IMG/VR virus record: IMGVR_UViG_3300037297_000135
Location: 66,484-130,483 of that record
DNA length: 64,000 bases
DNA from: a virus
Strand: one strand, 5' to 3'
Part shown: positions 1 through 64,000 of the stretch, one piece after another
How positions within the stretch are numbered: position 1 is the stretch's first letter
Layout of the letters: the number at the start of each line of letters is the position of its first letter
Translations under genes and position numbers: made by a program
The notes under the pieces: generated by a model
The model's database searches: none
What the model saw: only the letters and a program-made list of their open reading frames with translations
What the model was told of the DNA's origin: nothing

Positions 1-118
1 TAAAAAATATAAAGAATATAAACAAAAAGTAAAAAATATGTATTTGTATTCAAATTTGAAGTTATGTAAACTAAATGTTATAATATTTATATAATATTTT
101 AATAGGGGAGTTACAAAT

Positions 119-574
119 ATGAATAATTTATGTAATGATGTTCAAGTATGTTCATCTAAAATTGTAGAATTTAATTTTATCAATATATATGAAATATCAG
201 GTTATGAAAAGAGTATGCAATTTCAAAATGAAGTAACCTTTAAAACAACTTTAATAAAAGATTCTTTGGTTGAATTGCTTGTCAGCTTAAAGTTAAAAGA
301 CAAACAACCAAGTTCAAAAAATGTAAAAACTGAAACTATTTTTAGAATATTATTATTATCTAAATTTAATATTGATAAAAGTAAATTTGAAAAAGTTTCA
401 AATGATGATAATAATGTAAAGATTGATGAAGATGTTTTGAAGAAAATGTTGAATATGTCTTTAACTTTAATTTCAGCAAAACTATCAATTTTATCTTCTT
501 TAATGAATTTTGGTAGTTTGCAAATACCTGTGATATTAGATGCAGATAAAATAATGGTAAATCATAATGAATGA
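119..574 (+). CDS. hypothetical protein
   Basis: 151-aa ORF with GGGGAG RBS; stop overlaps the recU start. Confidence 0.55.
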   Translation: MNNLCNDVQVCSSKIVEFNFINIYEISGYEKSMQFQNEVTFKTTLIKDSLVELLVSLKLKDKQPSSKNVKTETIFRILLLSKFNIDKSKFEKVSNDDNNVKIDEDVLKKMLNMSLTLISAKLSILSSLMNFGSLQIPVILDADKIMVNHNE

Positions 575-1064
575 TGGGAAAAGATTTGAAAACGATATAA
601 AAAAATCTATTGGAGATTTGTGTTTTTATCAAAGAATATATGACCAACCTTTTGATTTTTCATCAACTAAAACAAGATTCACCAAACAAAACCCATTTGA
701 TTGTTTTGTTTTTGCAAAAAGAATTTTGTTTTTATTTGAGTTAAAATCAACAAAACAGAAATCAATATCAGTTCAAAGAACTAAAAAAAATAGTGGAAAT
801 ATAAAACTTCATCAAATAGAAGCATTATCAAAAGCTTTTCGTTTTAAATTTATTGTTCCAGGATTTTTAATTAATTTTAGACTTGAAGAAAATTTTTGTT
901 ATTTTCTTCGAATAGATAAATTTTTAAAAATTTTAAGTTTTACAAGTAAAAAAAGTATTAATATTAATGAAGTTAAACAATATGGGAATGAAATAAAAAA
1001 TCGTAAATTAAAAACAAATTATAGATATGATTTGCATAATTTTTTTGCACTTTATTCATTTTAG
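567..1064 (+). CDS. recU: RecU-like Holliday junction resolvase
   Basis: N-terminal GKRFE, PFDCF and FELKST (PD-(D/E)xK) motifs typical of RecU. Confidence 0.75.
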   Translation: MNDGKRFENDIKKSIGDLCFYQRIYDQPFDFSSTKTRFTKQNPFDCFVFAKRILFLFELKSTKQKSISVQRTKKNSGNIKLHQIEALSKAFRFKFIVPGFLINFRLEENFCYFLRIDKFLKILSFTSKKSININEVKQYGNEIKNRKLKTNYRYDLHNFFALYSF

Positions 1065-1083
1065 TTAATTTTTTACAAGCAGA

Positions 1084-1213
1084 TTGCTTTTTGATATAAA
1101 AAGCGATTTGCTTTTTGATATAAAAAAGAGTTTGCTTTTTGATATAAAAAGCGATTTGCTTTTTGATATAAAAAAGAGTTTGCTTTTTGATATAAAAAAG
1201 AGTTTGCTTTTTT
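1084..1213. repeat. tandem array of 5 full + 1 partial 24-bp units, each with dyad symmetry
   Basis: Units TTGCTTTTTGATATAAAAAGCGAT / TTGCTTTTTGATATAAAAAAGAGT start at 1084, 1108, 1132, 1156, 1180, partial at 1204; core GCTTTTT-GATAT-AAAAAGC. Confidence 0.95.
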
Positions 1214-1284
1214 GGTTAACATAATATATAATTATTATTACATTATTAAATTAATATTATTTTTATATTAATAGGGAGGATTAT

Positions 1285-3402
1285 ATGTTACACTTTCATA
1301 CTGGAAAATATAAAGTAAATCCTTACGAAAAAGCTGTTGAAATTAATTTTTATAAATATGATGTTGAACAGGTTAAAGCTGAAGTTATTCATAATATTTT
1401 ATTAATTGATTTGAGTTGGTCAATTACATATGAATTGCATAAAATGAAAGAATCGTTAAAACAAATACTTAAAAAACTTAAAGGATATGTTTCAATTATT
1501 TGTTATGCTGGACATGGTCAATCATATATTCTTTTTGAATCAGTTGAATGCAATAAAACCTCATACAAAATGAATAGTGTATATGAAAAGATTGAACATA
1601 TGGAAACTATTGGTTTAACTGTAATGTCTGAACCACTTCGGAAATCGCTTGAAATTCAAAACAAACTAAATAAAATAGTTGATATGACTAATGTGATTTT
1701 GTTCACTGATGGTTGTATTGTAACATATGATATTGCAAAGGAAGAAAAAAATTGTTTTGATATAGTTGATACATTAAACAAAACCAGTTGTATTGTTTCT
1801 ACAATTGGATTTGGTCAATATTACGATAAAACATTTCTAAAAAGAATTTCAAAACAAGGATATAATTGTCATATAGATGACATAAAAGAGTATAAAGAGG
1901 TTGTAAACAATATCATAAACAACTCAAAATACAAAACCAAAAGCAAAATTTTAAAATCAGAAAATATAAAAATGATGAATTTAACAACTGGTGAATGCGG
2001 ATATTCATTAAATGTTTATCCTCAAAATATTGTTGCTGTTATTTCAGATACTTTAGATTTTGAATGTGAAATTAAATTACAGAAAAAGATACCAGATGAA
2101 GTAGATAACTTTTATTATGTATTAGCTAAAGAATATCTTACAAATGATGAAATCGATTTTTATGAAAGCATTGTTCGTACAAAATTAGGTGATATTGCTT
2201 TGTTCAAAAAAACTAAAGATTCATATAGTTTTATTGAAAAAGGCAATGCATTAAAACTTGTAAACGAATGTATTCAAAATGAAAAATCAAGGTTTAAAGA
2301 TGGTAGGAAATTCATAATTGAAGATGATAATGAAAATGATTTTTCTGTGCTTGATGTTATATCAAGTATAATGCAAGATAAAGAATCAAAATTATATTGG
2401 AATAGAAACACAGAATATCATCGTATTGGATTAAAAACAAATAAAAAAGATGATGGTTTAGAATTTATAAAGAATCCAAATAAAGAATTGTTTCCAATTA
2501 TAGATTGTGCTATATCAGATTCAAAATTAAATATTAACGTTAAAGTAAAATATGATGGAAAAGTTGTAAATTCAAAAAAAAGTTTGAATGGAAATGCAAA
2601 TATATTTAGACAATATAATTTGATAAATAATGGGAACTTAAATGTAAGATATTTATATACTGAGTTATCAGATGAATTATATAAAAAGTTAAAAGAAAAT
2701 AGAATTAAAGTAATAATATATAATATTGAAGCTGAAATCCCAGTATATAGAATTGATTTTGATGGATTGAAAACAGCAAATAAAAGAATATTGAATTCAT
2801 TATCTAGAGATGAATTAATTAATTCAATGTTAAAAGTTAAAGAATTAAAATGTCAACAAAATATATTAAATAAAGAAATAAAAGATTTGCTAGGTGTTGA
2901 TGATAAATTAGAATACGTTGAATCTATGAGTGAGATTGAAAAACAAATCAGAAGAGAACTAAGCATTGATGAAAATGGAACATTCAGAATGGATGTAGAG
3001 AAAAGTGATGAAGAGTATGAAGTATATAAAGCTACACATTTAGAATGGTCTGTAAAGATTAATGAAAAAGATTGTAAAGAAAGATATAAAAATGATGTTG
3101 AAAAAGCAATGGGGAATTTTGATAAAAAAGTAAAGATTAATTTATTAATCAAATTTAGAGAACAAATAAGAAAACAAATAAGACAAAACCAATTTAAAAT
3201 TAATTGTATAAGAATAGCATCAGCAATGATGAATAGACCAATATTTGCTTTTGATGCTGTAAATGAAAAATATAAAAAATCAATTTGCAAAATAACAAAT
3301 AGAAATATGATTGTTGGTGAAAAGGTTGAAATAGCTACAAAAATATTTGATAATACAATTTTTACTCAAAAAAAATGGAATCAATTATTAAAATGTAACT
3401 AA
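1285..3402 (+). CDS. vWA-domain protein (N-terminal vWA, long C-terminal region of unknown function)
   Basis: MIDAS-like LLIDLSWSI (DxSxS), ILFTDG and STIGFG motifs. Confidence 0.7.
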   Translation: MLHFHTGKYKVNPYEKAVEINFYKYDVEQVKAEVIHNILLIDLSWSITYELHKMKESLKQILKKLKGYVSIICYAGHGQSYILFESVECNKTSYKMNSVYEKIEHMETIGLTVMSEPLRKSLEIQNKLNKIVDMTNVILFTDGCIVTYDIAKEEKNCFDIVDTLNKTSCIVSTIGFGQYYDKTFLKRISKQGYNCHIDDIKEYKEVVNNIINNSKYKTKSKILKSENIKMMNLTTGECGYSLNVYPQNIVAVISDTLDFECEIKLQKKIPDEVDNFYYVLAKEYLTNDEIDFYESIVRTKLGDIALFKKTKDSYSFIEKGNALKLVNECIQNEKSRFKDGRKFIIEDDNENDFSVLDVISSIMQDKESKLYWNRNTEYHRIGLKTNKKDDGLEFIKNPNKELFPIIDCAISDSKLNINVKVKYDGKVVNSKKSLNGNANIFRQYNLINNGNLNVRYLYTELSDELYKKLKENRIKVIIYNIEAEIPVYRIDFDGLKTANKRILNSLSRDELINSMLKVKELKCQQNILNKEIKDLLGVDDKLEYVESMSEIEKQIRRELSIDENGTFRMDVEKSDEEYEVYKATHLEWSVKINEKDCKERYKNDVEKAMGNFDKKVKINLLIKFREQIRKQIRQNQFKINCIRIASAMMNRPIFAFDAVNEKYKKSICKITNRNMIVGEKVEIATKIFDNTIFTQKKWNQLLKCN

Positions 3403-3449
3403 TAAATATTTATTTTATTTTAATTAAAAATATAGGGGAGTAACTAAAA

Positions 3450-4364
3450 ATGAATAATATAAAAAATACTAAAAGTACTTTTCAATTAAGAGGTATAATT
3501 TCAGGATTAGAAGGAAACAAAAAGAATTTTGGTTATGAATGCGGAGTATTAGATAAAGGTAATTCTGCTGGCAAAGAATATAATAAAATAAGATTTTATA
3601 TTCAAACAAGTAAAAACAATAAAATTCCTGTTGAACTTTTTGGCATAGTTAAGGAAAAAGTTTGTTTTTATTCAAAACAAAAAAAAGATTCTAAAATGAT
3701 TCCGTGGAACAATCGTCTTACAGCTAAAATTGAAGGTTATGAATATATTATTGCTGAATTTGATTTGATTGAAAAAATCAAAAAAGATTTTAAAGATGGT
3801 AATAGTGTATTTGTAAATGGTGAGTTTCAATTTAGTGAATATGAAGATAATCAAGGGAACAAAAAAAATCAAACCAGGTATTTGATTAAAACAATCTATT
3901 CAACAAAAGAAGATTTGACAAATGATGATTTTGAAAAAAAAGATTTTGAAGAAAAAAACACATTTCAACAAGAAATAATTATAAATTCTGTAGATGAAGT
4001 TGTTGCTGATAAAAAAACATATGTTAATGCTTATGTGCATGATTTTAAAGGAATTCATAATACAACTTTTGTTATAGAGTCTAATAAAGATACTCAAAAA
4101 CTAAAAAATAGTTTTAAAACATTAAGACTTGGTGATTTTATAAAGATTCATGGTGTTATAAATTATCAGGTTGAAAAATACATGAAAAAAGGTGGAGATT
4201 GGGGAGATGAACCAATTATTAATGTAAACAAATCATTAGAAATAAAAGGTGCTGACCCTGCTACGCTTGAAAGAAAGATGTATACTGAAACTGATTTAAT
4301 AGTAAAAAAAGAAAATGTTCCAGATAACTTAGAAGAAGAAAAAAAATTAGGATTTAAATTATAA
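3450..4364 (+). CDS. putative ssDNA-binding/OB-fold replication protein (SPbeta YorF-like position)
   Basis: Beta-rich sequence (VFVNGEFQFSEY), acidic tail, directly upstream of the AAA ATPase; function inferred from synteny. Confidence 0.45.
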   Translation: MNNIKNTKSTFQLRGIISGLEGNKKNFGYECGVLDKGNSAGKEYNKIRFYIQTSKNNKIPVELFGIVKEKVCFYSKQKKDSKMIPWNNRLTAKIEGYEYIIAEFDLIEKIKKDFKDGNSVFVNGEFQFSEYEDNQGNKKNQTRYLIKTIYSTKEDLTNDDFEKKDFEEKNTFQQEIIINSVDEVVADKKTYVNAYVHDFKGIHNTTFVIESNKDTQKLKNSFKTLRLGDFIKIHGVINYQVEKYMKKGGDWGDEPIINVNKSLEIKGADPATLERKMYTETDLIVKKENVPDNLEEEKKLGFKL

Positions 4365-4411
4365 ACAATTATTTATTTTATTTTAATTAAAACATAGGGG
4401 AGTAACTTAAT

Positions 4412-5452
4412 ATGAGTTTAAAAGACTTAAAACCACATGTGGTTTCTACAAACATGGAAGAATATATCCAGATTATTGTTGGTGTGCGTAAAACAGGTAA
4501 AACTACTTTGTTTAAAAATTTGGTAATTGAAAAATATGGTTCTCCAAACGCTGGTTTGTTATTGGCTTTTGAAATGGGATATAAAGCATTAAATGATGTA
4601 GTTCCAATAGATGTAGAAGATTGGAGCCATTTTGAAAATTTAATTGATGAGTTGGTATATAGTAAAGATGAAATGCCATACAAAATCATAGGTATAGATA
4701 CTATTGATGAAATGGTTAATATGGCCGAACAATATACAATTAAATTTTTCAATAGAAAAGCTGATATAGATAAAAGAGCTGCAACAATCAATGAAGCAGG
4801 TGGAGGATATAACAGAGGAAAACAATATGCAATATCAATTTTGCGAAATGCTTTAAACAAACTTCAAAAAGCAGGATATGGAATATTTTTAATTGGACAT
4901 TCAAAAGAGAAAAAGAAAAAGACCACTACAGGTGTTGAATATGTTCAATTAAGTTGTAATCTTACAGATGATTACAACGATGTATTACTTAATTCTGCTG
5001 ACTTCATCACATTTTTAACTACTGAAAAAACAGTTGAAGGCACTGCATTAACCAATGAACAAGTGTTCATGAATTTCAGGGGATATGAATTTGATTGTGG
5101 GTCAAGATTGTACAATGTACCCAAAAGGATTGAGTATGATGTTAAAAAATATATTGAAGTCTTTGAAAGTGCTGTAAAAGAATTAGTCAGTGAAAAAGGT
5201 AAAAATTTTGAAGAAGTTAAAGAACAACAAAAAATAGAAAATAAAGAAAAAGCAAAAAAAGAAATTGAAAAAATAAAAGCTAAAGAAATGTCTGAAATCA
5301 TATTTTTGATTAAAGGGCAAATGAAACAAGGACTTCAAAACAATACACTAACAACTGATGCTATCAATGAATTGTTAGCAAAATATGACCTTAAATCTCC
5401 TGATGATTTGAAAGATAAAAATATTGCTGTTGAAATTTTAAACAGTTTGTGA
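4412..5452 (+). CDS. phage P-loop ATPase (AAA_24/Sak4-like, SPbeta YorG-like)
   Basis: Walker A GVRKTGKTT, Walker B IIGIDTID, FLIGHS motif. Confidence 0.7.
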   Translation: MSLKDLKPHVVSTNMEEYIQIIVGVRKTGKTTLFKNLVIEKYGSPNAGLLLAFEMGYKALNDVVPIDVEDWSHFENLIDELVYSKDEMPYKIIGIDTIDEMVNMAEQYTIKFFNRKADIDKRAATINEAGGGYNRGKQYAISILRNALNKLQKAGYGIFLIGHSKEKKKKTTTGVEYVQLSCNLTDDYNDVLLNSADFITFLTTEKTVEGTALTNEQVFMNFRGYEFDCGSRLYNVPKRIEYDVKKYIEVFESAVKELVSEKGKNFEEVKEQQKIENKEKAKKEIEKIKAKEMSEIIFLIKGQMKQGLQNNTLTTDAINELLAKYDLKSPDDLKDKNIAVEILNSL

Positions 5453-5585
5453 TTTGATTTTGAACAAAAAAAATGTATCTGTTGAGTAGTTGAAATGTGA
5501 TTTTATATATAACAGAAAAACACTTTTTAAATGGTTATCTAATTAATAGAGTTTTTTATATGATTTTATATGTAAATATTTTAAG

Positions 5586-5667
5586 ATTACAGTATGAAAG
5601 CAAAAAAAATATTGCTCATTACCTCCCAGTATTTGATATTGATATTGTAAAACTTTCATACTGTAAT
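5586..5667. repeat. 15-bp perfect inverted repeat in intergenic gap
   Basis: ATTACAGTATGAAAG (5586-5600) and CTTTCATACTGTAAT (5653-5667). Confidence 0.85.
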
Positions 5668-5756
5668 TAAATTTTATTACAGCATCATAATATTTTACAA
5701 ATATACTAATTTCACAATTCATTTAAGCATATTTGTGAAGAAAGGAGATATTTTTT

Positions 5757-6161
5757 ATGTGGATAGAAACAAAAAAAATTTTTTATGATTTGATTGAAAA
5801 ACATTTTGGACAAAATATTAATTTAATACAAAATTATTCAATTTCAAATATAAAAAAAACTATATTGGCTGAACAAAGAATATTAACAAATAAAGGGCAA
5901 CAAATACAAATAACTGCAAATGCTAGATTAAATTTAGAAGTAAAAAATAATTTAGATAATACAATAAAAACAATTGAAAAAATATTTATTAATCAAGAAT
6001 ATGAATATGGAAGATATAAAATTGGAACAAATATTTCAAATATAAGAGAATATAATGATTTAAATGGGAAAGAACCTGTTAATATTTGTATTAATATAGA
6101 TATTGAATATAGAAAAAACACAATGATTGAAGATGAAAAAAATGAAAAAAACAATACATAA
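5757..6161 (+). CDS. hypothetical protein
   Basis: 134-aa ORF with AAGGAG RBS. Confidence 0.45.
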   Translation: MWIETKKIFYDLIEKHFGQNINLIQNYSISNIKKTILAEQRILTNKGQQIQITANARLNLEVKNNLDNTIKTIEKIFINQEYEYGRYKIGTNISNIREYNDLNGKEPVNICINIDIEYRKNTMIEDEKNEKNNT

Positions 6162-6630
6162 ATATAAATGCAAAATTTGTAAATCATTGATTGAGCCAAA
6201 TGATTTGTTTGTAGTCAATCATATAACAAAAAGCGGAAACAAATCAATTCAAAGGTTTCATGAGGATTGTTATAAAAAGCAACAAATAAATAAAAAAGAA
6301 AAAGACAAATTTTACAAATACATAGAAGACAATTTTTTTAATATTTGTATACCGACATTGTTTTTTGCTGATATATCAAAAATCAAAGGGAATTGTAGCT
6401 ACAATGATATATTAGATTGTTGTATAGATATTGATTTAATAGGCATTATAAGCAAAAAAGATTTTAAAAATGATAGAGTGAAAACAAAATATATAATTGA
6501 AGTAATAAAAAGCAATATAAATAAATATATGGATAAAAAAATGAAAATGGATATGGAATACTATATTTCACATAATTTTTTAGATAGAAGCAAATATAAA
6601 TATAAAACTTCTATGGATTTGAATATATAA
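6127..6630 (+). CDS. CxxC-containing protein, possible helicase loader/partner (YorH-like position)
   Basis: CKIC near the N-terminus plus FHEDC; lies between the ATPase and the helicase. Confidence 0.4.
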   Translation: MKMKKMKKTIHKYKCKICKSLIEPNDLFVVNHITKSGNKSIQRFHEDCYKKQQINKKEKDKFYKYIEDNFFNICIPTLFFADISKIKGNCSYNDILDCCIDIDLIGIISKKDFKNDRVKTKYIIEVIKSNINKYMDKKMKMDMEYYISHNFLDRSKYKYKTSMDLNI

Positions 6631-6646
6631 ATTAGGGGATAACAAA

Positions 6647-6967
6647 ATGATTTTTAATTTTATTTTAATTATTTTTGCTCATTATATTTTAGACTATCCA
6701 TTACAAAGCGATTATTTAGCAATAACTAAAGGTAAAGATTGGTATAGTTTATTAGCACATAGTTTGATATATGCATTAGGTATTTCGTTATGTTTATATT
6801 ATATAGAATGTTTTGAAATATGGAAGTGTTTTATATTAATAATTAGTCATTATATTATTGATTATAAAAAATCACATGCAATAGATAAAAAAAAATCAAA
6901 TACAATATATTTATATATAGACCAAATATTACATATATGTATAAATATAATTTTAATTTTTATATAA
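6647..6967 (+). CDS. DUF3307-like small membrane protein
   Basis: AHYILDYPLQ, AHSLIY, SHYIID, DQILH motifs in hydrophobic helices. Confidence 0.65.
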   Translation: MIFNFILIIFAHYILDYPLQSDYLAITKGKDWYSLLAHSLIYALGISLCLYYIECFEIWKCFILIISHYIIDYKKSHAIDKKKSNTIYLYIDQILHICINIILIFI

Positions 6968-6981
6968 ATTAGGGGATAACA

Positions 6982-8409
6982 ATGTTAAAAGATGTAGCTA
7001 ATGAAGGAATCATAATTGGGTTTATATATAGATTCCCTGAATTGTTAAATGAATATATGGAATTAATAATACCTAAATTTGATTTCACAAATCAAGAGGT
7101 TTATTTTTTATATAAAATTTTAATGGAATCATATATTGAATATGGACATTTAGATAAAACAAGTATAAGTATTTATATTTCAACATTGGATGATGAAAAC
7201 AAAGCATTATGGAAACAAGTTAAAGGATTTGAAACTTTAAACAAACTTGCTGAAATTTCAAAATCCATTGAAACATTTGAAATAGCGTATAAAAAACTGA
7301 AAGTTTTTAATGTTTTAAGGCATTTAGACAAACAAGGATTCAATGTTAAAGATAACCTGGATAAATTCAAAAATAAAGATGCTGATTTCATAATTAAATT
7401 TTATGAAAATCAATTAGTTAAATCTGTTAACTATGTAAAAAATATAAATGATTCTGAGCTTTTGGGAAAAGATATTTTAAAAACATATGAAAAACTTAAA
7501 GAAACACCTGAAATTGGTATTACAATTCCATTCCCTATTATTGATTCAATAACTCGTGGATGGAGAAAAAACACTATATATGCTCATGCAATGCATAGTG
7601 GATATGGTAAAAGTAGATTGATTTCAAATATACTTTCAAACATATCAATTTTCAATCAAATACCTGTTTTATTTTGTGTGAATGAACAAAACAAAATGGA
7701 AATTGAATTAATGATACTTACGTGTGTTGCTAACAATATGTTCGCTAAAGAACATGGAATTTTAATAAATGAAAGTGATATAGCATTAGGGAATTTGAAA
7801 GATAAAGCAGATGAAATCATGATAAAAGCTGCTAAATATATAGAAAAAAATACAAAATTGTATTTTTATGAAATGCAAATATGGGATTTAAATTCAATCA
7901 AAATGATACTTAAACGAAACAAATTCAAAGGTATAGATTATGCTGTAATAGACACTTTTAAAGCAATGAGAGGGATATACAACAATGGTATGAGTGATTG
8001 GATGCAGTTTGTTCATACTGCTGAAAAACTTAAAGAAATTATAGGTTCAGAAAAAAAAGGTGGTTTAGATATGGGTTTATGGATAACCCTTCAAATGACA
8101 GATGATTCATTGATTTCAAAATTGATGAACAGCACAAGTTTAGCAACTGGCAAACAAGTTAAACATCATTTGGATTATTTGATGTTATTCAGACCTATTA
8201 CAAAATCAGAAAAAGATAAAATAAAAGTTATGATATCAATGCCCAATAATGCATTTAATGGTACTGAAATGGAACTTAAAAAAGACAAACAATATTATCT
8301 TGGTGTGGTTGATAAAAACAGAGGTGGAAGAGATAAGCAACAAATTATATATGAAGTTGATAAAGGTTCTATGATTTTTAAAGAACTTGGATATGCAATA
8401 AATAATTAA
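6982..8409 (+). CDS. dnaB: DnaB-like replicative helicase
   Basis: Walker A HSGYGKS, AVIDT, LQM, DKNRGG motifs. Confidence 0.85.
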   Translation: MLKDVANEGIIIGFIYRFPELLNEYMELIIPKFDFTNQEVYFLYKILMESYIEYGHLDKTSISIYISTLDDENKALWKQVKGFETLNKLAEISKSIETFEIAYKKLKVFNVLRHLDKQGFNVKDNLDKFKNKDADFIIKFYENQLVKSVNYVKNINDSELLGKDILKTYEKLKETPEIGITIPFPIIDSITRGWRKNTIYAHAMHSGYGKSRLISNILSNISIFNQIPVLFCVNEQNKMEIELMILTCVANNMFAKEHGILINESDIALGNLKDKADEIMIKAAKYIEKNTKLYFYEMQIWDLNSIKMILKRNKFKGIDYAVIDTFKAMRGIYNNGMSDWMQFVHTAEKLKEIIGSEKKGGLDMGLWITLQMTDDSLISKLMNSTSLATGKQVKHHLDYLMLFRPITKSEKDKIKVMISMPNNAFNGTEMELKKDKQYYLGVVDKNRGGRDKQQIIYEVDKGSMIFKELGYAINN

Positions 8410-8420
8410 AGGAGGATTGT

Positions 8421-9428
8421 ATGTCTGGTTTAGATTTAAAAACATATATAAATGATAATCATATATATAAAATTTTAAAACATTTAGAATGTAATGATAT
8501 AAAAGAACATCCTAAATATTTTTCATGCAGCAATCCTGATGGAGATAACCAAAATGCAATAATAGTATATAAAAATACATTAAATGTTGAAAATTATACA
8601 AGACCTGAATTTAATGATTATTATATTAAAGATATAATCTCTTTAGTTGAATTTATATTAGATATAAATTATTACAAAGCAATTAAAATTATTTGTGAAA
8701 TATGTGGTTTTGATTATTATAATCTTGGGAATTCAAATAGTTCATTGCTAACTATAATCAAAAATATAGAAACAAATAATTTTGAAACTGAAGAAAAATT
8801 CATTGAATTAAATGAAAATATTTTAGATATATATGAAAAAACTCCTACAAAAAAATGGATTGATAGTCAAATAAATTATGAAGCACATGAAAAATTCAAT
8901 ATACGTTTTGATTTGTTTTCTGAAAGAATAATTATTCCTATTTACGATGAAATTGGGAATCTAATAGGAATCAAAGGCAGGTCTTTAAATGATAATGAAG
9001 ATAACAAATATGTGTATTTATATGAATGTCCAAAAAGCAAAATACTTTATGGACTGTATCAAAATTATCATAACATAAAAGCTCAAAACCATGTGATTAT
9101 AGTTGAAGGTGAAAAATCGGTAATCAAATTATATGGTTTTGGATATCGAAATGTTATAGCAATTGGTGGAAAATATCCTTCAAAACATCAAATCGAAAAG
9201 ATATTGAGATTAGGAGTTAAAAATATAACACTTGCTTTAGATAAAGATGTAAGCAATAAAGAAATTAAAAATATATGTAAAAAATTTGATATAGGCTTGG
9301 AATTTTTAAACATTGAATATTTGTATGATACTTATAACTTCATGAATAAAAAAGATTCACCATCAGATGATATAAATATATTCAAATTACTATTAGATAA
9401 ATTCAGGTATAAATATGTATCTATATAA
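8421..9428 (+). CDS. dnaG: DNA primase (TOPRIM)
   Basis: RIIIPI, IGIKGR, KY, VEGEKS and LALDKD motifs. Confidence 0.85.
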   Translation: MSGLDLKTYINDNHIYKILKHLECNDIKEHPKYFSCSNPDGDNQNAIIVYKNTLNVENYTRPEFNDYYIKDIISLVEFILDINYYKAIKIICEICGFDYYNLGNSNSSLLTIIKNIETNNFETEEKFIELNENILDIYEKTPTKKWIDSQINYEAHEKFNIRFDLFSERIIIPIYDEIGNLIGIKGRSLNDNEDNKYVYLYECPKSKILYGLYQNYHNIKAQNHVIIVEGEKSVIKLYGFGYRNVIAIGGKYPSKHQIEKILRLGVKNITLALDKDVSNKEIKNICKKFDIGLEFLNIEYLYDTYNFMNKKDSPSDDINIFKLLLDKFRYKYVSI

Positions 9429-9690
9429 ATTTTTAGGAACCAAAGATGAAGTTTTATATATTGGGAAAACGAATAATTTGAAACATAGGTTCAACAGTCA
9501 CAAACAAGATAAATATTGGTGGAATGAAATAAAAAAGATTGAATTCACTCAAATAAATAATTTTTTAGTAGACATATATGAAAGATTTTATATAAACTAT
9601 TATAAAGCTAAATACAATGTAAAAGATTCAAATATGAAATATAAAGAATTTAATTTAAAACTTTTAAAATGGAGTGAATTTAATGATTAA
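9415..9690 (+). CDS. small GIY-YIG nuclease
   Basis: YLY...LYIGKT...R...H...E motif. Confidence 0.75.
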   Translation: MYLYKFLGTKDEVLYIGKTNNLKHRFNSHKQDKYWWNEIKKIEFTQINNFLVDIYERFYINYYKAKYNVKDSNMKYKEFNLKLLKWSEFND

Positions 9691-9952
9691 AAATTTAATG
9701 TGTTTGATTTTTATATTGGGCATTTGTTATTTTTTTCAAACTCAGTTTGAATATGCATATTTGATTGAAATTGGTTTGATTTTGATTTTGACTTATTTTT
9801 ACGTAGATTCAATAAACAAAGAAAAAAAATCAATTAAAAAAGTTTTTGAATGTTTTAAAGAACTTTATGAAGGTGTTGAAGGTTTTGAAAAATCTGAAAA
9901 AAACAAAGAAAAACTTTTAAAAATATATAAAAATATAAAAGAAAAAATATAA
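9674..9952 (+). CDS. hypothetical membrane protein
   Basis: Two hydrophobic N-terminal segments. Confidence 0.45.
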   Translation: MNLMIKNLMCLIFILGICYFFQTQFEYAYLIEIGLILILTYFYVDSINKEKKSIKKVFECFKELYEGVEGFEKSEKNKEKLLKIYKNIKEKI

Positions 9953-9956
9953 ATTA

Positions 9957-10123
9957 TGGTACATAGTTTATCTGGTTAAAACAGTTCAACCTCTATTTAA
10001 TTGACGAATTAAAAAATGTTGAAAAGAAGTGAGAAAGTAAATTATAAATAACAAAATTAAATTAACGTGATTTGGATTGAATTATTTATTGAATTTACGA
10101 TGTTCAAGTCCTCACTGTGCCAT
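9957..10123 (+). other. tRNA-like scaffold with a 99-nt insertion replacing the anticodon loop
   Basis: Acceptor TGGTACA/TGTGCCA, D stem GTTT/AAAC with GG loop, stem GTTCAA/TTGAAT, T loop TTCAAGT with degenerate T stem. Confidence 0.6.
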
Positions 10124-10148
10124 TTTGTTTGAATAGGGGAGATTTAAA

Positions 10149-10337
10149 ATGTATGATAAAAAATTAATGAAAGAAGCAATTATATGTAGCATGTGCCATA
10201 AATATATGATTGAAGGTGAAGAATGTATGTATCACCCTTATGGAGTTACATGTAAACCTTGTTGGATAGAATGGAGACATACATTTGTATATCCTGGTTT
10301 GAATAATATTATATATGATATTTATAAGAAAAAATAA
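10149..10337 (+). CDS. small Cys-rich hypothetical protein
   Basis: CSMC and CKPC motifs, GGGGAG RBS. Confidence 0.5.
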   Translation: MYDKKLMKEAIICSMCHKYMIEGEECMYHPYGVTCKPCWIEWRHTFVYPGLNNIIYDIYKKK

Positions 10338-10354
10338 ATTTTAGGGGAATAACT

Positions 10355-10957
10355 ATGAAATTAATAATTTTAGAAGGCATTGATGGTTCTGGAAAATCAA
10401 CCTTAGCAATGGCATTATACAATATGTTTGTTTCAATGAAGTTAAAAGCATTAGTTGTTCGTGAACCAGGTGGAACTATTGTTGGAGAGCAAATACGTAA
10501 TATACTCTTAAATAAAAATAATAATATTTCAAAAAAATCACAAGCTTTATTGTTCTTTGCTGCAAGAGAAGAATTATATCAATATTTAGACCAAAACAGT
10601 AATTACGATTTTGTTATTTTTGACAGAAGTCATTATTCGACTTTAGCGTACCAGGTTAAAGTTTTAAAAAATATTGATTACAATATATATAAATCACTTC
10701 TTAATAGAAAATATATTAAATTGGAATCATTCATTATATTTTTAAACAATTCACCAAATTATATACTTAAACATACAAATAAAAAATTTGATTTAAAAGA
10801 TACATATGAATCAAAAGGCATAGCATTTCAACATAAACTTTTTCAAGCATATCAAGAAATATTTTCTTTAAAAAGTAATGTATTATATTTATCTGGATTT
10901 GATACAGATACAAATTTAGAAAAAGTAAAAGAATATATGAATTTAAATAATATATAG
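10355..10957 (+). CDS. tmk: thymidylate kinase
   Basis: EGIDGSGKST P-loop, REPGGT, FDR...STLAYQ. Confidence 0.9.
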   Translation: MKLIILEGIDGSGKSTLAMALYNMFVSMKLKALVVREPGGTIVGEQIRNILLNKNNNISKKSQALLFFAAREELYQYLDQNSNYDFVIFDRSHYSTLAYQVKVLKNIDYNIYKSLLNRKYIKLESFIIFLNNSPNYILKHTNKKFDLKDTYESKGIAFQHKLFQAYQEIFSLKSNVLYLSGFDTDTNLEKVKEYMNLNNI

Positions 10958-11088
10958 GGGATGACAAATTATGAAAATTAAAGCAATCCAAACAGATAAA
11001 AAGAAAAGTTACTGTAAATATTGTGGAACCTGGACAATAAATAAAAGAGGATGCATAAATATAAATCACAATTATTATCAAAAGAAAA

Positions 11089-12735
11089 ATGCTAAAAAAT
11101 TTAAATCTGAAGGTGATAACGATGAATGAAAAAATAAATAATATAAAAACTCATATTATAAATATGCATCCAATATTAAAAGAAATAGTAGAAAATCGCA
11201 AAATTGATACACCGATAAGTTTTTTTTCACCTAATTTATCAGTATTTTGTGAAAATAAAATGAGCAATATAATAGCAGCATCATATATTGTAAAAGATGG
11301 GATAAAGTCAAATAAAAGATTTTCAATTTATTATGATGTTGATGTTGATGGAATAACAGCAGGAACCATAATGTATCAATATTTAAAATGTTTTGATATT
11401 GATTCAAATATAATCATAAACAAAGGAAAAGACCATGAAGTTGATATAAACAAAGTACCAGAAGATACAGAAATATTAATAATTGTAGATTCTCTTTTAA
11501 ACAACTATGAAAAATATTATGAATTAGCAAACAAAGGCATAAAAATCATAATACTTGACCATCATGAAGTTGAACAATATCCAGACCACAAAAATGTGGT
11601 ATTGGTGACAAGCAACAAAAATTATGAAAACAAATATCTCTCAGGTGCAGGAGTAGTATATAAATTTTGTCTTGAACTTGATGGTCTTTTTGAAACATAT
11701 TATAGTTGTAATTTTATGGATTTAGCTGCTTGTGGAATCATAGCAGATATTATGTCAATGAAATCACTTGAAAATCGTGCAATATGTCGATATGGGTTTG
11801 AAAATATAAGAAATGAATTTTTAAAATATCTTTTAAAAAATAATGAATTCGATTCAAAATTTGTAAGTTGGACATTAGCACCTTTAATTAATAGTTTAAA
11901 TAGAGCAAATAAAAACCAGTTGGCTATTGATTTGTTTTTATGTGAAGATAAAAATAAATTAAAAATATTGATTGAAAAAGCTAAAATACATAAAAATACA
12001 CAAGATAAAATAGTTGAAAAAATAATTAAAAACGAACAAAATAGTTTTTTTGGCTTGAACTATCAAAACAAAAAATATAAATTTTTATCAATTCAAATTC
12101 CACTTGAATATCAAAATTATACAGGTTTAATAGCAAATAAAATTTTAGATATATATAACAAACCAACTATAGTTACAGCTTTTAATGATGAAGAAGGAAA
12201 GTATTGCGGTTCAATGAGAGCAAATGGAATCAATTTCATGGAAGAAATTAACAACTGTTTAATTGATAAAAATGATTATTGCAAAGGGCATATAGAAGCT
12301 GCTGGAATAAAAATTGATGTATTAAATTGGAATAGGTTCATAAACAATTTAAAAAGAAAAGATTTCAAACAATTGGAAGTTAAAAAATATGATTTTGAAT
12401 TAAGTTTTGAAGATATATCTAAAAAACTTGCTGAAAATGTAAAGTTTTTAAATCGTATAACAGGAAAAGATTTTCCATTAATCAAGTTTAAATTGTCAAA
12501 TATAATGATTGATAAAATTCAAATTTTAAAAGATAAACATATAAAATTTGAATACAATGAAGTGATATTTTTAAAATGGAAAGACATATCACTTTTTGAA
12601 AAATATAAGCAAAACAATAATCTTGTGCTAGAAGTTATCGGAGAATTAACTTTAAACAAGTTTGCTGGACAAACAAGTATTCAATTCGTAATAGATGAAA
12701 TAACTAAAATTGATACATTGAATTTCAGAATATGA
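11089..12735 (+). CDS. recJ: RecJ-like DHH ssDNA exonuclease (likely start 11122)
   Basis: YDVDVDG, VDS, LDHH, GIIAD, GSMR, GHIEAAG motifs. Confidence 0.85.
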   Translation: MLKNLNLKVITMNEKINNIKTHIINMHPILKEIVENRKIDTPISFFSPNLSVFCENKMSNIIAASYIVKDGIKSNKRFSIYYDVDVDGITAGTIMYQYLKCFDIDSNIIINKGKDHEVDINKVPEDTEILIIVDSLLNNYEKYYELANKGIKIIILDHHEVEQYPDHKNVVLVTSNKNYENKYLSGAGVVYKFCLELDGLFETYYSCNFMDLAACGIIADIMSMKSLENRAICRYGFENIRNEFLKYLLKNNEFDSKFVSWTLAPLINSLNRANKNQLAIDLFLCEDKNKLKILIEKAKIHKNTQDKIVEKIIKNEQNSFFGLNYQNKKYKFLSIQIPLEYQNYTGLIANKILDIYNKPTIVTAFNDEEGKYCGSMRANGINFMEEINNCLIDKNDYCKGHIEAAGIKIDVLNWNRFINNLKRKDFKQLEVKKYDFELSFEDISKKLAENVKFLNRITGKDFPLIKFKLSNIMIDKIQILKDKHIKFEYNEVIFLKWKDISLFEKYKQNNNLVLEVIGELTLNKFAGQTSIQFVIDEITKIDTLNFRI

Positions 12736-12736
12736 G

Positions 12737-13069
12737 GTGATGTACATGTTTTACTGTCCAAATTGTAAAATATTTAAAGATGATGAAGATTTTAAATTTG
12801 ATGAATTTAACAATATAACTAGTCTTGTTAACCCAAGAGATGGTTATGGAAGAATGATAAGGCATATGGTTTGCCCTAACTGCAAATACATTTTATCTGG
12901 ATATATACATGAATGCAGATATGAAAAAGATTATTTTGTTTATATAGTTGAACTTTATTCAGAAAATAAAATATGGGATATTGAAAAAGTTATAGATTTA
13001 GTAAAAGAAAATTTTGAAAAACTGGAAATTGATTTTACTGATTTTAAATTTAAAAAGGATGTGATATAA
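12737..13069 (+). CDS. zinc-ribbon hypothetical protein
   Basis: Two CPNC motifs. Confidence 0.5.
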   Translation: MMYMFYCPNCKIFKDDEDFKFDEFNNITSLVNPRDGYGRMIRHMVCPNCKYILSGYIHECRYEKDYFVYIVELYSENKIWDIEKVIDLVKENFEKLEIDFTDFKFKKDVI

Positions 13070-13341
13070 TGAATAAAACAAAGAAAAAATTCATTTTTAA
13101 AAAAGAATGGGAAGAATTTCGGAAAACAGGATTGCTTTGGTTAACAAATACAATTTTACAGGTTTTTGGATGGAGTTTAGTTGTTACAGTAAATACAGAA
13201 ACAAATGAAATTTTAAATGCTTATCCTGCAAGAAACAAATATAGAGGTTTTGATAAAAAATCAATACATCAAAATGTTGGTCAAATATATGAATATCTTG
13301 AAAATAATTTGGAAGATATCAAAGAGGATTTAAAATGTTAG
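13069..13341 (+). CDS. hypothetical phage protein
   Basis: 90-aa ORF coupled to the previous stop. Confidence 0.5.
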   Translation: MNKTKKKFIFKKEWEEFRKTGLLWLTNTILQVFGWSLVVTVNTETNEILNAYPARNKYRGFDKKSIHQNVGQIYEYLENNLEDIKEDLKC

Positions 13342-13526
13342 TGATTTGTAAATGTGGATGTGTTTTTTGGAAAGTTTTAAAAATCAATCCAACTGACATA
13401 ACAGGTATATCAATGTATTATATGATATGTGAAAATTGTAGTTGGATTTTTAAATATAGATACGATTTATGTGATTCAAAAATAAAAATAGAAAATATAG
13501 TATAAAGTGAGTGATTAAAATGGAAG

Positions 13527-13868
13527 GTGATTAAAATGGAGGGTGATTCAATGAATATCAATGAAAATAGTGGACAAATAAACATTGCAAAAAATAATTC
13601 GATTATATCAACTGAACAAAATTTGATTTTTGAAAAAAACGATGAAACCGAAACTGCAATAGCAATCAAACTTGATAAAGGTTTGTCGAGACTTGTTTTA
13701 GAAAAACTTGAAACTTATTTTGTTATAAAAGGCAAATACAATCAGGCTTATGAAATTTGTTTTATTTTAAAAAATGATTACAAAAATCATGATTTAGACA
13801 AATTAACTGAAACAATCAAAAAATATAAATCAGTTTTGCCAATACTATTAAATCAAATCAATGAATAA
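13527..13868 (+). CDS. hypothetical protein
   Basis: 113-aa ORF with GGAGG RBS. Confidence 0.45.
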   Translation: MIKMEGDSMNINENSGQINIAKNNSIISTEQNLIFEKNDETETAIAIKLDKGLSRLVLEKLETYFVIKGKYNQAYEICFILKNDYKNHDLDKLTETIKKYKSVLPILLNQINE

Positions 13869-13977
13869 AAAATCTGCTTTTAGGGTTTTGATATTTTTTA
13901 TGTTTTCTGTTGTTTTTATATTTTTTTGCATTGGTATTTTAATAGGTATTTTTTTAATGAAATTTAAGGTGATTTAA

Positions 13978-14229
13978 ATGAATAAAGATTTAATTATACA
14001 TCCATTTGAAACAGTAATAGAAGCTTTAGAAATAAATGATAAAACATTAGATGAATTATCACTTGAATCAAATATACCAATTGAAAAATTACAACATCAA
14101 AAAACTATTGGTTCATTTGCTTATGATTTAAAAAAACTAACAAATTTAAGTATTGAATTTTGGACAAATTTGCAAAATCAATATGATGAAGAATTAAAAA
14201 CTTCACAAAAGGATGATTTAAATGGATAA
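13978..14229 (+). CDS. HigA-like HTH antitoxin/regulator
   Basis: IHPFE...L start and SIEFWTNLQNQYD end resemble HigA/VapI family motifs. Confidence 0.55.
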   Translation: MNKDLIIHPFETVIEALEINDKTLDELSLESNIPIEKLQHQKTIGSFAYDLKKLTNLSIEFWTNLQNQYDEELKTSQKDDLNG

Positions 14230-14698
14230 AAGAGATACAACATATGATTATTTAGCGAATATATGCCATGAACTTGTTATGGCGATTCGCAAGCTTAACG
14301 ATGAAAAAGATTTTGATATAAAATATGCTGATTTGTCAGATGAAGAAAAAAACAGAGTTTCAAATTTAATAAAACGAATTTTATACAATCCAGAAATCAC
14401 AGCCAAAAAATTACATAATGAATGGATTGAAGAAAAAGCAAAAGATGGATGGATATATGGTGAAAAAACAGATAGAGATAAAAAAATACATGCTTGTATG
14501 GTTGAATACGAACAACTTAATTTTTTTCAACAACTAAAAGATAAAATTTTTATTGAAACTGTAAAATTTTATATTGAATATTGGAAACAAGAATTTTTAA
14601 ATGAAAAAGCATCAATAAATTATATAAATCGAAAACTTTGGAACAACATCAATTATACAAGATGTAGAACCAAAGAATGGTTGATTGAAACCATATAA
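14222..14698 (+). CDS. RyR-domain protein
   Basis: HNEW...K.KDGWIYGE..D..KK.H.C.V.YEQL...Q.KD signature. Confidence 0.7.
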   Translation: MDKRDTTYDYLANICHELVMAIRKLNDEKDFDIKYADLSDEEKNRVSNLIKRILYNPEITAKKLHNEWIEEKAKDGWIYGEKTDRDKKIHACMVEYEQLNFFQQLKDKIFIETVKFYIEYWKQEFLNEKASINYINRKLWNNINYTRCRTKEWLIETI

Positions 14699-14895
14699 AT
14701 TCAATTTGTATAGACTAGTTTACAGCTTCACAGTTTTTTTAAACTGAACCAAACATCGTTTTGCATATTTAAAAACGCTACAAATGAGCGTATACAAAAT
14801 CATATTTCAAACACTTGATTTTACTGGATTTCACGGTTCAAAAACTCCAAAATCAAAAACCTTGAAGCTCAGTTATATAGCAAATTCTAAATTTT

Positions 14896-15513
14896 ATGGA
14901 GATTCATATGAAAAAAGAAACTTTAGATTACAAATTAAAATATTATCCATCAAATATTAAAATATTTCAAAAAAAACCAATTGCATTTTCAAAAGTTTTT
15001 GAAAAGGTTATGTTTTTTAAAGATAGTGACCATGAAAACGAATTCAACAAATTCAAAGGTTCAATTGGGCATATGAACAGGTTTATATCAAGATATGAAA
15101 ATCTGAAATGGTATGAAGCTCAAATGAGCATTATTGAGTTGTTGAATGTATATATGTGTCCAGTTGGATGGTTAAGACGATTTGCTTGTATCAATGAAAA
15201 ATGTAAAAATTTTAAAAATGAGGAATGTATAAATTGTTTGGATGATGAAATGAAGATTTTTACATTATATGATACAATGTTTAATTTTACACAAAAAACA
15301 ACTAAATTTGCTGAAAAAATATATTCAATAATGAAAAGGATTAAAGCTGAAGAAGATACTGGACTTGATTTTTTGTTTTGTACATTGGTTCGAAATAAAT
15401 ATAAAAAATATTTTGTAATGGATGGAAATTCAAGATTGCTTTCATTTGCAATACGTTGTAAAGATAAAAGTAATTTATATGATTCAATTAAATGTTATAT
15501 AGGGGAGAAATAA
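14896..15513 (+). CDS. hypothetical protein with ParB/Srx-like DGNxR motif
   Basis: YFVMDGNSRL near the C-terminus. Confidence 0.4.
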   Translation: MEIHMKKETLDYKLKYYPSNIKIFQKKPIAFSKVFEKVMFFKDSDHENEFNKFKGSIGHMNRFISRYENLKWYEAQMSIIELLNVYMCPVGWLRRFACINEKCKNFKNEECINCLDDEMKIFTLYDTMFNFTQKTTKFAEKIYSIMKRIKAEEDTGLDFLFCTLVRNKYKKYFVMDGNSRLLSFAIRCKDKSNLYDSIKCYIGEK

Positions 15514-15515
15514 AA

Positions 15516-16007
15516 ATGAATGAAATTTATAATCATGAACGTAAAAGTGAATTATTTGTTCGTGGAATTGATTACATAGATGTTGCTGTTTCAGGTGTTA
15601 TGCTTTTTAAAAATCAAATATGCATGTTAAAACGCAAAACACCACCTGAAATTAATTCATGGTGCTTGCCAGGTGGCAAGGTGAATCATGATGAAACAGT
15701 TCAAGAAGCAATAAAAAGAGAATTTCAAGAAGAAATAAATGCTGATACTAAAAATTTTAAAATCATAGATATTTTAGGAGTTTCAAATTATATTATTCCA
15801 GAAAAAAAATACCATTGCAATACAACTATTTTTTTAGTCAAATGTACTGGAAATTTTTTAAACAATGAATCTAAAAAACATTCAAAAATTGGATTTTTTG
15901 ATTTTAATGCATTGCCTGGTCATATTGCTGCATCATCTAGGGATGCATTGATGTATTATTTCAAATATTTAAATGAAAGGACGAATATTAATGAAACAAG
16001 GAATTGA
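15516..16007 (+). CDS. Nudix hydrolase
   Basis: Nudix box PGGKVNHDETVQEAIKREFQEEI; start set after GGGGAG RBS. Confidence 0.85.
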   Translation: MNEIYNHERKSELFVRGIDYIDVAVSGVMLFKNQICMLKRKTPPEINSWCLPGGKVNHDETVQEAIKREFQEEINADTKNFKIIDILGVSNYIIPEKKYHCNTTIFLVKCTGNFLNNESKKHSKIGFFDFNALPGHIAASSRDALMYYFKYLNERTNINETRN

Positions 16008-16440
16008 TTATATTGGTGTTAGTGTTACAGGATTGCTTTTAAAAGATAAAAAGGTTTTACTTTTATATAGAAACAAATCACCTGAAAAAGATAAATTTGG
16101 TTTGATTGGTGGTCGAATTGAATTAAATGAAACTGCTGAAGATGCAATTATTCGAGAAACAAAAGAAGAAATTGGAGTAGATATTGAAATTGTTAAAATG
16201 TTAGGTGTTACAAATCAGATAATCAAAAAAGAAGGAACCCATTGGGTTTGTATAAACTATTTGATAAAATTGTGCAATGAAAATGATGAACCAAAAAATA
16301 TGGAACCAAACACCCATAAAGAAATGAAATGGTTTGATTTTAAATATTTGCCAGAAAATTTATCTTTAACAGCACAACAGGCTTTAAATGATTATATGTT
16401 GACTATTCCGATTATTCAAGAATTTTTTAATTTGAAGTGA
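15991..16440 (+). CDS. Nudix hydrolase (paralogue)
   Basis: GGRIELNETAEDAIIRETKEEIG; shares the GIDYI start with the previous gene. Confidence 0.85.
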   Translation: MKQGIDYIGVSVTGLLLKDKKVLLLYRNKSPEKDKFGLIGGRIELNETAEDAIIRETKEEIGVDIEIVKMLGVTNQIIKKEGTHWVCINYLIKLCNENDEPKNMEPNTHKEMKWFDFKYLPENLSLTAQQALNDYMLTIPIIQEFFNLK

Positions 16441-16447
16441 GGTTTTT

Positions 16448-16678
16448 ATGGAAAGTTTTTTAAAATTTTATGATTCAATACGTGAAGAATACGGTTTTTG
16501 TTTAAATATTTCACAATCTAATATATCTGATTGGAATATTAAAATTGTGTATAAAAAAACACATTCAAGACATGGTGAAACAGTTTTAGATATCCAAAAC
16601 TGTGATGTTGAATATGTTTTTGCAAAAGCACAGGTTTTGTTGAAAGAATATATGAAAGATATATATGGAGGATATTAA
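16448..16678 (+). CDS. hypothetical protein
   Basis: 76-aa ORF with GAGG RBS. Confidence 0.5.
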   Translation: MESFLKFYDSIREEYGFCLNISQSNISDWNIKIVYKKTHSRHGETVLDIQNCDVEYVFAKAQVLLKEYMKDIYGGY

Positions 16679-17018
16679 AATGGAATGTCATTCTTGTAGA
16701 AAACAAGATTTAAATTTTTACAATACTTTGTGTGTTGATTGTTTTAACAAATTAAAGAATAAACAAGACAAAGATTTCAAATATATAAAAGATGCATGGT
16801 CAAATCCATATCATTGTTTGAATGCTATTTTAACATATTTAAAAATATGTGACAAAGCATTTTACGATGAAGTTGAACCTAAAAAAGACGATGAACATTT
16901 TTTCAATGAGCTTGCAGATTTACATATACTTTTGGAAGTTTATTTTTCAAAAAATGATTATCAAAAAATATTAAAAAATAGAAAAGCAAAATTCATACAA
17001 AAAATAAAAGAGGATTAA
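16665..17018 (+). CDS. hypothetical protein (CxxC pairs; weak MazG-like ELADL motif)
   Basis: CHSC, CVDC, NELADLHI. Confidence 0.4.
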   Translation: MEDIKMECHSCRKQDLNFYNTLCVDCFNKLKNKQDKDFKYIKDAWSNPYHCLNAILTYLKICDKAFYDEVEPKKDDEHFFNELADLHILLEVYFSKNDYQKILKNRKAKFIQKIKED

Positions 17019-17114
17019 AAAAATGGATGACCATACAGATGCTACTTTAAAATTAATATGTTGTATTTTAGCAATCATATTTGGTGCAATATTACATAAA
17101 TGTACTTGAATTAT

Positions 17115-17188
17115 GTGGGTATAGCTTAATTGGACAAAGCAATAGATTTCTAATCTATTGAATGGGGGTTCGAATCCCTTTACCCATA
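17115..17188 (+). tRNA. tRNA-Arg(TCT)
   Basis: Full cloverleaf: GTGGGTA/TACCCAT, ATAGA-TTTCTAA-TCTAT, GGTTCGAATCC; no encoded CCA. Confidence 0.92.
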
Positions 17189-17192
17189 TTGA

Positions 17193-17266
17193 GCGAGTGT
17201 ATTCGAATTGGCATAGAAAACGGATTTAAAATCCGTGTTTTGAGGGTTCAAATCCCTCCACTCGTA
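17193..17266 (+). tRNA. tRNA-Leu(TAA), short variable arm
   Basis: GCGAGTG/CACTCGT, ACGGA-TTTAAAA-TCCGT, GAGGG-TTCAAAT-CCCTC. Confidence 0.85.
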
Positions 17267-17312
17267 TTAATTAAATTGAAAGGAATTATATTTTTTAGAG
17301 GATTAATTAGTT

Positions 17313-18062
17313 ATGAAAACAAATATTTTATACAATGAAGATTGTTTAATTGGTATGCAAAAAATAGAAAACAAATCAATCGATTGTATTTTTTGTGATT
17401 TGCCTTTTGGTATAACAAAAAACAAATGGGATAATATAATTGATTTTGATTTGCTTTGGAATCAATACAAAAGAATAATAAAAGATAGGGGCATTATATT
17501 ATTGTTTGCTTCTACACCTTTTAACTACATGTTATATAATTCAAATCCAAAAATGTTTAAATATGAAATCATAATTGAATATTCTCAACCAACAGGGTTT
17601 TTAAATGCAAATAAAAGGCCTTTAGTTTCACATGGTTATATTATGGTGTTTTACAAAAAACTTCCTATATATAATCCAATTAAAACAACAGGTCACAAAA
17701 AAAAATCAGTTCCAAATAGAATTGTAAACAGTGAAAATTATAATTATTGCAAATCAAATTCATACTGTAGTACTGAAAGATATCCAACAACTATTCAAAG
17801 ATATGCAAAACCAACATATCCAAAACATCCAACTGAAAAACCATTTGAGTTATGTGAAGATATAATTAAAACATATACAAACAAAAATGATATTGTTTTA
17901 GACAATTGTTTTGGTTCTGGTACAATTCCTTTAGCTTGTTTAAAAAATGGACGAAAATATATAGGTTTTGAAATTAAAAAAAAATATTATGATATAGCGT
18001 ATGATAGATTGCTTGAATTTAAAAGGATTTATATAGATATGGTGAATAAAACAAATGAATAA
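17313..18062 (+). CDS. N4/N6 DNA methyltransferase (beta class)
   Basis: Catalytic DLPF before SAM-binding FGSG; HPTEKP. Confidence 0.9.
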   Translation: MKTNILYNEDCLIGMQKIENKSIDCIFCDLPFGITKNKWDNIIDFDLLWNQYKRIIKDRGIILLFASTPFNYMLYNSNPKMFKYEIIIEYSQPTGFLNANKRPLVSHGYIMVFYKKLPIYNPIKTTGHKKKSVPNRIVNSENYNYCKSNSYCSTERYPTTIQRYAKPTYPKHPTEKPFELCEDIIKTYTNKNDIVLDNCFGSGTIPLACLKNGRKYIGFEIKKKYYDIAYDRLLEFKRIYIDMVNKTNE

Positions 18063-18265
18063 ATAAAATAACCTAACATCTTTAAAGATATTAGGCTATT
18101 TTACATAATAAATTGGCTTTTTAAACAATTTGTTTTTCATCTTTCCATTTTTATTATATATTAAATTATTTTATTTGTAAATGTTATTAAAGAAATTTAT
18201 TAAAAATTTTAATAACAGATTTTTATTTTATTTTTATTAAAATCTATTTTAATAGGGGATTAATT

Positions 18266-21200
18266 ATGAAAACATATACTGTATTTCATCTTCATGATGA
18301 ACATTCAAATTGCAATGGTTATTATGATTCAATTACACCATTTAAGGAATATTTAAAACTTGCAAAAGCTCAAAATATGAATGCAATTGCCTTATCGAAT
18401 CATGGCAATATCTTTGAATGGGTTCAAAAAAAACAGGCCTGCGATAAATTAAATATTAAATATATACATGGTATTGAAACTTATATGGATATAATTGATA
18501 TGGGTAAACAATCATTTCATATAGGTCTTTATGCGAAAAATTATGATGGTGTTATGGAATTGAATAGACTTGCTTCAAAATCAACTTTAAAAGATGGTCA
18601 TTTTTACAAAACTCCTAGGATTTATTTTTCTGAACTTAAACAAACTAGTAAAAACATAATCATTACTACTGCTTGTTTACAAAGTGCATTATGGCAATTA
18701 AGAAAATTTGAAAATTTTACAAATGAAATTTTAGAATTTTTATCAAGTATATCTGATAGAAGCTTTCTTGAAATACAATATCACAATCATATCGAACAAA
18801 TCGAATACAATAAACTTCTTTTATCATATTCAAAAAAATACAAAATCCCTTTAATTGCTGGAACTGATACTCATAGTGCAAATTCATATTATGCTGAATG
18901 TAGAAAAATACTTCAAAAATCAAATAATTCATATTATGGTAATGAAGATAGTTTCGATTTAACCTGGAAGACATATGATGAATTGATTGAATGTTTTAAA
19001 CAACAAAATTCAATACCAGAAATTGAATTTTTAAAAGCAATTGAGAATACAAATGTTTTAGCTAATATGGTTGAACCATTTGAATTGAATTATGAATTTA
19101 AATATCCAGGATTATATAAAAATCCTAAAGAAAAATTTTTAGCTGCTGTAGATAGAAATTATAAAACCAAATTAAATAAAGGCATAATAAAAGAAAATCA
19201 GGAATATATTGATAGGCAAAAAGAAGAACTTGAAGCAATTGAAAAACAAGGAATGGAAAGCTTTTTATATTTTATGCATGAATTAGTTGAATATTGTAAA
19301 AAAAACAATATTATATATGGAAGATGTCGTGGTTCTGTAGGTGGTAGTTTGATTGCATATATACTTGATATTATAGACCTTGACCCAATTAAATTCAAAA
19401 CCATTTTTTCAAGATTTTGTAATGCTGACAGAATATCTTTAGCTGATATAGATATTGATTTTGCACCTGAAGACAGGGGGAAAATATATAAATATATAAT
19501 TAATCGTTTTACAACCCGAAATACTGCATATATATCACAATTTGGTAAATTAAAAGACCGTGGAACATTAGATGTTTTAGGTCGTGGATTAGATATGCCT
19601 TTAGATGAAATTAAAATCATCAAAGATGAATATGAAACATTGCTTTTTGATTATAAAAAAATCATTCAAGAATCTATAAACCTGGAAGAACATAAAATAG
19701 AAAATGATATAGATAACCATGAAAAATTTGTTGTAATAATTAATGATATTATTATTATAGCAAAATTAAACATATTATATGATAACTATATCAAGTTAAA
19801 GGAAAAATATAAAGATGTGTTTTATTATTTTGATGGGCTTAAAAATACTATTATCTCAAAAGGCAATCATCCTGCTGGAATAATTGGTTCTCCAATTGAT
19901 TTAATTCAACATATTGGAGTTTGGTACAAAGATGGAGATGAAAACTTTCCTGTTTCTGTTTGTTCAATGAAACCTATTGAATCTTTAAATTTTTGCAAAT
20001 TTGATATCTTAGGTTTGAAAATGATGGGAATAATCAAAGATACATATAAAGATATAGGAATAAAATATCATAAGTCTCACGAAATGAATTGGGAAGATAA
20101 AAATATATTTGATGAAATCATTCAATCAAAAGTTGGATGTTTTCAGTTCGAAGGAGAATATGCATTTGAACAATTGAAAAAATTCAAACCTCGAAATATA
20201 TTTGATATTACGCTTGTTACTGCTGCCATTCGTCCATCAGGTGCTAGTTATCGCGATAAGCTCTTAAACCGTGAATTCAATCGAAATCCATCTAAAGAAA
20301 TTGATGAATTGTTAGTTGATAATTATGGATATATTGTTTATCAAGAAGATACAATCAAATTTCTTCAACAATTTTGTGGGTTTTCAGGAAGTGAAGCAGA
20401 TACAATCCGTAGAGCAATAGGAAAAAAACTTTTAGATGTGATAAAAGATAATACAGAAAAAATAACAAAAGGATATCAATCAACTTTAAAAAAGGATTTT
20501 GAAACAGCAAAAAAAGAAATTACAGAATTTTTAAAAATGTTAATCAATGCATCTAGATATCAATTTGGATACAATCATGCATTAGGATATACTTTGAATA
20601 CATGTACAGGTATATATTTAAGACATTATCATCCTGTTTCATTTGTCAAATCATATTTAAATCGTGCTGATAAAAATGAAGATTATGTAGATGGTTTTAA
20701 TTTAGCTCAATTAAAAGGCATTAAAATTGAAAGTATTTGTTTCAAATATTCATATGGCAAATACATATACGATGAAAACACTAAAACCATGTATAAAGGT
20801 TTGAAATCAGTGAAATATATAAACAATATTTCAGATGAAATTTTAAATGATTTATACAATCAAAAATACCAAAATATTTCAGATGTTTTTGAACGTTTTT
20901 TAAATCACTTTAATAAAAAACAAATTGGAATTTTGATTGATTTAAATTATTTCAAAAATTTTGGGAACCCAAATTATTTAACTGAATGTTTTAAAATATT
21001 TCAAAAATATTTTGGCAAAAAACAATTCAAAAAAGATGCATTGCTTGAAATTGAAAAGACCTGGTTTGAAAAAATACCTCATAAAAAAACCGATAAATTG
21101 TATAAGGGATTTGATTCAAAAGATTTGATTAACTATATAATCAAAAATGCATTAACAAAAAAATCATATGATTATTTCGATTTGTTGAAAAAAGAATTTG

Positions 21201-21472
21201 AATATTTTGGATATGTGCATACAAAATTAAAAGCCCATAAAGATTTGGTTATGGTTTTAGATATAAAAATTAAAAATTCTGTTAGAGTTCATGTTTGTTA
21301 CGTAAATTCTGGTGTTCATAAAACTTATACAATCTATAAAAATAAATTTTATAAACACCAGAACTATGACAACATATATTTTAATCCAAGATTTAAAATT
21401 TTTGACTTAATATACATTAAGTCAATTGAAACAAATAAATATGGTACTTTTTTAAACAGCTTCATGTTTTGA
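18266..21472 (+). CDS. dnaE: DNA polymerase III alpha subunit
   Basis: PHP HLHDEHS/NHG/DTH, RGSVGGSL, DIDIDF, HPAG, KFDILGL, FGYNH. Confidence 0.95.
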   Translation: MKTYTVFHLHDEHSNCNGYYDSITPFKEYLKLAKAQNMNAIALSNHGNIFEWVQKKQACDKLNIKYIHGIETYMDIIDMGKQSFHIGLYAKNYDGVMELNRLASKSTLKDGHFYKTPRIYFSELKQTSKNIIITTACLQSALWQLRKFENFTNEILEFLSSISDRSFLEIQYHNHIEQIEYNKLLLSYSKKYKIPLIAGTDTHSANSYYAECRKILQKSNNSYYGNEDSFDLTWKTYDELIECFKQQNSIPEIEFLKAIENTNVLANMVEPFELNYEFKYPGLYKNPKEKFLAAVDRNYKTKLNKGIIKENQEYIDRQKEELEAIEKQGMESFLYFMHELVEYCKKNNIIYGRCRGSVGGSLIAYILDIIDLDPIKFKTIFSRFCNADRISLADIDIDFAPEDRGKIYKYIINRFTTRNTAYISQFGKLKDRGTLDVLGRGLDMPLDEIKIIKDEYETLLFDYKKIIQESINLEEHKIENDIDNHEKFVVIINDIIIIAKLNILYDNYIKLKEKYKDVFYYFDGLKNTIISKGNHPAGIIGSPIDLIQHIGVWYKDGDENFPVSVCSMKPIESLNFCKFDILGLKMMGIIKDTYKDIGIKYHKSHEMNWEDKNIFDEIIQSKVGCFQFEGEYAFEQLKKFKPRNIFDITLVTAAIRPSGASYRDKLLNREFNRNPSKEIDELLVDNYGYIVYQEDTIKFLQQFCGFSGSEADTIRRAIGKKLLDVIKDNTEKITKGYQSTLKKDFETAKKEITEFLKMLINASRYQFGYNHALGYTLNTCTGIYLRHYHPVSFVKSYLNRADKNEDYVDGFNLAQLKGIKIESICFKYSYGKYIYDENTKTMYKGLKSVKYINNISDEILNDLYNQKYQNISDVFERFLNHFNKKQIGILIDLNYFKNFGNPNYLTECFKIFQKYFGKKQFKKDALLEIEKTWFEKIPHKKTDKLYKGFDSKDLINYIIKNALTKKSYDYFDLLKKEFEYFGYVHTKLKAHKDLVMVLDIKIKNSVRVHVCYVNSGVHKTYTIYKNKFYKHQNYDNIYFNPRFKIFDLIYIKSIETNKYGTFLNSFMF

Positions 21473-22318
21473 ATTTAATTTTTCTAAAATACTCTTTGAA
21501 TTGGTTGAAACATACAACTTAGTAGTTTCAATACTACTATGCCCTAAAACATCTTGTAATTCAAACACATTAAGTATATCACTGTTGTCACTTGCAAATT
21601 TACGCCTTGTTGAATGAACACACACTTCAAAAGGCTTTAAAGCTTTATTCAAAGTTGATTTATTCATGGGTTTGTTTTTACTAAATCGCCCAAAAAAAAC
21701 ATAGTTGTTTGGACTTAACTTTTGTTCCTTTATCCAATTTTGAAGTTTTTCAAAAATATAATCCTTAAAATATAAAATCCTTACATTTTCACCTTTACCA
21801 ATTAATAAACCTGTTTTAACAACATCTTTAACTTTTAAATTTAAAAGCTCTTTTTTCCTCATTCCAGTATAAACTAATGTTTCAACCATTAATTTATTTT
21901 TTTCTGAAATATTTGAATTTAATATTTTTTCAAATATTTTTTTAGGCATAGGCATTTTTTTTGATTTTGGTATGTTGATATATGGTGTTTTAATTATATT
22001 TTTTGACAAATATCTTTCTTTTGTCAAAAAATTCATAAAATCTTTTAATACAATGAATTTATATTTTATTGTTGTATTTTTGTTTCTTAAAACATTCCTG
22101 CAATGCAATATATATTCATTGTTACAAAATTCCTTTCCTTGTGTGATTAACAATTCTATATATTCTATAAAACTGTTAATCACACTTGTATATGTTTTTA
22201 TAGACTCAATTGAAGCACCAAAAACTTCTTTTGTATTTATATATTTTGTCAAATATTTCTGTTTTTTTGAAACTAATTTTTCCATTATGATTTCAATATC
22301 TGTTTTTTCTTTTTCCAT
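21452..22318 (-). CDS. tyrosine recombinase (Xer/integrase family)
   Basis: YTGMRKKE (R), GKG (K), HSTRR (HxxR), LGHSSIETTKLY (H, Y). Confidence 0.9.
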   Translation of the reverse strand: MEKEKTDIEIIMEKLVSKKQKYLTKYINTKEVFGASIESIKTYTSVINSFIEYIELLITQGKEFCNNEYILHCRNVLRNKNTTIKYKFIVLKDFMNFLTKERYLSKNIIKTPYINIPKSKKMPMPKKIFEKILNSNISEKNKLMVETLVYTGMRKKELLNLKVKDVVKTGLLIGKGENVRILYFKDYIFEKLQNWIKEQKLSPNNYVFFGRFSKNKPMNKSTLNKALKPFEVCVHSTRRKFASDNSDILNVFELQDVLGHSSIETTKLYVSTNSKSILEKLNSKHEAV

Positions 22319-22544
22319 TTTTAACCCTCCTAAAAATATAAAATGTTAATTCAACAATTGTTGCTATTATAAAAAATGAAATTAAAATCCATAAAAAACT
22401 TTGTTCTTTGTAAAAGAATATTTTACCTATACCACTAAAAAATATTCCACTAATCAAATATATTGCAATTTTTTGTATATTTTTGCTTTTTTTAAATTTT
22501 TTAGCATTTTCAAAAAGTCCATATCTTATGTTATCAATCTTCAT
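22293..22544 (-). CDS. hypothetical membrane protein
   Basis: Two TM-like segments. Confidence 0.4.
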   Translation of the reverse strand: MKIDNIRYGLFENAKKFKKSKNIQKIAIYLISGIFFSGIGKIFFYKEQSFLWILISFFIIATIVELTFYIFRRVKNGKRKNRY

Positions 22545-22809
22545 TTTTATTCATCCTCCAATTGCATTTATTTATATCTTCAATTTTATTAGTTTTCAAC
22601 CATTTTTTAAAATCATCAGTCAAGTAAAATTTACTTCCACCCATCAATTTATTTTCTTTATACACCACATTTTTTTCTATCAGCAAATCTCTAACTACAC
22701 TCATTGTATATACATCTTTTCCAAAATCCTCTATTGTTCCATATTCATTTTCTTGAATTTTTTTTACTGCATTCATACTATTTTCACCAAATACCATTAT
22801 ATCCTCCAT
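22534..22809 (-). CDS. hypothetical protein
   Basis: GGAGG RBS, collinear with the minus-strand operon. Confidence 0.5.
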   Translation of the reverse strand: MEDIMVFGENSMNAVKKIQENEYGTIEDFGKDVYTMSVVRDLLIEKNVVYKENKLMGGSKFYLTDDFKKWLKTNKIEDINKCNWRMNKNED

Positions 22810-22901
22810 CCATATTTTTTTGAATCTTTTTTTTCAAATATATCATGCACATTTTTTAACACACATATCCCAAAAATCCATATAAAAAAAAACACAATCA
22901 T

Positions 22902-23387
22902 TTACTTAACCACCTCTTTTTCTATTGCTTCATTAAGCATTTTTTTGTATTTTTCAAATTCTTTTGATTTATACCTATTATGAAACAAATAATCTTTATT
23001 GATTATTAAAATGGATGTAAACATCCATTTTACAATACCACCAGGTAACATCACTCCAAAATATTTGCATAACAAATAAAATTCATAATTTGTTATTGTA
23101 TAGTTTGTATATTTGTTTATAAGTATATCAAAATTTATACTTGTAGACACTTTTTCATATTCTTTTTTTGTTTGTTCAAAAAAATCGATTTTTTCAAATT
23201 TTACATTTTGTTTTTGAAAAATCAAAATATTTTTAATTTTTTTAGGTCTTTCTTTTTTAAAAAGATATATTTTGTTTTGTCTGTTTTTTAAGACAATATG
23301 TTTTTCATATACCTTAAAAACTTTGCAAAATATTCTTTTATCTTTTTTTATCAAATTTACAAACTCACCTTCAACTAACATCTTCAT
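22902..23387 (-). CDS. hypothetical protein
   Basis: 161-aa ORF overlapping the upstream gene. Confidence 0.5.
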   Translation of the reverse strand: MKMLVEGEFVNLIKKDKRIFCKVFKVYEKHIVLKNRQNKIYLFKKERPKKIKNILIFQKQNVKFEKIDFFEQTKKEYEKVSTSINFDILINKYTNYTITNYEFYLLCKYFGVMLPGGIVKWMFTSILIINKDYLFHNRYKSKEFEKYKKMLNEAIEKEVVK

Positions 23388-24243
23388 CTTTATCTTCCCA
23401 ATCTCTTACTTCATAATTAAATATTCCACGTATATTTAATTTTTTACTATATCCAATATTATAATTATACGCTTTGTGAAAGCCTTCACCATATTGGCGT
23501 TGGTTTGAAAAATATCCTATATCATATAACAATTTGGGATTGTTTTTTAATCTTTTAATGAATTTTTCATGTTCATATCCACGAATCCTCATTAATTTTA
23601 ACAATGCATAAAATGTCGATTTGTTATGACTGAATTTTTTATAATCAACTTCAAGAAAATCCATAATTCTATCTGCATTTTGAATTGATTTTTCATAATT
23701 AGGTATATTCAAAACACCTTTTTTTGATGCATCCAGTATGACATGTGACATTGGTCTATTTGCCAACAGCACAATTATTACAGCTAATGGTATATCTTTG
23801 TATTTGTTTTGGAAACCTTGTGCTATTTCATAATTCTTTTTCCCTTCTTTTAAATATGATTCAAAAAAGTCTTTCAATTTCCAACTTCCATTACAGTCAT
23901 TAATTCTTCTCATATCATTTGCATTAATATTTGGGTTTAATTGAAATACAATTGGTAATTGTGGATATTTATCAGACCCTTTATGTTTTTTGTTATATAT
24001 CTCTAGTGCTTTTTTTCTATTTCCACCATCATAAATCATTATCTTACCCTCTTCGATTTTACATATACACACAGTTTCGATGTACCCTTCTTCGAAACTG
24101 TGTACAAGTTCATTTATTTTATGTGGATTTTCACTTCTATTATATTTATGATTTTCAAAAGCATCAAAATTAAATGATTTATATGTCACAACCTTACTTT
24201 TTTCCACATCTACAATTTTTTTCAATTCTTGATATTCAGTCAT
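23371..24243 (-). CDS. ParB/Srx-like N-terminal domain protein
   Basis: NR...HKINEL..SF and IYDGGNRKKAL motifs. Confidence 0.5.
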   Translation of the reverse strand: MTEYQELKKIVDVEKSKVVTYKSFNFDAFENHKYNRSENPHKINELVHSFEEGYIETVCICKIEEGKIMIYDGGNRKKALEIYNKKHKGSDKYPQLPIVFQLNPNINANDMRRINDCNGSWKLKDFFESYLKEGKKNYEIAQGFQNKYKDIPLAVIIVLLANRPMSHVILDASKKGVLNIPNYEKSIQNADRIMDFLEVDYKKFSHNKSTFYALLKLMRIRGYEHEKFIKRLKNNPKLLYDIGYFSNQRQYGEGFHKAYNYNIGYSKKLNIRGIFNYEVRDWEDKDEDVS

Positions 24244-24986
24244 TTTTTACACTCCTTAATATTATATTCTTCTAAACCTATTGTTTCTGGTTCTTCATTG
24301 TATTCATCATACGATTTTTCTATAATTGTATCATGTATATCACTTTCAAAATCTACAAATTTAATATTGTACCAATTCCCTCCTTTCGGTAAAACCGAAA
24401 CAAACTTCATTGAATTTATTTTATTCAATTGTGCTTCTTTTGTGTGTTCAGTTCTAAATATTTTTTCAATTTCATTTGCTAAAATTGCTTTAATTTCTGT
24501 GATTTTTAACGAGTCAATATATTTAAGCTTTTCACTATTCAAAATTTTTTCAATCTTAAAAACATATCCATCTTTATGATTTTCTAAGATATATTCTTCA
24601 AATTTTTCCGAAGATATATTTTTAATACAATGAACAAATTCATCGTATTTATCTACATGGATTGAGCAACTATCTATAAGTATTTGTTTTAATTCTTTAA
24701 TTTTATTCATTCTTAAATCTAAAAAATCAAAAACAAACAATACGATTTCACCTAAAGTCTTTTTTTCGCCTAAATACACAAATTCTTTTTCAAAAATATT
24801 TTTGTTGACCATGAATGAATTAAATAAACTTTCAATCAATTCATCATTAATCATTGAAAATCCAAAATTTTCATAGATGCTTTTGATTCCAGATAGCATG
24901 AAGTTAAAATCATTTTTGTCTTCTTGTTGCAAATTTTTTGTTAATTCTTCAACTTTTGTCATATTATACATTTTTTTATTCCTCAT
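24240..24986 (-). CDS. hypothetical protein
   Basis: 248-aa ORF, ATGA overlap with the next gene. Confidence 0.55.
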   Translation of the reverse strand: MRNKKMYNMTKVEELTKNLQQEDKNDFNFMLSGIKSIYENFGFSMINDELIESLFNSFMVNKNIFEKEFVYLGEKKTLGEIVLFVFDFLDLRMNKIKELKQILIDSCSIHVDKYDEFVHCIKNISSEKFEEYILENHKDGYVFKIEKILNSEKLKYIDSLKITEIKAILANEIEKIFRTEHTKEAQLNKINSMKFVSVLPKGGNWYNIKFVDFESDIHDTIIEKSYDEYNEEPETIGLEEYNIKECKK

Positions 24987-25243
24987 TTCATATATTTTTG
25001 TTTATTTTCTTTCTTTTATATTCACTTCATTACTAGCATATGGTTCTATTGCTATATTCCCATATGGCATATTTATTTCAATTGTTTTATCTTTTTTTAT
25101 TTTTACATTTACTTCAAAATCTTCATCAACACAAACTAATTTATATGTTGTATTAATATCTAATTCTATTTTTTTCATTTTCTCCCTCTTTTCTTTTTTT
25201 GAATTTTAAAATCTTTTCATTCATAAAAATCAATCCCCTTTAA

Positions 25244-25663
25244 TTATATAAATTTATTCAGTTTTATTATATCAAAATCATCAATTGTATTATTATATTT
25301 TATTATTGAAAAATATTTTTTATTAATTATAATTTTAATATTTTCAGTATAATTACTTATTAAAATAAATTTTAAATAATATTTTTCATCTAATTCATTA
25401 TTTAAAAAATCTTCTTCCTTAAAATTATCATCTTCTATATCTATTTGGAAATCAAATTTGTTATTTCTATATTTTTTTAAAATTTTTATATCGACATTTA
25501 AATCATCATATGTTTTATACATTTTTTCTAAACTTTCAATTTTTAAATTTATAAAATTTTCTATTTTATTTTCATTAGTTTGATATCGATTAACATAAAA
25601 AAATATAGCATATGAAATCAATATTAAACTAAATATCAAATACATTATATTTATTTTTCTCAT
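25244..25663 (-). CDS. hypothetical protein with N-terminal TM helix
   Basis: Hydrophobic residues 6-24. Confidence 0.5.
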   Translation of the reverse strand: MRKINIMYLIFSLILISYAIFFYVNRYQTNENKIENFINLKIESLEKMYKTYDDLNVDIKILKKYRNNKFDFQIDIEDDNFKEEDFLNNELDEKYYLKFILISNYTENIKIIINKKYFSIIKYNNTIDDFDIIKLNKFI

Positions 25664-25677
25664 GAAATCAATTCCTT

Positions 25678-26019
25678 TTATTTTTTTATTTGTCTAAACA
25701 ACAATTCATTTTCAAAAACCGACATCATAAAATGATTTTTTATTTTTTGTGTGTTTATCGAGTTATACCAACTTGGTGAAATTGTTTTACAATCATACAA
25801 AATTGAATATGGTATCGAATCTTTTTCATTAATTTTTATCCAATTTACTAAAGCAAATGGTTTACCTTCTGAAAAAGCACCATGCAAAAGCAAATCGTTC
25901 CAAATCAACAATATTTGATTTGTGATTTTTACTTTGATATATTTGTTATTCAAATCATTTTTCAATTTTACGATGTCTAAAACTTCAAAAGCAGATTTTA
26001 TATTTATATTGTATTCCAT
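25678..26019 (-). CDS. hypothetical protein
   Basis: GAGGGG RBS. Confidence 0.5.
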   Translation of the reverse strand: MEYNINIKSAFEVLDIVKLKNDLNNKYIKVKITNQILLIWNDLLLHGAFSEGKPFALVNWIKINEKDSIPYSILYDCKTISPSWYNSINTQKIKNHFMMSVFENELLFRQIKK

Positions 26020-26045
26020 TTTATTCCCCTCATATTTTACATATA

Positions 26046-26738
26046 TTATACATTATCTCTATTTGTTTTAAAACCTCTTATTGTTTCAATTATATCAAAA
26101 TCATCATTCATTTTATTTAAATTTTGATATGCTTGCCGATTGTCTCCATCAATCAGCATACATATGCAGCTTTTCAGATTTTCAATCTCCATTTTTTGCT
26201 CAATCAGTATTTCAAACATCCCATATATCCCTAATTCACTTAACTTTTGTTGCATGAGTTTTTTGATTTTTAAATCTTTTTTCTTTTGTTCCTGTTCCAG
26301 TTTTTTTACTGTTTCCAATCTAAATTCAAGCAATTCATCGTACCAATCTTCAAAACCATCTGTATCTTCAATTTCCCAACAACCATCATTTAGCCATTGG
26401 TTTTTCAAATTTTCTACTTGTTTAGGTGTTTTTTCTTGATGCAATGCCATTGGTCTTAAAATCAATTTACAGTCATTGCAATACATGTATTCATTATTAA
26501 ATTCATCATCCCATATTTTCAAATGTTTTTTACATTCTGGACATTTGGGATAATTTTTTTCTAGCTCTTCTTTCAATTCAATTTCATCAAACATATCTTT
26601 ATTTAGATTATGTGCTAAAACTTTTACTTGTGTTCCACCATACCAATGTCGCAATATATCACGACATTGGGCATCATATTCATCTGTTTTGTCTTCAAAA
26701 CTTTTAAATGGTCTTTCTTTCATTTTTATTGGGTTCAA
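26046..26738 (-). CDS. hypothetical phage protein with zinc ribbon
   Basis: CPEC/CNDC; LKNQWLNDGCWEIEDTDGFE block. Confidence 0.55.
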   Translation of the reverse strand: MNPIKMKERPFKSFEDKTDEYDAQCRDILRHWYGGTQVKVLAHNLNKDMFDEIELKEELEKNYPKCPECKKHLKIWDDEFNNEYMYCNDCKLILRPMALHQEKTPKQVENLKNQWLNDGCWEIEDTDGFEDWYDELLEFRLETVKKLEQEQKKKDLKIKKLMQQKLSELGIYGMFEILIEQKMEIENLKSCICMLIDGDNRQAYQNLNKMNDDFDIIETIRGFKTNRDNV

Positions 26739-26743
26739 TCAAA

Positions 26744-27361
26744 TCACTCTCCTCTAATTAATTCTTCTATGCTTATTTCATTTTTTAAATATTTTTTTAT
26801 TCTTGTTTTTCCATTGCTATCAAAATTATCACATATTTTTTCTTTTTGTCCGTCTTCTTTGATTACATAAAAATATCTATAATCATTTTTCCAACTGCCT
26901 GCTTCTCTTTCTTCAATTATATCTCCTACTTCAGCAAAATATTTTCCTGAAACTGTTACTTCTTTTTTACCATATGTTTTATCCAAATCAAAAAATTCTC
27001 TTTCAAAATTACCTTTATCATTTAATTTGATTTTTGCTGCATATGGTATACCTTTTCTTGAATCATTTGTTACTTCAAAATTGAATTCAAATTGTTTTGA
27101 TTTTATATTTCCATTATTTTTATTATTTAAAACCATTTTTTCACAATATTCATTTAAATCTACTTTATATATATCTTCAACAACCATTTTTATTTCTTCT
27201 CCATATCCTATTATTCCATGCCAACTAAAATATTCATTTAGAATATTATCTTTAGACATTTTGTTAATTCTTTCATCATTCGAATTGTCATTTTCTTCTA
27301 AACCCATTCTTTTTCTAATTGCTTTAAGAATATATTCAGGATATTTAATTTCTTCTTTCAT
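26744..27361 (-). CDS. hypothetical phage protein (appears two-domain)
   Basis: 205-aa ORF with GGAG RBS. Confidence 0.55.
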   Translation of the reverse strand: MKEEIKYPEYILKAIRKRMGLEENDNSNDERINKMSKDNILNEYFSWHGIIGYGEEIKMVVEDIYKVDLNEYCEKMVLNNKNNGNIKSKQFEFNFEVTNDSRKGIPYAAKIKLNDKGNFEREFFDLDKTYGKKEVTVSGKYFAEVGDIIEEREAGSWKNDYRYFYVIKEDGQKEKICDNFDSNGKTRIKKYLKNEISIEELIRGE

Positions 27362-27675
27362 TTTTTATCATTCTCCTTTTTTTTAATATTTTTATCAATT
27401 TCCATCTTGCATTCTTTACAAATTGTATAATATTCATTATCTTCACCAATTTTATTTTTTTTAAATTGGTGACCACAATATTCACAAAAAAATGTTTCTG
27501 TGATTTCATAGGCATTTGAAGCTGTTTGATTTATTTTAACATTTTTGTTTCCAGAAATATAAATTGCTGTATTGTTTGTATTATGCCAAATTAAAAAAAT
27601 AATTCCATTAAATTTTATTTCTATTGCACCTTTTATGTTAAATTTACCAATACTTTGATTAATTTTTAATTCCAT
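27358..27675 (-). CDS. hypothetical protein with C-terminal CxxC pairs
   Basis: CEYC, CKEC. Confidence 0.5.
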   Translation of the reverse strand: MELKINQSIGKFNIKGAIEIKFNGIIFLIWHNTNNTAIYISGNKNVKINQTASNAYEITETFFCEYCGHQFKKNKIGEDNEYYTICKECKMEIDKNIKKKENDKK

Positions 27676-27711
27676 AAAATCACTCCATTATATTTATTTT
27701 TTTTTAAACAA

Positions 27712-27783
27712 TACGTCTAACAGGAATCGAACCTGTAGCTCTTGATTCGTAATCAAGTATTTTATCCATTAAACTATAGACGT
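27712..27783 (-). tRNA. tRNA-Arg(ACG)
   Basis: ACGTCTA/TAGACGT, CTTGA-TTACGAA-TCAAG, ACAGG-TTCGATT-CCTGT. Confidence 0.9.
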
Positions 27784-27794
27784 TTTTATAAATT

Positions 27795-28601
27795 TTAAAT
27801 ATAATGCTTTGCCTGGATTATATATTTAAAATCATTCAATTCTTTTTGATATGATGAATTAAATTCTTCAATCGAATGAATTTTATCTCTCATAATTGAA
27901 GCATTGTTCATCAAAACATATCTATCATTGTATTTTTTAAAAAATCCAATATCATATCCTGATTCATGATTAATCCTGATAATTTTTAAAATATTTGTTT
28001 CTTCATATGAATCAAAATATTCATTTATATTTTTTTGAAATGTTTTTTCATCTGACAACAACAATGCTTTATTTAGCATATGATTGTAAATCCTTTCAAA
28101 TTCATACAAATACAATTCTGCCTGTTCACGAATTGCATTGCAATCATACATATTCATACCATTATACAGCAAATCGTATGTGATATATACATTTTTATCT
28201 ATTAGACTTTGAATGTATTGCTCGTATGAGTTTTCATGTTTTTCATTGTTTTTGAAAACATAATCCTTCATTTTTATAAAATATATATCTTTGATTGCAA
28301 TCCTTAAAAATTCAAGCCTGTGAACAGCTTTAATTCTTTCTTTTTCTGGAATGATTTTCCCTAAATTCAAAATACCAGAATATGCATTTTTTAAATATAT
28401 CAAAATATATTTTTGCTCAATTTTGATTATATAAAAATCATAATTCATTGTTCTTTCAATTAAAAAATTTTCAAACCATTTTAAAGCTGATTCAAAACTA
28501 TCAGCTTCAATTTTACAAATTTCTTTCGCTTCATTAGACAACAACATATATTCTTTCATCCTCAAAACCCTCCATTTTATTTGATTTTTTGACATAGTCA
28601 A
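27795..28601 (-). CDS. hypothetical protein
   Basis: 268-aa ORF; likely start near 28559 after GAGG. Confidence 0.5.
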   Translation of the reverse strand: MTMSKNQIKWRVLRMKEYMLLSNEAKEICKIEADSFESALKWFENFLIERTMNYDFYIIKIEQKYILIYLKNAYSGILNLGKIIPEKERIKAVHRLEFLRIAIKDIYFIKMKDYVFKNNEKHENSYEQYIQSLIDKNVYITYDLLYNGMNMYDCNAIREQAELYLYEFERIYNHMLNKALLLSDEKTFQKNINEYFDSYEETNILKIIRINHESGYDIGFFKKYNDRYVLMNNASIMRDKIHSIEEFNSSYQKELNDFKYIIQAKHYI

Positions 28602-28733
28602 ATTTCGCTCAAAAACATACCTAGAATTGATTCAAATTTTAAAGGTAAAATTACTCTCAAACTTTTTTTTAATAGATTTAAGATATGGTTTTGTTTGAAT
28701 CTTTTGACAAATATTCAAATTTTATTATTTTAC

Positions 28734-28765
28734 TATAGAATATAGAAAATTTTCTATATTCTATA
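28734..28765. repeat. 32-bp perfect palindrome
   Basis: TATAGAATATAGAAAA|TTTTCTATATTCTATA. Confidence 0.9.
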
Positions 28766-28801
28766 TAAAACAACAAAAACAAAAGTTTGATTCAGGTTTA
28801 A

Positions 28802-29182
28802 CTAATTGTATTCTAATTCTTTGAATTTATCCAGAAATTCAGATAAATATATATTTTGGTATTTTTTAAACATTGAAGATATTTCAAGTTCAATATTTGC
28901 TATTGTATATTTATCTGGAATTTCACAAACAAAATAACTTGATGTATCGTCTAGTTGTGCATATATACAACTATTTTTGGTATAAAAATCTATGATTTTT
29001 ACTCCATCTTTGTAATGTGCAACTTCGAAATTTTGATTGATTTCGAATGATGGTTTTGACGTTTGAGCTTGTTGGTGTTGTTGTTCGCTACATGATACGA
29101 AAACCATAGCAGCAATAGGAATCAAAACACATAAAGCACATAAAATTGTAAAATTGATTTTTGATATTTTTTTTGTTTTCAT
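28802..29182 (-). CDS. putative lipoprotein/exported protein
   Basis: Basic N-terminus, hydrophobic stretch, VSCS. Confidence 0.5.
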   Translation of the reverse strand: MKTKKISKINFTILCALCVLIPIAAMVFVSCSEQQHQQAQTSKPSFEINQNFEVAHYKDGVKIIDFYTKNSCIYAQLDDTSSYFVCEIPDKYTIANIELEISSMFKKYQNIYLSEFLDKFKELEYN

Positions 29183-29201
29183 TTAAAAACACTCTCCTTT
29201 T

Positions 29202-29513
29202 TTATATTATTTCAATATCTGTAATTTTTACTTTTATGGAATCTCTGTTTATGATTGTGTCATATACATTCCCATGTATATTTTTTATAACTTCATATTC
29301 TCCGACAGTTTCAAAAACATAATTTGTATATTCAGTTGGGTTTCCATCTTCATATTTTGTAGGAAAACTATAACTTCCTTTTAAAACTTTATCATGTTTT
29401 CCTATTTCCAAATCAAAAACAGCATCATCAAAATAATACTCTATCCCTAATATTTTTATATCTTCATGAATATCATCCAACATATATTCATTTCCTATTT
29501 TTATTTCTTCCAT
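29202..29513 (-). CDS. hypothetical protein
   Basis: AAGGAGAG RBS. Confidence 0.55.
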   Translation of the reverse strand: MEEIKIGNEYMLDDIHEDIKILGIEYYFDDAVFDLEIGKHDKVLKGSYSFPTKYEDGNPTEYTNYVFETVGEYEVIKNIHGNVYDTIINRDSIKVKITDIEII

Positions 29514-29537
29514 TTTTTAACACTCTCCTTTTTATTT

Positions 29538-29783
29538 TTAAGCATATTTATATTGATTTATTACATTATTATCTTTTATATTTATTAAGATTTCATTGTA
29601 TTGTTTTATGAAATCTTTTGTATTTACCAAAGTTATATAATATCTAATATACAACCTTTTATTCTTTGATATTTCAACTACAAAACCATTTGAAACAGTT
29701 CTGTTTTTGTATAAAACTATTTCAAATGCATTTCTAACTTGATACCAATAAATAAAATTTTTGTTAATGTTTTTAATTTGCAT
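29538..29783 (-). CDS. hypothetical protein
   Basis: GGAGGG RBS. Confidence 0.5.
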   Translation of the reverse strand: MQIKNINKNFIYWYQVRNAFEIVLYKNRTVSNGFVVEISKNKRLYIRYYITLVNTKDFIKQYNEILINIKDNNVINQYKYA

Positions 29784-29888
29784 ATAGTTTCCCTCCGTTT
29801 ATTTTTATATATATACAAAATTATACACTAATATCAAATTTTAATTAATACTAGTGTATAAAATGTAAAAAATTTTTAATTTTATTTT

Positions 29889-30200
29889 TTAATTCCAGGT
29901 CTTTTTATACCAATATTTTGTCAATGCACCTTTCCCCATATTATATATAAATTCAGTTATACCAGATTTTTCCATGTTAAATGTTTCCATAGCATGTTTT
30001 ACACATTTTGTTGACCATGTTACTATTTTGCCATTATATTTACAAAAACATGGCTTTTTAAATTCTTTTGCTTCTTTTTTTATTTCTTCTTTGTCTTTAT
30101 CATCAATCCAAATAAACCCTATATATTGTTCATTTGAATTGTTTGTGCAAAAAACATTTATTTCTTTTTCTTTTATTTCAAAAAATTCAATCTTGTTCAT
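29889..30200 (-). CDS. hypothetical protein
   Basis: GGAGG RBS. Confidence 0.5.
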   Translation of the reverse strand: MNKIEFFEIKEKEINVFCTNNSNEQYIGFIWIDDKDKEEIKKEAKEFKKPCFCKYNGKIVTWSTKCVKHAMETFNMEKSGITEFIYNMGKGALTKYWYKKTWN

Positions 30201-30203
30201 TTT

Positions 30204-31169
30204 TCAACCTCCGTGTAATTTTAGATTTTTGTAAAAATCAATTATTTTATGACAATCTTTTATCTTTAAAAATAAAGATGAAAAATCTTCATTGTTTTCA
30301 ATCCAAAACCCTTCACTGCCTACTATGTCTTGGTATTGAACACTTGTATTATATTTTATACAAGTATATCTTGATATTCTACATTCGATTAATTCATTCA
30401 ACAATTCTGGTAAATTTAAATCAATTTTTAAAGTCTTTTTGTCATTACATAAAATTTGATTGCAAGAATCAAAATATACATATGTAAAATTTTCAGTTTT
30501 TAATGTATGTTTTTTTTCATTGAATTGTAACCAAATAAAACTAAATAATTTCCATGCAATTATACCAAATATTTCCACCTTTATATTTATATTATTTTTC
30601 TTGTAACTTTCTATTATTCTTTTAACAAAATCTTCATCTTTTTGATTAAAATACAATACATCAATTATCATTTTATTTGATTTTATAATTTTGTATTTAT
30701 AGACCATTGAGTCAAAATTTAATGATAGACTTTCATGAAAGTCTATCATATTAAACAAATATATAAACAAATTGTACATTTTTATTGCTTTATGGTTTAT
30801 TTTGCTTTTTTCTAGTGCTTGTTTTCTATGATAACCAATTTCTTTCAATCCATTTATTTGAGCTACACAATGGTTATGTAGCAATATAAAAGGATTAATT
30901 ATTTTGTCTGAATCAATATCTTTATCAATCTCAAATTTAAATCTTCTTTTAAATCTTAAATTTCCATAGTTTACATAAATATTGATGTAAACATTAAAAC
31001 ATGGATTTTCTTTCAATTTTGAAATAATATTATTTATCCAATATTGTTTTAAAATTTCATAATTTTTAAATTCAACTGCAGCATTTAAAACAGATGAATT
31101 TAAAACTATTTTAACATCTACCTTATTTTTTTGTTTTTGCATTTGTTTTATTATATTTATATTTTTCAT
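30204..31169 (-). CDS. hypothetical protein
   Basis: 321-aa ORF with GGGG RBS. Confidence 0.55.
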   Translation of the reverse strand: MKNINIIKQMQKQKNKVDVKIVLNSSVLNAAVEFKNYEILKQYWINNIISKLKENPCFNVYINIYVNYGNLRFKRRFKFEIDKDIDSDKIINPFILLHNHCVAQINGLKEIGYHRKQALEKSKINHKAIKMYNLFIYLFNMIDFHESLSLNFDSMVYKYKIIKSNKMIIDVLYFNQKDEDFVKRIIESYKKNNINIKVEIFGIIAWKLFSFIWLQFNEKKHTLKTENFTYVYFDSCNQILCNDKKTLKIDLNLPELLNELIECRISRYTCIKYNTSVQYQDIVGSEGFWIENNEDFSSLFLKIKDCHKIIDFYKNLKLHGG

Positions 31170-31354
31170 TTATATCATCCCCTTTTTTAGTATATCATTT
31201 TAAAGCTCAAAATGATACCTACAATCGATTTAAATTTTTATAGTATATTTATATTATTTTTTAATTTAAATCAATTGTACATACAATTTTGAATGCATTT
31301 TTATGAAAACATTTTAGGGTTAAATTTAAAATCAAATTTAACCCTGTTTTTGGA

Positions 31355-31731
31355 CTATGAAATCAATTTCAGCGTGTCAAATTTCGGAAGATAAAACATT
31401 CTGTTTTTATATATATTTTCATAGTCTTTTTTGCCTGAAAAAGATTCGCAAACGGTTTTTTCTTCATTGTTTAAATCATTGTATTCTTTTTCACCAAATC
31501 CATCAAAAAGCCAATTTTTGCGTTTTCCTGCAAATATATTGAGTTTTTTGATTAGTTCTTTATCTTTCCATTCTATATGACATGTACCTTTTTTATAAAA
31601 GGTTACATACCAAAACTCACATTCAATCTTTCTAGTTTTTTGAATGTTTTCAGCAATTTGCAAAGCTTGTTCAAGATTAATTGTTTTTGAATCAATTTTG
31701 GAAAAGTTTTTAAATTTTCTTTGTTAATCAT
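31355..31731 (-). pseudogene. frameshifted fragment resembling the C-terminus of DUF4942-type phage proteins
   Basis: YVTFYKKGTCHI...KKLNIF...KNWL...G.K.Y; the RBS-preceded ATG at ~31731 is in a different frame. Confidence 0.5.
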
Positions 31732-31849
31732 ATTACATTTCCCCTTTTTATTAATATAAAGTCTTATAAAGACTTTATCAACTATACAAAAAAAACTTTG
31801 TATAGTTGTAAAATTTTCATAAGTTTTAAAAACCAGATAAATATTAAAA

Positions 31850-32323
31850 TCAAATACCTGATAAATCCAAATCAGGTAAAAATGTTACTTTTTCGTGTAA
31901 TTTTGATAAATCCAATTTTATATTTGTATCACAAAAGAATTTTGTTAAAAAATCATACAATTCATCACTCAATTCATTTTCAATTTTTATTTCACATTGT
32001 TTTCCTACATCACAATCAAATTTTAAAATTTTTATTTTTTTATCCTTTATATTTATACTTACATCTTTATTATCTGTAGATAATTTTATCCATTCGTTTT
32101 TGTTATTTTTGAAATAATTGTATATCTCAAAAAGCATATTATAAGACATAAAATTTCTACTCAATTCTTTATAAATAACCCATAAGCTATTTATAAATTT
32201 TTTCAAATCTTCAATATCTTTTTCATTATTTTTTTTGTCTAATATTACTGCAATTGATTGACAACAATATCCTTCTAATTCACTACTCTTTAAAGGTGTA
32301 TAAGTTTCTTCTTTTTTTGACAT
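31850..32323 (-). CDS. hypothetical protein, paralogue of 33684..34184
   Basis: Shared MSKKEETY.PL.SSE start and DLSG end. Confidence 0.65.
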   Translation of the reverse strand: MSKKEETYTPLKSSELEGYCCQSIAVILDKKNNEKDIEDLKKFINSLWVIYKELSRNFMSYNMLFEIYNYFKNNKNEWIKLSTDNKDVSINIKDKKIKILKFDCDVGKQCEIKIENELSDELYDFLTKFFCDTNIKLDLSKLHEKVTFLPDLDLSGI

Positions 32324-32333
32324 ATTATATCAG

Positions 32334-32412
32334 TCTCCTTTTTTTTGTTTTAAGCTATATAAGCTTTAAAAAGCATACACAGTTAAACTGTATACGCTCT
32401 AAAAGATTATAT
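32334..32412 (-). repeat. intergenic double-hairpin element, identical to 34194..34272
   Basis: 79-bp exact duplicate including the RBS and the upstream stop codon. Confidence 0.95.
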
Positions 32413-32883
32413 ATTGTTTTTATAAATTTTCGAATAATCATCAATTTCAATTTCATTTGAATCACATAACGATGTAATTTTACCTTTCACACTTAAACCT
32501 GGAAAACTATCAAAATCAACAATGCATTTCCCATCATTGTCAATGTTGTCATTGTCAACGGTTTTCATATGTTCAAGTTCATTTTTTACATCAATCCAGT
32601 ATTTACCAATATAAAATTGTTCGAAAATTTCAGAATTAAATTCATGAAAAAATACACCAATTTCCTTACTTCCTTTGTATGCTGCTAAAATTATTTCTTT
32701 ATTATCTACAAAACAACGCCAACAATATACATTTTTATTTTCCATATCTACATACCAGTCAACTTTTTTATCATTCAAATTCCATATTCCATTTAATAAT
32801 TCATAAAAATCATTAAGCAAATTGATGTATTTTCTATTTTCTTTACTTGTTTTTGCTTCTTTTAAATTTTTAAAAATACTCAT
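32407..32883 (-). CDS. hypothetical protein
   Basis: GGAGG RBS. Confidence 0.6.
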   Translation of the reverse strand: MSIFKNLKEAKTSKENRKYINLLNDFYELLNGIWNLNDKKVDWYVDMENKNVYCWRCFVDNKEIILAAYKGSKEIGVFFHEFNSEIFEQFYIGKYWIDVKNELEHMKTVDNDNIDNDGKCIVDFDSFPGLSVKGKITSLCDSNEIEIDDYSKIYKNNI

Positions 32884-32895
32884 TTCCGACCTCCA

Positions 32896-33309
32896 TTAAG
32901 CTGATTTTTGATTTATAAAACTTTTTAATAATTTTAACAAACTTGGTTTTTTAGCTGCTGAAACTGTATAACGATTTTTAGCATCAACAAAAACCCAAAA
33001 CAATTTGGGGCAATAAAAAATATTGATTGCGATTGATAAAATTGTCTGGTTTAGTTCGTCAAACCTGTAAATTAAACTTCCTGAATTTTTTAATACTACT
33101 AAATGTAGTGTTTTTAATCGAAAATCATTAGGTTTTAATGATTTTGAATTTTTATTTTTATACAGGTTTAAAAACTCAATCCCGTATGTTTCACTAATTT
33201 GTGTAATTGTTGTTTGTTTATAGAAAAGTGATGAATGAATTTTTGTTTTTGGAGTAATCAATGGTTTTCTCCAATTTGTTTGTATATTTTTTTTTGTTAA
33301 ATTTATCAT
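32896..33309 (-). CDS. hypothetical protein
   Basis: AAGGAG RBS after a hairpin element. Confidence 0.55.
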   Translation of the reverse strand: MINLTKKNIQTNWRKPLITPKTKIHSSLFYKQTTITQISETYGIEFLNLYKNKNSKSLKPNDFRLKTLHLVVLKNSGSLIYRFDELNQTILSIAINIFYCPKLFWVFVDAKNRYTVSAAKKPSLLKLLKSFINQKSA

Positions 33310-33345
33310 TTTTGTTCCAGTCTCCTTTTAATTTGTTTTAGTTTT

Positions 33346-33402
33346 TTAATACACATTTAAAGGAATAATTTAAACTACAATTATTCCTTTTCTTTATATT
33401 AA
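33346..33402 (-). repeat. intergenic bipartite hairpin element
   Basis: Inner AAAGGAATAATT/AATTATTCCTTT, outer TTAATATA/TGTATTAA. Confidence 0.75.
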
Positions 33403-33407
33403 CTACT

Positions 33408-33662
33408 TTACCTTTTATTTATGTCATTATGCTGATTGCAAAATTCATTATACATTACATTGAACTGTGTTTTATCATTTTTTCGTAAAAATGAACCTAA
33501 TGTTCTTTGTTCATGATTTTTAATTATTACATTTTCTGATTTTTTGCTAGACATATAAATATATTTGTCTATAGCTTCCTGTTCTGACAATGTATTTGAT
33601 AGATTTTCATTCAGAAAATCTTCAAAATGTTGTTTTGTGTTAGTTCTTTTTCCAATTGCCAT
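33408..33662 (-). CDS. hypothetical protein
   Basis: 84-aa ORF with AAGGA RBS. Confidence 0.55.
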   Translation of the reverse strand: MAIGKRTNTKQHFEDFLNENLSNTLSEQEAIDKYIYMSSKKSENVIIKNHEQRTLGSFLRKNDKTQFNVMYNEFCNQHNDINKR

Positions 33663-33683
33663 ATTTTTTCACATCCTTTTAAT

Positions 33684-34184
33684 TTAAAATCCAGATAAAT
33701 CAATATTTTTTTCAACTTTAAATTCTTCAGTACCTAATTTTTCTAAATCAAGATTTACATTGTAATTGAAAAATTTACATACAAACTCATACAATGTATC
33801 ACTCATTTTATCTTTTATATTTATATCTACTGTTTTTTCTAATTCTAAATTTAAGATAGATATTTTTCTATCTTTTAAATTAAAAGATACTGTCCTATTT
33901 GAAGTAGGTATTTTTATCCAATTGTTTTCATATTTTTCTTTATTGTCAAAGAAAAATTTAATTTCATGTAACATATTATACGACATTATTTCTCTATGCA
34001 ATTCAGTTCTCAAAACCCAAACAGATTTTATAAAATTTTCTAGAATTTCCATTTCTTTTTTAATTTCTGCTTTTTCTTTTTCATTATTTGGATTTTTTTC
34101 AAGTATTGTTGCAATTGTACTCAAGCAATATTCTTCAGCTTCACTTGATTGCAATGGTTCATAAGTTTCTTCTTTTTTTGACAT
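33684..34184 (-). CDS. hypothetical protein, paralogue of 31850..32323
   Basis: Start set to MSKKEETY by RBS spacing. Confidence 0.65.
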   Translation of the reverse strand: MSKKEETYEPLQSSEAEEYCLSTIATILEKNPNNEKEKAEIKKEMEILENFIKSVWVLRTELHREIMSYNMLHEIKFFFDNKEKYENNWIKIPTSNRTVSFNLKDRKISILNLELEKTVDINIKDKMSDTLYEFVCKFFNYNVNLDLEKLGTEEFKVEKNIDLSGF

Positions 34185-34193
34185 GGTTTTCAT

Positions 34194-34272
34194 TCTCCTT
34201 TTTTTTGTTTTAAGCTATATAAGCTTTAAAAAGCATACACAGTTAAACTGTATACGCTCTAAAAGATTATAT
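34194..34272 (-). repeat. intergenic double-hairpin element, identical to 32334..32412
   Basis: Exact 79-bp duplicate at offset 1860. Confidence 0.95.
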
Positions 34273-34689
34273 CATGTCAAACAAACTTTTTGCTTTTCTG
34301 GTTGATGTTTTTGCCCAATTTTTATAAGCATCTAACCATTTTCCCTCATTTTCTTTGTTTCCCAATATTTCGCAAATTTGACATAATCTTTTAAAATTAT
34401 ATCTTTGTACATCTTCAGAGAAAACTATTTCATCATAATTTTTCCCTAACTGCCATTTTACCATACCATTTTCGGTTTTTTCTTTTTCTGAAATTTCAAT
34501 CACAAATTGTTTTGAATTTGAACGATTTTTGAATTTGATTTCAATATTGACAATGTGTTTTTCATCTTCATGCAATCTTTTGTATAACAAAGGTTTTATA
34601 TCGTGATATATAAAACCCATATCGACTTTGTATCCATTGATATCAATATTTTGATATTCCTTGATTTTTTTTACTTGAATTTTTGGCAT
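34267..34689 (-). CDS. hypothetical protein
   Basis: Start moved to MPKIQ by the AAGGAG RBS. Confidence 0.6.
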   Translation of the reverse strand: MPKIQVKKIKEYQNIDINGYKVDMGFIYHDIKPLLYKRLHEDEKHIVNIEIKFKNRSNSKQFVIEISEKEKTENGMVKWQLGKNYDEIVFSEDVQRYNFKRLCQICEILGNKENEGKWLDAYKNWAKTSTRKAKSLFDMI

Positions 34690-34717
34690 TTTTTTCAGTC
34701 TCCTTTTGATTTGTTTT

Positions 34718-34776
34718 TTTAATACACACAAAAAGGAACAATTTTAACACAATCATTCCTTTTAATTTGTATTAAA
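34718..34776 (-). repeat. intergenic bipartite hairpin element
   Basis: Inner AAAAGGAATGATT/AATTGTTCCTTTT, outer TTTAATACA/TGTATTAAA. Confidence 0.75.
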
Positions 34777-34798
34777 TTCTTTTTATCTGCATTCAATC

Positions 34799-35122
34799 TT
34801 ATTTTTCATTCATATTATATGAAAAATTTATTTTCTTTTTAAAATTATTAGAATCAATTCTACAAAAATAATGTTTATATGTTTTATTATTCAGCAAAAC
34901 AAAAATATTTACATATGTATACATTTCTTTAAATGAAAATTCAATAAATATTTTTTCATTTGTAAAGCTATTTAATGTTTGAAAATATTTGTCATTTTCT
35001 TTATATGCTTTTTGAAATTGAACAAAATTTAATAAAAATATTTCATTAAGATTTAAATTTGTTGCACTTATTTGTAAATTTTCACTATTGTTGATTGTAT
35101 TGTTATTTATTATTAATTCCAT
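34799..35122 (-). CDS. hypothetical protein
   Basis: AAGGAG RBS. Confidence 0.55.
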   Translation of the reverse strand: MELIINNNTINNSENLQISATNLNLNEIFLLNFVQFQKAYKENDKYFQTLNSFTNEKIFIEFSFKEMYTYVNIFVLLNNKTYKHYFCRIDSNNFKKKINFSYNMNEK

Positions 35123-35148
35123 TTTATATCATTCTCCTTATATTTTTT

Positions 35149-35200
35149 TTAGTTCATAAGTCAAAGAGCGTATAAAATACACTCTTTCAATATTAACTAA
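35149..35200 (-). repeat. divergent intergenic hairpin element
   Basis: Minus strand AAAGAGTGTAT/ATACGCTCTTT (one G-T pair), same position as the other copies. Confidence 0.55.
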
Positions 35201-35219
35201 AAAATCAACAAAAAATCAA

Positions 35220-35774
35220 TTAACTAATTTCTCTCATTTGAGCAGCTTCTTTCTTTAGTTGATTGTATGTCATATTCTCAAAATCATATTGATTTTCATT
35301 GTAATATGTATTTAGGTAGTTTATACATGATTGCCTATTGTTTCTAATCAACTTTAGTTTTTTATCGTAAAATTTACATTCATAACCCAAATTTGACAAT
35401 GTTTGTATCAAATTATCAGGATTGAAAATTTCAAAAGCAACATTACATATTGACTTTGATTTCAAATCATGAACAATACTTGATATTATATCACTCAACC
35501 ATGTTTTACAATTTAGTTTGTTGTTTGTTAAAACATTTTCAATATTTTCATGTATGATTATATCGTTTTTGCATTTTTCTAATGTTTTAACAATTTTTTT
35601 GATATCTGTTTTTATTTCATCAAAAATATTGTAATGTATGATTGTTGACATCAAATTTAAAGCATTTAAGCTATAGTTTGTTTCCTGGTTTTCTTTATCT
35701 TTTTCTAAAATCATGGAAATGATTTTAATTAGATTTTCTTCATTTAGATTTTCAATGTTATATAGTTTTTTCAT
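35220..35774 (-). CDS. hypothetical protein
   Basis: Start moved to MKKLY by RBS. Confidence 0.55.
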   Translation of the reverse strand: MKKLYNIENLNEENLIKIISMILEKDKENQETNYSLNALNLMSTIIHYNIFDEIKTDIKKIVKTLEKCKNDIIIHENIENVLTNNKLNCKTWLSDIISSIVHDLKSKSICNVAFEIFNPDNLIQTLSNLGYECKFYDKKLKLIRNNRQSCINYLNTYYNENQYDFENMTYNQLKKEAAQMREIS

Positions 35775-35800
35775 ATTTTTGTATTCTCCTTTTTTTTTAA

Positions 35801-35853
35801 TAAAACACATTAAAACATACCAACAATCTTGTTGATATGCTCTCTTTGCTTTA
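35801..35853 (-). repeat. intergenic bipartite hairpin element
   Basis: AGAGCATATCAACA/TGTTGGTATGTTTT, outer TAAAGCA/TGTTTTA. Confidence 0.75.
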
Positions 35854-36627
35854 TTTGTCAAAATATTGATTTATATACACTACATTTAAATCTTTTTTTA
35901 CTGGACAATCTGGCTCACCTTCAAAACTTGAACAATTGTATAATTCAGGTTTCAAACTTCCCAATGTTGTATCCTTCCATATGCTAGTTGTTTCAAGGGT
36001 TTTGTATATTGGTCTTGAAAAACTATCAAGGCCACAAAAATATAAATGTCTTGTATTTGACTCCATATTTAATATATATGTTTTCCAAATATTATCATTC
36101 GCGTGAAAATGCAAAGCGACTTTTTGCTCTTCGAAAATCGGATGTTCGAATATTTTTAAATGTTCCATTGTATTGATTTTTATTGTTTGATATTTCATTG
36201 TTTTGGTATCAATTTCAAAAAGCTTTTTTGAAATTTCAATTGTTTTAACTTTCTTGTTTTGTATTTCATCGAAACCAATAAAGCGTTTATTGTCTTTATA
36301 AAAATAACACGCTGGAATAAATATTTTTCTTGATATATCAAAAACATATTTATCATATATAAAATCTTCATATAATGTATGAGTGATTTTAATTGCAGTT
36401 ATTTTCCCCTGATATTTTTTTATAATATCAGACCATAAACAATCAATATTTGAATTGTCATAGTTTTTATTTTTTGCAATTTCAATTATTTCCTCTTGTA
36501 TCTTTTTTGAAATATTTTTGAAAAATATCATAGGCCTTTCAAATTTTACGCATTTTTCAATGTCTTTTGACCTTACAAAAGTTGTTCTTTCAATTTTTTC
36601 GTGTGTTTTTACAACTGTATATTTCAT
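35851..36627 (-). CDS. hypothetical phage protein
   Basis: C-terminal GLDSFSRPIY...WKD...FEGEPD block. Confidence 0.6.
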   Translation of the reverse strand: MKYTVVKTHEKIERTTFVRSKDIEKCVKFERPMIFFKNISKKIQEEIIEIAKNKNYDNSNIDCLWSDIIKKYQGKITAIKITHTLYEDFIYDKYVFDISRKIFIPACYFYKDNKRFIGFDEIQNKKVKTIEISKKLFEIDTKTMKYQTIKINTMEHLKIFEHPIFEEQKVALHFHANDNIWKTYILNMESNTRHLYFCGLDSFSRPIYKTLETTSIWKDTTLGSLKPELYNCSSFEGEPDCPVKKDLNVVYINQYFDK

Positions 36628-36654
36628 GTTATATCATTCTCCTTTTTGTTTATT

Positions 36655-36711
36655 TAAGCTATATAAAGCTTTATGAAGCACACACAAATTTGTGTATGCT
36701 CTAAAAGGTTA
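36655..36711 (-). repeat. intergenic double-hairpin element (same subtype as the 79-bp pair)
   Basis: TAACCTTTTAGAGCATACACAAATTTGTGTGTGCT...AAGCTTTATATAGCTT. Confidence 0.85.
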
Positions 36712-36719
36712 CATAGTTT

Positions 36720-37277
36720 TTAAACTGTTAATAATTTTCTTTCATCATTCGCTTTAAAAGCAGAATGACCATATTTATTTTTTATATCCTTATAACTTCC
36801 TTTGTTGTTCCATGTTTTTATTTTTTTGCCGCCTGGTGACCTCATAAATTTTTTTCTTTTAAGATTGTAAGTAAAACCTAAATCAACTAATTTCAAATCA
36901 TTTTTTCTTTCTTTATACCATTCACGAGATGGCATAGTCAACCAAAAATAGCATCCAACAAGTTCAATTTTTATTTCTGGAAAACTTTTTGACATATTGT
37001 TTAATGCAACAATTATAAATCCATAATCTTTTATTAGTTCATCATCAAAAAATCTATATTTTTCAGTTTCTTTATGATTTGTTTTGTCATAATTTTTACC
37101 TATTTCATTTTTTAAAAACTCGAATTCGTTATTGATTGCCTTCATAATTTCAGTATGTTTTAATTTTTCTTTTTCATCTTGAACAAAATCTGGATGATAT
37201 TTTTTTACAAGTACCCTTAATTGTTGACGCACCTCATCGGCTGTATTTAAATTTTCACTAAAATATTTTAATTCCAT
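36720..37277 (-). CDS. J-domain (DnaJ-like) protein
   Basis: LVKKYHPD...MKAINNEFEFL helical J-domain with HPD motif. Confidence 0.7.
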   Translation of the reverse strand: MELKYFSENLNTADEVRQQLRVLVKKYHPDFVQDEKEKLKHTEIMKAINNEFEFLKNEIGKNYDKTNHKETEKYRFFDDELIKDYGFIIVALNNMSKSFPEIKIELVGCYFWLTMPSREWYKERKNDLKLVDLGFTYNLKRKKFMRSPGGKKIKTWNNKGSYKDIKNKYGHSAFKANDERKLLTV

Positions 37278-37302
37278 AGTTTGCATTCTCCTTTTATTTT
37301 TT

Positions 37303-37363
37303 TTTAAAACACACTAAAACAAACAATCAAAAAAAATGATTGTTTGCTCTATGCAGCTTTAAA
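37303..37363 (-). repeat. intergenic bulged hairpin element
   Basis: TTTAAAG-C-TGCAT-AGAGCAAACAATCA/TGATTGTTTGTTTT-A-GTGTG-TTTTAAA. Confidence 0.9.
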
Positions 37364-37366
37364 CAT

Positions 37367-37867
37367 TTAATTTTCACAAATTTTATCTTTTAAAAATGTA
37401 TAATATTCAGTTAAACAAATACCGAAAATATAACAATCTCGATTTATTTTTATTATTCCGTCTTTATGAATTTTGAAATGTTCTGTTAGTTCTTTTTTTG
37501 TCATCCCTGTATACTCGATTGCTTCTTTAATCGTTGAAGGCAATTGACCGCGGTTGTAGTCTATAATTGCAAATTTGTTTTGAAGTCTATCAAAATCAGC
37601 TTTTTTGATATAATATTTTGAATATGTACCAAACTCTTGGTTACAATTGTATGCTTCATATCCATTCATCATTTTTTCAAAACTTTGTTTTTCTTCATTG
37701 TTTTTATTGTATTCGGTTATATCAGTTGGTTTTACCCACATATTATCAAATCTAACCTTTAAAGGTAAAACCAAAACAGACATATCAAAATTGTATGCTT
37801 TTTTGGCTATTGGTTTAGTTACACGGATATATTCAACATTGTTATATATTTGTTCTTCTTTTTTCAT
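37367..37867 (-). CDS. hypothetical phage protein
   Basis: 166-aa ORF; YNC..E.G.Y motif. Confidence 0.6.
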   Translation of the reverse strand: MKKEEQIYNNVEYIRVTKPIAKKAYNFDMSVLVLPLKVRFDNMWVKPTDITEYNKNNEEKQSFEKMMNGYEAYNCNQEFGTYSKYYIKKADFDRLQNKFAIIDYNRGQLPSTIKEAIEYTGMTKKELTEHFKIHKDGIIKINRDCYIFGICLTEYYTFLKDKICEN

Positions 37868-37896
37868 AGTTTGTATTCCCCTTTGTTTTTGTTTTT

Positions 37897-37958
37897 TTTA
37901 AAACACATTTAAACAAACAATCAAAAAAAAATGATTGTTTGTTTTATGCAGCTTTAAA
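37897..37958 (-). repeat. intergenic bulged hairpin element
   Basis: TTTAAAGCTGCATAAAACAAACAATCA/TGATTGTTTGTTTAAATGTGTTTTAAA. Confidence 0.9.
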
Positions 37959-37961
37959 AGG

Positions 37962-38474
37962 TTAGAGCACAATTGCTGTATGCTTCAATATCATGTAACT
38001 AAATTCGTTAAACTCTTCAATTGTAACCAAAAAACTTAATTTCCAGTTTAACAAAAATCTAACGGTATCTAGTTTTTTGTTGACTTTGAAATACAGTTTA
38101 TCACCTAGTTTTATATTTTGAGCTTGCTTGACATTTGAAAAAATATATTTGAATGTTTTTATATCTTCATCACTTGTATAAATATAATGATTTGTGTTTT
38201 CTATGTCTTCAATCAATTTTTCATTTCCAGATATATCAAAAGAAAAATAACAATTGTTGCCTTCTTTTGTAAAAATACAAATTTTATATTTGTTATCTTT
38301 AATACCTAAAGATAACAAAAATATTGCATTGTTTTTGTATTTTTCTTTTATGTATTCATCAAGAGCAAAAAATAAATTTTCCTCTTTTGAGGTCAAAATA
38401 TTTTCTATAGGTAAAATTATTTCATTCACGTATTTTTTTTGATGGTCAATTAGATTTAAATTTTCAATTTTCAT
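37962..38474 (-). CDS. hypothetical protein
   Basis: AAGGAG RBS. Confidence 0.55.
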   Translation of the reverse strand: MKIENLNLIDHQKKYVNEIILPIENILTSKEENLFFALDEYIKEKYKNNAIFLLSLGIKDNKYKICIFTKEGNNCYFSFDISGNEKLIEDIENTNHYIYTSDEDIKTFKYIFSNVKQAQNIKLGDKLYFKVNKKLDTVRFLLNWKLSFLVTIEEFNEFSYMILKHTAIVL

Positions 38475-38506
38475 TGTTTGTTTTCTCCTTTTAATTTATT
38501 GTTTTT

Positions 38507-38560
38507 TTTAAAACATACTAAAACATACAATTAAAAAATTGTATGCTCTATACAGTCTTA
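38507..38560 (-). repeat. intergenic bulged hairpin element
   Basis: TAAGA-C-TGTAT-AGAGCATACAATT/AATTGTATGTTTT-A-GTATG-TTTTA. Confidence 0.9.
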
Positions 38561-39154
38561 AACTTTGATTATTTCTACTAAATAAGTATCTAGTAAACTT
38601 ACTTCTACTTTTATTTTATTTTTTGGATGTTTTTGCTCTACACTTTTTTCAAAATCAAGAAAATAATGTATATCGTCAATTGTTACTCTATAACGAATAT
38701 TGGAGTTAAAAGTAAATGATTTTAAAATTGATGAATTGTAATCATTTTTAACCAGATAAAAATTTCTAATGTCTTTGATATATTTGTTTTTCAGTTCTTT
38801 AATTTTTGCGTGTGTAGCTAAAACAAAAAACATTTCTTTTAAATCTTTTGAATTCATCCTTGATATTTCTTCATGTTTTAAAGCTGTTTTATTTATCAAT
38901 GTTTTTGTATAAAAAATTATTTCTTTTTCTGCATATTGATTGTACATGTCTTTATACAAATCTATATAGTAATTTAAGTCATGTACTTCATTTTTTAAGC
39001 AGTAATACAAAGGTATTTCTTCATCAAAATTATTTTCAATTGTAGTCAATACAATTTCAATACCTTCACTATATAGCTTTTCAGCTTCTTTTTTATCAAT
39101 ATTTCTGTATGTATGATTGTTTAGTTCTATTTCTTGTTTTATTGTTTTATTCAT
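38558..39154 (-). CDS. hypothetical protein
   Basis: Start moved to MNKTIK by RBS. Confidence 0.55.
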   Translation of the reverse strand: MNKTIKQEIELNNHTYRNIDKKEAEKLYSEGIEIVLTTIENNFDEEIPLYYCLKNEVHDLNYYIDLYKDMYNQYAEKEIIFYTKTLINKTALKHEEISRMNSKDLKEMFFVLATHAKIKELKNKYIKDIRNFYLVKNDYNSSILKSFTFNSNIRYRVTIDDIHYFLDFEKSVEQKHPKNKIKVEVSLLDTYLVEIIKV

Positions 39155-39181
39155 TGTTTGTTTTCTCCTTTTTTTTGTTTT

Positions 39182-39238
39182 TTTAAAACATACTAAAGCA
39201 TACAATTAAAAAAATTATATGCTCTATACAGCTTTAAA
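39182..39238 (-). repeat. intergenic bulged hairpin element
   Basis: TTTAAAG-C-TGTAT-AGAGCATATAATT/AATTGTATGCTTT-A-GTATG-TTTTAAA. Confidence 0.9.
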
Positions 39239-39242
39239 AGGT

Positions 39243-39665
39243 TTACTCTTTTAAGTCTTTAATGTTTTTAGTTAAAAATTCATAGTCTTTTAATGCATTT
39301 TTCCCAATTTCTTTAAAAAACTCATTCAGATTTTTAAAAAGATTGTCAACTATTTCGATTGTTTCTGAATTTTCTTTTATTCGAGTATCTTCTTCAACTC
39401 TATATTTGTAAATATTTTGACCAAATTTTTGTATATCTGCTAACAATTTGCTAAAATCGTTTCTAATTTCGTCAATCTGTTCGACTTGTTCATTATGATA
39501 TTTTCTATATAAATCAAAGTCTAACAATCGCAATTCTAATTCACTGCATGATTTTTGTGTGTCAATGCTAAATACTTCATTGAAATACATGCATTTTCCG
39601 CCTACTTTGCATTCACAGTCATAATTATATTTACATTCTTTTAAATTAGGTTTATTTTTATCCAT
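39243..39665 (-). CDS. hypothetical protein with N-terminal Cys cluster
   Basis: CKYNYDCECKVGGKC; start moved to MDKNK. Confidence 0.55.
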   Translation of the reverse strand: MDKNKPNLKECKYNYDCECKVGGKCMYFNEVFSIDTQKSCSELELRLLDFDLYRKYHNEQVEQIDEIRNDFSKLLADIQKFGQNIYKYRVEEDTRIKENSETIEIVDNLFKNLNEFFKEIGKNALKDYEFLTKNIKDLKE

Positions 39666-39692
39666 TTTTTTGCATTCTCCTTTTTTGTTTTT

Positions 39693-39753
39693 TTTAAAAC
39701 ACATTTAAGCAGATAATTACATTTTCTAATTATCTGCTTTATGTAGCTTTAAA
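39693..39753 (-). repeat. intergenic bulged hairpin element
   Basis: TTTAAAGCTACATAAAGCAGATAATTA/TAATTATCTGCTTAAATGTGTTTTAAA. Confidence 0.9.
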
Positions 39754-40405
39754 ATATTTTATATTCAGCTTTTTTACATGCAGCTTTTAAGTTTTTCTCA
39801 TTATGTAAAAAATTATATGTTTGATTTTCAGCAAAACTAAAATAATTATCATTCCCGATAATTATATGATCAATTAAATCAATATCAATACTAAAAAAAG
39901 TATTATCTAAATTTTTTGTCAAATTTATATCAGCGTTTGAAGCTTCTAATTTACCACCTGGATGATTATGGGACAAAATAACTTTTTTTGCATTATAAAA
40001 TAATGCATTTTTTGCCATTTCTCTTTTATATGTTTTACATTCGTCTATTGTTCCGTTGCTTATGATTTTAGTTCTTATAATATCATTAGCATTGTTTAAA
40101 AACATACATACTATATATTCTTTATCATTTTTATGTTTAAAAAAGTTTTTCATGTATTCCCCAGCTATTGAAGTGCAATATATATTATATTTGTTTTCTG
40201 CTTTTAAATTTGTATATGTGTTAAATAATTTAATTAAATCATTTATTTTTTCTTTTTGGTTTTCTGTAATATTTAAAATTTTTGAATATTCAAATAAATT
40301 ATTGATTGAATTATCTTTTAAAAAATTTTCAATCTTTTTTTCATTTATTCCAGTAAAACCAGAAAATAATTTTATTATATTTTTTGTATCTTTTTTAATT
40401 TGCAT
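39749..40405 (-). CDS. radC: RadC-like JAB/MPN domain protein
   Basis: E...LSHNHPGG...SNAD...T...LIDHIIIG. Confidence 0.85.
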   Translation of the reverse strand: MQIKKDTKNIIKLFSGFTGINEKKIENFLKDNSINNLFEYSKILNITENQKEKINDLIKLFNTYTNLKAENKYNIYCTSIAGEYMKNFFKHKNDKEYIVCMFLNNANDIIRTKIISNGTIDECKTYKREMAKNALFYNAKKVILSHNHPGGKLEASNADINLTKNLDNTFFSIDIDLIDHIIIGNDNYFSFAENQTYNFLHNEKNLKAACKKAEYKIF

Positions 40406-40438
40406 AGTTTTTGCATTCTCCTTTTAATTCATTGTTTT

Positions 40439-40495
40439 TTTAAAACATACTAAAACATACAATTTTAAAAATTGTACGCTCTATATAGCTTTAAA
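40439..40495 (-). repeat. intergenic bulged hairpin element
   Basis: TTTAAAG-C-TATAT-AGAGCGTACAATTTT/AAAATTGTATGTTTT-A-GTATG-TTTTAAA. Confidence 0.9.
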
Positions 40496-40856
40496 CTTTT
40501 ATATTTATTTGTATTTCAATTTCACTATTACTTAAAAATCTAAACAAATTTTCTTTTTTAATCCAATTGATTATATTAGGTTTTTTTGGGTCAAGTGAAT
40601 ACAAAAAAGCAATATAATCAAAACTATTCCAAGAACATTCAAATATTTTTAAATATTGTTTTCCACAGATTTTTGTATCAATGCATCTTTCTTTTTGTGT
40701 ATTGATTGTAAATAATATTTCTTTAATTTGTATATAATCATTAGTAACCATATCAAAATAATGATATATTTTTTTGTTATCTTTATAAAAATATTCGATA
40801 TCTTCTTTATTTATAAAAGTAGTTTGATTTTTTTCATTTACAATAATTGTTTTCAT
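40491..40856 (-). CDS. hypothetical protein (first gene of the array)
   Basis: Start moved to MKTIIV by the AAGGAG RBS. Confidence 0.55.
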   Translation of the reverse strand: MKTIIVNEKNQTTFINKEDIEYFYKDNKKIYHYFDMVTNDYIQIKEILFTINTQKERCIDTKICGKQYLKIFECSWNSFDYIAFLYSLDPKKPNIINWIKKENLFRFLSNSEIEIQINIKV

Positions 40857-41039
40857 TTTTATCATTCTCCTTATATTTTGTATTGTTAAAACCTGCAAAA
40901 CAACAAAAACAAAGTTTTTGAAACAATGTTTTGCAAGCTTTATACAATACAAAAAAGATTTTATACAATTCAAAAATACAGAACTCCATAAAACCTTTTT
41001 GCATTGTTAAAGGAGAAAAGGAGAAATATTTCGAATTTT

Positions 41040-41985
41040 GCGACGTGTAGAAAATAGCGTAGTCTACAACTGCCTATTTTCCGTGGCTTTAGTTTTTATG
41101 TTGCTTGTATGTAGCTACATAACAACAAACTTCCAACATATACAATATACTATATCTCTAGTATCTTTTTTTCGTTACTGTTTGTTAATTGTTGTTGTAT
41201 CAAAGTGTTTACGCCTATTAAATCAAGTATACTCAATTTAATAAAATAACGGTTTTCACGTTACATTATACATGTCAATATCCCTATATGTAACAAAATT
41301 CAGCTACTACACGACTTTTCAAGCGACTACTCTTTTCATACCAGTTTCAAGACTTGTTTCGTTACTGTTATCAAGTCTTAAACTCTCTTTGTATTTCGTA
41401 ACACAGTATTTTACTAGATTAATGTCATATCCTAAAAAATGAAACTTCCATAACTGTAAAATGATTGAGTTTTCGTGCTTTGCTGTCTTTTATTAATTTT
41501 TCAATGTACAAAAATAGCATTGTTAAACGGTTTTATTGTTTACACGTTGTTTGTGTTATTCTCTTTCCCCAATAATCTAAGTCGTTAATTCGAGCTGATA
41601 CACGATTTTAACTAGCATGCAAGTTTATATAAGCTTGCAATTTTTCGTTGAATCGAGTCAACGTGGTAATTTCAATCGATTGACATAGTGTATACACTGT
41701 ATAGCCTTAGATTTAAGCATAACGGTCAATTAAAATTGACTCGATTAATGTCATATCAATTTTTATGTATCTAACAAAATCGAGTTCATTAGTTACACCA
41801 CAAACAACTTTATCCAAAATGTACATTTTTGACATAAGTTTTCTAATATCCCTCCATTCCTGTCAAAAGTACGGATTTAAAGTCAATGCTATTAATTTTT
41901 CAAAGAACAAGTCAATTTACTTAAAAGCTATCAAAGATGTCATGTCGACTTGTTGTCCGTCGACACCGTAATCATATAACGCCTA
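41040..41985. ncRNA. candidate large structured ncRNA
   Basis: No credible ORF, visibly higher GC than flanks, several 7-11-bp helices and internal 13-15-bp direct repeats. Confidence 0.45.
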
Positions 41986-42551
41986 AAAAATTTTGAAAAT
42001 GTTGATTTTAAATTGTTTTTGATTGTTTTTTTGATGTTTGATTTAAAATGCTTAATCATTTTCCTTTTTTCGCTTTTTTTTGTTTATTTTTGAGTTTTTT
42101 GAAAGAATTTTTGTTTTTTGGTTTTTTGTGTTTTAGATTTGATAACCTTTTTCAGATTTTAAAATTTTTTGTTTAAGTTAAATTGTATGTTTTAATTTTT
42201 TTGTTTGTTTGAATGCAGATTGTGTAAAGGTTTCAAAAGTTTGAATTTTTGCAGAAAAAAAATAAAAAAAGTTGACTGAATAAATATAGGTTGAATGGAT
42301 TAAAACATTTAAAACAGTGTGATTAAATAGGTTTTTGAAGATGAAAAAATTTTTTTGAATTTTGTCCAGATTTTGAAAAACTGGAAGTTTGAAAAGCCGA
42401 TTTTTTTAATGATTTTGTAATGTTTGAAATTGGATTGTAAAACAGTAATGTTTTTATAGGTTTTTTGTGTTTGAATTGTAATATTTGAATAGTTGTTTTT
42501 GCTGTATAATGGTTATATCAACAAAATAAAATTTAAAGGAGATTAAAGATT

Positions 42552-42710
42552 ATGTATAAAACATTCGCTGATTTGGCAACAGCAGCATTAAACAAAGGAT
42601 ATAGAATTTACAGAAAAGATAATGAATTGTATTACGTAAAGGATTTTGTAAATGATAGATTCGCTGAAAATGTAACAAAAAGCGGGATTATAAGATTGAT
42701 AAATAAGTAA
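42552..42710 (+). CDS. 52-aa hypothetical protein (not in ORF track)
   Basis: MYKTFADLATAALNKGY...; upstream TGTATAAT, AAAGGAG RBS, downstream terminator. Confidence 0.65.
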   Translation: MYKTFADLATAALNKGYRIYRKDNELYYVKDFVNDRFAENVTKSGIIRLINK

Positions 42711-42722
42711 TGGAGATATGTT

Positions 42723-42749
42723 AAGGCCTTGATGTAAGGCCTTTTTTTT
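42723..42749 (+). terminator. Rho-independent terminator
   Basis: AAGGCCTT-GATGT-AAGGCCTT followed by a T run. Confidence 0.7.
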
Positions 42750-43833
42750 ATGCCATTTTTTAAGGATATATGATGTATATAACATTGCTGGTATACAGCA
42801 TCATATATATCAATATATCAATTAATATTTAATGTTGTATTGATTGTATGTACCATATCAATTAACTATATCTGTTTAAATTTTAATCGATTGTATATGC
42901 CTTTTTGAGCTTTAAAACCATATATGTAAATTGTAACATATTGCATATTAATGCATGTATATGTATATATGCATATATGATATACGTGTATACAGCTTAT
43001 ATAGTGTATTTGATGTATGTTTGTATACAGATTAGATTTGTATGTTTAAGCAGCTGTAAAAAGATACCCTATATAGGTATATAAAATACTGACTGTATAC
43101 AGATATGCTGATTGTATTCAAACGCCTTGAAATAGCTGTTTTGAGACAAATAGACATTGTTTTGTATTTTGTAGTTCAGATAGTACACATTGTATTGTGT
43201 TAAGCTAATACAGTACAATGTATCGTATTTGAATGTGTGTTGTGTAGTGTTTCAGTAGGCTTCATACGTTGGATGATGGACAATGAATGATTTTGAATGG
43301 TTTTAGGTTTTTGAAGTTGATACATGATAGAAATGATACGATGTTAAGTGATGGACAATAGATAGGATATAGGATTGAACAGGTTTCAGACGTTGTACAG
43401 ACATGGATAGAACATTTGTTTGATATGTATGTTTTGATAATAACAATTTGATATTAACACAATGATAATAACAGAATGATAATATCAAAGTGATAATATG
43501 ACCAGGTCATAAGATGAGGTCATATGATTAGGTAGTATATGAAGTTGGATGATGAACGATGAAGTAATATGATGAAATATTGCGAAAGAGTGTAACGAAT
43601 TGCATTGTATAAATTTTGCGTATCTTTTTAGGTAAAATTGCTTCCTATATAAATCAAAAAATACAGCAAATACAAATGTTTATGTTTTATCCCAATTTTG
43701 ATGATTCTATTTAATTACTCATTAAATTGACTGAAACAATTGAAATGCTGATGAATACAGAGTTATATAATAATAGCCCCTACTTTACGTTTGTAAAAAT
43801 ATGGAGATACCCATTATCCCACCTACCTCCTTG

Positions 43834-44100
43834 AATCTCTGTTCAAGGATATTTTAAAATGTAGTTTAGATATATATATTTAAATTCAAAAATCCATCGT
43901 CTTTGACTCGGGCAAAATTTAAAATGTAGTTTAGATATATTTCAAATTCAAAAAAACTACAATCTCCGTTCAAGCATATTTTAAATCACAGTTTAGATAA
44001 ACAAAATCCAAAATTCAAAATTCAAAAAAAATCCCTGAATCTACGTTCAAGGATTAAATCAAATATAGTTTAGATTTATATTCAAAAACAAAATTCAAAT
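43834..44100. repeat. four imperfect ~62-77-bp direct repeats
   Basis: AGTTTAGAT at 43863, 43928, 43990, 44067; AATCTNNGTTCAAG at 43834, 43961, 44038. Confidence 0.75.
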
Positions 44101-44109
44101 TCAAAAAAG

Positions 44110-44682
44110 TTATTTAAAGTTATTCCAATCTACTTTATTTTCATCTAAATACACAAAAAACATTTTCCCTAAATCACCTTGATTTTCATAAATACCTCTA
44201 TTATCTTTTCCAATTTTACAAAATGTATAAATCCCATAATTCACATGCAAACCTGTTCCATCTTGAAAGTCTATCAATGTATAATTGAAATTTTTATTTT
44301 TCAAATATTTTTCAAAACTCAACAAAACTTCTTCAGTTAAAAGTTCCTTACTTGTTACAACTCTTGCATATGTTCCTATTCTTTCTGTATTCAATCCATT
44401 CATTAAAGGTCTTTCTTGCAACTGATTTTGCAACAAATATTTATTCATATTTTCCATCTCCTTATTTTCTATTTTTTTAGTTTCAATTATCTGTATTTTA
44501 GTTATTGTTGGTTTTGGTGTTTTAACTGAGGTTTGAGTATTTGATTCATATTTATTTATTGTATTTACAGCTTGTGTATTTACATAAGTTCCATCTGACA
44601 ACAAATCAATTATTGCATAAATTAATAAAAAACAAATCATTAAAAACTTCATACCATCGATTATTTTAAATAAATTATTCAA
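44110..44682 (-). CDS. membrane-anchored hypothetical protein
   Basis: N-terminal TM helix, Thr/Pro linker. Confidence 0.55.
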   Translation of the reverse strand: MNNLFKIIDGMKFLMICFLLIYAIIDLLSDGTYVNTQAVNTINKYESNTQTSVKTPKPTITKIQIIETKKIENKEMENMNKYLLQNQLQERPLMNGLNTERIGTYARVVTSKELLTEEVLLSFEKYLKNKNFNYTLIDFQDGTGLHVNYGIYTFCKIGKDNRGIYENQGDLGKMFFVYLDENKVDWNNFK

Positions 44683-44723
44683 TTTGCATTCACCCTTTTT
44701 TCAAATTTGTTCAATTTTACTAT

Positions 44724-45089
44724 TTAAAAATTTGGTAGATTAATGCTTACAAAAATACATTTTACCCAGTTATATTTTTCAACTATTTTTATTGCTTCTT
44801 TTTCTTTCTGTTCATTATTTAGCAACCCAAAATTTTCATCATAATTATTATCAGTATCAATTATATCTTCCACTAATGTTTCAAAGTCATTTTCTTTAGA
44901 ATAAATCATTTCATCATCATCATACCAATAATAATCTATTCTTGATTCTCCCCAACTACCAACAAAAAAATTACTATCATCATTAGAAACTATTTCACCA
45001 TCAACTATCGGAAGTATTGGTAGTTCTGGATTTTCTTTTATTAATTGTAATAAATCATTTACATTTTTTTGTTGTTTATTCATATTCAA
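44724..45089 (-). CDS. hypothetical phage protein
   Basis: LIKENPELPILPIVDGEIV block. Confidence 0.55.
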   Translation of the reverse strand: MNMNKQQKNVNDLLQLIKENPELPILPIVDGEIVSNDDSNFFVGSWGESRIDYYWYDDDEMIYSKENDFETLVEDIIDTDNNYDENFGLLNNEQKEKEAIKIVEKYNWVKCIFVSINLPNF

Positions 45090-45364
45090 AACCTATCCTT
45101 TTTTTTGTTGTTTATATATATTTTACCACAATTTCAGTGAATTTGAAAAATCAAATTTTCGTAGATTTTTTTGAAATTGTTTCGATAATTTGAAAAACAA
45201 TCAAATATATGGTATAATATGTATAAAATTGAACAATTTTGAAAATTGAAAATCGATTAAATATTTTTTTCGATATATGTACTCTGTTATAGAATAAGAG
45301 GGGCGAAACTTCAAAAAATCGTATTGTATGTTTGTGATATCAATGGATTTCAGGTTTTTTCAAA

Positions 45365-45416
45365 AGTTAAAGATTTTAACTTATCCCCTTGTTTTGAGTT
45401 AAAGTTTTTAACTTAT
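45365..45416. promoter_or_regulatory. pair of 20-bp near-palindromic direct repeats upstream of the RepL-like gene
   Basis: AGTTAAAGATTTTAACTTAT (45365) and AGTTAAAGTTTTTAACTTAT (45397). Confidence 0.7.
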
Positions 45417-45460
45417 GATTTAAATAATATTAATTAAATTTAATAGGGAGATATAATTTT

Positions 45461-45970
45461 ATGTCAAATATAATAATGAACACAAAAACTGGAGAGATAG
45501 ATAAAGAAATAAGAGATGGTGATATTATCAAAGTTATCAGGAAAGAGAGTCTTGATTATTTAGATACTTATGAAACATGGGTTGTTGAAAGATTTTTTAA
45601 AGGAAATATTAATGAAATTGAAAAGCTGCTTACTGAATTAACTATAGGTGAAAAAGCATTATTGTTTTCCATTGTTCCATTTATTGGTTATAATGATTGT
45701 TGTATAAAACATAGAAACAATTCGTGTATGAATATTGAAGATATCATTCAAAAAACTGGTATTTCGAAACCAACTGTTCATAAATCAATTAATTCATTAA
45801 TTAAAAAAGATATATTATACAAAGGCAAAAACAGTAAAGAAGTTCAAATATTTATTAATCCCTGGTTATTTTGCAAAGGCAATAGAATTAATAAGGTTTT
45901 AAAAACAATGTTCAAGAACTACAAAATCAAAGTAATGAACAATACAAAATGGAAAGATTTAAAACAATGA
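45461..45970 (+). CDS. RepL-like winged-HTH protein
   Basis: GISKPTVHKSINSLIKK HTH and FINPWLFCKG motif. Confidence 0.55.
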   Translation: MSNIIMNTKTGEIDKEIRDGDIIKVIRKESLDYLDTYETWVVERFFKGNINEIEKLLTELTIGEKALLFSIVPFIGYNDCCIKHRNNSCMNIEDIIQKTGISKPTVHKSINSLIKKDILYKGKNSKEVQIFINPWLFCKGNRINKVLKTMFKNYKIKVMNNTKWKDLKQ

Positions 45971-46122
45971 AAACAAACACAATATTCAAAAAAGAGGTTG
46001 CTGTATTTCGTTCTGAGTTAGCAAAACCAATGATTTTATGAGATTGATTAGTTAATCAATCAAATTTAATTTTATATTATCAACTAATCAAACTCAGAAA
46101 TCACATTACAAGCATCAAATGT

Positions 46123-46539
46123 TTAAACATTTATAGCTTTAATTTCAATATTATATTTTTTACAAAGTGTTTGAAATTTAAGTTCACTTGAGCAAGATGT
46201 TGCTTTTGCTGCTGAAAATCCTTTTTCTCTCAGGAATCTATATCTTTTAGCATATGTTTTATTTTTTACATATTCAATATTTTTAAATTTTCTGTCACCA
46301 TTGATTTTATTTGAAATTATTCTATCTGTTCTATTTTTTCTATCTGGTCTAAGTGTATCAAATTTACGCTTTACGATATCTCTTTTACCGCAAACATTCA
46401 ATTTTCTACAAACCGAATGTATCAACATTTTAACTTGGTACAATTTAATATTTAGGATTTCTGCCATTTGTTTTTCTGTTTTTTTAGATTGAATCAATTT
46501 ATACACTTTAAGTTCTTCATCGTTTAATTTATCAATCAT
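46123..46539 (-). CDS. LuxR-type HTH protein
   Basis: LNDEE..V..LI...KTEKQMAEILNI...QVK..IHSV.RKLNV. Confidence 0.6.
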   Translation of the reverse strand: MIDKLNDEELKVYKLIQSKKTEKQMAEILNIKLYQVKMLIHSVCRKLNVCGKRDIVKRKFDTLRPDRKNRTDRIISNKINGDRKFKNIEYVKNKTYAKRYRFLREKGFSAAKATSCSSELKFQTLCKKYNIEIKAINV

Positions 46540-46849
46540 GTTTATCATTCCTTTTTTTTTAACAATTATATCATAAAAAAAAATCATTTAAATACAATTT
46601 TTAAAAATGAAAAACAAATGACAAAATAAAATTCTGTAAAAAAAACCATCAAAACCCAAACCCAAATCCATGATTTACAAAAATCAAAATTCATGATATT
46701 ATATTTTTAGACTTGTTTCTACAAAATTCTAAGACTAAGAATTTTTCCTAAGAAAGAGATTCGGTGTGCCACTGAATCTCTTTTTCGTTGATTGAATTTT
46801 TTTTTTGAATAAAAAAAATGGTATAATTTAATCAATAAAAAGAAAGGAA

Positions 46850-47158
46850 GTGAAATACATGTATGAAGAATACATAGGCAAAAAAGTAATTGTTCGGTCA
46901 AAAGAAGCAGGTGTTTTTTTTGGTGAGCTTGTTAAAAAAGAAGGTAATGAAGTAAAGTTAAAAAACTGTAGATGGTTGTGGTCATGGTTTGGTGCTTTTA
47001 CAATATTTCAAATTGCTGTTGAAGGTGTAAAAGAACCTGAAAAATGCAAATTTACATTAACAGTAAACGATGTTTGTGTATTAGGTGTTTGTCAAATTGT
47101 TCCATGTACTGATGTTGCTATATCAAGTATAGAAGGTGTACCAACATGGAATATTTAA
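46850..47158 (+). CDS. conserved phage protein
   Basis: IGKKVIVRS.EAGVFFG...L.N.RWLW.W.GA motif. Confidence 0.6.
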   Translation: MKYMYEEYIGKKVIVRSKEAGVFFGELVKKEGNEVKLKNCRWLWSWFGAFTIFQIAVEGVKEPEKCKFTLTVNDVCVLGVCQIVPCTDVAISSIEGVPTWNI

Positions 47159-47754
47159 ATGATTTTTTAAGTTCAAATGATAATTTTTTTGATGATATGA
47201 ATTCTGTATATGGTTATGGTTTTGGTTTTGGCGATGCTGTTGGTTCTGGTAGTTTTGTTGAATCTAGTTCTAGTTTTGATTTTTGTTTTGATTCAGTTAA
47301 CAATTATAAGGTTCATTTAATTGACTGCATTCCAACAATATTAGAAAAAATCAAAAAAACAAAAGGCTTTTACATAGCAAAAGGAAAGATTTTAAAAAAT
47401 GATTTCACATTTCAAGACACATTTGTTGTAAAAAAAGAAGCTTGTTTTGCACACGGTTTAAATTTAAAACAAGCTTTCAAATCTTTGAATGAAAAGCTTT
47501 TTGACAAATTAGATGCAGGACAAAAAATGGATGAATTTTTCAAACACTTTGATTTCAACAAAAAATATGATGCTAAAGATTTTTTCATTTGGCATGGTAA
47601 ATTAACTAAAAGTTGTGAATTTGGCAGAAAATTTTTTGTTGAAAACAACAACATCAATATGAATAAAAAATATAGTATTAAGGAGTTTGTTGATATTTGT
47701 AAAGACCAATATGGTTACGAAATAATATCAAAGATATTAGATTATGAAAATTAG
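47146..47754 (+). CDS. phage protein with Gly-rich N-terminal repeats
   Basis: GYGFGFGDAVGSGS; overlaps the previous gene. Confidence 0.55.
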   Translation: MEYLNDFLSSNDNFFDDMNSVYGYGFGFGDAVGSGSFVESSSSFDFCFDSVNNYKVHLIDCIPTILEKIKKTKGFYIAKGKILKNDFTFQDTFVVKKEACFAHGLNLKQAFKSLNEKLFDKLDAGQKMDEFFKHFDFNKKYDAKDFFIWHGKLTKSCEFGRKFFVENNNINMNKKYSIKEFVDICKDQYGYEIISKILDYEN

Positions 47755-48049
47755 TAGAGGTATGATTGTAATCACAGAGTTTGAGGAAAAAGTCATTCCA
47801 TATATTGTTTTATACAATGAATCTACACAACTGCTTGATATTCATTGTGCAAATTGTGGCAAATTATATATGTTTGGATGTACTAAAAAGCAAGTAAATG
47901 ATTTTTTAAAAGAATTAAAAGTATTTGAAATAATCAATATTAACAAATGGATTGCTGAAAAAGGCTATAAGGTTCATGGTTGCAAAAAACCTGTAACTAT
48001 TTCTAAAACACCTCAAGAATATGAAGTTGAATACAAAAAAATTGAATAA
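47744..48049 (+). CDS. hypothetical protein
   Basis: CANC motif. Confidence 0.5.
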   Translation: MKISRGMIVITEFEEKVIPYIVLYNESTQLLDIHCANCGKLYMFGCTKKQVNDFLKELKVFEIININKWIAEKGYKVHGCKKPVTISKTPQEYEVEYKKIE

Positions 48050-48088
48050 AAAAGATGATGTTATCCAAAATAGTAACATCATCTTTTT
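48049..48088. terminator. bidirectional terminator
   Basis: 15-bp IR AAAAAGATGATGTTA/TAACATCATCTTTTT between convergent genes. Confidence 0.8.
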
Positions 48089-48151
48089 ATTTGGAAATCT
48101 CAATATGATATTAGAAAAATAAAATACTATTTCATTATACCATATTATATT

Positions 48152-48397
48152 TTAATCGTCACCCATATTTTTTATAGCTTCATTGTATTCTTCTATGCTT
48201 TCATCTAAAACATCATAAAAATCATCACTTATATTATTTTTATCTAAATAATGTTTTTTGCCTGATATTATTATATGTTTTTCTTCATAATTATCAATTC
48301 CATTTAAATTATTAAAATTCATCAATTTTTTCAAATTACGACTACAAATTCTACATTTTATTGTATTTAAGTTTATACAATTCACACATTTTGACAT
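48152..48397 (-). CDS. small Cys-containing hypothetical protein
   Basis: CVNC, CRIC; AAGGAG RBS. Confidence 0.5.
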   Translation of the reverse strand: MSKCVNCINLNTIKCRICSRNLKKLMNFNNLNGIDNYEEKHIIISGKKHYLDKNNISDDFYDVLDESIEEYNEAIKNMGDD

Positions 48398-48744
48398 TTT
48401 AAAAATTCTCCTTTCAAAAAGTATTTACTTCAATTTAAATTTATGGTATCATATTTTCTAGGAACTCTGCAAAACGACTAAAAAAAGTTCGTCTGTGGCT
48501 TATGAAATTTAGTGTCATCACTACTAAATTTATTATTATTTTGTAAATCAAATTACTTGTGAAGCTTGTAAAAATACCAATTAAAAGAGATTTAATACTG
48601 AAGATATTAAATCTCTTTTAGTTTTTAAATTTTTTATATTTGTATACAAGCTTTTGTAGCTTTTTATGATATGTTAATCAATGATTTCTATTTGTTTGAT
48701 GTTTCCATTGTCTGTGTAGCATTGATATTGTTTAAATTTGTTTT

Positions 48745-49143
48745 TTAAATATTTTCTAAAAAAACATCAGTTATTTCATTCAATATATCAGTAACAATCT
48801 CTTCTTTAGATTTGTTTATTTTATTTTTTTCATATTGAACTGTGTTAAATATCATTAACCTTCTAACAGAACTTTTCAAAACATCCATCATAGTTTTATA
48901 ATCCACATATGACAATGTATCTGATAATATTCCATCATTTACATCCATACTTATGTACATATAGATACTTGTGTCTAATAAATTTGATTCTGTACGTTCT
49001 TTATCTATTAAAACTGCAGCATTTTTTAATATTTTTCTTATTTTATTTAATTTTTCTTTATTTTCTGTAGATAAATTTTCTTTTGAAACATCTACAAATC
49101 CAGAAACCGTTCCATTATCATGTATTACTTTATCAAATTTCAT
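48745..49143 (-). CDS. hypothetical protein
   Basis: AGGAG RBS. Confidence 0.55.
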   Translation of the reverse strand: MKFDKVIHDNGTVSGFVDVSKENLSTENKEKLNKIRKILKNAAVLIDKERTESNLLDTSIYMYISMDVNDGILSDTLSYVDYKTMMDVLKSSVRRLMIFNTVQYEKNKINKSKEEIVTDILNEITDVFLENI

Positions 49144-49230
49144 ATTAAATCTCCTTATTTATTTTATTTTTTTTATTTATTCAATACTTTCTACTGTTTG
49201 TACAGGTTTAATATTTTTAAAATCATTTGT

Positions 49231-49326
49231 TTATTGTCCACAAGATTTACATATTACAAAAATAACAATAATTATTACAAATATCAGGATTACTACAGAT
49301 ATGTTTTCAATACGATGTTTTTTCAT
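49231..49326 (-). CDS. 31-aa single-TM peptide (not in ORF track)
   Basis: MKKHRIENISVVILIFVIIIVIFVICKSCGQ; ATGA overlap with the YkgJ stop. Confidence 0.45.
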   Translation of the reverse strand: MKKHRIENISVVILIFVIIIVIFVICKSCGQ

Positions 49327-49823
49327 TTAACTATCTCCTTTGTTTCCATTTTTTTTAGTAAAGTTTCTGCATATTTAAAATTTAATTCATTTATACCAGA
49401 TTGAAAATATTCTATAAATAAATCTATATTATTTTTAGATTCTTTATCTAATTTTATTTGATTAAAAATATCTTTAACTACATCAAAAATATTATATTTA
49501 TATTTTTTAACATCAATATTTACATCTTGGTTTGTATCACAATGAAAGCTTTTACAAATAAATGGTCGATGTTTATAAATCACACAACGTTTTTCGTTGT
49601 TGTTAAATATACATTTTAAATCACAAATCTCCATATTTGCTTGTTCGATTTTATTATTTATTTCACTTTCAATATGATTCATAAGTTTTTTATTGTTTAA
49701 AACAAGTTTAACCAATTTTTCTTTTTCTTGTTTTGTAATCATTGTTGTTAAATCACAGCATTCATTACAATTTTTACAATATTTATTATTCATTTTTTCT
49801 ATATTTAAATTAATATCTTCCAT
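49323..49823 (-). CDS. YkgJ/CxxCxxCC cysteine-cluster protein
   Basis: CKNCNECC...C.F...CVIYKHRPFICKSFHC. Confidence 0.75.
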   Translation of the reverse strand: MEDINLNIEKMNNKYCKNCNECCDLTTMITKQEKEKLVKLVLNNKKLMNHIESEINNKIEQANMEICDLKCIFNNNEKRCVIYKHRPFICKSFHCDTNQDVNIDVKKYKYNIFDVVKDIFNQIKLDKESKNNIDLFIEYFQSGINELNFKYAETLLKKMETKEIVK

Positions 49824-50354
49824 TTAACAATCCGTTCCTTTCCCTAAATCACTACATCTTTGTATTTTTTCATGAAAACCATCAAAAACCTTATCTATTA
49901 TTTTTTGTTCATAGTCTAAAATATCATACAATTTATTTAACCCATCTTCAAAAAACCATTTAATTTTAATTTTTTTACCTTTATAAAACATAACTGTACT
50001 ATATATATTTTTATCTATAATACATTTTTCTTTTACAAATTCTGTTTTATCATATGTTTTTATATCTTTTTCATACATTGCAGTTGGGTTATTTTTTACT
50101 GTATACAAATTAAGTATTTTATTGGCTCTTTGTGTATCTGAATATATGATTTGATTTCTTTCTTCAATCAAACTTTCTACAAGTTTATTTAATCTAGTTA
50201 TTTCTTTTTCATAAAATCTGATTTCATTTGTGTACTCTTCTTCAGTAAGAATTTTATCATATTTATTAAAACTATATTTAAGTTCAGGTATTTTATTTAT
50301 ATTTAATATATAAAACAAATTATTCAATATTTTCAAACTTAATAATTTTATCAT
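49824..50354 (-). CDS. hypothetical protein
   Basis: 176-aa ORF. Confidence 0.5.
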   Translation of the reverse strand: MIKLLSLKILNNLFYILNINKIPELKYSFNKYDKILTEEEYTNEIRFYEKEITRLNKLVESLIEERNQIIYSDTQRANKILNLYTVKNNPTAMYEKDIKTYDKTEFVKEKCIIDKNIYSTVMFYKGKKIKIKWFFEDGLNKLYDILDYEQKIIDKVFDGFHEKIQRCSDLGKGTDC

Positions 50355-50400
50355 ATTATTACTCTTTTATTTCCCATATTTTAATTTTCATACTTTCTTT

Positions 50401-50811
50401 TCATATCTTTTCAAAATCAAAACCTACAACCAAATTATCTTTTATTTTAACATGTAAAATACTTCCATCATTACATTTAAATGATTTTATTTCAACTTCA
50501 TTTTGTATTTTTGTTTTTACCAAAAATATCTTGTCATCAAATTTATCTTTTATATATTTCAAAACTGAACTAATTTTCACATTCAAAAATCCATTTTGTT
50601 CAAGTTCATATTTATATTCTTTTGCAAAACAAATAAAACTTTGTTTTTCTGTAGTTTGAGTTTGTGATGTTGTTTTAGGTTCAATTGTTTGAGTTGGTTG
50701 TATTTGATTTTGTTCAATATTTGAATCTTTAAAAAACATAAATACAAATGTAGCAAACAAAAAAGCAAAAATCACACATGCTATAATTTGAAATGTTGTA
50801 ATTTTTTTCAT
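50401..50811 (-). CDS. membrane-anchored hypothetical protein
   Basis: N-terminal TM, Gln/Thr linker. Confidence 0.55.
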   Translation of the reverse strand: MKKITTFQIIACVIFAFLFATFVFMFFKDSNIEQNQIQPTQTIEPKTTSQTQTTEKQSFICFAKEYKYELEQNGFLNVKISSVLKYIKDKFDDKIFLVKTKIQNEVEIKSFKCNDGSILHVKIKDNLVVGFDFEKI

Positions 50812-50828
50812 TTAATCAATCCTTTTCT

Positions 50829-51251
50829 TTAATTTTTTTTGATTTCATTTATTTTTCTTGTTACTGCTTCATATCCTTCAAAAAAGCCTCCTACATCTAA
50901 GCAAAATTGTTTAAAATTGTTTATTTCTTTTTGATTTTTTTTATAAAAATCATCTAAACTTTTATCAGACTCTACAATCATATCTGTTACTTTATTCCCT
51001 GCACTCATAAAATCTTCAATCAAATCTTCAAAAGTTTTTTCTATTTCATTGCCTAAAAGCCAATCAATTGAAACATTAAAAATTTTTGAAAGTTGTATCA
51101 ATATTTTTGATTGAGGTATACACCCTCTTGATTCCCAAGAATGAATAACTGAACTGCTTGTGTTTAACAAAGTTGCAAGTTCGCTTTGATAAAGTCCTAT
51201 TTTTTCACGCAAAAATTTAATTTTTTCACCAAATTTATTTAATTTTTTCAT
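50829..51251 (-). CDS. XRE-family HTH regulator
   Basis: FGEKIKFLRE..GLYQSELA...WE...IFNVSIDWLLG. Confidence 0.85.
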   Translation of the reverse strand: MKKLNKFGEKIKFLREKIGLYQSELATLLNTSSSVIHSWESRGCIPQSKILIQLSKIFNVSIDWLLGNEIEKTFEDLIEDFMSAGNKVTDMIVESDKSLDDFYKKNQKEINNFKQFCLDVGGFFEGYEAVTRKINEIKKN

Positions 51252-51268
51252 TTGTTTAATCCTTTTCT

Positions 51269-51784
51269 TTAATTTACTAAAACATTATATATTCTTATAT
51301 TTTCATAATTCACATTCCAAATCAAATCAAATAAGTTTGATTTGATTTTATCAAATACCAAAACTGAATCACACGATGCGTTGCTTTCTAAATCATATAC
51401 AGCATTATCATCAAAATCAAATCTTCTTATTATATTATGTTGCTGTTGTTTTCCATCAGCTACTATTTTACAAAGCGATTCGGTCAAATGATATACTGAA
51501 ACTGTATTGTTTTCATATGTTGCAAAAATCTTTAAAAATTTAGTATTGGTTATTTTTGTTATTGTTATTTTTAATCCAGGTACATTTGTGTTGATTTCAA
51601 AAGGTGTTTTTATTTCTTTAGGTTGTTGAGTTTTGATTGGATTAATTTTTTCAAATTTTAATTCATTTGTTTTTTCTGGTTTAATTTCATTTGTTTCAAA
51701 TTTGTCTATATTATCAAATACTATTAAAGCCATAATAAAAAAAACAGCTAGGATAAGTGCTATAATTATTTTTTGCATATTCAA
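51269..51784 (-). CDS. membrane-anchored protein with predicted beta-sandwich (DUF4352-like)
   Basis: N-terminal TM then beta-rich domain. Confidence 0.45.
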   Translation of the reverse strand: MNMQKIIIALILAVFFIMALIVFDNIDKFETNEIKPEKTNELKFEKINPIKTQQPKEIKTPFEINTNVPGLKITITKITNTKFLKIFATYENNTVSVYHLTESLCKIVADGKQQQHNIIRRFDFDDNAVYDLESNASCDSVLVFDKIKSNLFDLIWNVNYENIRIYNVLVN

Positions 51785-51999
51785 CCAACCTTTCTAAAGA
51801 TATTATGTGTATATTATAGCATAAAAATATAATATATTTGAAATGAAAAATTTTACTTTTATGTAACAAAATTATATATATTTCAATATGGCTAAACAAT
51901 GGATTCAAAACTCCACACAAAAAATTCAAACTCCACAGATTGTATAAATTGAATAAATTGTATATACTATATAATATATAAAAAACAGGAGTTGATTTT

Positions 52000-52407
52000 A
52001 TGGCATTAAATGATGTTTTGAGTAAATTTTTAGAACAATACATTGAAACAGGACGTATGAAAAATGATGAAGTTAAAGCAAATATTAAGCATACAATAGA
52101 ATTTGAACCAAAATCTGAATCTGATGAAAAATATTTGGAAATGATTAATAGCATATCAGATAAAATAGTAGCAGATGTTGATAATGGATATAATAAAATT
52201 GGTGTAAACAATCATAAAACATTCATTTTTTCAGGTGCTAATTTTGATGATAATTTTTACAACCACATACTGACAACATGTAATTATAAACAATTAACAG
52301 TAGTTTTAGAAAAAATGATAGAAGAAATGTTTAGGGTTAATAAAGACCATAAAAAAGTTTTTGAAGAGATACAAGATGCAATCAAACATTTCGATCCAAA
52401 TGCGTGA
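52000..52407 (+). CDS. hypothetical protein
   Basis: AGGAG RBS. Confidence 0.55.
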   Translation: MALNDVLSKFLEQYIETGRMKNDEVKANIKHTIEFEPKSESDEKYLEMINSISDKIVADVDNGYNKIGVNNHKTFIFSGANFDDNFYNHILTTCNYKQLTVVLEKMIEEMFRVNKDHKKVFEEIQDAIKHFDPNA

Positions 52408-52413
52408 TATAAA

Positions 52414-52650
52414 ATGAAATGTTGTAATGAAGGTGAAATTAGATATTGTCAATATTGTGGTAAAAGATTAGATGGTTTCAAAAAATATATATGTGTGTTT
52501 TATAATTATATAGCACAAGAAAATCAAACTATAGAAGTTTTTGAAAAAAACATGGTCAAAGCATTTTTTAAAATTCGAAAAATCATGAAAAATAGAGTTG
52601 GTAAAAATCATATAGATAACGATGAATTGAAAAAAATATATGAAGCTTAA
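52414..52650 (+). CDS. hypothetical protein
   Basis: 78-aa ORF with Cys motifs. Confidence 0.45.
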   Translation: MKCCNEGEIRYCQYCGKRLDGFKKYICVFYNYIAQENQTIEVFEKNMVKAFFKIRKIMKNRVGKNHIDNDELKKIYEA

Positions 52651-52675
52651 AAAAAGGTGAATATTCACCTTTTTT
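52650..52675. terminator. 26-bp palindrome/bidirectional terminator
   Basis: AAAAAAGGTGAATATTCACCTTTTTT between convergent stops. Confidence 0.7.
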
Positions 52676-53003
52676 AATTTGCAAACAATAATTCCAGTAT
52701 TATTTTTACTTTTTCAAGTTTTTCATCGTCATAAAAATGAATCATCTTCACAATTTCTTCAAATATTTTTGAACCTTCATGATTTATTTTTATTTTTTCA
52801 TTACCTAAAAGGTAATCAATTGAAACATTAAAAAATTTTGCTGTTCGAATGAGCACGTTTGAAGTTGGTATATTCCCATAATTTTCCCACATATTAATTC
52901 TTGATTTTTTAATGCATAATGCTGAAGCAAGTTCATCCATGCTCATATTTTTACTTAAACGAAGTTCTTTAATTCGTTTTTGAAATGTTTGTTTTGAATC
53001 CAT
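52674..53003 (-). CDS. XRE-family HTH regulator
   Basis: RIKELRLSKNMSMDELA...WE...FFNVSIDYLLG. Confidence 0.85.
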   Translation of the reverse strand: MDSKQTFQKRIKELRLSKNMSMDELASALCIKKSRINMWENYGNIPTSNVLIRTAKFFNVSIDYLLGNEKIKINHEGSKIFEEIVKMIHFYDDEKLEKVKIILELLFAN

Positions 53004-53093
53004 ATCATCCTCATTTTATACAAACTCTAAAATTTTTTCATTCAAAATTAAAATTGAATCACAATCCCATCCATATATTTTCATATACAAATC

Positions 53094-53471
53094 CTAATCT
53101 GATGAAATCAATATTTCTAAAGCATCATAAGTTTTTTTTAATTTTTCAAAATCAATATACAACATCATATTAATACTAATTCCATATTGTTCAAAAAGTT
53201 TTCCATTTTGAGTTGGAAGTTTATATATTTGACTACAATTTGTTATAGTTAAAATATTTGAATATTTTTTCAATTTAAATTTAAATGATTTGTTAAAATC
53301 ATTTTTAAAAAAATCGTTTTCTTCACACCAATCTTTCCACGAAAATTTTGCATTAATGTCTGAACCCCATAAACCACCAAATGGTTTAACATGCATTTGA
53401 TTTTTTATTTGGTTCCATTTATTTATATCAAATTTATTGTCTCCATATTTTATATATATTTTTTCATTCAT
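53094..53471 (-). CDS. conserved phage hypothetical protein
   Basis: KPFGGLWGS...WKDWC motif. Confidence 0.55.
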   Translation of the reverse strand: MNEKIYIKYGDNKFDINKWNQIKNQMHVKPFGGLWGSDINAKFSWKDWCEENDFFKNDFNKSFKFKLKKYSNILTITNCSQIYKLPTQNGKLFEQYGISINMMLYIDFEKLKKTYDALEILISSD

Positions 53472-53489
53472 TTTTTAATCATCAACATT

Positions 53490-54071
53490 TTATTTATTTA
53501 TAATATTATAATGTTTATTTAAAATATAACATAATTCTGCTCTTGTTATAGGTTCATCTGGTTTAAAACTTCCATCTGGATAACCTTTAATGATTTCTTT
53601 ATCTTTTAAATTTTTGATTGATTCACTTGCCCAATGAGATTCATTAACATCATTAAATATTTTGTTTGATGTTGAAGTTGGTACAGGTGTTTTTTCGACT
53701 TCTGTTTTTTGTGGTGTTAAAGTTGGTTTTGATGTTGTAGAAATAATTGTTGTTTTTTGAGTTGTTTGAATAGGTGTAATGATTGGTTTGCTACCATCAC
53801 TGATTAATGAAGCATCGTATTTATCTTTTTTGGGGTCTGGTATATCACCTTTGTTTTTAACAATCCATCCAGCATATTTGCCTGAGTGATAATGATATGT
53901 TCCAACTTCATAACCAGTACCAGAAGTTTTTACATTATGCCCTCCTAATGAATCTGTTCGTCCAGAATGAGCATATACAGATATTGATATTATGCATATC
54001 AGTATAATTACTATAATTGGTATCATGCATCCAGCATTTTTATGTGGTTGTAATATGTTGAAATTTTTCAT
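53490..54071 (-). CDS. exported YHYH-domain protein with C-terminal SLH domain
   Basis: Signal-like segment, AHSGRTD..GGH...YHYH, Thr-rich linker, FNDV..SHWA..I..L....II.GYPDGSFKPD.PITRAE. Confidence 0.85.
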   Translation of the reverse strand: MKNFNILQPHKNAGCMIPIIVIILICIISISVYAHSGRTDSLGGHNVKTSGTGYEVGTYHYHSGKYAGWIVKNKGDIPDPKKDKYDASLISDGSKPIITPIQTTQKTTIISTTSKPTLTPQKTEVEKTPVPTSTSNKIFNDVNESHWASESIKNLKDKEIIKGYPDGSFKPDEPITRAELCYILNKHYNIINK

Positions 54072-54220
54072 TTGTATTTAATCCTCCTTATTTAATTTTG
54101 AAATATTCCGTATTTTATTCCGAATGATTTGCTGAACAAATTCAGTTTATTTTATGATATAATATTTTTATAAAAAAATCTATATATTTTTAATAAATAT
54201 ATATTTAAAAGGAGAAATTT

Positions 54221-54475
54221 ATGCTTAATACTGTTGAGATTGTTAGAGATAGTTTAATACTTTCAAAATTTAAAAATGTATATTTTTACAAAAAAGACAA
54301 TGAATATGTAATCACTAAACTAAAAGAAAATTCAACTAGATTAGTTATAGAAAATACATTATTTGAAAAACGTATTCCATTAACTTCAATTGATACAATT
54401 CATATTGATTACATTCATGCAACTGAAAATTCACCATTTGAAAAGCATATTTACATACACCTTAAAAATATTTAA
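54221..54475 (+). CDS. hypothetical protein
   Basis: AAGGAG RBS. Confidence 0.5.
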   Translation: MLNTVEIVRDSLILSKFKNVYFYKKDNEYVITKLKENSTRLVIENTLFEKRIPLTSIDTIHIDYIHATENSPFEKHIYIHLKNI

Positions 54476-55032
54476 TATTTTTTCATAAATTCTTCAATTG
54501 ATATCCCACTCAATTCAATATCTTTTCCTTCAATCATTGTTTTCATAAAAACTTCCATATATTTATTTTTTAAATCATGCATTGATTTTTTCATGAATTC
54601 AACAAAAATTTCAACATCTTTTTTTTGTTGATTTTCAAAATTCATATTTTCTATGATTTTTAAATATACATCAAGTAATGTGTATTTATATGTTTCATCT
54701 GTATGTGGATATGGATTCGTTTTGCAATCAAATACATTGCATATATAAGGTTTGTTTGCATAAATCATACATTGATTGTTTTCTATAAATATACATTTAA
54801 AATTGCATTTGTGAGTTTTCATTAAATCTATATCAAGATTTATCCTTTGTTTTATATGCTCAATTATTTTTTTGTTGCATTTTGCTATTTTTATAAGATT
54901 ATGTAATTCTTCATATGTTATCACACTGCTTAAATCGCAGCATTCAACACAATTGATACACGATTTGGTTTTTACATTCTCAGAAGGTTGAATATCTTCA
55001 AATGTTATATCACAAAGTTTTTTTTCTTTCAT
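54472..55032 (-). CDS. YkgJ/CxxCxxCC cysteine-cluster protein (paralogue)
   Basis: CINCVECC...C.F...CMIYANKPYICNVFDC. Confidence 0.75.
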   Translation of the reverse strand: MKEKKLCDITFEDIQPSENVKTKSCINCVECCDLSSVITYEELHNLIKIAKCNKKIIEHIKQRINLDIDLMKTHKCNFKCIFIENNQCMIYANKPYICNVFDCKTNPYPHTDETYKYTLLDVYLKIIENMNFENQQKKDVEIFVEFMKKSMHDLKNKYMEVFMKTMIEGKDIELSGISIEEFMKKY

Positions 55033-55580
55033 ATTATATTCTCCTTAAATGTGATTTTATCAGTTGGTAGCTTACCACCACTTTTTTTTAGTAATTTGAA
55101 TTCATTATATTTTTTCAATCTATATTTTTGTAGTATGTATTTTAACTCAGGTCTTTTTTTGTCTGGTAATCTAGTTGAAAAAATAGGAAACATTTTTTCA
55201 TTTTTATATATTTTGTTAATATTATCAAATGGTATAAATAAATCAAATCCATTCAAAACTGCATCTTTTACTTGAAATCCATACATAAACTCATATTTAT
55301 TTTTATTTTTCGACAACATCCCAACAACATATTTTCCCCAAAAAACAAAAATAAATTCATCATTTCCTAAAAGATAATCTATTGAGACTTTAAAAAAGTT
55401 TGAAATTTTAATTAATGTACAACAATCTGTAATAGCATATTTATTTTCCCACATATTAATTTTTTGTGATTTTATATTTAGTTTTTCAGCAAGTTCTTTC
55501 ATTGTTAATTTTTTTGAAATTCTAAGTTTTCTTATTTTTGTTCCAAAAATCATTTTTTGTAAATCATATTGTGTATTCAT
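55029..55580 (-). CDS. XRE HTH fused to a HipA N-terminal-like domain
   Basis: Residues 1-72 XRE; then VG.L......YEF.Y...F...IY....MFP.FS.RLPD..R. Confidence 0.7.
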   Translation of the reverse strand: MNTQYDLQKMIFGTKIRKLRISKKLTMKELAEKLNIKSQKINMWENKYAITDCCTLIKISNFFKVSIDYLLGNDEFIFVFWGKYVVGMLSKNKNKYEFMYGFQVKDAVLNGFDLFIPFDNINKIYKNEKMFPIFSTRLPDKKRPELKYILQKYRLKKYNEFKLLKKSGGKLPTDKITFKENII

Positions 55581-55777
55581 TATATTTCACCTTTATCTAT
55601 TTTTTTATTTAATTCATTCATTAAATAATTTTTTTCTAAATCTTTATAATTTTTTATGTAATTATACCATACAAATATAGTATATTCAAAAAAAATAATA
55701 TTGTTTTTTAATATTATTTATGTTAAAATATAAATATTAATAACTTTTTTTTCATTTATACTTTTAAAAAATGCAAC

Positions 55778-55811
55778 AAAAAAAATGCATCTAAACGGAT
55801 GCATTTTTTTT
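55778..55811. terminator. bidirectional terminator
   Basis: A8-TGCATC-TAAACG-GATGCA-T8. Confidence 0.75.
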
Positions 55812-56038
55812 GTTCAAATTTTGTGATTTTAAACACAAAACTTGAACTATTTTTGTGATTTATTTAATTCGTTTATATAAACGAAAGGGTGCTTATCCAT
55901 GCACCCTTTCTCACCTGTATTATTATTCTTTTTAATTTGATTTTACAATATATATCCTCCAAATGGATATATTTCATTGTCATCTTTTCATAAAAAAGAA
56001 ATTCTACAACATCTTTCAAATGTTGTTTTATTAATTGT

Positions 56039-56162
56039 AATTTTTATATATTAATAAAATATTTTTTATGTTTCTGCTCTTCCACTGAGCTACACTAGCA
56101 CATAAGCTAGTGACAGGATTTGAACCTATGACCTGAAACAATATTTAATTAAATATAAAAAT
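56039..56162 (-). ncRNA. circularly permuted tRNA-like RNA (YrlA/Y-RNA-like architecture)
   Basis: Order T arm - acceptor hairpin - D arm, closed by GTTTC/GAAAC and an extended AU-rich stem. Confidence 0.7.
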
Positions 56163-56267
56163 CTACATTTTTAAATCTAAATCTTTTGTGTTCGTACAAT
56201 AAATGTACAATCTAAATCTAAATCTAAGTTAAATTTATAAATCTAAATCTAACACATATTTATATTA

Positions 56268-57008
56268 TTATATTAATTTAGAAAAGTCAATATTATAATT
56301 TTGAACATCAATGTCATTTGCTTTGTTTTTAGCTTTTTTTACATCAACTAAAAAATTTTCAATTTTTTCTATATATGCATCTTTTTCATCTTGATATATA
56401 GCACTTGAAAAATATCTATCATTAAATTTTCCAACTGTTATTGGTCTTTCAACTTTATGTGTTACAGCTTGTTGAAATTCTGTTGCTGGTGAAGTTACTT
56501 GATATGTTTCAAATTTAGTTGTACGATTAACTATTTCAGTATGCTCAAATATATTTTTTTTATCACTTTGTTTCCAATCATAACTCATATCTAAAGTTGG
56601 AATATCTTTGAATATTTTTAAAAGCTTTCTTAGATTATTTTCAATGCTTAACAAAGTTGTTCCTGAAAATTTTCCTATTATTTTATTATTTAAACTTAAT
56701 TCAACTTTGTTTTCATTCCCAATTGTTTCTTCTATTGCTATTGTAGCATTTACATATTTATTGAATATTTTTATTAAATTGTTTAATACATCTTTTACTA
56801 TATATTTTACTTCTATTTTACTACAATCTGGTTCTGAAAGATATGCATCTTTGTAATTATCATCTGTTTCTGAATTTGGAATATAACTTCTGTATTTGCC
56901 TTCAAAATTACTGCTTGAATAAAAAATTTCTTCTTCTATTTCTTTTAATTTAGAAGTGAATTTTTCTTGCAATATATTTCTTTTTTCAATTGCTGGTAAC
57001 AATTTCAT
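56268..57008 (-). CDS. conserved hypothetical protein
   Basis: 246-aa ORF with GAGG RBS directly upstream of the permuted RNA. Confidence 0.65.
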   Translation of the reverse strand: MKLLPAIEKRNILQEKFTSKLKEIEEEIFYSSSNFEGKYRSYIPNSETDDNYKDAYLSEPDCSKIEVKYIVKDVLNNLIKIFNKYVNATIAIEETIGNENKVELSLNNKIIGKFSGTTLLSIENNLRKLLKIFKDIPTLDMSYDWKQSDKKNIFEHTEIVNRTTKFETYQVTSPATEFQQAVTHKVERPITVGKFNDRYFSSAIYQDEKDAYIEKIENFLVDVKKAKNKANDIDVQNYNIDFSKLI

Positions 57009-57040
57009 ATGTTCAACCCTCCATTTTTTTAAATATTATA

Positions 57041-57379
57041 TCATATTTTATTTATATTTTTATTATTTGTATATGGCAAAACAAAATTTTCTTTTAAAAT
57101 TTCAATTGATAATCCTTTTAAAATATGAAAATTTAATACTGCTCTTAATCTTAATATTAATTCGTGTGTTGATTTAACATCCATAAATGTATAATATTTA
57201 TAATTAACTTTAGAATCATCCATATTAAATAAATATCCTTTTCTTTTTCGACCTTCAGTTAAAAATATATTTATTACATTTAAAAAATCAGTTTCTTTAT
57301 ATCCTATACTTTTTTTATTTATTAAAATACTTGTTTTATTTATATTTTTTTTTGATATATTTTTCAATTTCACTTTCAT
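57041..57379 (-). CDS. hypothetical protein
   Basis: 112-aa ORF. Confidence 0.45.
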   Translation of the reverse strand: MKVKLKNISKKNINKTSILINKKSIGYKETDFLNVINIFLTEGRKRKGYLFNMDDSKVNYKYYTFMDVKSTHELILRLRAVLNFHILKGLSIEILKENFVLPYTNNKNINKI

Positions 57380-57380
57380 T

Positions 57381-57947
57381 TTATTTATACATACTCCTAT
57401 ATTGTTTTAACATTTCATTATATTCATCTGTTACAAAAAATCCACATGATTTGTATTCATAACACCATCCACGATATATACAATCTGGAACACAAACACT
57501 GTATAATTCAGGTTGTTCATCCTTTATTGATTCTAAAACAGCTTTCCATGCTTCCCTTGTTTCTTTAGAAGCTTGATTACATAATCTTTTTTTTGATATA
57601 TTTATAATCGCTTGTGCATTTGCTTCAAATTCATGTTCAACAAAATTTGACTGGGATAGTTCATCTCTTTTTATAAATGTTCTATCTGTCCTTTGGGTTC
57701 TAACCCAATGTTCTATCCCAAATTTATGCCTCACAAAATGTACTGAAACCCATGATTTTAATTCATACCATTTGCATTTTATAAGTATTTGCCTTATAGG
57801 TGAATGCTCACACATTAACATTCTTCGTTTCCATTTCGATGAAGGTTCCTTTTCGCCAGCTTCTCGATTGATAGTTGTATTTGCTGAATCAGCAACTTCT
57901 CTCCATGTTCCCTTTATCCCAATTAATTTAGCTTCCAATATAAACAC
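57381..57947 (-). CDS. divergent ThyX-like (flavin-dependent thymidylate synthase fold) protein
   Basis: EHSP, HFVRH...QR, N.QA...RLC.QA..ETR, VPDC.YRGWC.E. Confidence 0.6.
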   Translation of the reverse strand: MFILEAKLIGIKGTWREVADSANTTINREAGEKEPSSKWKRRMLMCEHSPIRQILIKCKWYELKSWVSVHFVRHKFGIEHWVRTQRTDRTFIKRDELSQSNFVEHEFEANAQAIINISKKRLCNQASKETREAWKAVLESIKDEQPELYSVCVPDCIYRGWCYEYKSCGFFVTDEYNEMLKQYRSMYK

Positions 57948-57980
57948 TCCTTTTTTTATAATGATATAATATCATAAGAG

Positions 57981-58253
57981 GTGTTATTTATGAATAGAAT
58001 TGATAAAGATTTGCCAAATCATATTTGTAAAAAATGTGGCAATTTAACTTATTGGGATGGGTATATATGTAAGGAAAAAATTCATACAACAAAATTAGGA
58101 TTTTTAAATATGAGAAAATTAAAATATTGTACGCATTTTAAAATTCGAAAAGGTTTGAATTTTGATGAATGCAAAAATATTGAATGTGTTTTTTGGTGTA
58201 ATGATTGTGAAATGTTTCAAAAGCTATATAAAGATATTGATTTTTATAAATAA
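57981..58253 (+). CDS. Cys-rich hypothetical protein
   Basis: Multiple Cys motifs; GAGGTG RBS. Confidence 0.5.
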   Translation: MLFMNRIDKDLPNHICKKCGNLTYWDGYICKEKIHTTKLGFLNMRKLKYCTHFKIRKGLNFDECKNIECVFWCNDCEMFQKLYKDIDFYK

Positions 58254-58293
58254 TCTGATATAATTTACATATTAATAGAAGGAGGTAATTTAT

Positions 58294-58878
58294 ATGGGAA
58301 TTAGTTTACAAAAAGGTCAAAAAATAGATTTAACTAAAACAAATCCTGGATTAAAAAATATATTTGTTGGTTTAGGATGGGATACTAAAAAATATGATGG
58401 TGGACATGATTTTGATTTAGATACACAAGCTGTATTAATAGGTGATGATGGAAAGGTTGTTAATAAAAAAACTAGTATAATATTTTACAACAACTTAAAA
58501 AATGAATCTGGTGCAATTCAACATTTAGGTGATAATTTGACTGGTGAAGGTGAAGGAGATGATGAACAAATAAAAATCAATCTTTCAATGGTTCCAGAAA
58601 ACGTTCAAAAAATTGCTTTTACTGTAACAATTCATGAATTTGATATAAGACAACAAAACTTTGGTCAGGTTTCAAATGCATTCATCCGTATTGTTAATGA
58701 AGAATCAAATGAAGAATTAATCAGATATGATTTAAGTGAAGATTTCAGCATTGAAACTGCTGTAGTTGTTGGTGAATTATATAGACATGAAAATGAATGG
58801 AAGTTTAATGCAATTGGTAGTGGACTTCAAAATGGGTTAAAAGGTGTATGTGATAATTTTGGTGCAAAATTAGATTAA
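58294..58878 (+). CDS. terD: TerD-family stress protein
   Basis: [45 protein letters not shown]. Confidence 0.95.
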
Positions 58879-58895
58879 CATAAGGATAAATAATA

Positions 58896-59135
58896 TTGAA
58901 AAAATATAATTGTGATTTTTGTAATCATACTGGTTTGTTTGTTAATCATAATGGTTATGGTATATTATGTATCAATTGTATGGGTAAAGGTTTTGTTGAA
59001 AGAGAACCAGATGTATTTGCAGGATTACAACGAATAAATAATTGTTCAAAAGTTGCAATTTTAATAAGTGATAATGAATCAAAGATTTTAACATATGAAG
59101 ACTTTTTTGAACAATATAGCAAAAAAAATATTTGA
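58896..59135 (+). CDS. small zinc-finger-like protein
   Basis: CDFC..TG and CINC.GKG. Confidence 0.45.
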   Translation: MKKYNCDFCNHTGLFVNHNGYGILCINCMGKGFVEREPDVFAGLQRINNCSKVAILISDNESKILTYEDFFEQYSKKNI

Positions 59136-59221
59136 TAGAGTGGCCGAGTTTGGCTTTAAGGCACTAGTCTTGAAAACTAGGGGATGTAAAAGTTCCGTGG
59201 GTTCAAATCCCACCTCTATCG
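59134..59221 (+). tRNA. tRNA-Ser(TGA)
   Basis: GATAGAG/CTCTATC, CTAGT-CTTGAAA-ACTAG, long variable arm, G73. Confidence 0.92.
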
Positions 59222-59335
59222 TTTAATTGATTGGTATAATAGTTAAATATATAGTATTGAAATTTAGTTTCTCCAAAAACAGATTTGTAGTTTATTATTT
59301 ATTTTAGGCAACTATTATATCAATCAATTGTTTAT

Positions 59336-59428
59336 GTGGAATTACTCAAGTCTGGTGAAGAGGATGGTTTGCTAAACCATTAGATTCTGGTAAAACAGGG
59401 TGCGAAGGTTCGAATCCTTCATTCCACG
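59336..59428 (+). tRNA. tRNA-Ser(GCT)
   Basis: GTGGAAT/ATTCCAC, ATGGT-TTGCTAA-ACCAT, long variable arm, G73. Confidence 0.92.
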
Positions 59429-59630
59429 TTTTTATGCAGTTAGTATTTGTTTACTTAATTATTTCTATTATATTTATTACATTTTTATTAATTTGATATT
59501 GTATAAAGAACTTTTATAAATCTCCTTAAAAATGGTCAATATTTTATTTTTTTATTCATTTTATAAAAGTTCTTTTTTTATGTTATAATTTATATATATA
59601 TTTATTTTATTTTATAGGGGAGATTAACAA

Positions 59631-60350
59631 ATGAATAATAATATGGGAATATATTGTATTCATAATATTAAAAATGGGAAAAGATATATAGGTCAAAGTA
59701 CCAGGCTTGATAAAAGATATGAAGAGCATTTTTACATGTTGAAAAACAAAAAGCATCATTCAATTAAACTTCAAGAAGCTTACACAAAAGAAACTAATAA
59801 AGATATTTTTCAATTTGAGATATTAGAATTTGTAGATAATTCATATGAACTTGATATAAAAGAACAATATTATATTGATTTATATGATTCATATTATAAC
59901 GGTTATAATTGTATTTCTGCTTCAAATTGTATTCCAAAAAAGAAATATTCTGAAGATTATTTAAGGTTTAATTATAAAAATTTTATAAAGATAAATATTG
60001 ATGAATTAATGCTGCAGCTCAAAATTTTATCTTTTACTGAAAAGGTTTTTTTATTTAGTATTTTACCTTATGTTGATTATGATTGCTCTTTAAAGTATAA
60101 AAATGAAAGATATATGAGCATTAAAAATATAATTGCTTTAACTTCAATTCCTAAAACTACTGTATATAATTCAATCAATAGTCTTATACAAAAAAAGATA
60201 ATTTATAAAATTAAAAATAACAATAAAACAATAATATTTATTAATCCGTGGTTATTTTTAAAAGGAAATAAATTAGATGAAATTTTAAAAATTATTTTTG
60301 CTAATTATAAAATTAAAAGTTTAAATAAAAAATGGTGTTCATTAAAATAA
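59631..60350 (+). CDS. GIY-YIG endonuclease fused to a RepL-like wHTH domain
   Basis: GIY.I...NGKRYIGQS..L..R..EH...E..YI; C-terminal half aligns by eye to 45461..45970. Confidence 0.75.
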   Translation: MNNNMGIYCIHNIKNGKRYIGQSTRLDKRYEEHFYMLKNKKHHSIKLQEAYTKETNKDIFQFEILEFVDNSYELDIKEQYYIDLYDSYYNGYNCISASNCIPKKKYSEDYLRFNYKNFIKINIDELMLQLKILSFTEKVFLFSILPYVDYDCSLKYKNERYMSIKNIIALTSIPKTTVYNSINSLIQKKIIYKIKNNNKTIIFINPWLFLKGNKLDEILKIIFANYKIKSLNKKWCSLK

Positions 60351-60602
60351 AAATTTATAGTATATGATAATGAATATATTAGTGTATTTTAACGAAATGA
60401 CATATTTTATAAAGAAAAGAGAATCTTTTATAAAATCATATTTTATCATATACTATAAATTATAATTTTATTATATTTAATTATGTGGTAACAGTCAATA
60501 CATTTTGCTATTGTATTTAAATGTAACATTATAAATTAAAATGTAACATAATCAATGTTACATTAAAAATAATTATGTTATATAATGTATTTGGGTGATT
60601 AA

Positions 60603-60923
60603 ATGGATAAAATATTGAAAAAAGAAAAATTTAATTTTATAGTTAGAAATATAATTAATTCCGTATGTATATTTATTACAATAGTTCCTATTATATATTT
60701 TATATGTAATAGTGATTATATTGTTGCAATGTTTATATTTTTTATATTAATAATTCAAATACTTTTTTTATTTAAAGAAAATAAAGAATATAAAAAATAT
60801 ATAAGTTTTATTTCTGATATAAATGATTGTGAATATTGTAATTGTGTTTTGTTTAATCATAAAATTAAAATATATAAAATTAAAAAGGAAATTTTGACTA
60901 ATTATGAAAAAAAGAAAAAATAA
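60603..60923 (+). CDS. hypothetical membrane protein
   Basis: Two TM segments. Confidence 0.45.
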   Translation: MDKILKKEKFNFIVRNIINSVCIFITIVPIIYFICNSDYIVAMFIFFILIIQILFLFKENKEYKKYISFISDINDCEYCNCVLFNHKIKIYKIKKEILTNYEKKKK

Positions 60924-61140
60924 TACAGGCTATTATAGAAAATTGCCTTCTGGTTCATATGAACTTAGTATTTCTTTAGGATTTGATAAAAATGGTAAAA
61001 GACATCGTGTATATAAAATAGTATATGTTGAATCAAATGAAGAAGCTGAAATTGAGCTAAGAAAATTCGCACAAGAAAATATTGAAAATTGTGTTAATCC
61101 AAGAACAAAATTTTATACAAAAAAAAGAAATACTATTTAA
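60904..61140 (+). CDS. integrase-type arm-binding-like small protein
   Basis: GYYRKLPSGSYEL.ISLG.D..GKR.R.YK resembles integrase N-terminal arm-binding domains; no catalytic domain follows. Confidence 0.45.
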   Translation: MKKRKNNTGYYRKLPSGSYELSISLGFDKNGKRHRVYKIVYVESNEEAEIELRKFAQENIENCVNPRTKFYTKKRNTI

Positions 61141-61429
61141 TGTATTTCTTTTTTAGCATCTATTAAATGAAAACAAAAATCATCAACTATTTCATTTTTT
61201 ACAACTTGAATTAAAAATGTATGCATTTTCAAATTCCTAATTTATTTTTTTATAGTTTTAAACCCAGTATGGCTCATACTGGGTTTTTGTCTTATGTTTT
61301 TTGTGTTTGTTTCTTTTGTACTGAACAAAATTTTAAAAAAGGTTTATTTATACTATAGATAATACTACAAAAATATTATATATCAAATCAAATAATTTGT
61401 CTATATAAAAAATATTACAAAAATATTTT

Positions 61430-61651
61430 TTATTCAATTAATTCTGTAAACATTTGTTTTTGAGTAACATTAAAAAATTTACATATTTTTTGTCTAATGA
61501 TATAATTGGGCAAATAATTTTCTTTTTCAATTTTATATATCATTGGTTGTGAAACATTACACATTTCAGACAGTTGTTTTTGTGTCATATTTTTCCATAC
61601 TCTATATTTTTGTAGATTATTTTTATATTTTATTTTATTTTTATTTGCCAT
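61430..61651 (-). CDS. XRE/Cro-like HTH protein
   Basis: NNLQKYR...MTQKQLSE..NVSQ..IYKIE...Y.P. Confidence 0.8.
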   Translation of the reverse strand: MANKNKIKYKNNLQKYRVWKNMTQKQLSEMCNVSQPMIYKIEKENYLPNYIIRQKICKFFNVTQKQMFTELIE

Positions 61652-61665
61652 AAATTCAAACTCCT

Positions 61666-62067
61666 TTATTTAATTTTTTTTATATATTCATTAATCCATT
61701 TATTTTCTTCATATTCATTTGATATTTTAAAACCTTCATCAGTTCCCCAAAATTTTAATTGTTGTATTATATATTCAATTTTTTCTTCTGTTTGTGGTAT
61801 ATAAATACAACATGGACATCTTGAAGTTTTTTGAAAACAGTTTTTATGGTCTATAACAATCATCCCATCTGTCCAAAATGTTGTAGAATTAATATTTGTA
61901 TTTATAAATCCATAAATACAATTTCCTTTAATTGCATATTGTTTAGGTGTATTTTCAAATTGCTCAATGATATATCCTTCTTTTTTTAATCTTTCAAAAA
62001 AAAGTTTTTCAATCTTTTTCTGTTTTTTTTGATTTCGAATTGTTGATTTTTTCATTTTTTTTATCAT
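61666..62067 (-). CDS. hypothetical protein
   Basis: 133-aa ORF. Confidence 0.5.
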   Translation of the reverse strand: MIKKMKKSTIRNQKKQKKIEKLFFERLKKEGYIIEQFENTPKQYAIKGNCIYGFINTNINSTTFWTDGMIVIDHKNCFQKTSRCPCCIYIPQTEEKIEYIIQQLKFWGTDEGFKISNEYEENKWINEYIKKIK

Positions 62068-62215
62068 CCTTAAAACAATCTTTTACTCCTGCCATTATTT
62101 TACCTGAATTACTTATTATAGTTCCACCACATTCACAAAATATTGGATTTCCTATTTTATATTCTATATCATGTTCTTTGTTACATTTCCAGCATAACAA
62201 AATCATATTTATCAC
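62009..62215 (-). CDS. zinc-ribbon protein
   Basis: CWKC and CECGG. Confidence 0.45.
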   Translation of the reverse strand: MINMILLCWKCNKEHDIEYKIGNPIFCECGGTIISNSGKIMAGVKDCFKDDKKNEKINNSKSKKTEKD

Positions 62216-62297
62216 CCTTGTTTATTATACCATATTTACATTTTTATTCTTTAATGATATTATTTTTATGCTAAAAAAAAATATAAAGGAGATTTAA

Positions 62298-62651
62298 ATG
62301 GCTATAACAAAAGAACAATATTATCAAAGAATAAAAGATTTATTTGTATTTGAACCTGTTATAAAAGAAATTCATCTTTCAAATATAAATAAGCTAGGTA
62401 ATTTTAATTGCTATATATGTAAATTTAAAATAAAAGATTATAACTTTAAATTTGCATTAAATTATACTAATAAAGGACATCAGTATATAGTTATGTTTTA
62501 TAATAGTTTTACTAATAAGCATGAACCTAGACCGATTAAAACTGAAGAAGATATTATAAAATTTATATATGTAAAATTATTGAATTTATTTTTAAACAAA
62601 TTCAATAAAAATTATATAGATTTTAATGATATTAATTTTATTAAACTTTAA
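62298..62651 (+). CDS. hypothetical protein
   Basis: AAGGAG RBS. Confidence 0.55.
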   Translation: MAITKEQYYQRIKDLFVFEPVIKEIHLSNINKLGNFNCYICKFKIKDYNFKFALNYTNKGHQYIVMFYNSFTNKHEPRPIKTEEDIIKFIYVKLLNLFLNKFNKNYIDFNDINFIKL

Positions 62652-62665
62652 ATAGGAGTGATTTT

Positions 62666-63022
62666 ATGAAAAAATATACAGTAAAAATAATTATAATTTT
62701 AATTATGATTGGAATAATTGGAATTATTTTTTCAATTTGTTTAAATAAAAATGAACAAGATATTAGAATTAAAGCTACAGAATTAAAAATAAAATCAATA
62801 AGATTATCAAATGATGCTCTTATTGGCGAATTAGAAAATACATTAAATAAAGATATGAATATGGTTTATGTAAAATTTATATTCAAAGATAAAAATGGAA
62901 ATATTGTTAAAGAAACTTCAGATAGCAATGAAAAATTAAAAAAAGGATTTACATGGTTAGTTGAAGTTAAAATTCCAGATATTAAATATAAAGATTATAC
63001 ATATGAAATATGGTATGAATGA
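62666..63022 (+). CDS. membrane-anchored FxLYD-like beta-sandwich protein
   Basis: TM, then GELEN...V.VKF.FKDKNG.IV...D...L.KG..W. Confidence 0.5.
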   Translation: MKKYTVKIIIILIMIGIIGIIFSICLNKNEQDIRIKATELKIKSIRLSNDALIGELENTLNKDMNMVYVKFIFKDKNGNIVKETSDSNEKLKKGFTWLVEVKIPDIKYKDYTYEIWYE

Positions 63023-63045
63023 TAATGTTCAAATTTGTAAGAATC

Positions 63046-63078
63046 AAAAATAGACCAAAAAATTTGGTCTATTTTTTT
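63046..63078 (+). terminator. Rho-independent terminator
   Basis: AAAAATAGACCAAA/TTTGGTCTATTTTT. Confidence 0.75.
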
Positions 63079-63212
63079 TAGATTTGATATTGTATTATTT
63101 TATTTATGTGGTATAATTTTCTTTAGGACGATTCAAACGGTTAGCTGAAACTAACCGTCATAATTTTTTTGTAAAAGATATTTAATTTTTAAACTTGCTT
63201 ATAAGAAATGAT

Positions 63213-63427
63213 ACTTAAATACTTAAAAACTTAATATTGCTAAAAACTTAAAAACTTAAAAACTTAATAATTTAATAATAAATTTTAAAGCTTTTTTTCT
63301 AAAAAATTTAATAATAAAATTTTAAAATTAAATCTTTTTTTCTAAAAAACTTAATAATAAATTTTAAAATTTAAAGCTTTTTTTCTAAAAACTTAATAAT
63401 AAAATTTAAAATTCAAGCTTTTTTTCT
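63213..63427. repeat. 8-bp ACTTAAAA repeats followed by four imperfect 35-43-bp tandem repeats
   Basis: TTAATAATAAA...AAGCTTTTTTTCT units at 63272, 63308, 63351, 63393. Confidence 0.85.
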
Positions 63428-63569
63428 CCCACGAATCAAGGCTATGCTTAAGTACGCCCCGAATATGTTTATATCTTAACATATACTTTTTTTAAAGTCA
63501 ATACTTTATTTTATATTTTTTCATTAAAAAAGTATATACAAAAATTTAAAAAAATTGGAGGAATCAAAA

Positions 63570-64000
63570 ATGTTTAATTATAGTTTTAATTTAGAACTAT
63601 CCAAAAGATATGACATTAGACCTGCTATTTTAATAGAAAATATTGCTATGTGGGTAAAAGAAAATATTAAAGAAAATAATTGCAACCATATTTGTATGTC
63701 AATGAATGAAATGTCTGATTTATCAAAAATGTTCAGTGTTAGACAAATCAGATATATTCTTGATAAGTTAATAAAAAAAGGTGTTCTTGGTATTAGTATG
63801 TGTAAAAACACAAGAACATATACAATTAAAGATAAATATATTATTGAGCTTTATAATATAGAATATCTTGATGAAGATAAAGATAACAAAAACAATCCAG
63901 ATAATTGTAAGAAAGAACCAGAACAACCTATTGACAAAAATGGTCAATGCCAAAAGTGTCAAATAGCTTCAAACACTGATAAAAAGTGCAATAAAAAGCT
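63570..64000 (+). CDS. putative replication initiator-like wHTH protein (runs off the window end)
   Basis: GGAGG RBS; open to 64000: FNLELSKRYDIRPAILIENIAMWVKEN...FSVRQIRYILDKLIKKGVL. Confidence 0.55.
   Translation, partial: MFNYSFNLELSKRYDIRPAILIENIAMWVKENIKENNCNHICMSMNEMSDLSKMFSVRQIRYILDKLIKKGVLGISMCKNTRTYTIKDKYIIELYNIEYLDEDKDNKNNPDNCKKEPEQPIDKNGQCQKCQIASNTDKKCNKK

Follow-up and report, generated by a model that had tools for sequence, protein, structure and literature searches.

Fourteen of the 16 junctions in an array of small same-strand genes of an uncultured phage carry a bulged hairpin of 22-29 base pairs over 56-74 nt. Our preferred reading, to which we give a probability of about 0.5, is that these elements are cis-acting RNA hairpins of a size suited to cleavage by RNase III, which punctuate one long early transcript and possibly act as weak terminators as well. 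The array occupies about 9 kb of the 64,000-nt stretch of DNA analysed here (the window), part of a 130-kb genome with a G+C content of 23% (Table 1). Apart from a RadC-like gene and a J-domain protein gene, no array gene received a family assignment, and most of them are unrelated to one another, as the preliminary description of this DNA had said of the cargo, the exception being one pair of paralogues. An ORF-free region lies upstream of the array. Other blocks of small genes in the same phage have junctions of 17-46 nt without hairpins.

Table 1. The array, its junctions and candidate promoters. Positions are those of the window.
Position	Strand	Feature	Evidence
31729..40865	-	Array of 17 small same-strand genes, 84-258 aa	ORF calls, family searches
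41265..41294	-	Best candidate host-type promoter upstream of array, GTTACA-18-TATAAT, 10 of 12	Predicted
40439..40495	-	Type-A hairpin, 23 pairs, stop in outer stem	Fold; covariance model 77.5 bits
39749-40405	-	RadC-like gene	Family match
39692..39754	-	Type-A hairpin, 26 pairs, own inner-stem sequence, stop in outer stem	71 bits
39181..39239	-	Type-A hairpin, 23 pairs	Covariance model 84.8 bits
38507..38562	-	Type-A hairpin, 22 pairs, stop in outer stem	80.1 bits
37896..37959	-	Type-A hairpin, 26 pairs, C-G form of middle stem	83.3 bits
37303..37363	-	Type-A hairpin, 26 pairs, continuous helix with two single-base bulges	82.8 bits
36720-37277	-	J-domain protein gene	Family match
36652..36725	-	Type-B hairpin, 29 pairs	Covariance model 25.3 bits
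35799..35855	-	Type-A-like hairpin, 23 pairs	Covariance model 56.9 bits
35146..35203	-	Singleton hairpin, 24 pairs	Fold
34718..34776	-	Type-C hairpin, 22 pairs	Covariance model 38.3 bits, E 8e-4
34217..34272	-	Type-B hairpin, 24 pairs, inside 82-nt tract identical to 32409 copy	
33684-34184 and 31850-32323	-	Paralogue pair, 46% identical	
33663..33683	-	Short junction (at 33686), 21 nt, no hairpin	
33340..33407	-	Type-C hairpin, 23 pairs	Covariance model 27.7 bits
32884..32895	-	Short junction (at 32898), 12 nt, no hairpin	
32356..32413	-	Type-B hairpin, 25 pairs, identical to 34269 copy	
31763..31823	-	14th junction hairpin, 27 pairs, with host-type promoter	
31781-31753	-	Only good junction promoter, TTGATA-17-TATATT (junction of stop 31852)	Score 10.5

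Each hairpin starts at or just past a stop codon (40493, 39751, 39245, 38560, 37964, 37369, 36722, 35853, 35222, 34801, 34269, 33410, 32409 and 31852, by which we refer to the copies) and ends 15-30 nt upstream of a strong AAGGAG ribosome site, in a junction that lies between ORFans and ends in the Shine-Dalgarno sequence and a start codon. The helix is built of an outer A/U stem, a middle stem of 4-5 pairs and an upper stem of 11-15 pairs, with fold energies below those of dinucleotide shuffles (z -3.8 to -7.9); the 36652..36725 copy has an alternative fold, the upper hairpin together with a small AAGCT/AGCTT hairpin. The hairpins are found where the preliminary description placed them, but its run of 13 consecutive hairpin junctions is interrupted at 33686 and 32898, and the fourteenth hairpin (stop 31852) falls just beyond its range. 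Nor do they form one element family throughout, as it had supposed: the 14 hairpins fall into about four sequence subfamilies, although all have 22-29 pairs. It had placed several stop codons within outer stems, and three type-A copies out of six have theirs there.

The bulged architecture proposed for these six copies was recovered when they were aligned with the 35853 copy (n=7): the RNAalifold consensus is one 23-pair helix with single-base bulges, with compensatory changes at five pairs, wobble-only variation at eight, and the predicted U-A/C-G swap in the middle stem, split 3:3. Paired cells make up 96.2% of the consensus helix (shuffles, 90.4%), its covariation score of 0.323 exceeds the 0.200 of shuffles and was reached by none of 500, and all slid registers of the alignment drop to 37-60% paired. 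Since the copies are paralogues of a single genome, the compensatory changes amount to few independent events. Between type A and type C, the outer stem is preserved through a compensated A-U to U-A change (for example, TTTAATAC/GTATTAAA in the 34718..34776 copy). Pairing of the flanks is stronger than at other gene ends in all 14 cases, an effect that is weak for any one copy (mean -6.5 versus about -4.2 kcal/mol), and part of the outer-stem pairing is expected by chance because these stems are A/U-rich in a genome of 23% G+C.

Folding favors the message strand: through G.U pairs, the sense strand is stabler than its complement in every one of the 14 hairpins (for example, -19.5 versus -6.6 and -22.9 versus -7.3 kcal/mol), and in several copies the antisense strand folds no more stably than shuffles. 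Together with the wobble-only variation, this bears out the earlier claim that mismatches resolve as G-U on the coding strand alone, and it supports the view of the hairpin as an RNA-level signal between promoter-less cistrons. Because wobble pairing is strand-specific, selection appears to act on the transcript, which argues against miniature palindromic mobile elements (REP, Correia, or MITE-like) inserted between genes. Such elements, too, would be short, with inverted repeats at their ends and several nearly identical copies beside unrelated genes, but every copy here lies in one 9-kb array, in a single orientation relative to the genes and at a fixed place between stop codon and ribosome site. 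The covariance-model search of the genome that had been proposed gave matches in the array only, with good scores on the sense strand only. With no copies scattered in either orientation, we disfavor dispersed MITE- or REP-like palindromes and regard a mobile origin as hardly credible. The hairpins are absent from the remainder of the genome and from the accessible relatives, none of which is close; Rfam holds no family for them, and they share no sequence similarity with the T7 or SP82 sites discussed below.

In 15 of the 16 junctions, a -35/-10 scan found no host-type promoter scoring well (best scores 6.5-9.5 of 12-13, implausibly placed), and no pair was found across the range of the preliminary description, which had reported none. 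Elsewhere in the genome, the same scan found numerous TTGACA/TTTACA-17-TGnTATAAT sites, many adjoining gene starts. With 15 junctions lacking a host-type promoter in a phage that otherwise uses canonical promoters, the array is probably one transcript. The candidate promoter upstream of it is weak by consensus and about 400 nt from the first array gene.

Repeated junction modules that shuffle ORFans are known from T4-type phages as PeSL (promoter-early stem-loop) cassettes (PMC2839356, PMC4122927), which are also marked by mini-circles and by genes gained, lost or exchanged at the elements between close relatives. The junctions described here resemble them: in a plastic region, the space from the stop codon of one ORFan to the start codon of the next is a repeated composite module, with the stem-loop first, the Shine-Dalgarno sequence last and unbroken runs of such junctions. 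They differ in lacking the defining sigma-70-type promoter at 15 of 16 junctions, in a hairpin of two to three times the length, and in the phage, which is of siphovirus type rather than a T4-like myovirus. Distant phages with comparable arrays have one promoter for each gene, and by analogy a promoter of an unrecognised type is possible at the junctions here. The elements could then be true PeSL cassettes, combining a terminator hairpin with a promoter missed by consensus scans and making each gene a transcription unit of its own, a reading that we find rather doubtful. One candidate promoter is the conserved TRTGTTTTAAAA word, taken as an extended -10 or as a site for a phage-directed polymerase: T[AG]TGT[AT]TTAAAA occurs eight times in the array versus once elsewhere in the 130 kb and starts with the TRTG of extended -10 promoters, and at stop 31852 a hairpin does occur together with TTGATA-17-TATATT. 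In every register, however, the word lacks both A at -11 and T at -7, the best conserved positions of a -10 element; it forms the 3' side of the outer stem and of the middle stem, where its 5' partners are compensated, and it is missing from type B and the singleton. Canonical promoters are in use elsewhere in the phage, and no sigma-70 region 2 domain was found in its genome. A domain search of the genome for a T7-type polymerase gave no match, with the search control silent too.

In coliphage T7 and Bacillus phage SP82, early genes are separated by cleavage sites of the host enzyme RNase III, whose substrates take the form of a two-turn helix with bulges. All 14 copies provide at least about two helical turns of double-stranded RNA with bulges on the message strand, and they lie between cistrons of what the lack of junction promoters suggests is a polycistronic message. 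As at the T7 and SP82 sites, look-alike hairpins separate the small early genes of one long transcript (predicted here), the helix of about two turns is broken by bulges or an internal loop, and the fold forms on the message strand; as at the SP82 sites, a purine-rich ribosome site comes next after the hairpin. Unlike T7 and SP82, which have 3-5 such sites, the array has 14, in four sequence subfamilies, several of them also with a U-tail. SP82 early RNA is a substrate of Bacillus RNase III (Panganiban and Whiteley 1983, pmid 6409421, as cited in PMC4838370), and the SP82 ribosome-binding site affects mRNA half-life, its purine-rich, ribosome-site-like sequence acting as a 5' stabiliser (Hue et al. 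1995, pmid 7539420, as cited in PMC7509114). Given these intercistronic hairpins in phage early operons and the ORFan-shuffling PeSLs, the earlier claim of an undescribed system is not supported, and the hairpins are most likely a variant of signals familiar from phages T7, SP82 and T4. If the hairpins are RNase III-type punctuation, transcription of the array would start from one or more promoters in the upstream ORF-free region, and the message would form a bulged helix of about 25 pairs at the end of each cistron. Cleavage on the 3' side of the hairpin would leave the upstream message with a protective 3' hairpin, and the downstream message would have at its start an A-tract free of structure and a very strong Shine-Dalgarno sequence. 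No RNase III gene was found in the phage genome.

The hairpins may instead be leaky intrinsic terminators or attenuators, each stopping a fraction of RNA polymerases, which we consider possible but on the unlikely side. Rho-independent terminators have a short, G+C-rich stem with an unbroken U-tract directly behind it. Like them, the hairpins here place a helix and then a short U-run at a gene's 3' end, and most satisfy a loose definition of a terminator: 3-5 U follow every hairpin (five in type B and the 34801 copy, 3-4 broken by A or G in the others), and tail scores run from -2.4 to -5.1, those of type B and the 34801 copy (-4.6 to -5.1) falling within the genome's canonical-looking range of -4.65 to -5.9. 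A scan for terminator-like sites found 15 in the region versus 2.0 expected, four of them array hairpins, and PeSL stem-loops terminate transcription effectively (PMC2839356). On the other hand, with 14 terminators in series and no promoters between them, the distal genes would presumably fall silent unless termination at each was very weak. Elsewhere in the window, terminator-looking hairpins have about 8-13 pairs and 7-8 T, whereas the array's bulged, A/U-rich stems are two to three times longer, most of the tails are interrupted by G or A, and pairing runs past the U-run into the A-tract, for which termination has no need. If leaky termination were the function, expression would form a gradient along the array, or switch in time if a phage factor suppressed termination. 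Even under the preferred reading of RNA punctuation, type B and the 34801 copy, with their 5-U tails, may attenuate transcription.

The junctions also bear a trace of exchange. Those at 34269 and 32409 are identical over an 82-nt conversion tract that runs through the ribosome site, between downstream paralogues that are 46% identical and upstream genes that are unrelated. Such identity between junctions whose flanking genes differ indicates that the repeats also recombine, as PeSL cassettes do. Recurring as it does between genes that are unrelated, the module of 60-100 nt also provides a patch of homology, at which cassettes can be converted, duplicated, deleted or swapped by ordinary recombination. 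A distant phage group shows permuted cassettes, with the permutation at junction modules of its own. We think it unlikely that in this promoter-less cassette array a dsRNA hairpin of about 25 pairs has both roles, cutting one early transcript into separately stabilised messages and linking ORFan cassettes for exchange, in which case a dedicated phage factor, and not host RNase III alone, might recognise it. The array would then be an RNA-punctuated counterpart of PeSLs in an apparent phage-plasmid with a Clostridioides phage as the closest cultured match.

The trace of exchange thus gives some substance to the earlier suggestion that the hairpin is a recombination site, but not to a site of the integron type, in which hairpins fold as single-stranded DNA and the tyrosine recombinase encoded at 21452-22318 moves cassettes as circles. 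Arrays of attC sites adjoin an IntI-type integrase gene, and the sites fold the bottom (antisense) strand and have the core RYYYAAC/GTTRRRY. Like cassettes with attC, those in the array are promoter-less, lie in one orientation, and each have at the 3' end an imperfect hairpin, variable at its top and with extrahelical bases, and the recombinase is encoded on the array's strand. Unlike attC, it is the wrong strand that folds, the antisense folds being weak; the outer stems (TTTAAAGC/GTTTTAAA) do not have the attC core, as the 3' strand GTTTTAA does not fit GTTRRRY; and the 82-nt tract, running through the ribosome site, looks like homologous exchange rather than a fixed, site-specific crossover point. 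The sole recombinase is no integron integrase, fitting generic Xer models (XerA, 109 bits) and scoring 34.4 bits with the integron-integrase model TIGR02249 against a cut-off of 265, and it lies 10 kb from the array. We therefore rejected integron-like sites as very improbable. The recombinase gene adjoins a ParB-like gene, a placement that fits dimer resolution of a phage-plasmid, which this phage looks like; among cultured phages it comes nearest, by its DnaE polymerase alone, to two phages of Clostridioides difficile.

The minus-strand array of 17 small genes, which runs from 40865 down to 31729, is punctuated by a strong hairpin at 14 of its 16 stop-to-start junctions, all of which were extracted for comparison; the two junctions without one are 21 and 12 nt long. 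Taken with a few upstream bases, each hairpin forms a single helix, interrupted by bulges, of 22-29 pairs in 56-74 nt. Relative to dinucleotide shuffles, its folding energy is lower by 3.8-7.9 sd. In all 14 the complement folds less stably than the sense strand, often by at least 10 kcal/mol, because 43 of the 363 predicted pairs are G.U. We recognize about four sequence subfamilies, type A (six copies, plus the copy that follows the stop codon at 35853), type B (three copies), and type C (two copies), plus two singletons, and adjacent junctions tend toward the same subfamily. When aligned, the six type-A copies and the 35853 copy have a mean column identity of 74% and adopt a single consensus helix of 23 pairs, in which an outer stem (TTTAAAGC paired with GTTTTAAA) is followed inward by a bulged base, a middle stem of 4-5 pairs, a second bulge, an upper stem of 11-15 pairs, and a variable loop. 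Compensatory changes occur at five of these pairs, including a U-A/C-G swap in the middle stem (three copies each), and wobble-only variation at eight more, although these changes represent few independent events since the copies are paralogues. Pairing in the consensus helix (96.2% vs 90.4% expected) and its covariation score (0.323 vs 0.200 expected) were each reached in none of 500 column shuffles, and pairing falls to 37-60% when the 3' partner is shifted along by one to three columns. The bulged, covarying hairpin of the preliminary description, which had singled out the six type-A copies, was thus accurately drawn. A covariance model of type A recovers type C at E-values of 8e-4 and 0.08 and type B only at 0.2-0.4. 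For any one copy the A/U-rich outer stem is modestly above chance (a fraction of 0.01-0.44 of other gene ends pair as well or better), and in 14 of 14 hairpins its pairing exceeds the mean of these control ends; in type C the partners are TTTAATAC and GTATTAAA. Type-B junctions hold a small palindrome (AAGCT, 5-6 nt, AGCTT; window 34190-34230, 32330-32370, and 36650-36675) resembling the AAAGCT-N-TATAG block on the 5' side of type-A hairpins, so that the block precedes the upper stem in one type and follows it in the other. AGCT was dropped as a special word, with 291 occurrences observed vs 268 expected.

The array belongs to an IMG/VR virus record of 130,483 bp, rated complete and with a G+C content of 23%, of which the window is the second half (66484-130483). 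Genes for a tape-measure protein of 2082 aa, a large terminase, and minor tail proteins mark the phage as siphovirus-type; it further encodes a DnaE-type polymerase, RecJ, a helicase, an Xer-like tyrosine recombinase, and a ParB-like protein. A megablast search of cultured phages found nothing; the closest cultured phages are the Clostridioides difficile phages LIBA6276 and LIBA2945 (~133 kb; DnaE 46.6% identical), and in the 80 kb of LIBA6276 examined only replication genes are common to both. The J-domain protein of the array is encoded in identical form on a 57,645-bp contig and as a 58% homologue on a 1,510-bp contig; its matches in viral, genome, and metagenome collections are at ~30% identity only, and a protein search with the RadC of the array found no relatives. 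Upstream of the array lies a 3-kb region free of ORFs (window 40900-44110), which contains repeats and may act as a replication origin, as leader of the array transcript, or as both. Its minus strand is G-poor and C/A-rich at ~42800-43700.

Coordinates of promoter candidates, repeats, and recombinase-associated genes in the window
Feature	Position	Strand	Details
Sole good junction promoter, TTGATA-17-TATATT	31781-31753	minus	directed scan
Best candidate upstream promoter, GTTACA-18-TATAAT	41294-41265	minus	consensus scan
Iteron-like 14-bp repeat, 4.6 copies	43435-43498		in ORF-free region
77-bp tandem units	43941-44108		in ORF-free region
Terminator-like hairpin	44055-44030	minus	within at least one of the 77-bp units
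Xer-like tyrosine recombinase	21452-22318		same strand as ParB-like gene
ParB-like protein	23371-24243		same strand as Xer-like recombinase

We infer that a single transcript, begun upstream, spans the array, because 15 of its 16 junctions are without a convincing promoter and a domain search found no sigma-70 region 2 in the genome. By consensus scan, host-type promoters are not enriched in the array region (127 found vs 144 expected), and when the 150 nt preceding every start codon were scanned specifically, 15 of the 16 junctions gave no convincing promoter, so that the earlier remark that no -35/-10 boxes are evident holds with one exception, listed in the table. This lack carries weight, since dozens of TTGACA/TTTACA-17-TGnTATAAT sites occur in the genome, and many adjoin gene starts. 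We consider promoters hidden in the junctions improbable. The conserved word TRTGTTTTAAAA, which occurs eight times in the array and once elsewhere, resembles an extended -10 element at first sight but was rejected as a stand-alone promoter: no register supplies A-11 and T-7, and the word forms the 3' side of the outer and middle stems, with 5' partners that co-vary. No T7-type polymerase domain was found, but the control of that search did not ring and the result says little. The start regions at window 35120-35165 and 40866-40900 read TATAAGGAGAATGATA-N-AAATG, each with a hexamer, TTGACT or TTGCAG, lying 16-17 nt upstream and a -10-like hexamer that overlaps the ribosome site. This promoter-like arrangement is probably due to chance; a transcript that began there would be nearly leaderless.

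On a single transcript, we favor a role for the hairpins as putative sites of RNA processing and stabilization, with a probability of about one half. The RNase III sites that separate T7 early genes are one textbook precedent. Early genes of the Bacillus phage SP82 are likewise separated by RNase III sites (Panganiban and Whiteley 1983, as cited in PMC4838370), and a sequence like a ribosome-binding site just downstream stabilizes the RNA there (Hue et al. 1995, as cited in PMC7509114); in the array, an A-tract and AAGGAG come after each hairpin. An enzyme that measures the length of double-stranded RNA would select a uniform 22-29 pairs across unrelated subfamilies. By domain search, the phage itself encodes no RNase III domain. 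The hairpins could instead be attenuators or weak terminators, which we consider unlikely even though they are terminator-like in a loose sense: four were flagged in a scan that counted 15 sites in the region vs 2.0 expected, their TransTermHP-style tail scores (-2.4 to -5.1) compare with -4.65 to -5.9 for the canonical-looking terminators of the window, and type B and the hairpin after the 34801 stop codon have five U and could well terminate. However, a series of 14 terminators with no promoter in between would shut off the distal genes unless every one were weak, the array helices are longer by a factor of two to three than terminator-looking stems at other places in the window, and base pairing runs beyond the U-run into the A-tract. 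These three points, together with the uniform helix length, the A-tract and AAGGAG, and the SP82 and T7 precedents, lead us to place processing and stabilization ahead of attenuation, and attenuation ahead of hidden promoters.

The cargo genes are mutually unrelated but for one pair (33684-34184 and 31850-32323, 46% identical). The junctions upstream of these paralogues share, at 100% identity, an 82-nt stretch that begins just ahead of the stop codon, spans both loops, and reaches the ribosome site; the paralogues also match in their initial 24 nt, their remainder is ~60-65% identical, and the genes upstream of the two junctions are unrelated. Because the flanking genes are diverged or unrelated while the 82 nt are identical, this stretch is, on sequence grounds, a conversion or crossover tract and not the result of functional conservation alone. 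The analogy with integron attC sites drawn in the preliminary description is not supported. The recombinase lies 10 kb from the array and fits generic Xer models, scoring 34 bits vs the 265-bit integron-integrase cut-off, in several copies the antisense strand (the one used by attC) is no more stable than its shuffles, the attC core has no match in the outer stems, and the exchange tract is long and homologous. The position of the recombinase, adjoining the ParB-like gene, fits plasmid-type maintenance or a phage-plasmid lifestyle.

The type-A covariance model found no further copy in the 130-kb genome, with all good matches on the gene strand, and in other small-gene blocks of the same phage the junctions are 17-46 nt long and unstructured. 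The model also found nothing in four complete phages of a distant group, 21 other loci, and part of LIBA6276; an exact-pattern scan of viral contigs returned single chance matches only, a gapped-pattern scan of metagenome contigs returned none, and Rfam holds no family matching at its gathering or E-value thresholds. The four phages of the distant group (~135 kb, with terminal repeats), which have 7 of 174 ORFs in common with this phage and serve as an analogy rather than as relatives, possess a similar array of small genes that includes a J-domain homologue of 31% identity. Their junctions combine an A/T-rich word, AAAAATAATTAATAAA, with TTGACA-17-TATAAT at each gene. In shared blocks the mutual identity of these phages is 88-98%, cassettes are gained, lost, and permuted between their maps, and 99 of 119 alignment ends are intergenic, intergenic DNA being 27% of the total. 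This is the pattern of the PeSL (promoter-early stem-loop) cassettes described in T4-type phages (PMC2839356; PMC4122927). A short CTCC/CCTC word follows many stop codons in the ~135-kb phages and could pair with the next Shine-Dalgarno sequence.

PeSL arrays are the closest parallel to the hairpin array in mode of evolution, and the early operons of T7 and SP82, with their RNase III punctuation, the closest in its putative way of working; the array falls outside the PeSL family, because the promoter that defines it was sought and not found. The hairpin array is real and neatly structured, yet it is a variant of an already known design, and where an undescribed gene-cassette system had been proposed, the general design has been seen many times. 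Its value lies in the variant and its testability rather than in a new principle. If the hairpins are processing sites, they offer a clean natural case, in a phage of low-G+C Gram-positive bacteria, in which one promoter serves many unrelated accessory genes and every message gets ends of its own, and 14 graded natural substrates for what Firmicute RNase III recognizes. The array also shows that the junction-cassette design known from T4-type phages can occur where its promoter half is missing, which bears on the gain and loss of early, probably anti-host, phage genes. A third array, on a metagenome contig of 33% G+C, has ~25 small genes within positions 1-10000 and repeats a promoter-like word at each junction. 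Many of its junctions carry a TTTGAATAAC-like word but no Shine-Dalgarno sequence, suggesting that every gene has its own promoter, as is the style of Bacteroidota. Strong terminators are few in this array.

Follow-up and report, generated by a model that had tools for sequence, protein, structure and literature searches.

In bacteria and phages, some operons begin with a long structured 5′ leader that has a stabilizing hairpin at the 5′ terminus and an anti-Shine-Dalgarno tract. Two further kinds of element resemble the locus described here: the mosaic immunity and operator regions of temperate phages, and the large RNAs GOLLD and ROOL, whose structures are available (bioRxiv 10.1101/2024.12.08.627333). 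We analyzed a 64,000-nt stretch of DNA (the window; all positions are counted from its first letter unless stated otherwise) that forms the second half, positions 66484-130483, of a 130,483-bp IMG/VR virus record rated complete. The original prediction had placed a single structured non-coding RNA of ~950 nt at positions 41040-41985. We find that this region is non-coding and that short hairpins and repeated boxes are in excess in it. The reading that the evidence favors most, which we hold tentatively, is a mosaic control region that heads the leftward operon, with a structured minus-strand leader as its left part.

Like the mosaic regions of temperate phages, the locus is non-coding, is flanked by divergent transcription units with HTH regulators nearby, contains repeated short boxes and palindromes, and varies between strains far more than the genes beside it. 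Unlike classical operator regions it is far longer (~1 kb, or 3 kb with the whole surrounding gap), no adjacent repressor was identified, and its boxes form no obvious operator array. It resembles long structured leaders in that it lies on the coding strand where an operon begins, folds strongly at a local scale (z = -5.9), has a hairpin near the putative 5′ end and contains a CU-rich tract with complementarity to the first ribosome-binding site (RBS). It differs from known long leaders in having no recognized ligand- or protein-binding motif and no Rfam leader family, and a leader accounts for only about one quarter of 41040-41985. The likeness to GOLLD and ROOL lies in the size class (600-900 nt), the Firmicutes-type phage context and the absence of coding capacity; the region differs from both in matching neither model, having no adjacent tRNAs, folding weakly over most of its length and lacking conservation in related phages.

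Genomic setting and coding capacity

The phage originates from a wetland metagenome and is uncultured; its genome has a GC content of ~23% and carries 15 tRNA genes. Its DNA polymerase III alpha shows 46.6% identity with those of the Clostridioides phages LIBA6276 and LIBA2945, and 48-63% with those of a large clade whose contigs measure 120-185 kb, many of them with the label Clostridium or Clostridia. The closest polymerase (P0014, 63% identity) is on a 123.8-kb contig, and a polymerase search of genome contigs gave none above 54% identity. The 130-kb phage is a distant relative of the large Clostridioides and Clostridium phages. Rightward genes occupy the window up to 21.4 kb and include DnaB-like, RecJ and polymerase genes, and a leftward 19-kb operon runs from 40859 down to a tyrosine recombinase (integrase) gene at 21452. 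Next to the head of this operon is a gene-poor gap of 3.1 kb (40860-44110), of which 41040-41985 is the left third (Table 1). The T-rich tract within the gap, which the original prediction had called an array, showed no significant helical phasing of A/T tracts (P = 0.16). HTH proteins are encoded to the right of 41040-41985, at 45461-45970 and 46123-46587.

Table 1. Features in and around positions 41040-41985 of the window, with differences from the second strain (X2).
Feature	Position	Strand	Remarks
First gene of leftward operon	40491-40859	-	Start 40859, AAGGAG RBS
Candidate structured 5′ leader of leftward operon	40860-41258 (~400 nt)	-	Reaches 219 nt into 41040-41985
CU-rich tract AUUUCUCCUUUUCUCCUUU (minus strand)	41009-41027	-	Plus-strand reading is a double AAAGGAG
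Hairpin GAAAATAG / CTATTTTC, inner stem	41050-41081		
6-bp hairpin with 6-nt loop	41147-41164	-	
Direct repeat TTTCGTTACTGTT	41170-41182 and 41357		
13-bp hairpin, UAUA loop	41215-41244	-	Just downstream of promoter-like site
Promoter-like GTTACA-18-TATAAT, 10/12	41265-41294	-	Would start ~400-nt leader near 41257
Hairpin AAGACTTG / CAAGTCTT	41349-41379 (arms 41349 / 41372)		15-nt loop carries box TTTCGTTACTGTT
22-nt box TTTACTAGATTAATGTCATATC	41410-41431		Copy at 41736-41757, 91% identical, 15-nt exact core
Direct repeat GATTAATGTCATATC	41417 and 41743		
21-nt box TATTAATTTTTCAATGTACAA	41491-41511		Copy at 41890-41910, 90% identical, 14-nt exact core
Exact direct repeat TATTAATTTTTCAA	41491 and 41890		Absent from the original prediction
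Inverted repeat TGCAAG / CTTGCA	41618 / 41634		
Terminator-like hairpin	41618-41639	+	9 pairs, one U.G on plus strand only; then ATTTTTCGTT
11-bp inverted repeat AATCGAGTCAA / TTGACTCGATT	41651 / 41736		
AATCGAGT(CAA), three copies	41651, 41736, 41778 (span 41651-41785)		Direct, inverted, direct
Hairpin TTTTGACA / TGTCAAAA	41825-41870 (arms 41827 / 41861)		Pairs better on plus strand
Hairpin TGTCGAC / GTCGACA	41943-41965 (arms 41943 / 41959)		
Alternative promoter-like TTTTCA-17-TATGAT, 9/12	41971-41999	-	Would give ~1.1-kb leader spanning 41040-41985
T-rich, C-poor tract	41990-42530 (~540 bp)		T 49%, C 4%; between 41040-41985 and 52-aa gene
52-aa gene	42552-42710	+	With RBS; terminator 42723-42743; sole convincing gene in 3.1-kb gap
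Tandem 14-bp, 13-bp and 20-bp repeats (iteron-like)	43435-43576		
77-nt repeat units (iteron-like)	43828-44109		
RepL/O-like winged-helix protein gene	45461-45970		
X2 differences	40437-40778 (gene)		0/342
X2 differences	40836-41046		11/211
X2 differences	41051-41306		29/256
X2 differences	41365-41555		10/191 plus 24 gap letters
X2 differences	41747-42175		39/429
X2 differences	43360-43759		6/400

The description of the region as poor in ORFs and richer in GC than its flanks was borne out. All six frames contain 17-29 stops, and codon-usage scoring, with 99 long phage ORFs as the training set, gives negative values almost everywhere in the best frame (mean -8.5, vs +7 to +13 in genes). A protein-coding test found no open frame in 41040-41985 that combines phage codon usage with an RBS. 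None of its small ORFs matches a protein family or is called on the phage's own 130-kb contig; the sole recorded one (40 aa, 41716-41835, minus strand) comes from one other JGI contig of 7,960 nt. The GC content is 0.305, vs ~0.19-0.23 in the flanks, and lies at the 97th percentile of 946-nt windows genome-wide; it is not the maximum because several windows in structural genes reach 0.31-0.335. Among gaps without tRNA genes it is the highest, the other gaps having 18-21%.

Searches for known RNA families returned little. With cmscan against Rfam 15 at gathering scores, the 64-kb window gave five tRNAs only. At E ≤ 10, both strands of 40800-44200 gave only chance-level miRNA and snoRNA matches (E 0.13-10), of which the single one within 41040-41985 is NBR2 (E 9.7, far below its gathering score). 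Neither GOLLD, ROOL and OLE nor HEARO, raiA, group I or group II introns had a covariance-model match at E ≤ 10, so that the cmscan comparison proposed with the original prediction (GOLLD, ROOL, OLE and introns) yielded zero family matches. The tRNA neighborhood typical of GOLLD and ROOL is also missing, the nearest tRNAs being at 27712 and 59133, at least 13 kb away.

Primary-sequence searches gave a similar outcome. The region had no blastn match in phage and plasmid collections, and BLAST against 55 related IMG/VR records (16 of them at least 90% complete) gave chance AT-rich matches only. Scans of metagenome contigs for an exact 21-mer from a block conserved in the second strain, and for the 52-aa protein, found no match in a collection that may lack records very near the window, and scans of viral contigs with exact patterns and single proteins returned nothing or one unrelated contig. 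The gap at 123422-124991 of Clostridioides phage LIBA6276 has no Rfam match and does not resemble 41040-41985.

The nearest accessible relative, G001 (IMGVR_UViG_3300033549_000065; 128 kb, with terminal repeats), has 43 ORFs in common with our phage, and nhmmer found no match to the region in it. G001 also has a run of non-coding gaps directly after its RadC gene. One of them (G001 positions 50768-51907) contains four perfect or near-perfect TTGACA-17-TATAAT sigma-70 promoters plus five terminators, which share one strand and form units of 60-110 nt; other gaps are arrays of ATATTTAAATAT boxes. The promoter-bearing gap is like 41040-41985 in being ~1.1 kb long and ORF-free, in having more C than G on the plus strand and repeated TGTCAA/TTGACA, and in occupying the same gene-poor neighborhood after RadC. 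Our region differs from it in showing no excess of promoters or terminators and no sequence similarity. The comparison suggests that the neighborhood is a conserved zone of non-coding control whose contents are not conserved.

Folding and a proposed leader of the leftward operon

The whole region (961 nt) folds with a z-score of -2.4 on either strand (20 shuffles). The signal is concentrated at its left edge, where the minus strand of 40860-41258 has a predicted energy of -97.5 kcal/mol, compared with -70.2 kcal/mol in shuffled sequences (z = -5.91; none of 100 shuffles was as good); the plus strand of the same segment gives z = -3.78, and the portion that falls within 41040-41985 (41040-41258) gives -2.30. 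Further right, the minus strand has z = -0.83 at 41259-41600 and -1.10 at 41601-41990, and the plus strand of 41259-41990 has z = -2.05, with 2 of 20 shuffles as good. A scan with a sliding frame of 150 nt gave mean z-scores over 41040-41985 of -0.7 (plus) and -0.5 (minus), and stronger values, -0.9 and -1.4, for the neighboring coding operon with its junction hairpins. The segment scores thus indicate that about three quarters of the proposed RNA folds much like shuffled sequence, and these folding models show minus-strand 40860-41258 as the sole part predicted to be strongly structured. The junction hairpins of the operon are only loosely like the leader hairpin, and we dropped the resemblance as evidence.

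This segment lies on the coding strand upstream of the operon's first gene with no terminator in between; from 42050 to the first gene we found no terminator-like site on the minus strand. In the predicted fold, the leader would begin with the 13-bp hairpin, followed in order by the 6-bp hairpin, a hairpin around the palindrome TATGTAGCTACATA, the GAAAATAG/CTATTTTC hairpin, the CU-rich tract, two long hairpins (40998-40879) and the RBS AAGGAG. The CU-rich tract (41027-41009) is a candidate for sequestering the first gene's Shine-Dalgarno sequence AAGGAGAA, with which it pairs in the predicted minimum-free-energy structure and partly in the centroid. Were transcription to start instead at the alternative promoter-like site (41971-41999), the resulting leader of ~1.1 kb would begin with the TGTCGAC hairpin. 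The 13-bp hairpin favors the minus strand: as minus-strand RNA it has 13 of 13 pairs (three of them G.U), vs 10 of 13 as plus-strand RNA or as DNA.

Several observations run against a control region headed by such a leader. Promoter-like sites number 7 in the region, vs 6.5 in shuffles; with the sites at chance level, those that would start the operon mRNA are no more than candidates. The CU-rich tract can just as well be read as the complement of a double Shine-Dalgarno on the plus strand, ahead of a 67-codon ORF. The two right-hand hairpins (41618-41639 and 41825-41870) pair better on the plus strand, by way of U.G pairs, so the strand signals are mixed; the former, with its T run, is the only terminator-like hairpin of the region, and it is internal. 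We also considered TGTATAAT as a phage promoter word and rejected it, its frequency being that expected by chance.

Repeats, boxes and strain divergence

All the helices and direct repeats listed in the original prediction are present. We counted 9 perfect inverted repeats whose arms span at least 8 nt and whose loops do not exceed 120 nt, vs 3.4 in 500 dinucleotide shuffles (~3-fold, P = 0.004). Exact direct repeats no shorter than 11 nt total 3, vs 0.39 (~8-fold, P = 0.004); the 11-bp arm by itself is marginal against the shuffles (P = 0.078). Between the arms of the 11-bp helix lie two loop-less palindromes, TCAATCGATTGA and AGTGTATACACT, and a near-palindrome, GTCAATT-AA-AATTGAC. The word GTCAA/TTGAC occurs 9 times, vs 1.8 expected, with 8 of the 9 in 41650-41920, an excess that is marginal after correction for multiple 5-mers. 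Perfect palindromes of at least 10 nt are not enriched per kb relative to the AT-rich genome. Copies of the direct repeats are offset by 326, 481 and 399 nt; being dispersed and non-collinear, they look like boxes of 13-22 nt and not like duplicated structural modules, and the "repeated modules" of the original prediction dissolve accordingly. Loop-less perfect palindromes are typical of protein-binding sites, and judged by sequence the repeats, palindromes and boxes of the remaining ~700 nt would fit protein-binding DNA better than folded RNA.

A search of sequencing runs for this DNA gave three from wetland DNA and none from RNA. For a strain comparison we used contigs of a second wetland run, X2, over 40000-44500; cover by X2 and by a further run, X3, is patchy, and after filtering the contigs of run X1 did not reach the region. 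At an X2 depth of ~4.7, single differences could be errors. Across 41040-41985 the strains differ by 5-11%, and the neighboring gene is identical (Table 1). A divergent non-coding stretch between nearly identical flanks amounts to a mosaic pattern, as is common in phage regulatory modules. Divergence is uneven even within the left part: in 41086-41270, blocks of 49 and 34 nt are unchanged, and 17 changes fall in the 57 nt of 41215-41271.

Some hairpins seem to persist through these changes. After 11 substitutions, the hairpin at 41215-41244 keeps 12 of its 13 minus-strand RNA pairs, with two double compensatory changes, three changes from G.U to Watson-Crick pairs and two in the reverse direction. 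Random placement of the substitutions gives P = 0.08 for minus-strand RNA pairs and P = 0.027 for Watson-Crick pairs, in one pairwise comparison. Both substitutions in the hairpin at 41147-41164 (41154 and 41157) are in its loop, and 5 of the 7 indels at 41817-41957 fall in hairpin loops, four in that of the TTTTGACA hairpin and one, a 2-nt insertion, in that of the TGTCGAC hairpin. This single comparison of two sequences is suggestive of conserved hairpins, with a slight preference for the minus strand at the left end.

Competing explanations and biological meaning

What stands of the predicted large RNA is that the region is non-coding and that at least the left quarter of it has the look of structured minus-strand RNA, as judged from the folding of 40860-41258 and from the 13-bp hairpin that still pairs after its 11 substitutions. 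A single ornate RNA of ~950 nt finds no support: beyond the lack of an Rfam match and the weak folding of the central and right parts (z of -0.8, -1.1 and -2.05), no promoter and terminator bracket the region, a plus-strand terminator-like hairpin interrupts it, and it is both absent from the 55 related records and divergent between strains beside an identical gene. Quite unlikely, in our judgment, is the broader proposal of one long non-coding RNA of ~0.9-1.1 kb, exclusive to this phage lineage, that would run on the minus strand from ~41965 to 40875, start from the 41999-41971 site and work independently or as a very long leader with a separate function, in a new class unrelated to GOLLD and ROOL. 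It would explain why a densely coding phage keeps 950 nt free of frames at the highest GC content among tRNA-free gaps, and it agrees with the fold of the whole region on both strands (z = -2.4), the excess of inverted repeats, the second-strain indels in the loops of two hairpins and the hairpin directly after the promoter-like site. Set against it are the empty Rfam search at E ≤ 10, folding outside the left edge that is weaker than in the neighboring coding operon, the absence of similarity in related records, phage and plasmid collections and G001, the strain divergence, the lack of a minus-strand terminator for the 3′ end, and exact direct repeats and loop-less palindromes, which are not features of folded RNA. 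If it did exist, such an RNA would represent a new, fast-evolving class of long phage RNA in which hairpins are kept as the sequence drifts, and it would act independently, for instance as a decoy or scaffold, and not only as an mRNA leader.

The same repeats and palindromes lend themselves to a DNA-level cis element, part of an origin or an assembly site for phage proteins, that would act jointly with the T-rich tract and with the iteron-like arrays. The adjoining 540-bp tract, the tandem repeats at 43435-43576 and 77-nt units at 43828-44109, the RepL/O-like protein and the 49- and 34-nt blocks that stay unchanged where the surrounding stretch diverges by 11% all point this way, and an origin role for the whole 3.1-kb gap is possible. 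Within 41040-41985 itself the defining features of an iteron-type origin are absent: repeats are dispersed, the tandem arrays lie 1.5-2.5 kb to the right, and DnaA boxes (2 in 5 kb) are at background level. Cumulative GC skew merely tracks gene orientation, and the G.U-only pairs of the 41215-41244 hairpin make sense in RNA, not in DNA. A partition site is opposed by the lack of any ParB_N or ParA-type gene: the 130-kb genome matched neither ParB_N nor AAA_31 in searches that did give matches in control genomes. We consider a DNA element in this region fairly unlikely. Mostly unconstrained spacer, made of foreign or decayed DNA left between two transcription units with functionless leftover repeats, strikes us as unlikely too: although strains differ more here than elsewhere in the 4.5 kb compared, the 17 changes in 57 nt included, and although the region has no homologue in the collections and related records searched and for the most part folds like shuffled sequence, decay under AT pressure should lower GC, and its 31% stands against 23% in the genome and 18-21% in other gaps. 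Nor does a spacer account for the complete lack of residual coding signal in any frame, the two perfectly conserved blocks amid divergence or the repeat excess over shuffles. Highly improbable is a small two-helix membrane protein encoded at the left end by the 67-codon plus-strand ORF (41038-41241). A strong double Shine-Dalgarno (AAAGGAG) precedes it, and in X2 three of the five substitutions in its first 55 codons are synonymous and the other two conservative, with a frameshift at 41204 that alters only the tail. The synonymous share is not significant, however (P ~0.1), the codon-usage score is ~-13, the TTG start comes 14 nt after GGAG, and 6% Cys together with the T-rich strand is as expected from translated T-rich non-coding DNA; the ORF is called on no contig of a 15-billion-protein collection and has no Pfam or PHROG match.

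Under the control-region reading, transcription of the operon would begin from the promoter-like site 41294-41265 or from that at 41999-41971, inside the region or just beyond its right end. The first ~400 nt of the mRNA would be a leader with the 13-bp hairpin close to the 5′ end, three more hairpins and then the two long ones; since the CU-rich tract can pair with the Shine-Dalgarno sequence, this leader would set mRNA stability and translation of the first gene. The remaining ~700 nt would be upstream DNA rich in boxes, or else would extend the leader with weakly structured sequence. The dispersed boxes there, comprising three exact direct repeats of 13-15 nt, three copies of AATCGAGT and nine of GTCAA/TTGAC, are putative binding sites for phage regulators, for example the HTH proteins encoded to the right. 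The plus-strand hairpin at 41618-41639 would halt rightward transcription, and the strain mosaicism would fit a module of regulatory specificity swapped by recombination.

If this reading is right, a very AT-rich phage can carry GC-rich DNA free of ORFs that is no large ornate RNA. For the discovery of phage RNAs, the whole 3.1-kb gap and the clearer small-RNA cluster of G001 are better targets than 41040-41985 alone. If the region is indeed a control region, it would be an ordinary kind of feature of unusual size in a phage lineage with no cultured member, and it would mark where a 19-kb block of unknown genes is switched.

Features of the gap and of the nearest relative

Coordinates and composition of the repeat and non-coding features (G001, IMGVR_UViG_3300033549_000065, the nearest accessible relative; L094, a piece of it)
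Feature	Coordinates	Composition
Imperfect palindrome, 59 bp	window 43175-43233	28-nt arms, 79% complementary; centre 3 nt
Iteron-like tandem repeats	window 43435-43576	14-bp unit TGATAATAACAAAA x4.6, then 13-bp x2.3, then 20-bp x1.9
Four repeat units	window 43828-44109	62-77 nt each; directly downstream of gene 44110-44682
C-poor non-coding arrays	G001 44095-45176 and 47712-49373 (L094:4095-5176, 7712-9373)	repeat content
ORF-free gap, 1.1 kb	G001 50768-51907 (L094:10768-11907)	promoter and terminator cluster, minus strand

The ORF-free gap of G001 is a tidy cluster of predicted RNA units, 60-110 nt each, which has no match in Rfam. Its four TTGACA-17-TATAAT promoters, each perfect or nearly so, share the minus strand with its five intrinsic terminators. 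Both C-poor arrays of this relative are rich in copies of a palindromic box, ATATTTAAATAT, and also contain runs of GTATG and TGTAGTG repeats. In the phage's own genome, outside the window, a tRNA-like sequence directly follows tRNA-Phe (G000:C1:45330-45450); it has acceptor-like ends and a T-arm (TTCGATTCTG), is interrupted by ~60 extra nucleotides, and was not called as a tRNA by ARAGORN.

Repeat units beside gene 44110-44682

Each of the four units combines a hairpin (TCCTTGAA...TTCAAGGA) with one AAATGTAGTTTAGATAT box. The strain in the second wetland run (X2) carries 34 different letters in place of 154 nt at 43845-43998, indicating that the number of units is variable. The neighbouring gene encodes a 190-aa protein, and the protein collection contains a 69-aa allele (P0009), located on a separate small contig, in which ~120 residues are deleted internally.

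Candidate origin or operator within the gap

The T-rich tract at 41990-42530, termed an array in the original prediction, has a plus strand with a C content of just 4%. Phasing of its A/T tracts at 10-11 bp was not significant (P=0.16), leaving intrinsic bending without support. Further right, a stretch of 310 nt (42791-43102) contains five occurrences of GTATACAG or its complement, as many as the five in the remainder of the 130-kb genome, and the 59-bp palindrome shows a local fold z of about -4. The iteron-like tandem repeats are a candidate origin or operator, preferable for that role to the non-coding region at 41040-41985.

What the first reader, a model, noticed from the sequence alone, without database searches (positions are those of the whole stretch)
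56039..56162. Circularly permuted tRNA-like RNA with Y-RNA (YrlA)-type topology and no Ro60 gene in view
Seen (minus strand): GTTTC-AGGTC-ATAGG-TTCAAAT-CCTGT-CACTAGC-T-TATGT-GCTAGTG-TA-GCTC-AGTGGAA-GAGC-A-GAAAC, i.e. the 3' half of a tRNA precedes its own 5' half. Acceptor, D, T and anticodon stems all pair, the acceptor is closed by a 6-nt loop, and there is no anticodon loop. The anticodon stem extends into an AU-rich duplex (AAATATT/AATATTT, TTAAT/ATTAA, TTTTTATAT/ATATAAAAA). Established: bacterial YrlA Y RNAs have this T-acceptor-D order on a long terminal stem and usually lie beside Ro60/TROVE genes; permuted tRNA genes are known from algae and archaea. No TROVE gene is in the window and I see no clear Ro-binding consensus. 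Inference: orphan phage tRNA mimic (decoy for anticodon nucleases, T-boxes or host Ro60, or a partner of the upstream 246-aa protein), or a permuted tRNA matured by RNase P/Z.
Basis: partly seen in the sequence, partly recalled or inferred. Interest (0 to 1): 0.85.

Follow-up and report, generated by a model that had tools for sequence, protein, structure and literature searches.

The report
Phage tRNA-mimic RNA beside DUF7873
The flagged stretch is a real back-to-front tRNA look-alike RNA from a widespread phage family that sits next to an unstudied protein gene (DUF7873), and the same phage also carries a very divergent Ro60-like gene, outside the window, with a look-alike RNA of its own.

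Summary
Window 56036-56167 (minus strand) folds as T arm, 7-bp loop-closed acceptor, D arm and a 5-6 bp closing stem on a long AU duplex (z = -5.5). It is the best Rfam YrlA match in the region, at 37 bits against a cut-off of 69. Re-permuted in silico, it is called a tRNA.

The gene 106 nt upstream is DUF7873 (PF25283). In 12 of 14 DUF7873 phages inspected, and in 2 metagenome loci, one or two such modules lie on the gene's strand, mostly just downstream. This scan has reported the pairing before on other DNA (246 notes, at least 145 genomes). I found no paper on it.

Two points are new here:
- This phage has only one module (B-type) after DUF7873. The A-type module lies 74 kb away, outside the window.
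- That A-type module lies 73 nt before a 501-aa protein with no Pfam match, whose predicted fold is Ro60 (D. radiodurans Rsr, E 4e-7, probability 1.0).

So "no Ro60" holds for the window but not for the genome.

My best reading is a YrlA-class tRNA-mimic sRNA partnered with DUF7873. The main rival is a Y RNA for the phage's own Ro60-like protein. No expression, processing or binding data exist.

The parts
56036..56167 (-). Whole tRNA-mimic element: a long AU-rich terminal duplex carrying the tRNA-like module
   Evidence: MFE and centroid fold, z = -5.49. YrlA covariance-model match at 56049-56151, 37.3 bits.
56113..56129 (-). T arm (ATAGG / TTCAAAT / CCTGT)
   Evidence: Sequence, fold, scanner.
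56093..56112 (-). Acceptor-like helix, 7 bp (CACTAGC / GCTAGTG), closed by the 6-nt loop TTATGT. The predicted RNase P site is 5' of G56099.
   Evidence: The cleavage site is inferred from M. smegmatis YrlA (PMC4201824).
56076..56090 (-). D arm (GCTC / AGTGGAA / GAGC), preceded by U8-A9 (TA, 56092-56091)
56070..56139 (-). Module core bounded by the anticodon-stem-like closing helix (GTTTC 56139-56135 with GAAAC 56074-56070). There is no anticodon loop.
   Evidence: Re-permuted, it is called a tRNA by ARAGORN.
56268..57008 (-). DUF7873 (PF25283) gene, 246 aa, 106 nt upstream on the same strand. It is the candidate protein partner.
   Evidence: Pfam E 3.5e-34. The family has 825 clusters. Modules lie next to the gene in 12 of 14 phages. 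AF2 model pLDDT 93 with no known fold.
56168..56267 (-). Spacer with TAGATT-type repeats that form two hairpins. It occupies the place where relatives carry the first (A-type) module. Weak sigma-70-like sites lie at 56290-56262 and 56181-56152.
   Evidence: The repeat cluster is unique in the genome.
55883..55910 (-). Intrinsic terminator, the likely end of the unit. The stretch 55911-56035 holds two more hairpins and a probably spurious 48-aa ORF.
   Evidence: The whole 396-nt intergenic stretch folds with z = -9.2.

Best explanation
The element is a small non-coding RNA of the YrlA (tRNA-mimicking Y RNA) class. It is a single-module member of the family encoded beside DUF7873 genes in phages.

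Shown:
- It has a complete tRNA 'top half' (acceptor, T and D arms with all elbow nucleotides), in permuted order, on a long stem.
- It lies 106 nt after a DUF7873 gene on the same strand and before a terminator.
- Diverse phages share this arrangement.

Inferred:
- It is transcribed with or just after DUF7873.
- It folds into an L-shaped tRNA body whose anticodon arm is replaced by a roughly 25-bp AU duplex.
- It is handled by tRNA enzymes. With a 7-bp acceptor, RNase P could cut 5' of G56099, followed by CCA addition, giving a two-piece tRNA-like molecule as in M. smegmatis YrlA.
- It acts in an RNA-protein complex with DUF7873, as a scaffold or decoy that engages tRNA-binding machinery.

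Whether that complex also involves the phage's own Ro60-like protein is open.
For: - Structure.
- DUF7873 identity.
- Linkage: permuted modules lie on the gene's strand in this phage, G003, NiceHouse, Vibrio D517 and K479, Rhizobium TM30, Klebsiella FBKp24, Ralstonia RSL1, Racecar, Fryberger, Phendrix and PA-SR01, and in metagenome loci L152 and L154. There are 17 strict hits in 72 kb of DUF7873 loci against 0.3 in shuffles.
- The two proteins of this phage and G003 share no BLAST similarity, yet both keep the RNA.
- Acceptor, T and D helices hold 3-5 different pair types per position across lineages.
- N-CCA follows the acceptor 3' strand in 9 of 18 DUF7873-linked modules. Regular tRNAs encode CCA in TM30 and in most Vibrio-phage genes seen, but not here or in G003, whose modules also lack it.
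- M. smegmatis YrlA, which has a 7-bp acceptor, is cut by RNase P and gains CCA (PMC4201824).
Against: - No transcript, processing or binding data exist.
- DUF7873 proteins are not basic (median pI 6.5) and have no recognisable RNA-binding or catalytic fold.
- The reverse link is weak. Many permuted modules in viral and metagenome contigs have no DUF7873 nearby and instead sit by TROVE or DUF2828 proteins, or by neither.
- Lak-C1 and My-WqHQDG show no module near the gene.
- NiceHouse tRNAs lack encoded CCA although its module 1 has ACCA.
- An earlier check in this scan priced the 'protein binds this RNA' claim at only 22/100.
- This phage also has a Ro60-like protein.
Confidence: 0.6

Rival explanations
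1. The element is a classical Y RNA (YrlA type) that serves the phage's own divergent Ro60-like protein (501 aa, G000:C1:48940-50445, outside the window). DUF7873 would then be a neighbour or an accessory factor.
For: - The 501-aa protein has invariant DxSxS and DGYEN (vWA MIDAS-like) motifs.
- Its predicted fold is helical repeat plus vWA.
- The 13 PDB matches at E<=0.001 are Ro60, Rsr or TROVE chains: 2nvo at E 3.9e-7, probability 1.0, plus a Thermus phage Ro60.
- A permuted A-type module lies 73 nt upstream of it.
- Ro-like genes are also detectable in three other DUF7873 phages: TM30 (TROVE), G003 and Lak-C1 (DUF2828/DUF7788).
- The base of the flagged stem (ATGTAGATTTT ... AATTACA) resembles the stems next to the Ro-like gene (ATGTGATTT[TC] ... 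AATTGCA).
Against: - The element is 74 kb from the Ro-like gene and directly behind DUF7873.
- The full 19-nt motif shared by the three Ro-adjacent stems is absent at up to 3 mismatches.
- The looser resemblance is within chance: about 0.6 expected extra matches.
- There is no GNCGAA motif.
- 10 of 14 DUF7873 phages have no Ro-like gene by the TROVE, DUF2828, DUF7788 or A3 profiles. Cryptic ones cannot be excluded.
Confidence: 0.22
2. The element has no dedicated protein partner. It acts alone in one of two ways: as a processing and stability element (an RNase P / 3'-end signal for the DUF7873 transcript), or as a decoy that soaks up host factors or defence toxins that recognise the tRNA acceptor and elbow.
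For: - It has a tRNA-like body with a 7-bp acceptor.
- Relatives lie in phage tRNA clusters, where transcripts are cut by tRNA enzymes.
- Modules also occur without DUF7873 or TROVE nearby.
Against: An ordinary tRNA would serve as a processing signal, so this does not explain the conserved permuted topology, the closing stem, or the tight pairing with one gene family across phyla.
Confidence: 0.12
3. It is a circularly permuted tRNA gene whose transcript is cut and re-ligated into a working tRNA.
For: The two halves make a full tRNA body when re-permuted. The 7 nt after the stem read A-U-AAA-A-A, which has U at the position corresponding to 33.
Against: - There is no conserved anticodon loop in relatives, and the flanks pair as a duplex.
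- No RtcB is found in this phage or in 13 other viral records with such elements.
- Splicing-endonuclease-based maturation of permuted tRNAs is known from algae and archaea, not bacteria (my own knowledge).
Confidence: 0.03
4. It is a non-functional remnant of two tandem tRNA genes, or a chance similarity.
For: The YrlA model also hits a junction of tandem tRNAs in this genome at 23.7 bits. In FBKp24 one module overlaps an annotated suppressor 'tRNA'.
Against: - The acceptor strands are complementary 7 of 7.
- The long terminal duplex is not explained by a deletion.
- There is no similarity to the phage's own tRNAs beyond universal motifs.
- The same topology is conserved with compensatory changes in distant phages.
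Confidence: 0.03

Closest known systems
YrlA, the tRNA-mimicking bacterial and phage Y RNA bound by Ro60/Rsr (Rfam RF02553; Chen et al. 2014, PMC4201824)
   Same: It has the same order (T arm, loop-closed acceptor-like helix, D arm) on a stem formed by the 5' and 3' ends. It is the best Rfam match. [quoted passage not shown]
   Different: It scores 37 bits against a cut-off of 69. It lacks the GNCGAAN0-1G motif. It is not adjacent to a Ro60 gene and sits behind a DUF7873 gene. The stem is almost pure A/U.
DUF7873-linked double tRNA-mimic RNA
   Same: It lies just downstream of a DUF7873 gene on the same strand and before a terminator. The module has a 7-bp closed acceptor and a B-type D arm (TA GCTC ... 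GAGC).
   Different: Relatives usually carry two tandem modules, an A-type with a Leu-like D arm followed by a B-type. Here only the B-type follows the gene, and the A-type lies 74 kb away beside a Ro60-like gene.
Circularly permuted tRNA genes
   Same: The 3' half precedes the 5' half, joined through the acceptor ends.
   Different: There is no anticodon loop and no bulge-helix-bulge motif. No ligase was found, and no mature tRNA is expected.
Two-piece tmRNA from permuted ssrA genes (from my own knowledge)
   Same: It is a permuted tRNA-like domain that could be processed at the acceptor into two base-paired pieces ending in CCA.
   Different: It has no mRNA-like tag region, it keeps a full D arm, and ARAGORN finds no tmRNA here.

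Membership tests
YrlA / bacterial Y RNA (RF02553) | T arm, acceptor-like stem-loop and D arm in that order on a terminal stem | tested here: met
YrlA / bacterial Y RNA (RF02553) | Reaches the Rfam gathering score (69 bits) | tested here: not met
   It scores 37.3 bits. Phage elements lying right beside TROVE genes (L060, L122) also fail the cut-off, so the threshold is strict for phages.
YrlA / bacterial Y RNA (RF02553) | GNCGAAN0-1G Ro-binding motif near the 5' end (PMC4201824) | tested here: not met
   The 5' strand at 56167-56140 contains only three G and no C, so the motif is absent.
YrlA / bacterial Y RNA (RF02553) | Encoded next to a Ro60/TROVE gene | tested here: not met
   No TROVE or DUF2828 gene is found in the genome by HMM. 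A Ro60-fold gene exists, but 74 kb away.
YrlA / bacterial Y RNA (RF02553) | Bound by Ro60 in vivo | not testable with these tools
   Needs immunoprecipitation.
DUF7873-linked tRNA-mimic RNA (informal) | Lies within about 1 kb of a DUF7873 gene on the same strand | tested here: met
   The gap is 106 nt. The same holds in 12 of 14 phages.
DUF7873-linked tRNA-mimic RNA (informal) | Two tandem permuted modules in one RNA | tested here: not met
   Only one module lies between the gene and the terminator, even with relaxed criteria. The A-type module is at G000:C1:48810-48867.
Permuted tRNA gene | An anticodon loop is recoverable and a ligation route is available | tested here: not met
   The flanks form a duplex. 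No RtcB is found. Re-permutation gives a tRNA body only when a loop is supplied.
Ro60/TROVE (for the 501-aa protein outside the window) | Helical-repeat ring domain plus a vWA domain with MIDAS residues | tested here: met
   DxSxS and DGYEN are invariant. The AF2 model has pLDDT 86. The 13 Foldseek PDB matches at E<=0.001 are Ro60, Rsr or TROVE chains, probability 1.0, TM 0.37-0.54. The Pfam TROVE HMM does not match.

The most novel reading that the evidence does not exclude
DUF7873 and these permuted tRNA-like RNAs form a previously undescribed ribonucleoprotein of phages. Its RNA is matured by RNase P and CCA addition into a two-piece, anticodon-less tRNA body, possibly aminoacylated. The particle would act on the translation or tRNA-surveillance machinery, or against tRNA-targeting host defences. 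It would work alongside Ro60-like proteins rather than depend on them.
Probability: 0.3. Interest if true: 0.85.

Novelty: new variant of a known kind. Interest (0 to 1): 0.7.

Why it matters
Y RNAs that mimic tRNA are known only as partners of Ro60. Here the same RNA design is tied to a different, very common phage protein family: 825 clusters at 50% identity, found in phages of Actinobacteria, Proteobacteria and Cyanobacteria and in low-GC and gut phages. It often lies inside tRNA gene clusters.

This would give a function to a large DUF. It would also explain unannotated 400-600-nt gaps in well-known cultured phages such as NiceHouse, RSL1, FBKp24, Racecar and PA-SR01, where the idea is directly testable.

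This genome adds a caution and a link. A Ro60-fold protein invisible to Pfam sits beside the sister module. So 'Ro-independent' claims based on TROVE HMMs need fold-level checks, and the DUF7873 and Ro systems may be connected.

Tried and rejected
- The search for related loci with the DUF7873 protein, with the DNA polymerase and with alignment A1 found nothing or could not run.
- The search for homologous proteins found only the protein itself.
I used cultured-phage records instead.
- DUF7873 fold searches gave no convincing relative: Foldseek PDB, VIA wide (best Z 8.6, generic helical), BFVD and the ESM Atlas.
- A specific RNA pattern found one unrelated tandem-tRNA locus.
- The second YrlA hit in the genome is a junction of tandem tRNAs.
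- A fixed-register test of the closing stem across lineages was weak: 57% paired against 29-55% when shifted. The stem's register varies between phages.
- Close relatives of the Ro-like gene show no strict permuted module nearby (2 of 25 loci). They have motif-bearing hairpins and tRNAs instead.
- hhalign of A3 against the G003 560-aa protein was not significant.
- The 2026 preprint on bacterial tRNA mimics covers other RNA families.
- No covariance model was built.

Full report
**1.

On the minus strand, window 56139-56070 reads as follows:
- closing-stem strand GTTTC
- variable loop AGGTC
- T arm ATAGG / TTCAAAT / CCTGT
- acceptor strand CACTAGC, loop TTATGT, acceptor strand GCTAGTG
- TA
- D arm GCTC / AGTGGAA / GAGC
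- A, then GAAAC

RNAfold reproduces all four helices and extends the closing stem into an AU duplex spanning 56167-56036. Energy is -35.4 kcal/mol, z = -5.49, and no shuffle folds as well. All nucleotides of the tRNA elbow and core triples are present: U8, A14, G15/C48, G18G19, A21, G46, T54-T55-C56 and A58.

ARAGORN and Rfam tRNA do not call it. Rfam YrlA is the best match at 37.3 bits against a cut-off of 69. Joining the 5' half, the 7 nt that follow it and the 3' half gives a sequence that ARAGORN calls a tRNA.

**2. Setting**

The window is the right half of a 130,483-bp IMG/VR virus record, rated complete by CheckV, with 23% GC and 15 tRNA genes. The element lies in a 396-nt intergenic stretch that folds strongly (z = -9.2). 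It sits between a 246-aa gene (56268-57008, minus strand) and a terminator (55910-55883). That gene is DUF7873 (PF25283, E 3.5e-34).

**3. The element belongs to a broader class**

A degenerate pattern scan of viral contigs, filtered for acceptor complementarity, gave 13 further elements with the same topology. None reaches the YrlA cut-off. Six of their records carry TROVE genes, two of them directly adjacent, so these are classical phage YrlA RNAs. One element sits by a DUF2828/DUF7788/vWA protein. One complete 145-kb phage (G003) has no TROVE gene but has a DUF7873 gene 630 nt from its element.

**4. The link with DUF7873**

The family is large: 825 clusters at 50% identity, all about 250 aa. 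I fetched DUF7873 loci from cultured phages of unrelated groups and scanned them with a strict topology scanner. The scanner requires a T arm, an immediately following 7/7 acceptor helix, two nucleotides, and a D arm containing GG.

One or two modules lie on the gene's strand in 12 of 14 phages. In most the modules sit in the otherwise unannotated gap just downstream of the gene:
- this phage
- G003 (module upstream of the gene)
- Rhodococcus NiceHouse
- Vibrio D517 and K479
- Rhizobium RHph_TM30
- Klebsiella FBKp24
- Ralstonia RSL1
- Arthrobacter Racecar
- Gordonia Fryberger and Phendrix
- Pseudanabaena PA-SR01

Lak-C1 and My-WqHQDG show none. The 13 fetched DUF7873 loci (L123-L135, 72 kb) hold 17 hits against 0.3 in shuffles. 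Two metagenome loci found through the RNA pattern also carry DUF7873 just upstream of modules.

The DUF7873 proteins of this phage and G003 have no BLAST similarity, so the pairing is old.

Modules come in two types:
- A-type: Leu-like D arm, 3-bp stem, loop like CAACTGGTAGA.
- B-type: TA GCTC ... GAGC.

Where both are present, the A-type comes first.

Across B-type modules each acceptor position shows 3-5 pair types. The scanner selects for pairing, so this shows diversity of sequence under a kept fold rather than an independent test. The closing stem, which the scanner did not select for, is only weakly supported in a fixed register, though each RNA folds with a closing helix.

**5. Hints of tRNA-like processing**

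N-CCA directly follows the acceptor 3' strand in 9 of 18 DUF7873-linked modules. Phages whose tRNA genes encode CCA (TM30 and most Vibrio-phage tRNA genes seen) have it in the module. This phage and G003 encode CCA in neither. NiceHouse is an exception.

M. smegmatis YrlA, the one YrlA with a 7-bp acceptor, is cut by RNase P and gains CCA (PMC4201824). All modules here have 7 bp. Processing is inferred, not shown.

**6. The protein**

The AF2 model is confident (pLDDT 93). It shows four long helices plus a roughly 20-residue-per-strand beta hairpin. No significant relative appears in the PDB, BFVD or the Atlas beyond its own family. There is no conserved catalytic-looking cluster (invariant residues are W145, G193 and N231). 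The family is not basic. A structural or scaffold role is more likely than an enzymatic one, and RNA binding is unproven.

**7. What is special in this genome**

Only one module (B-type) follows DUF7873, and TAGATT-repeat hairpins fill the usual place of the first module.

The whole-genome scan found an A-type module at G000:C1:48810-48867, which is 74 kb away and outside the window. It lies 85 nt after tRNA-His and 73 nt before a 501-aa ORF.

That ORF has no Pfam, PHROG or PDB sequence match. Its family alignment shows invariant DxSxS and DGYEN motifs. The AF2 model (pLDDT 86) is a helical-repeat domain plus an alpha/beta domain. The 13 Foldseek PDB matches at E<=0.001 are all Ro60, Rsr or TROVE chains, including D. 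radiodurans Rsr (E 3.9e-7, probability 1.0) and a Thermus phage Ro60.

So the phage encodes a cryptic Ro60-like protein.

Three stems sharing the motif ACTnAnTGTGATTT[CT]AGAA precede that gene. They carry tRNA-Lys, tRNA-His and the A-type module at their tips. Relatives of the gene have similar motif hairpins. The flagged element lacks this 19-nt motif. A looser resemblance at the base of its stem is within chance.

**8. Ro-like genes in other DUF7873 phages**

TM30 has a Pfam TROVE gene 6.5 kb from DUF7873. G003 has a DUF7788 / weak DUF2828 protein 2 kb away. Lak-C1 has one 21 kb away. Ten others have none by four profiles. Because the protein found here is invisible to those profiles, absence by HMM is not proof.

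**9. Verdict**

The element is real. It is a YrlA-class tRNA mimic, and it is best filed with the DUF7873-linked RNAs. This scan has reported that pairing on other DNA (246 notes in at least 145 genomes), and I reached it independently before reading those notes.

I found no paper on DUF7873. A 2026 preprint on bacterial tRNA mimics treats other families. Two possibly relevant papers are not held.

The mechanism (an RNP with DUF7873 and tRNA-enzyme processing) is inference. The main rival is service to the phage's own Ro60-like protein.

Noticed in passing
Outside the window: G000:C1:48940-50445 (L256:2441-3946): A 501-aa protein with no Pfam or PHROG match has a Ro60 fold (helical repeats plus vWA, with invariant DxSxS and DGYEN). 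Its family has at least 174 homologues of about 505 aa in metagenomes and 25 viral loci. It is a Ro60-like family that the TROVE HMM misses.
   Followed up: yes
Outside the window: G000:C1:48470-48960 (L256:1978-2440): Three consecutive long stems share ACTnAnTGTGATTT[CT]AGAA on the 5' strand. At their tips they enclose tRNA-Lys, tRNA-His and a permuted A-type tRNA-like module, just upstream of the Ro60-like gene. They could be Y-RNA-like stems carrying real tRNAs. The fold z-scores are weak (-2.8, -1.5, -2.6).
   Followed up: partly
Outside the window: L256:3951-4901: The gene after the Ro60-like gene carries an ARPP-1 domain (PF20208), a family described in ADP-ribose-related conflict systems (PMC9503650).
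   Followed up: no
window 58294-58878 (+); L125 and L130 ends; L088:5866-8085: A TerD gene lies 1.3 kb from DUF7873 here. 'Tellurite resistance' genes lie about 2.7 kb from DUF7873 in the Vibrio phages. A 740-aa protein with a weak TerD match sits beside an element that has neither DUF7873 nor TROVE nearby. This is a possible recurring neighbour.
   Followed up: no
window 56170-56250 (-): A cluster of TAGATT/GATTTA repeats forms two hairpins between DUF7873 and the element. The 12-mer TAGATTTAGATT occurs nowhere else in the genome.
   Followed up: partly
L127:3165-3300 (Klebsiella phage FBKp24): The annotated 'tRNA-Sup-TTA' shares its T arm and acceptor 3' strand with the second permuted module. 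So one 3' half could pair with either of two 5' halves. This is either a possible switch or an annotation artefact.
   Followed up: no
L282:681-2363 (G003:C1:107180-108862): A 560-aa protein with DUF7788 (45 bits) and a weak DUF2828 N-terminus lies 2 kb downstream of DUF7873, in a phage that has no Pfam TROVE match. The same domain pair flanks a permuted element in L100.
   Followed up: partly
G000:C1:44906-45008 (L002): The second YrlA covariance-model hit in the genome (23.7 bits) is the junction of two tandem tRNA genes. It is a useful false-positive benchmark for this model.
   Followed up: yes
window 55029-55580 (-): An HTH_XRE domain is fused to a HipA N-terminal (Couple_hipA) domain with no kinase nearby, 450 nt downstream of the unit.
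   Followed up: no
A-type modules in L124, L127, L128, L131, L133, L134, L147, L154: A-type modules have a tRNA-Leu-like D arm and almost always A at the discriminator position. LeuRS needs neither the anticodon nor, in E. coli, the long variable arm (my own knowledge), so leucylation is conceivable. This phage's A-type module has U there.
   Followed up: no
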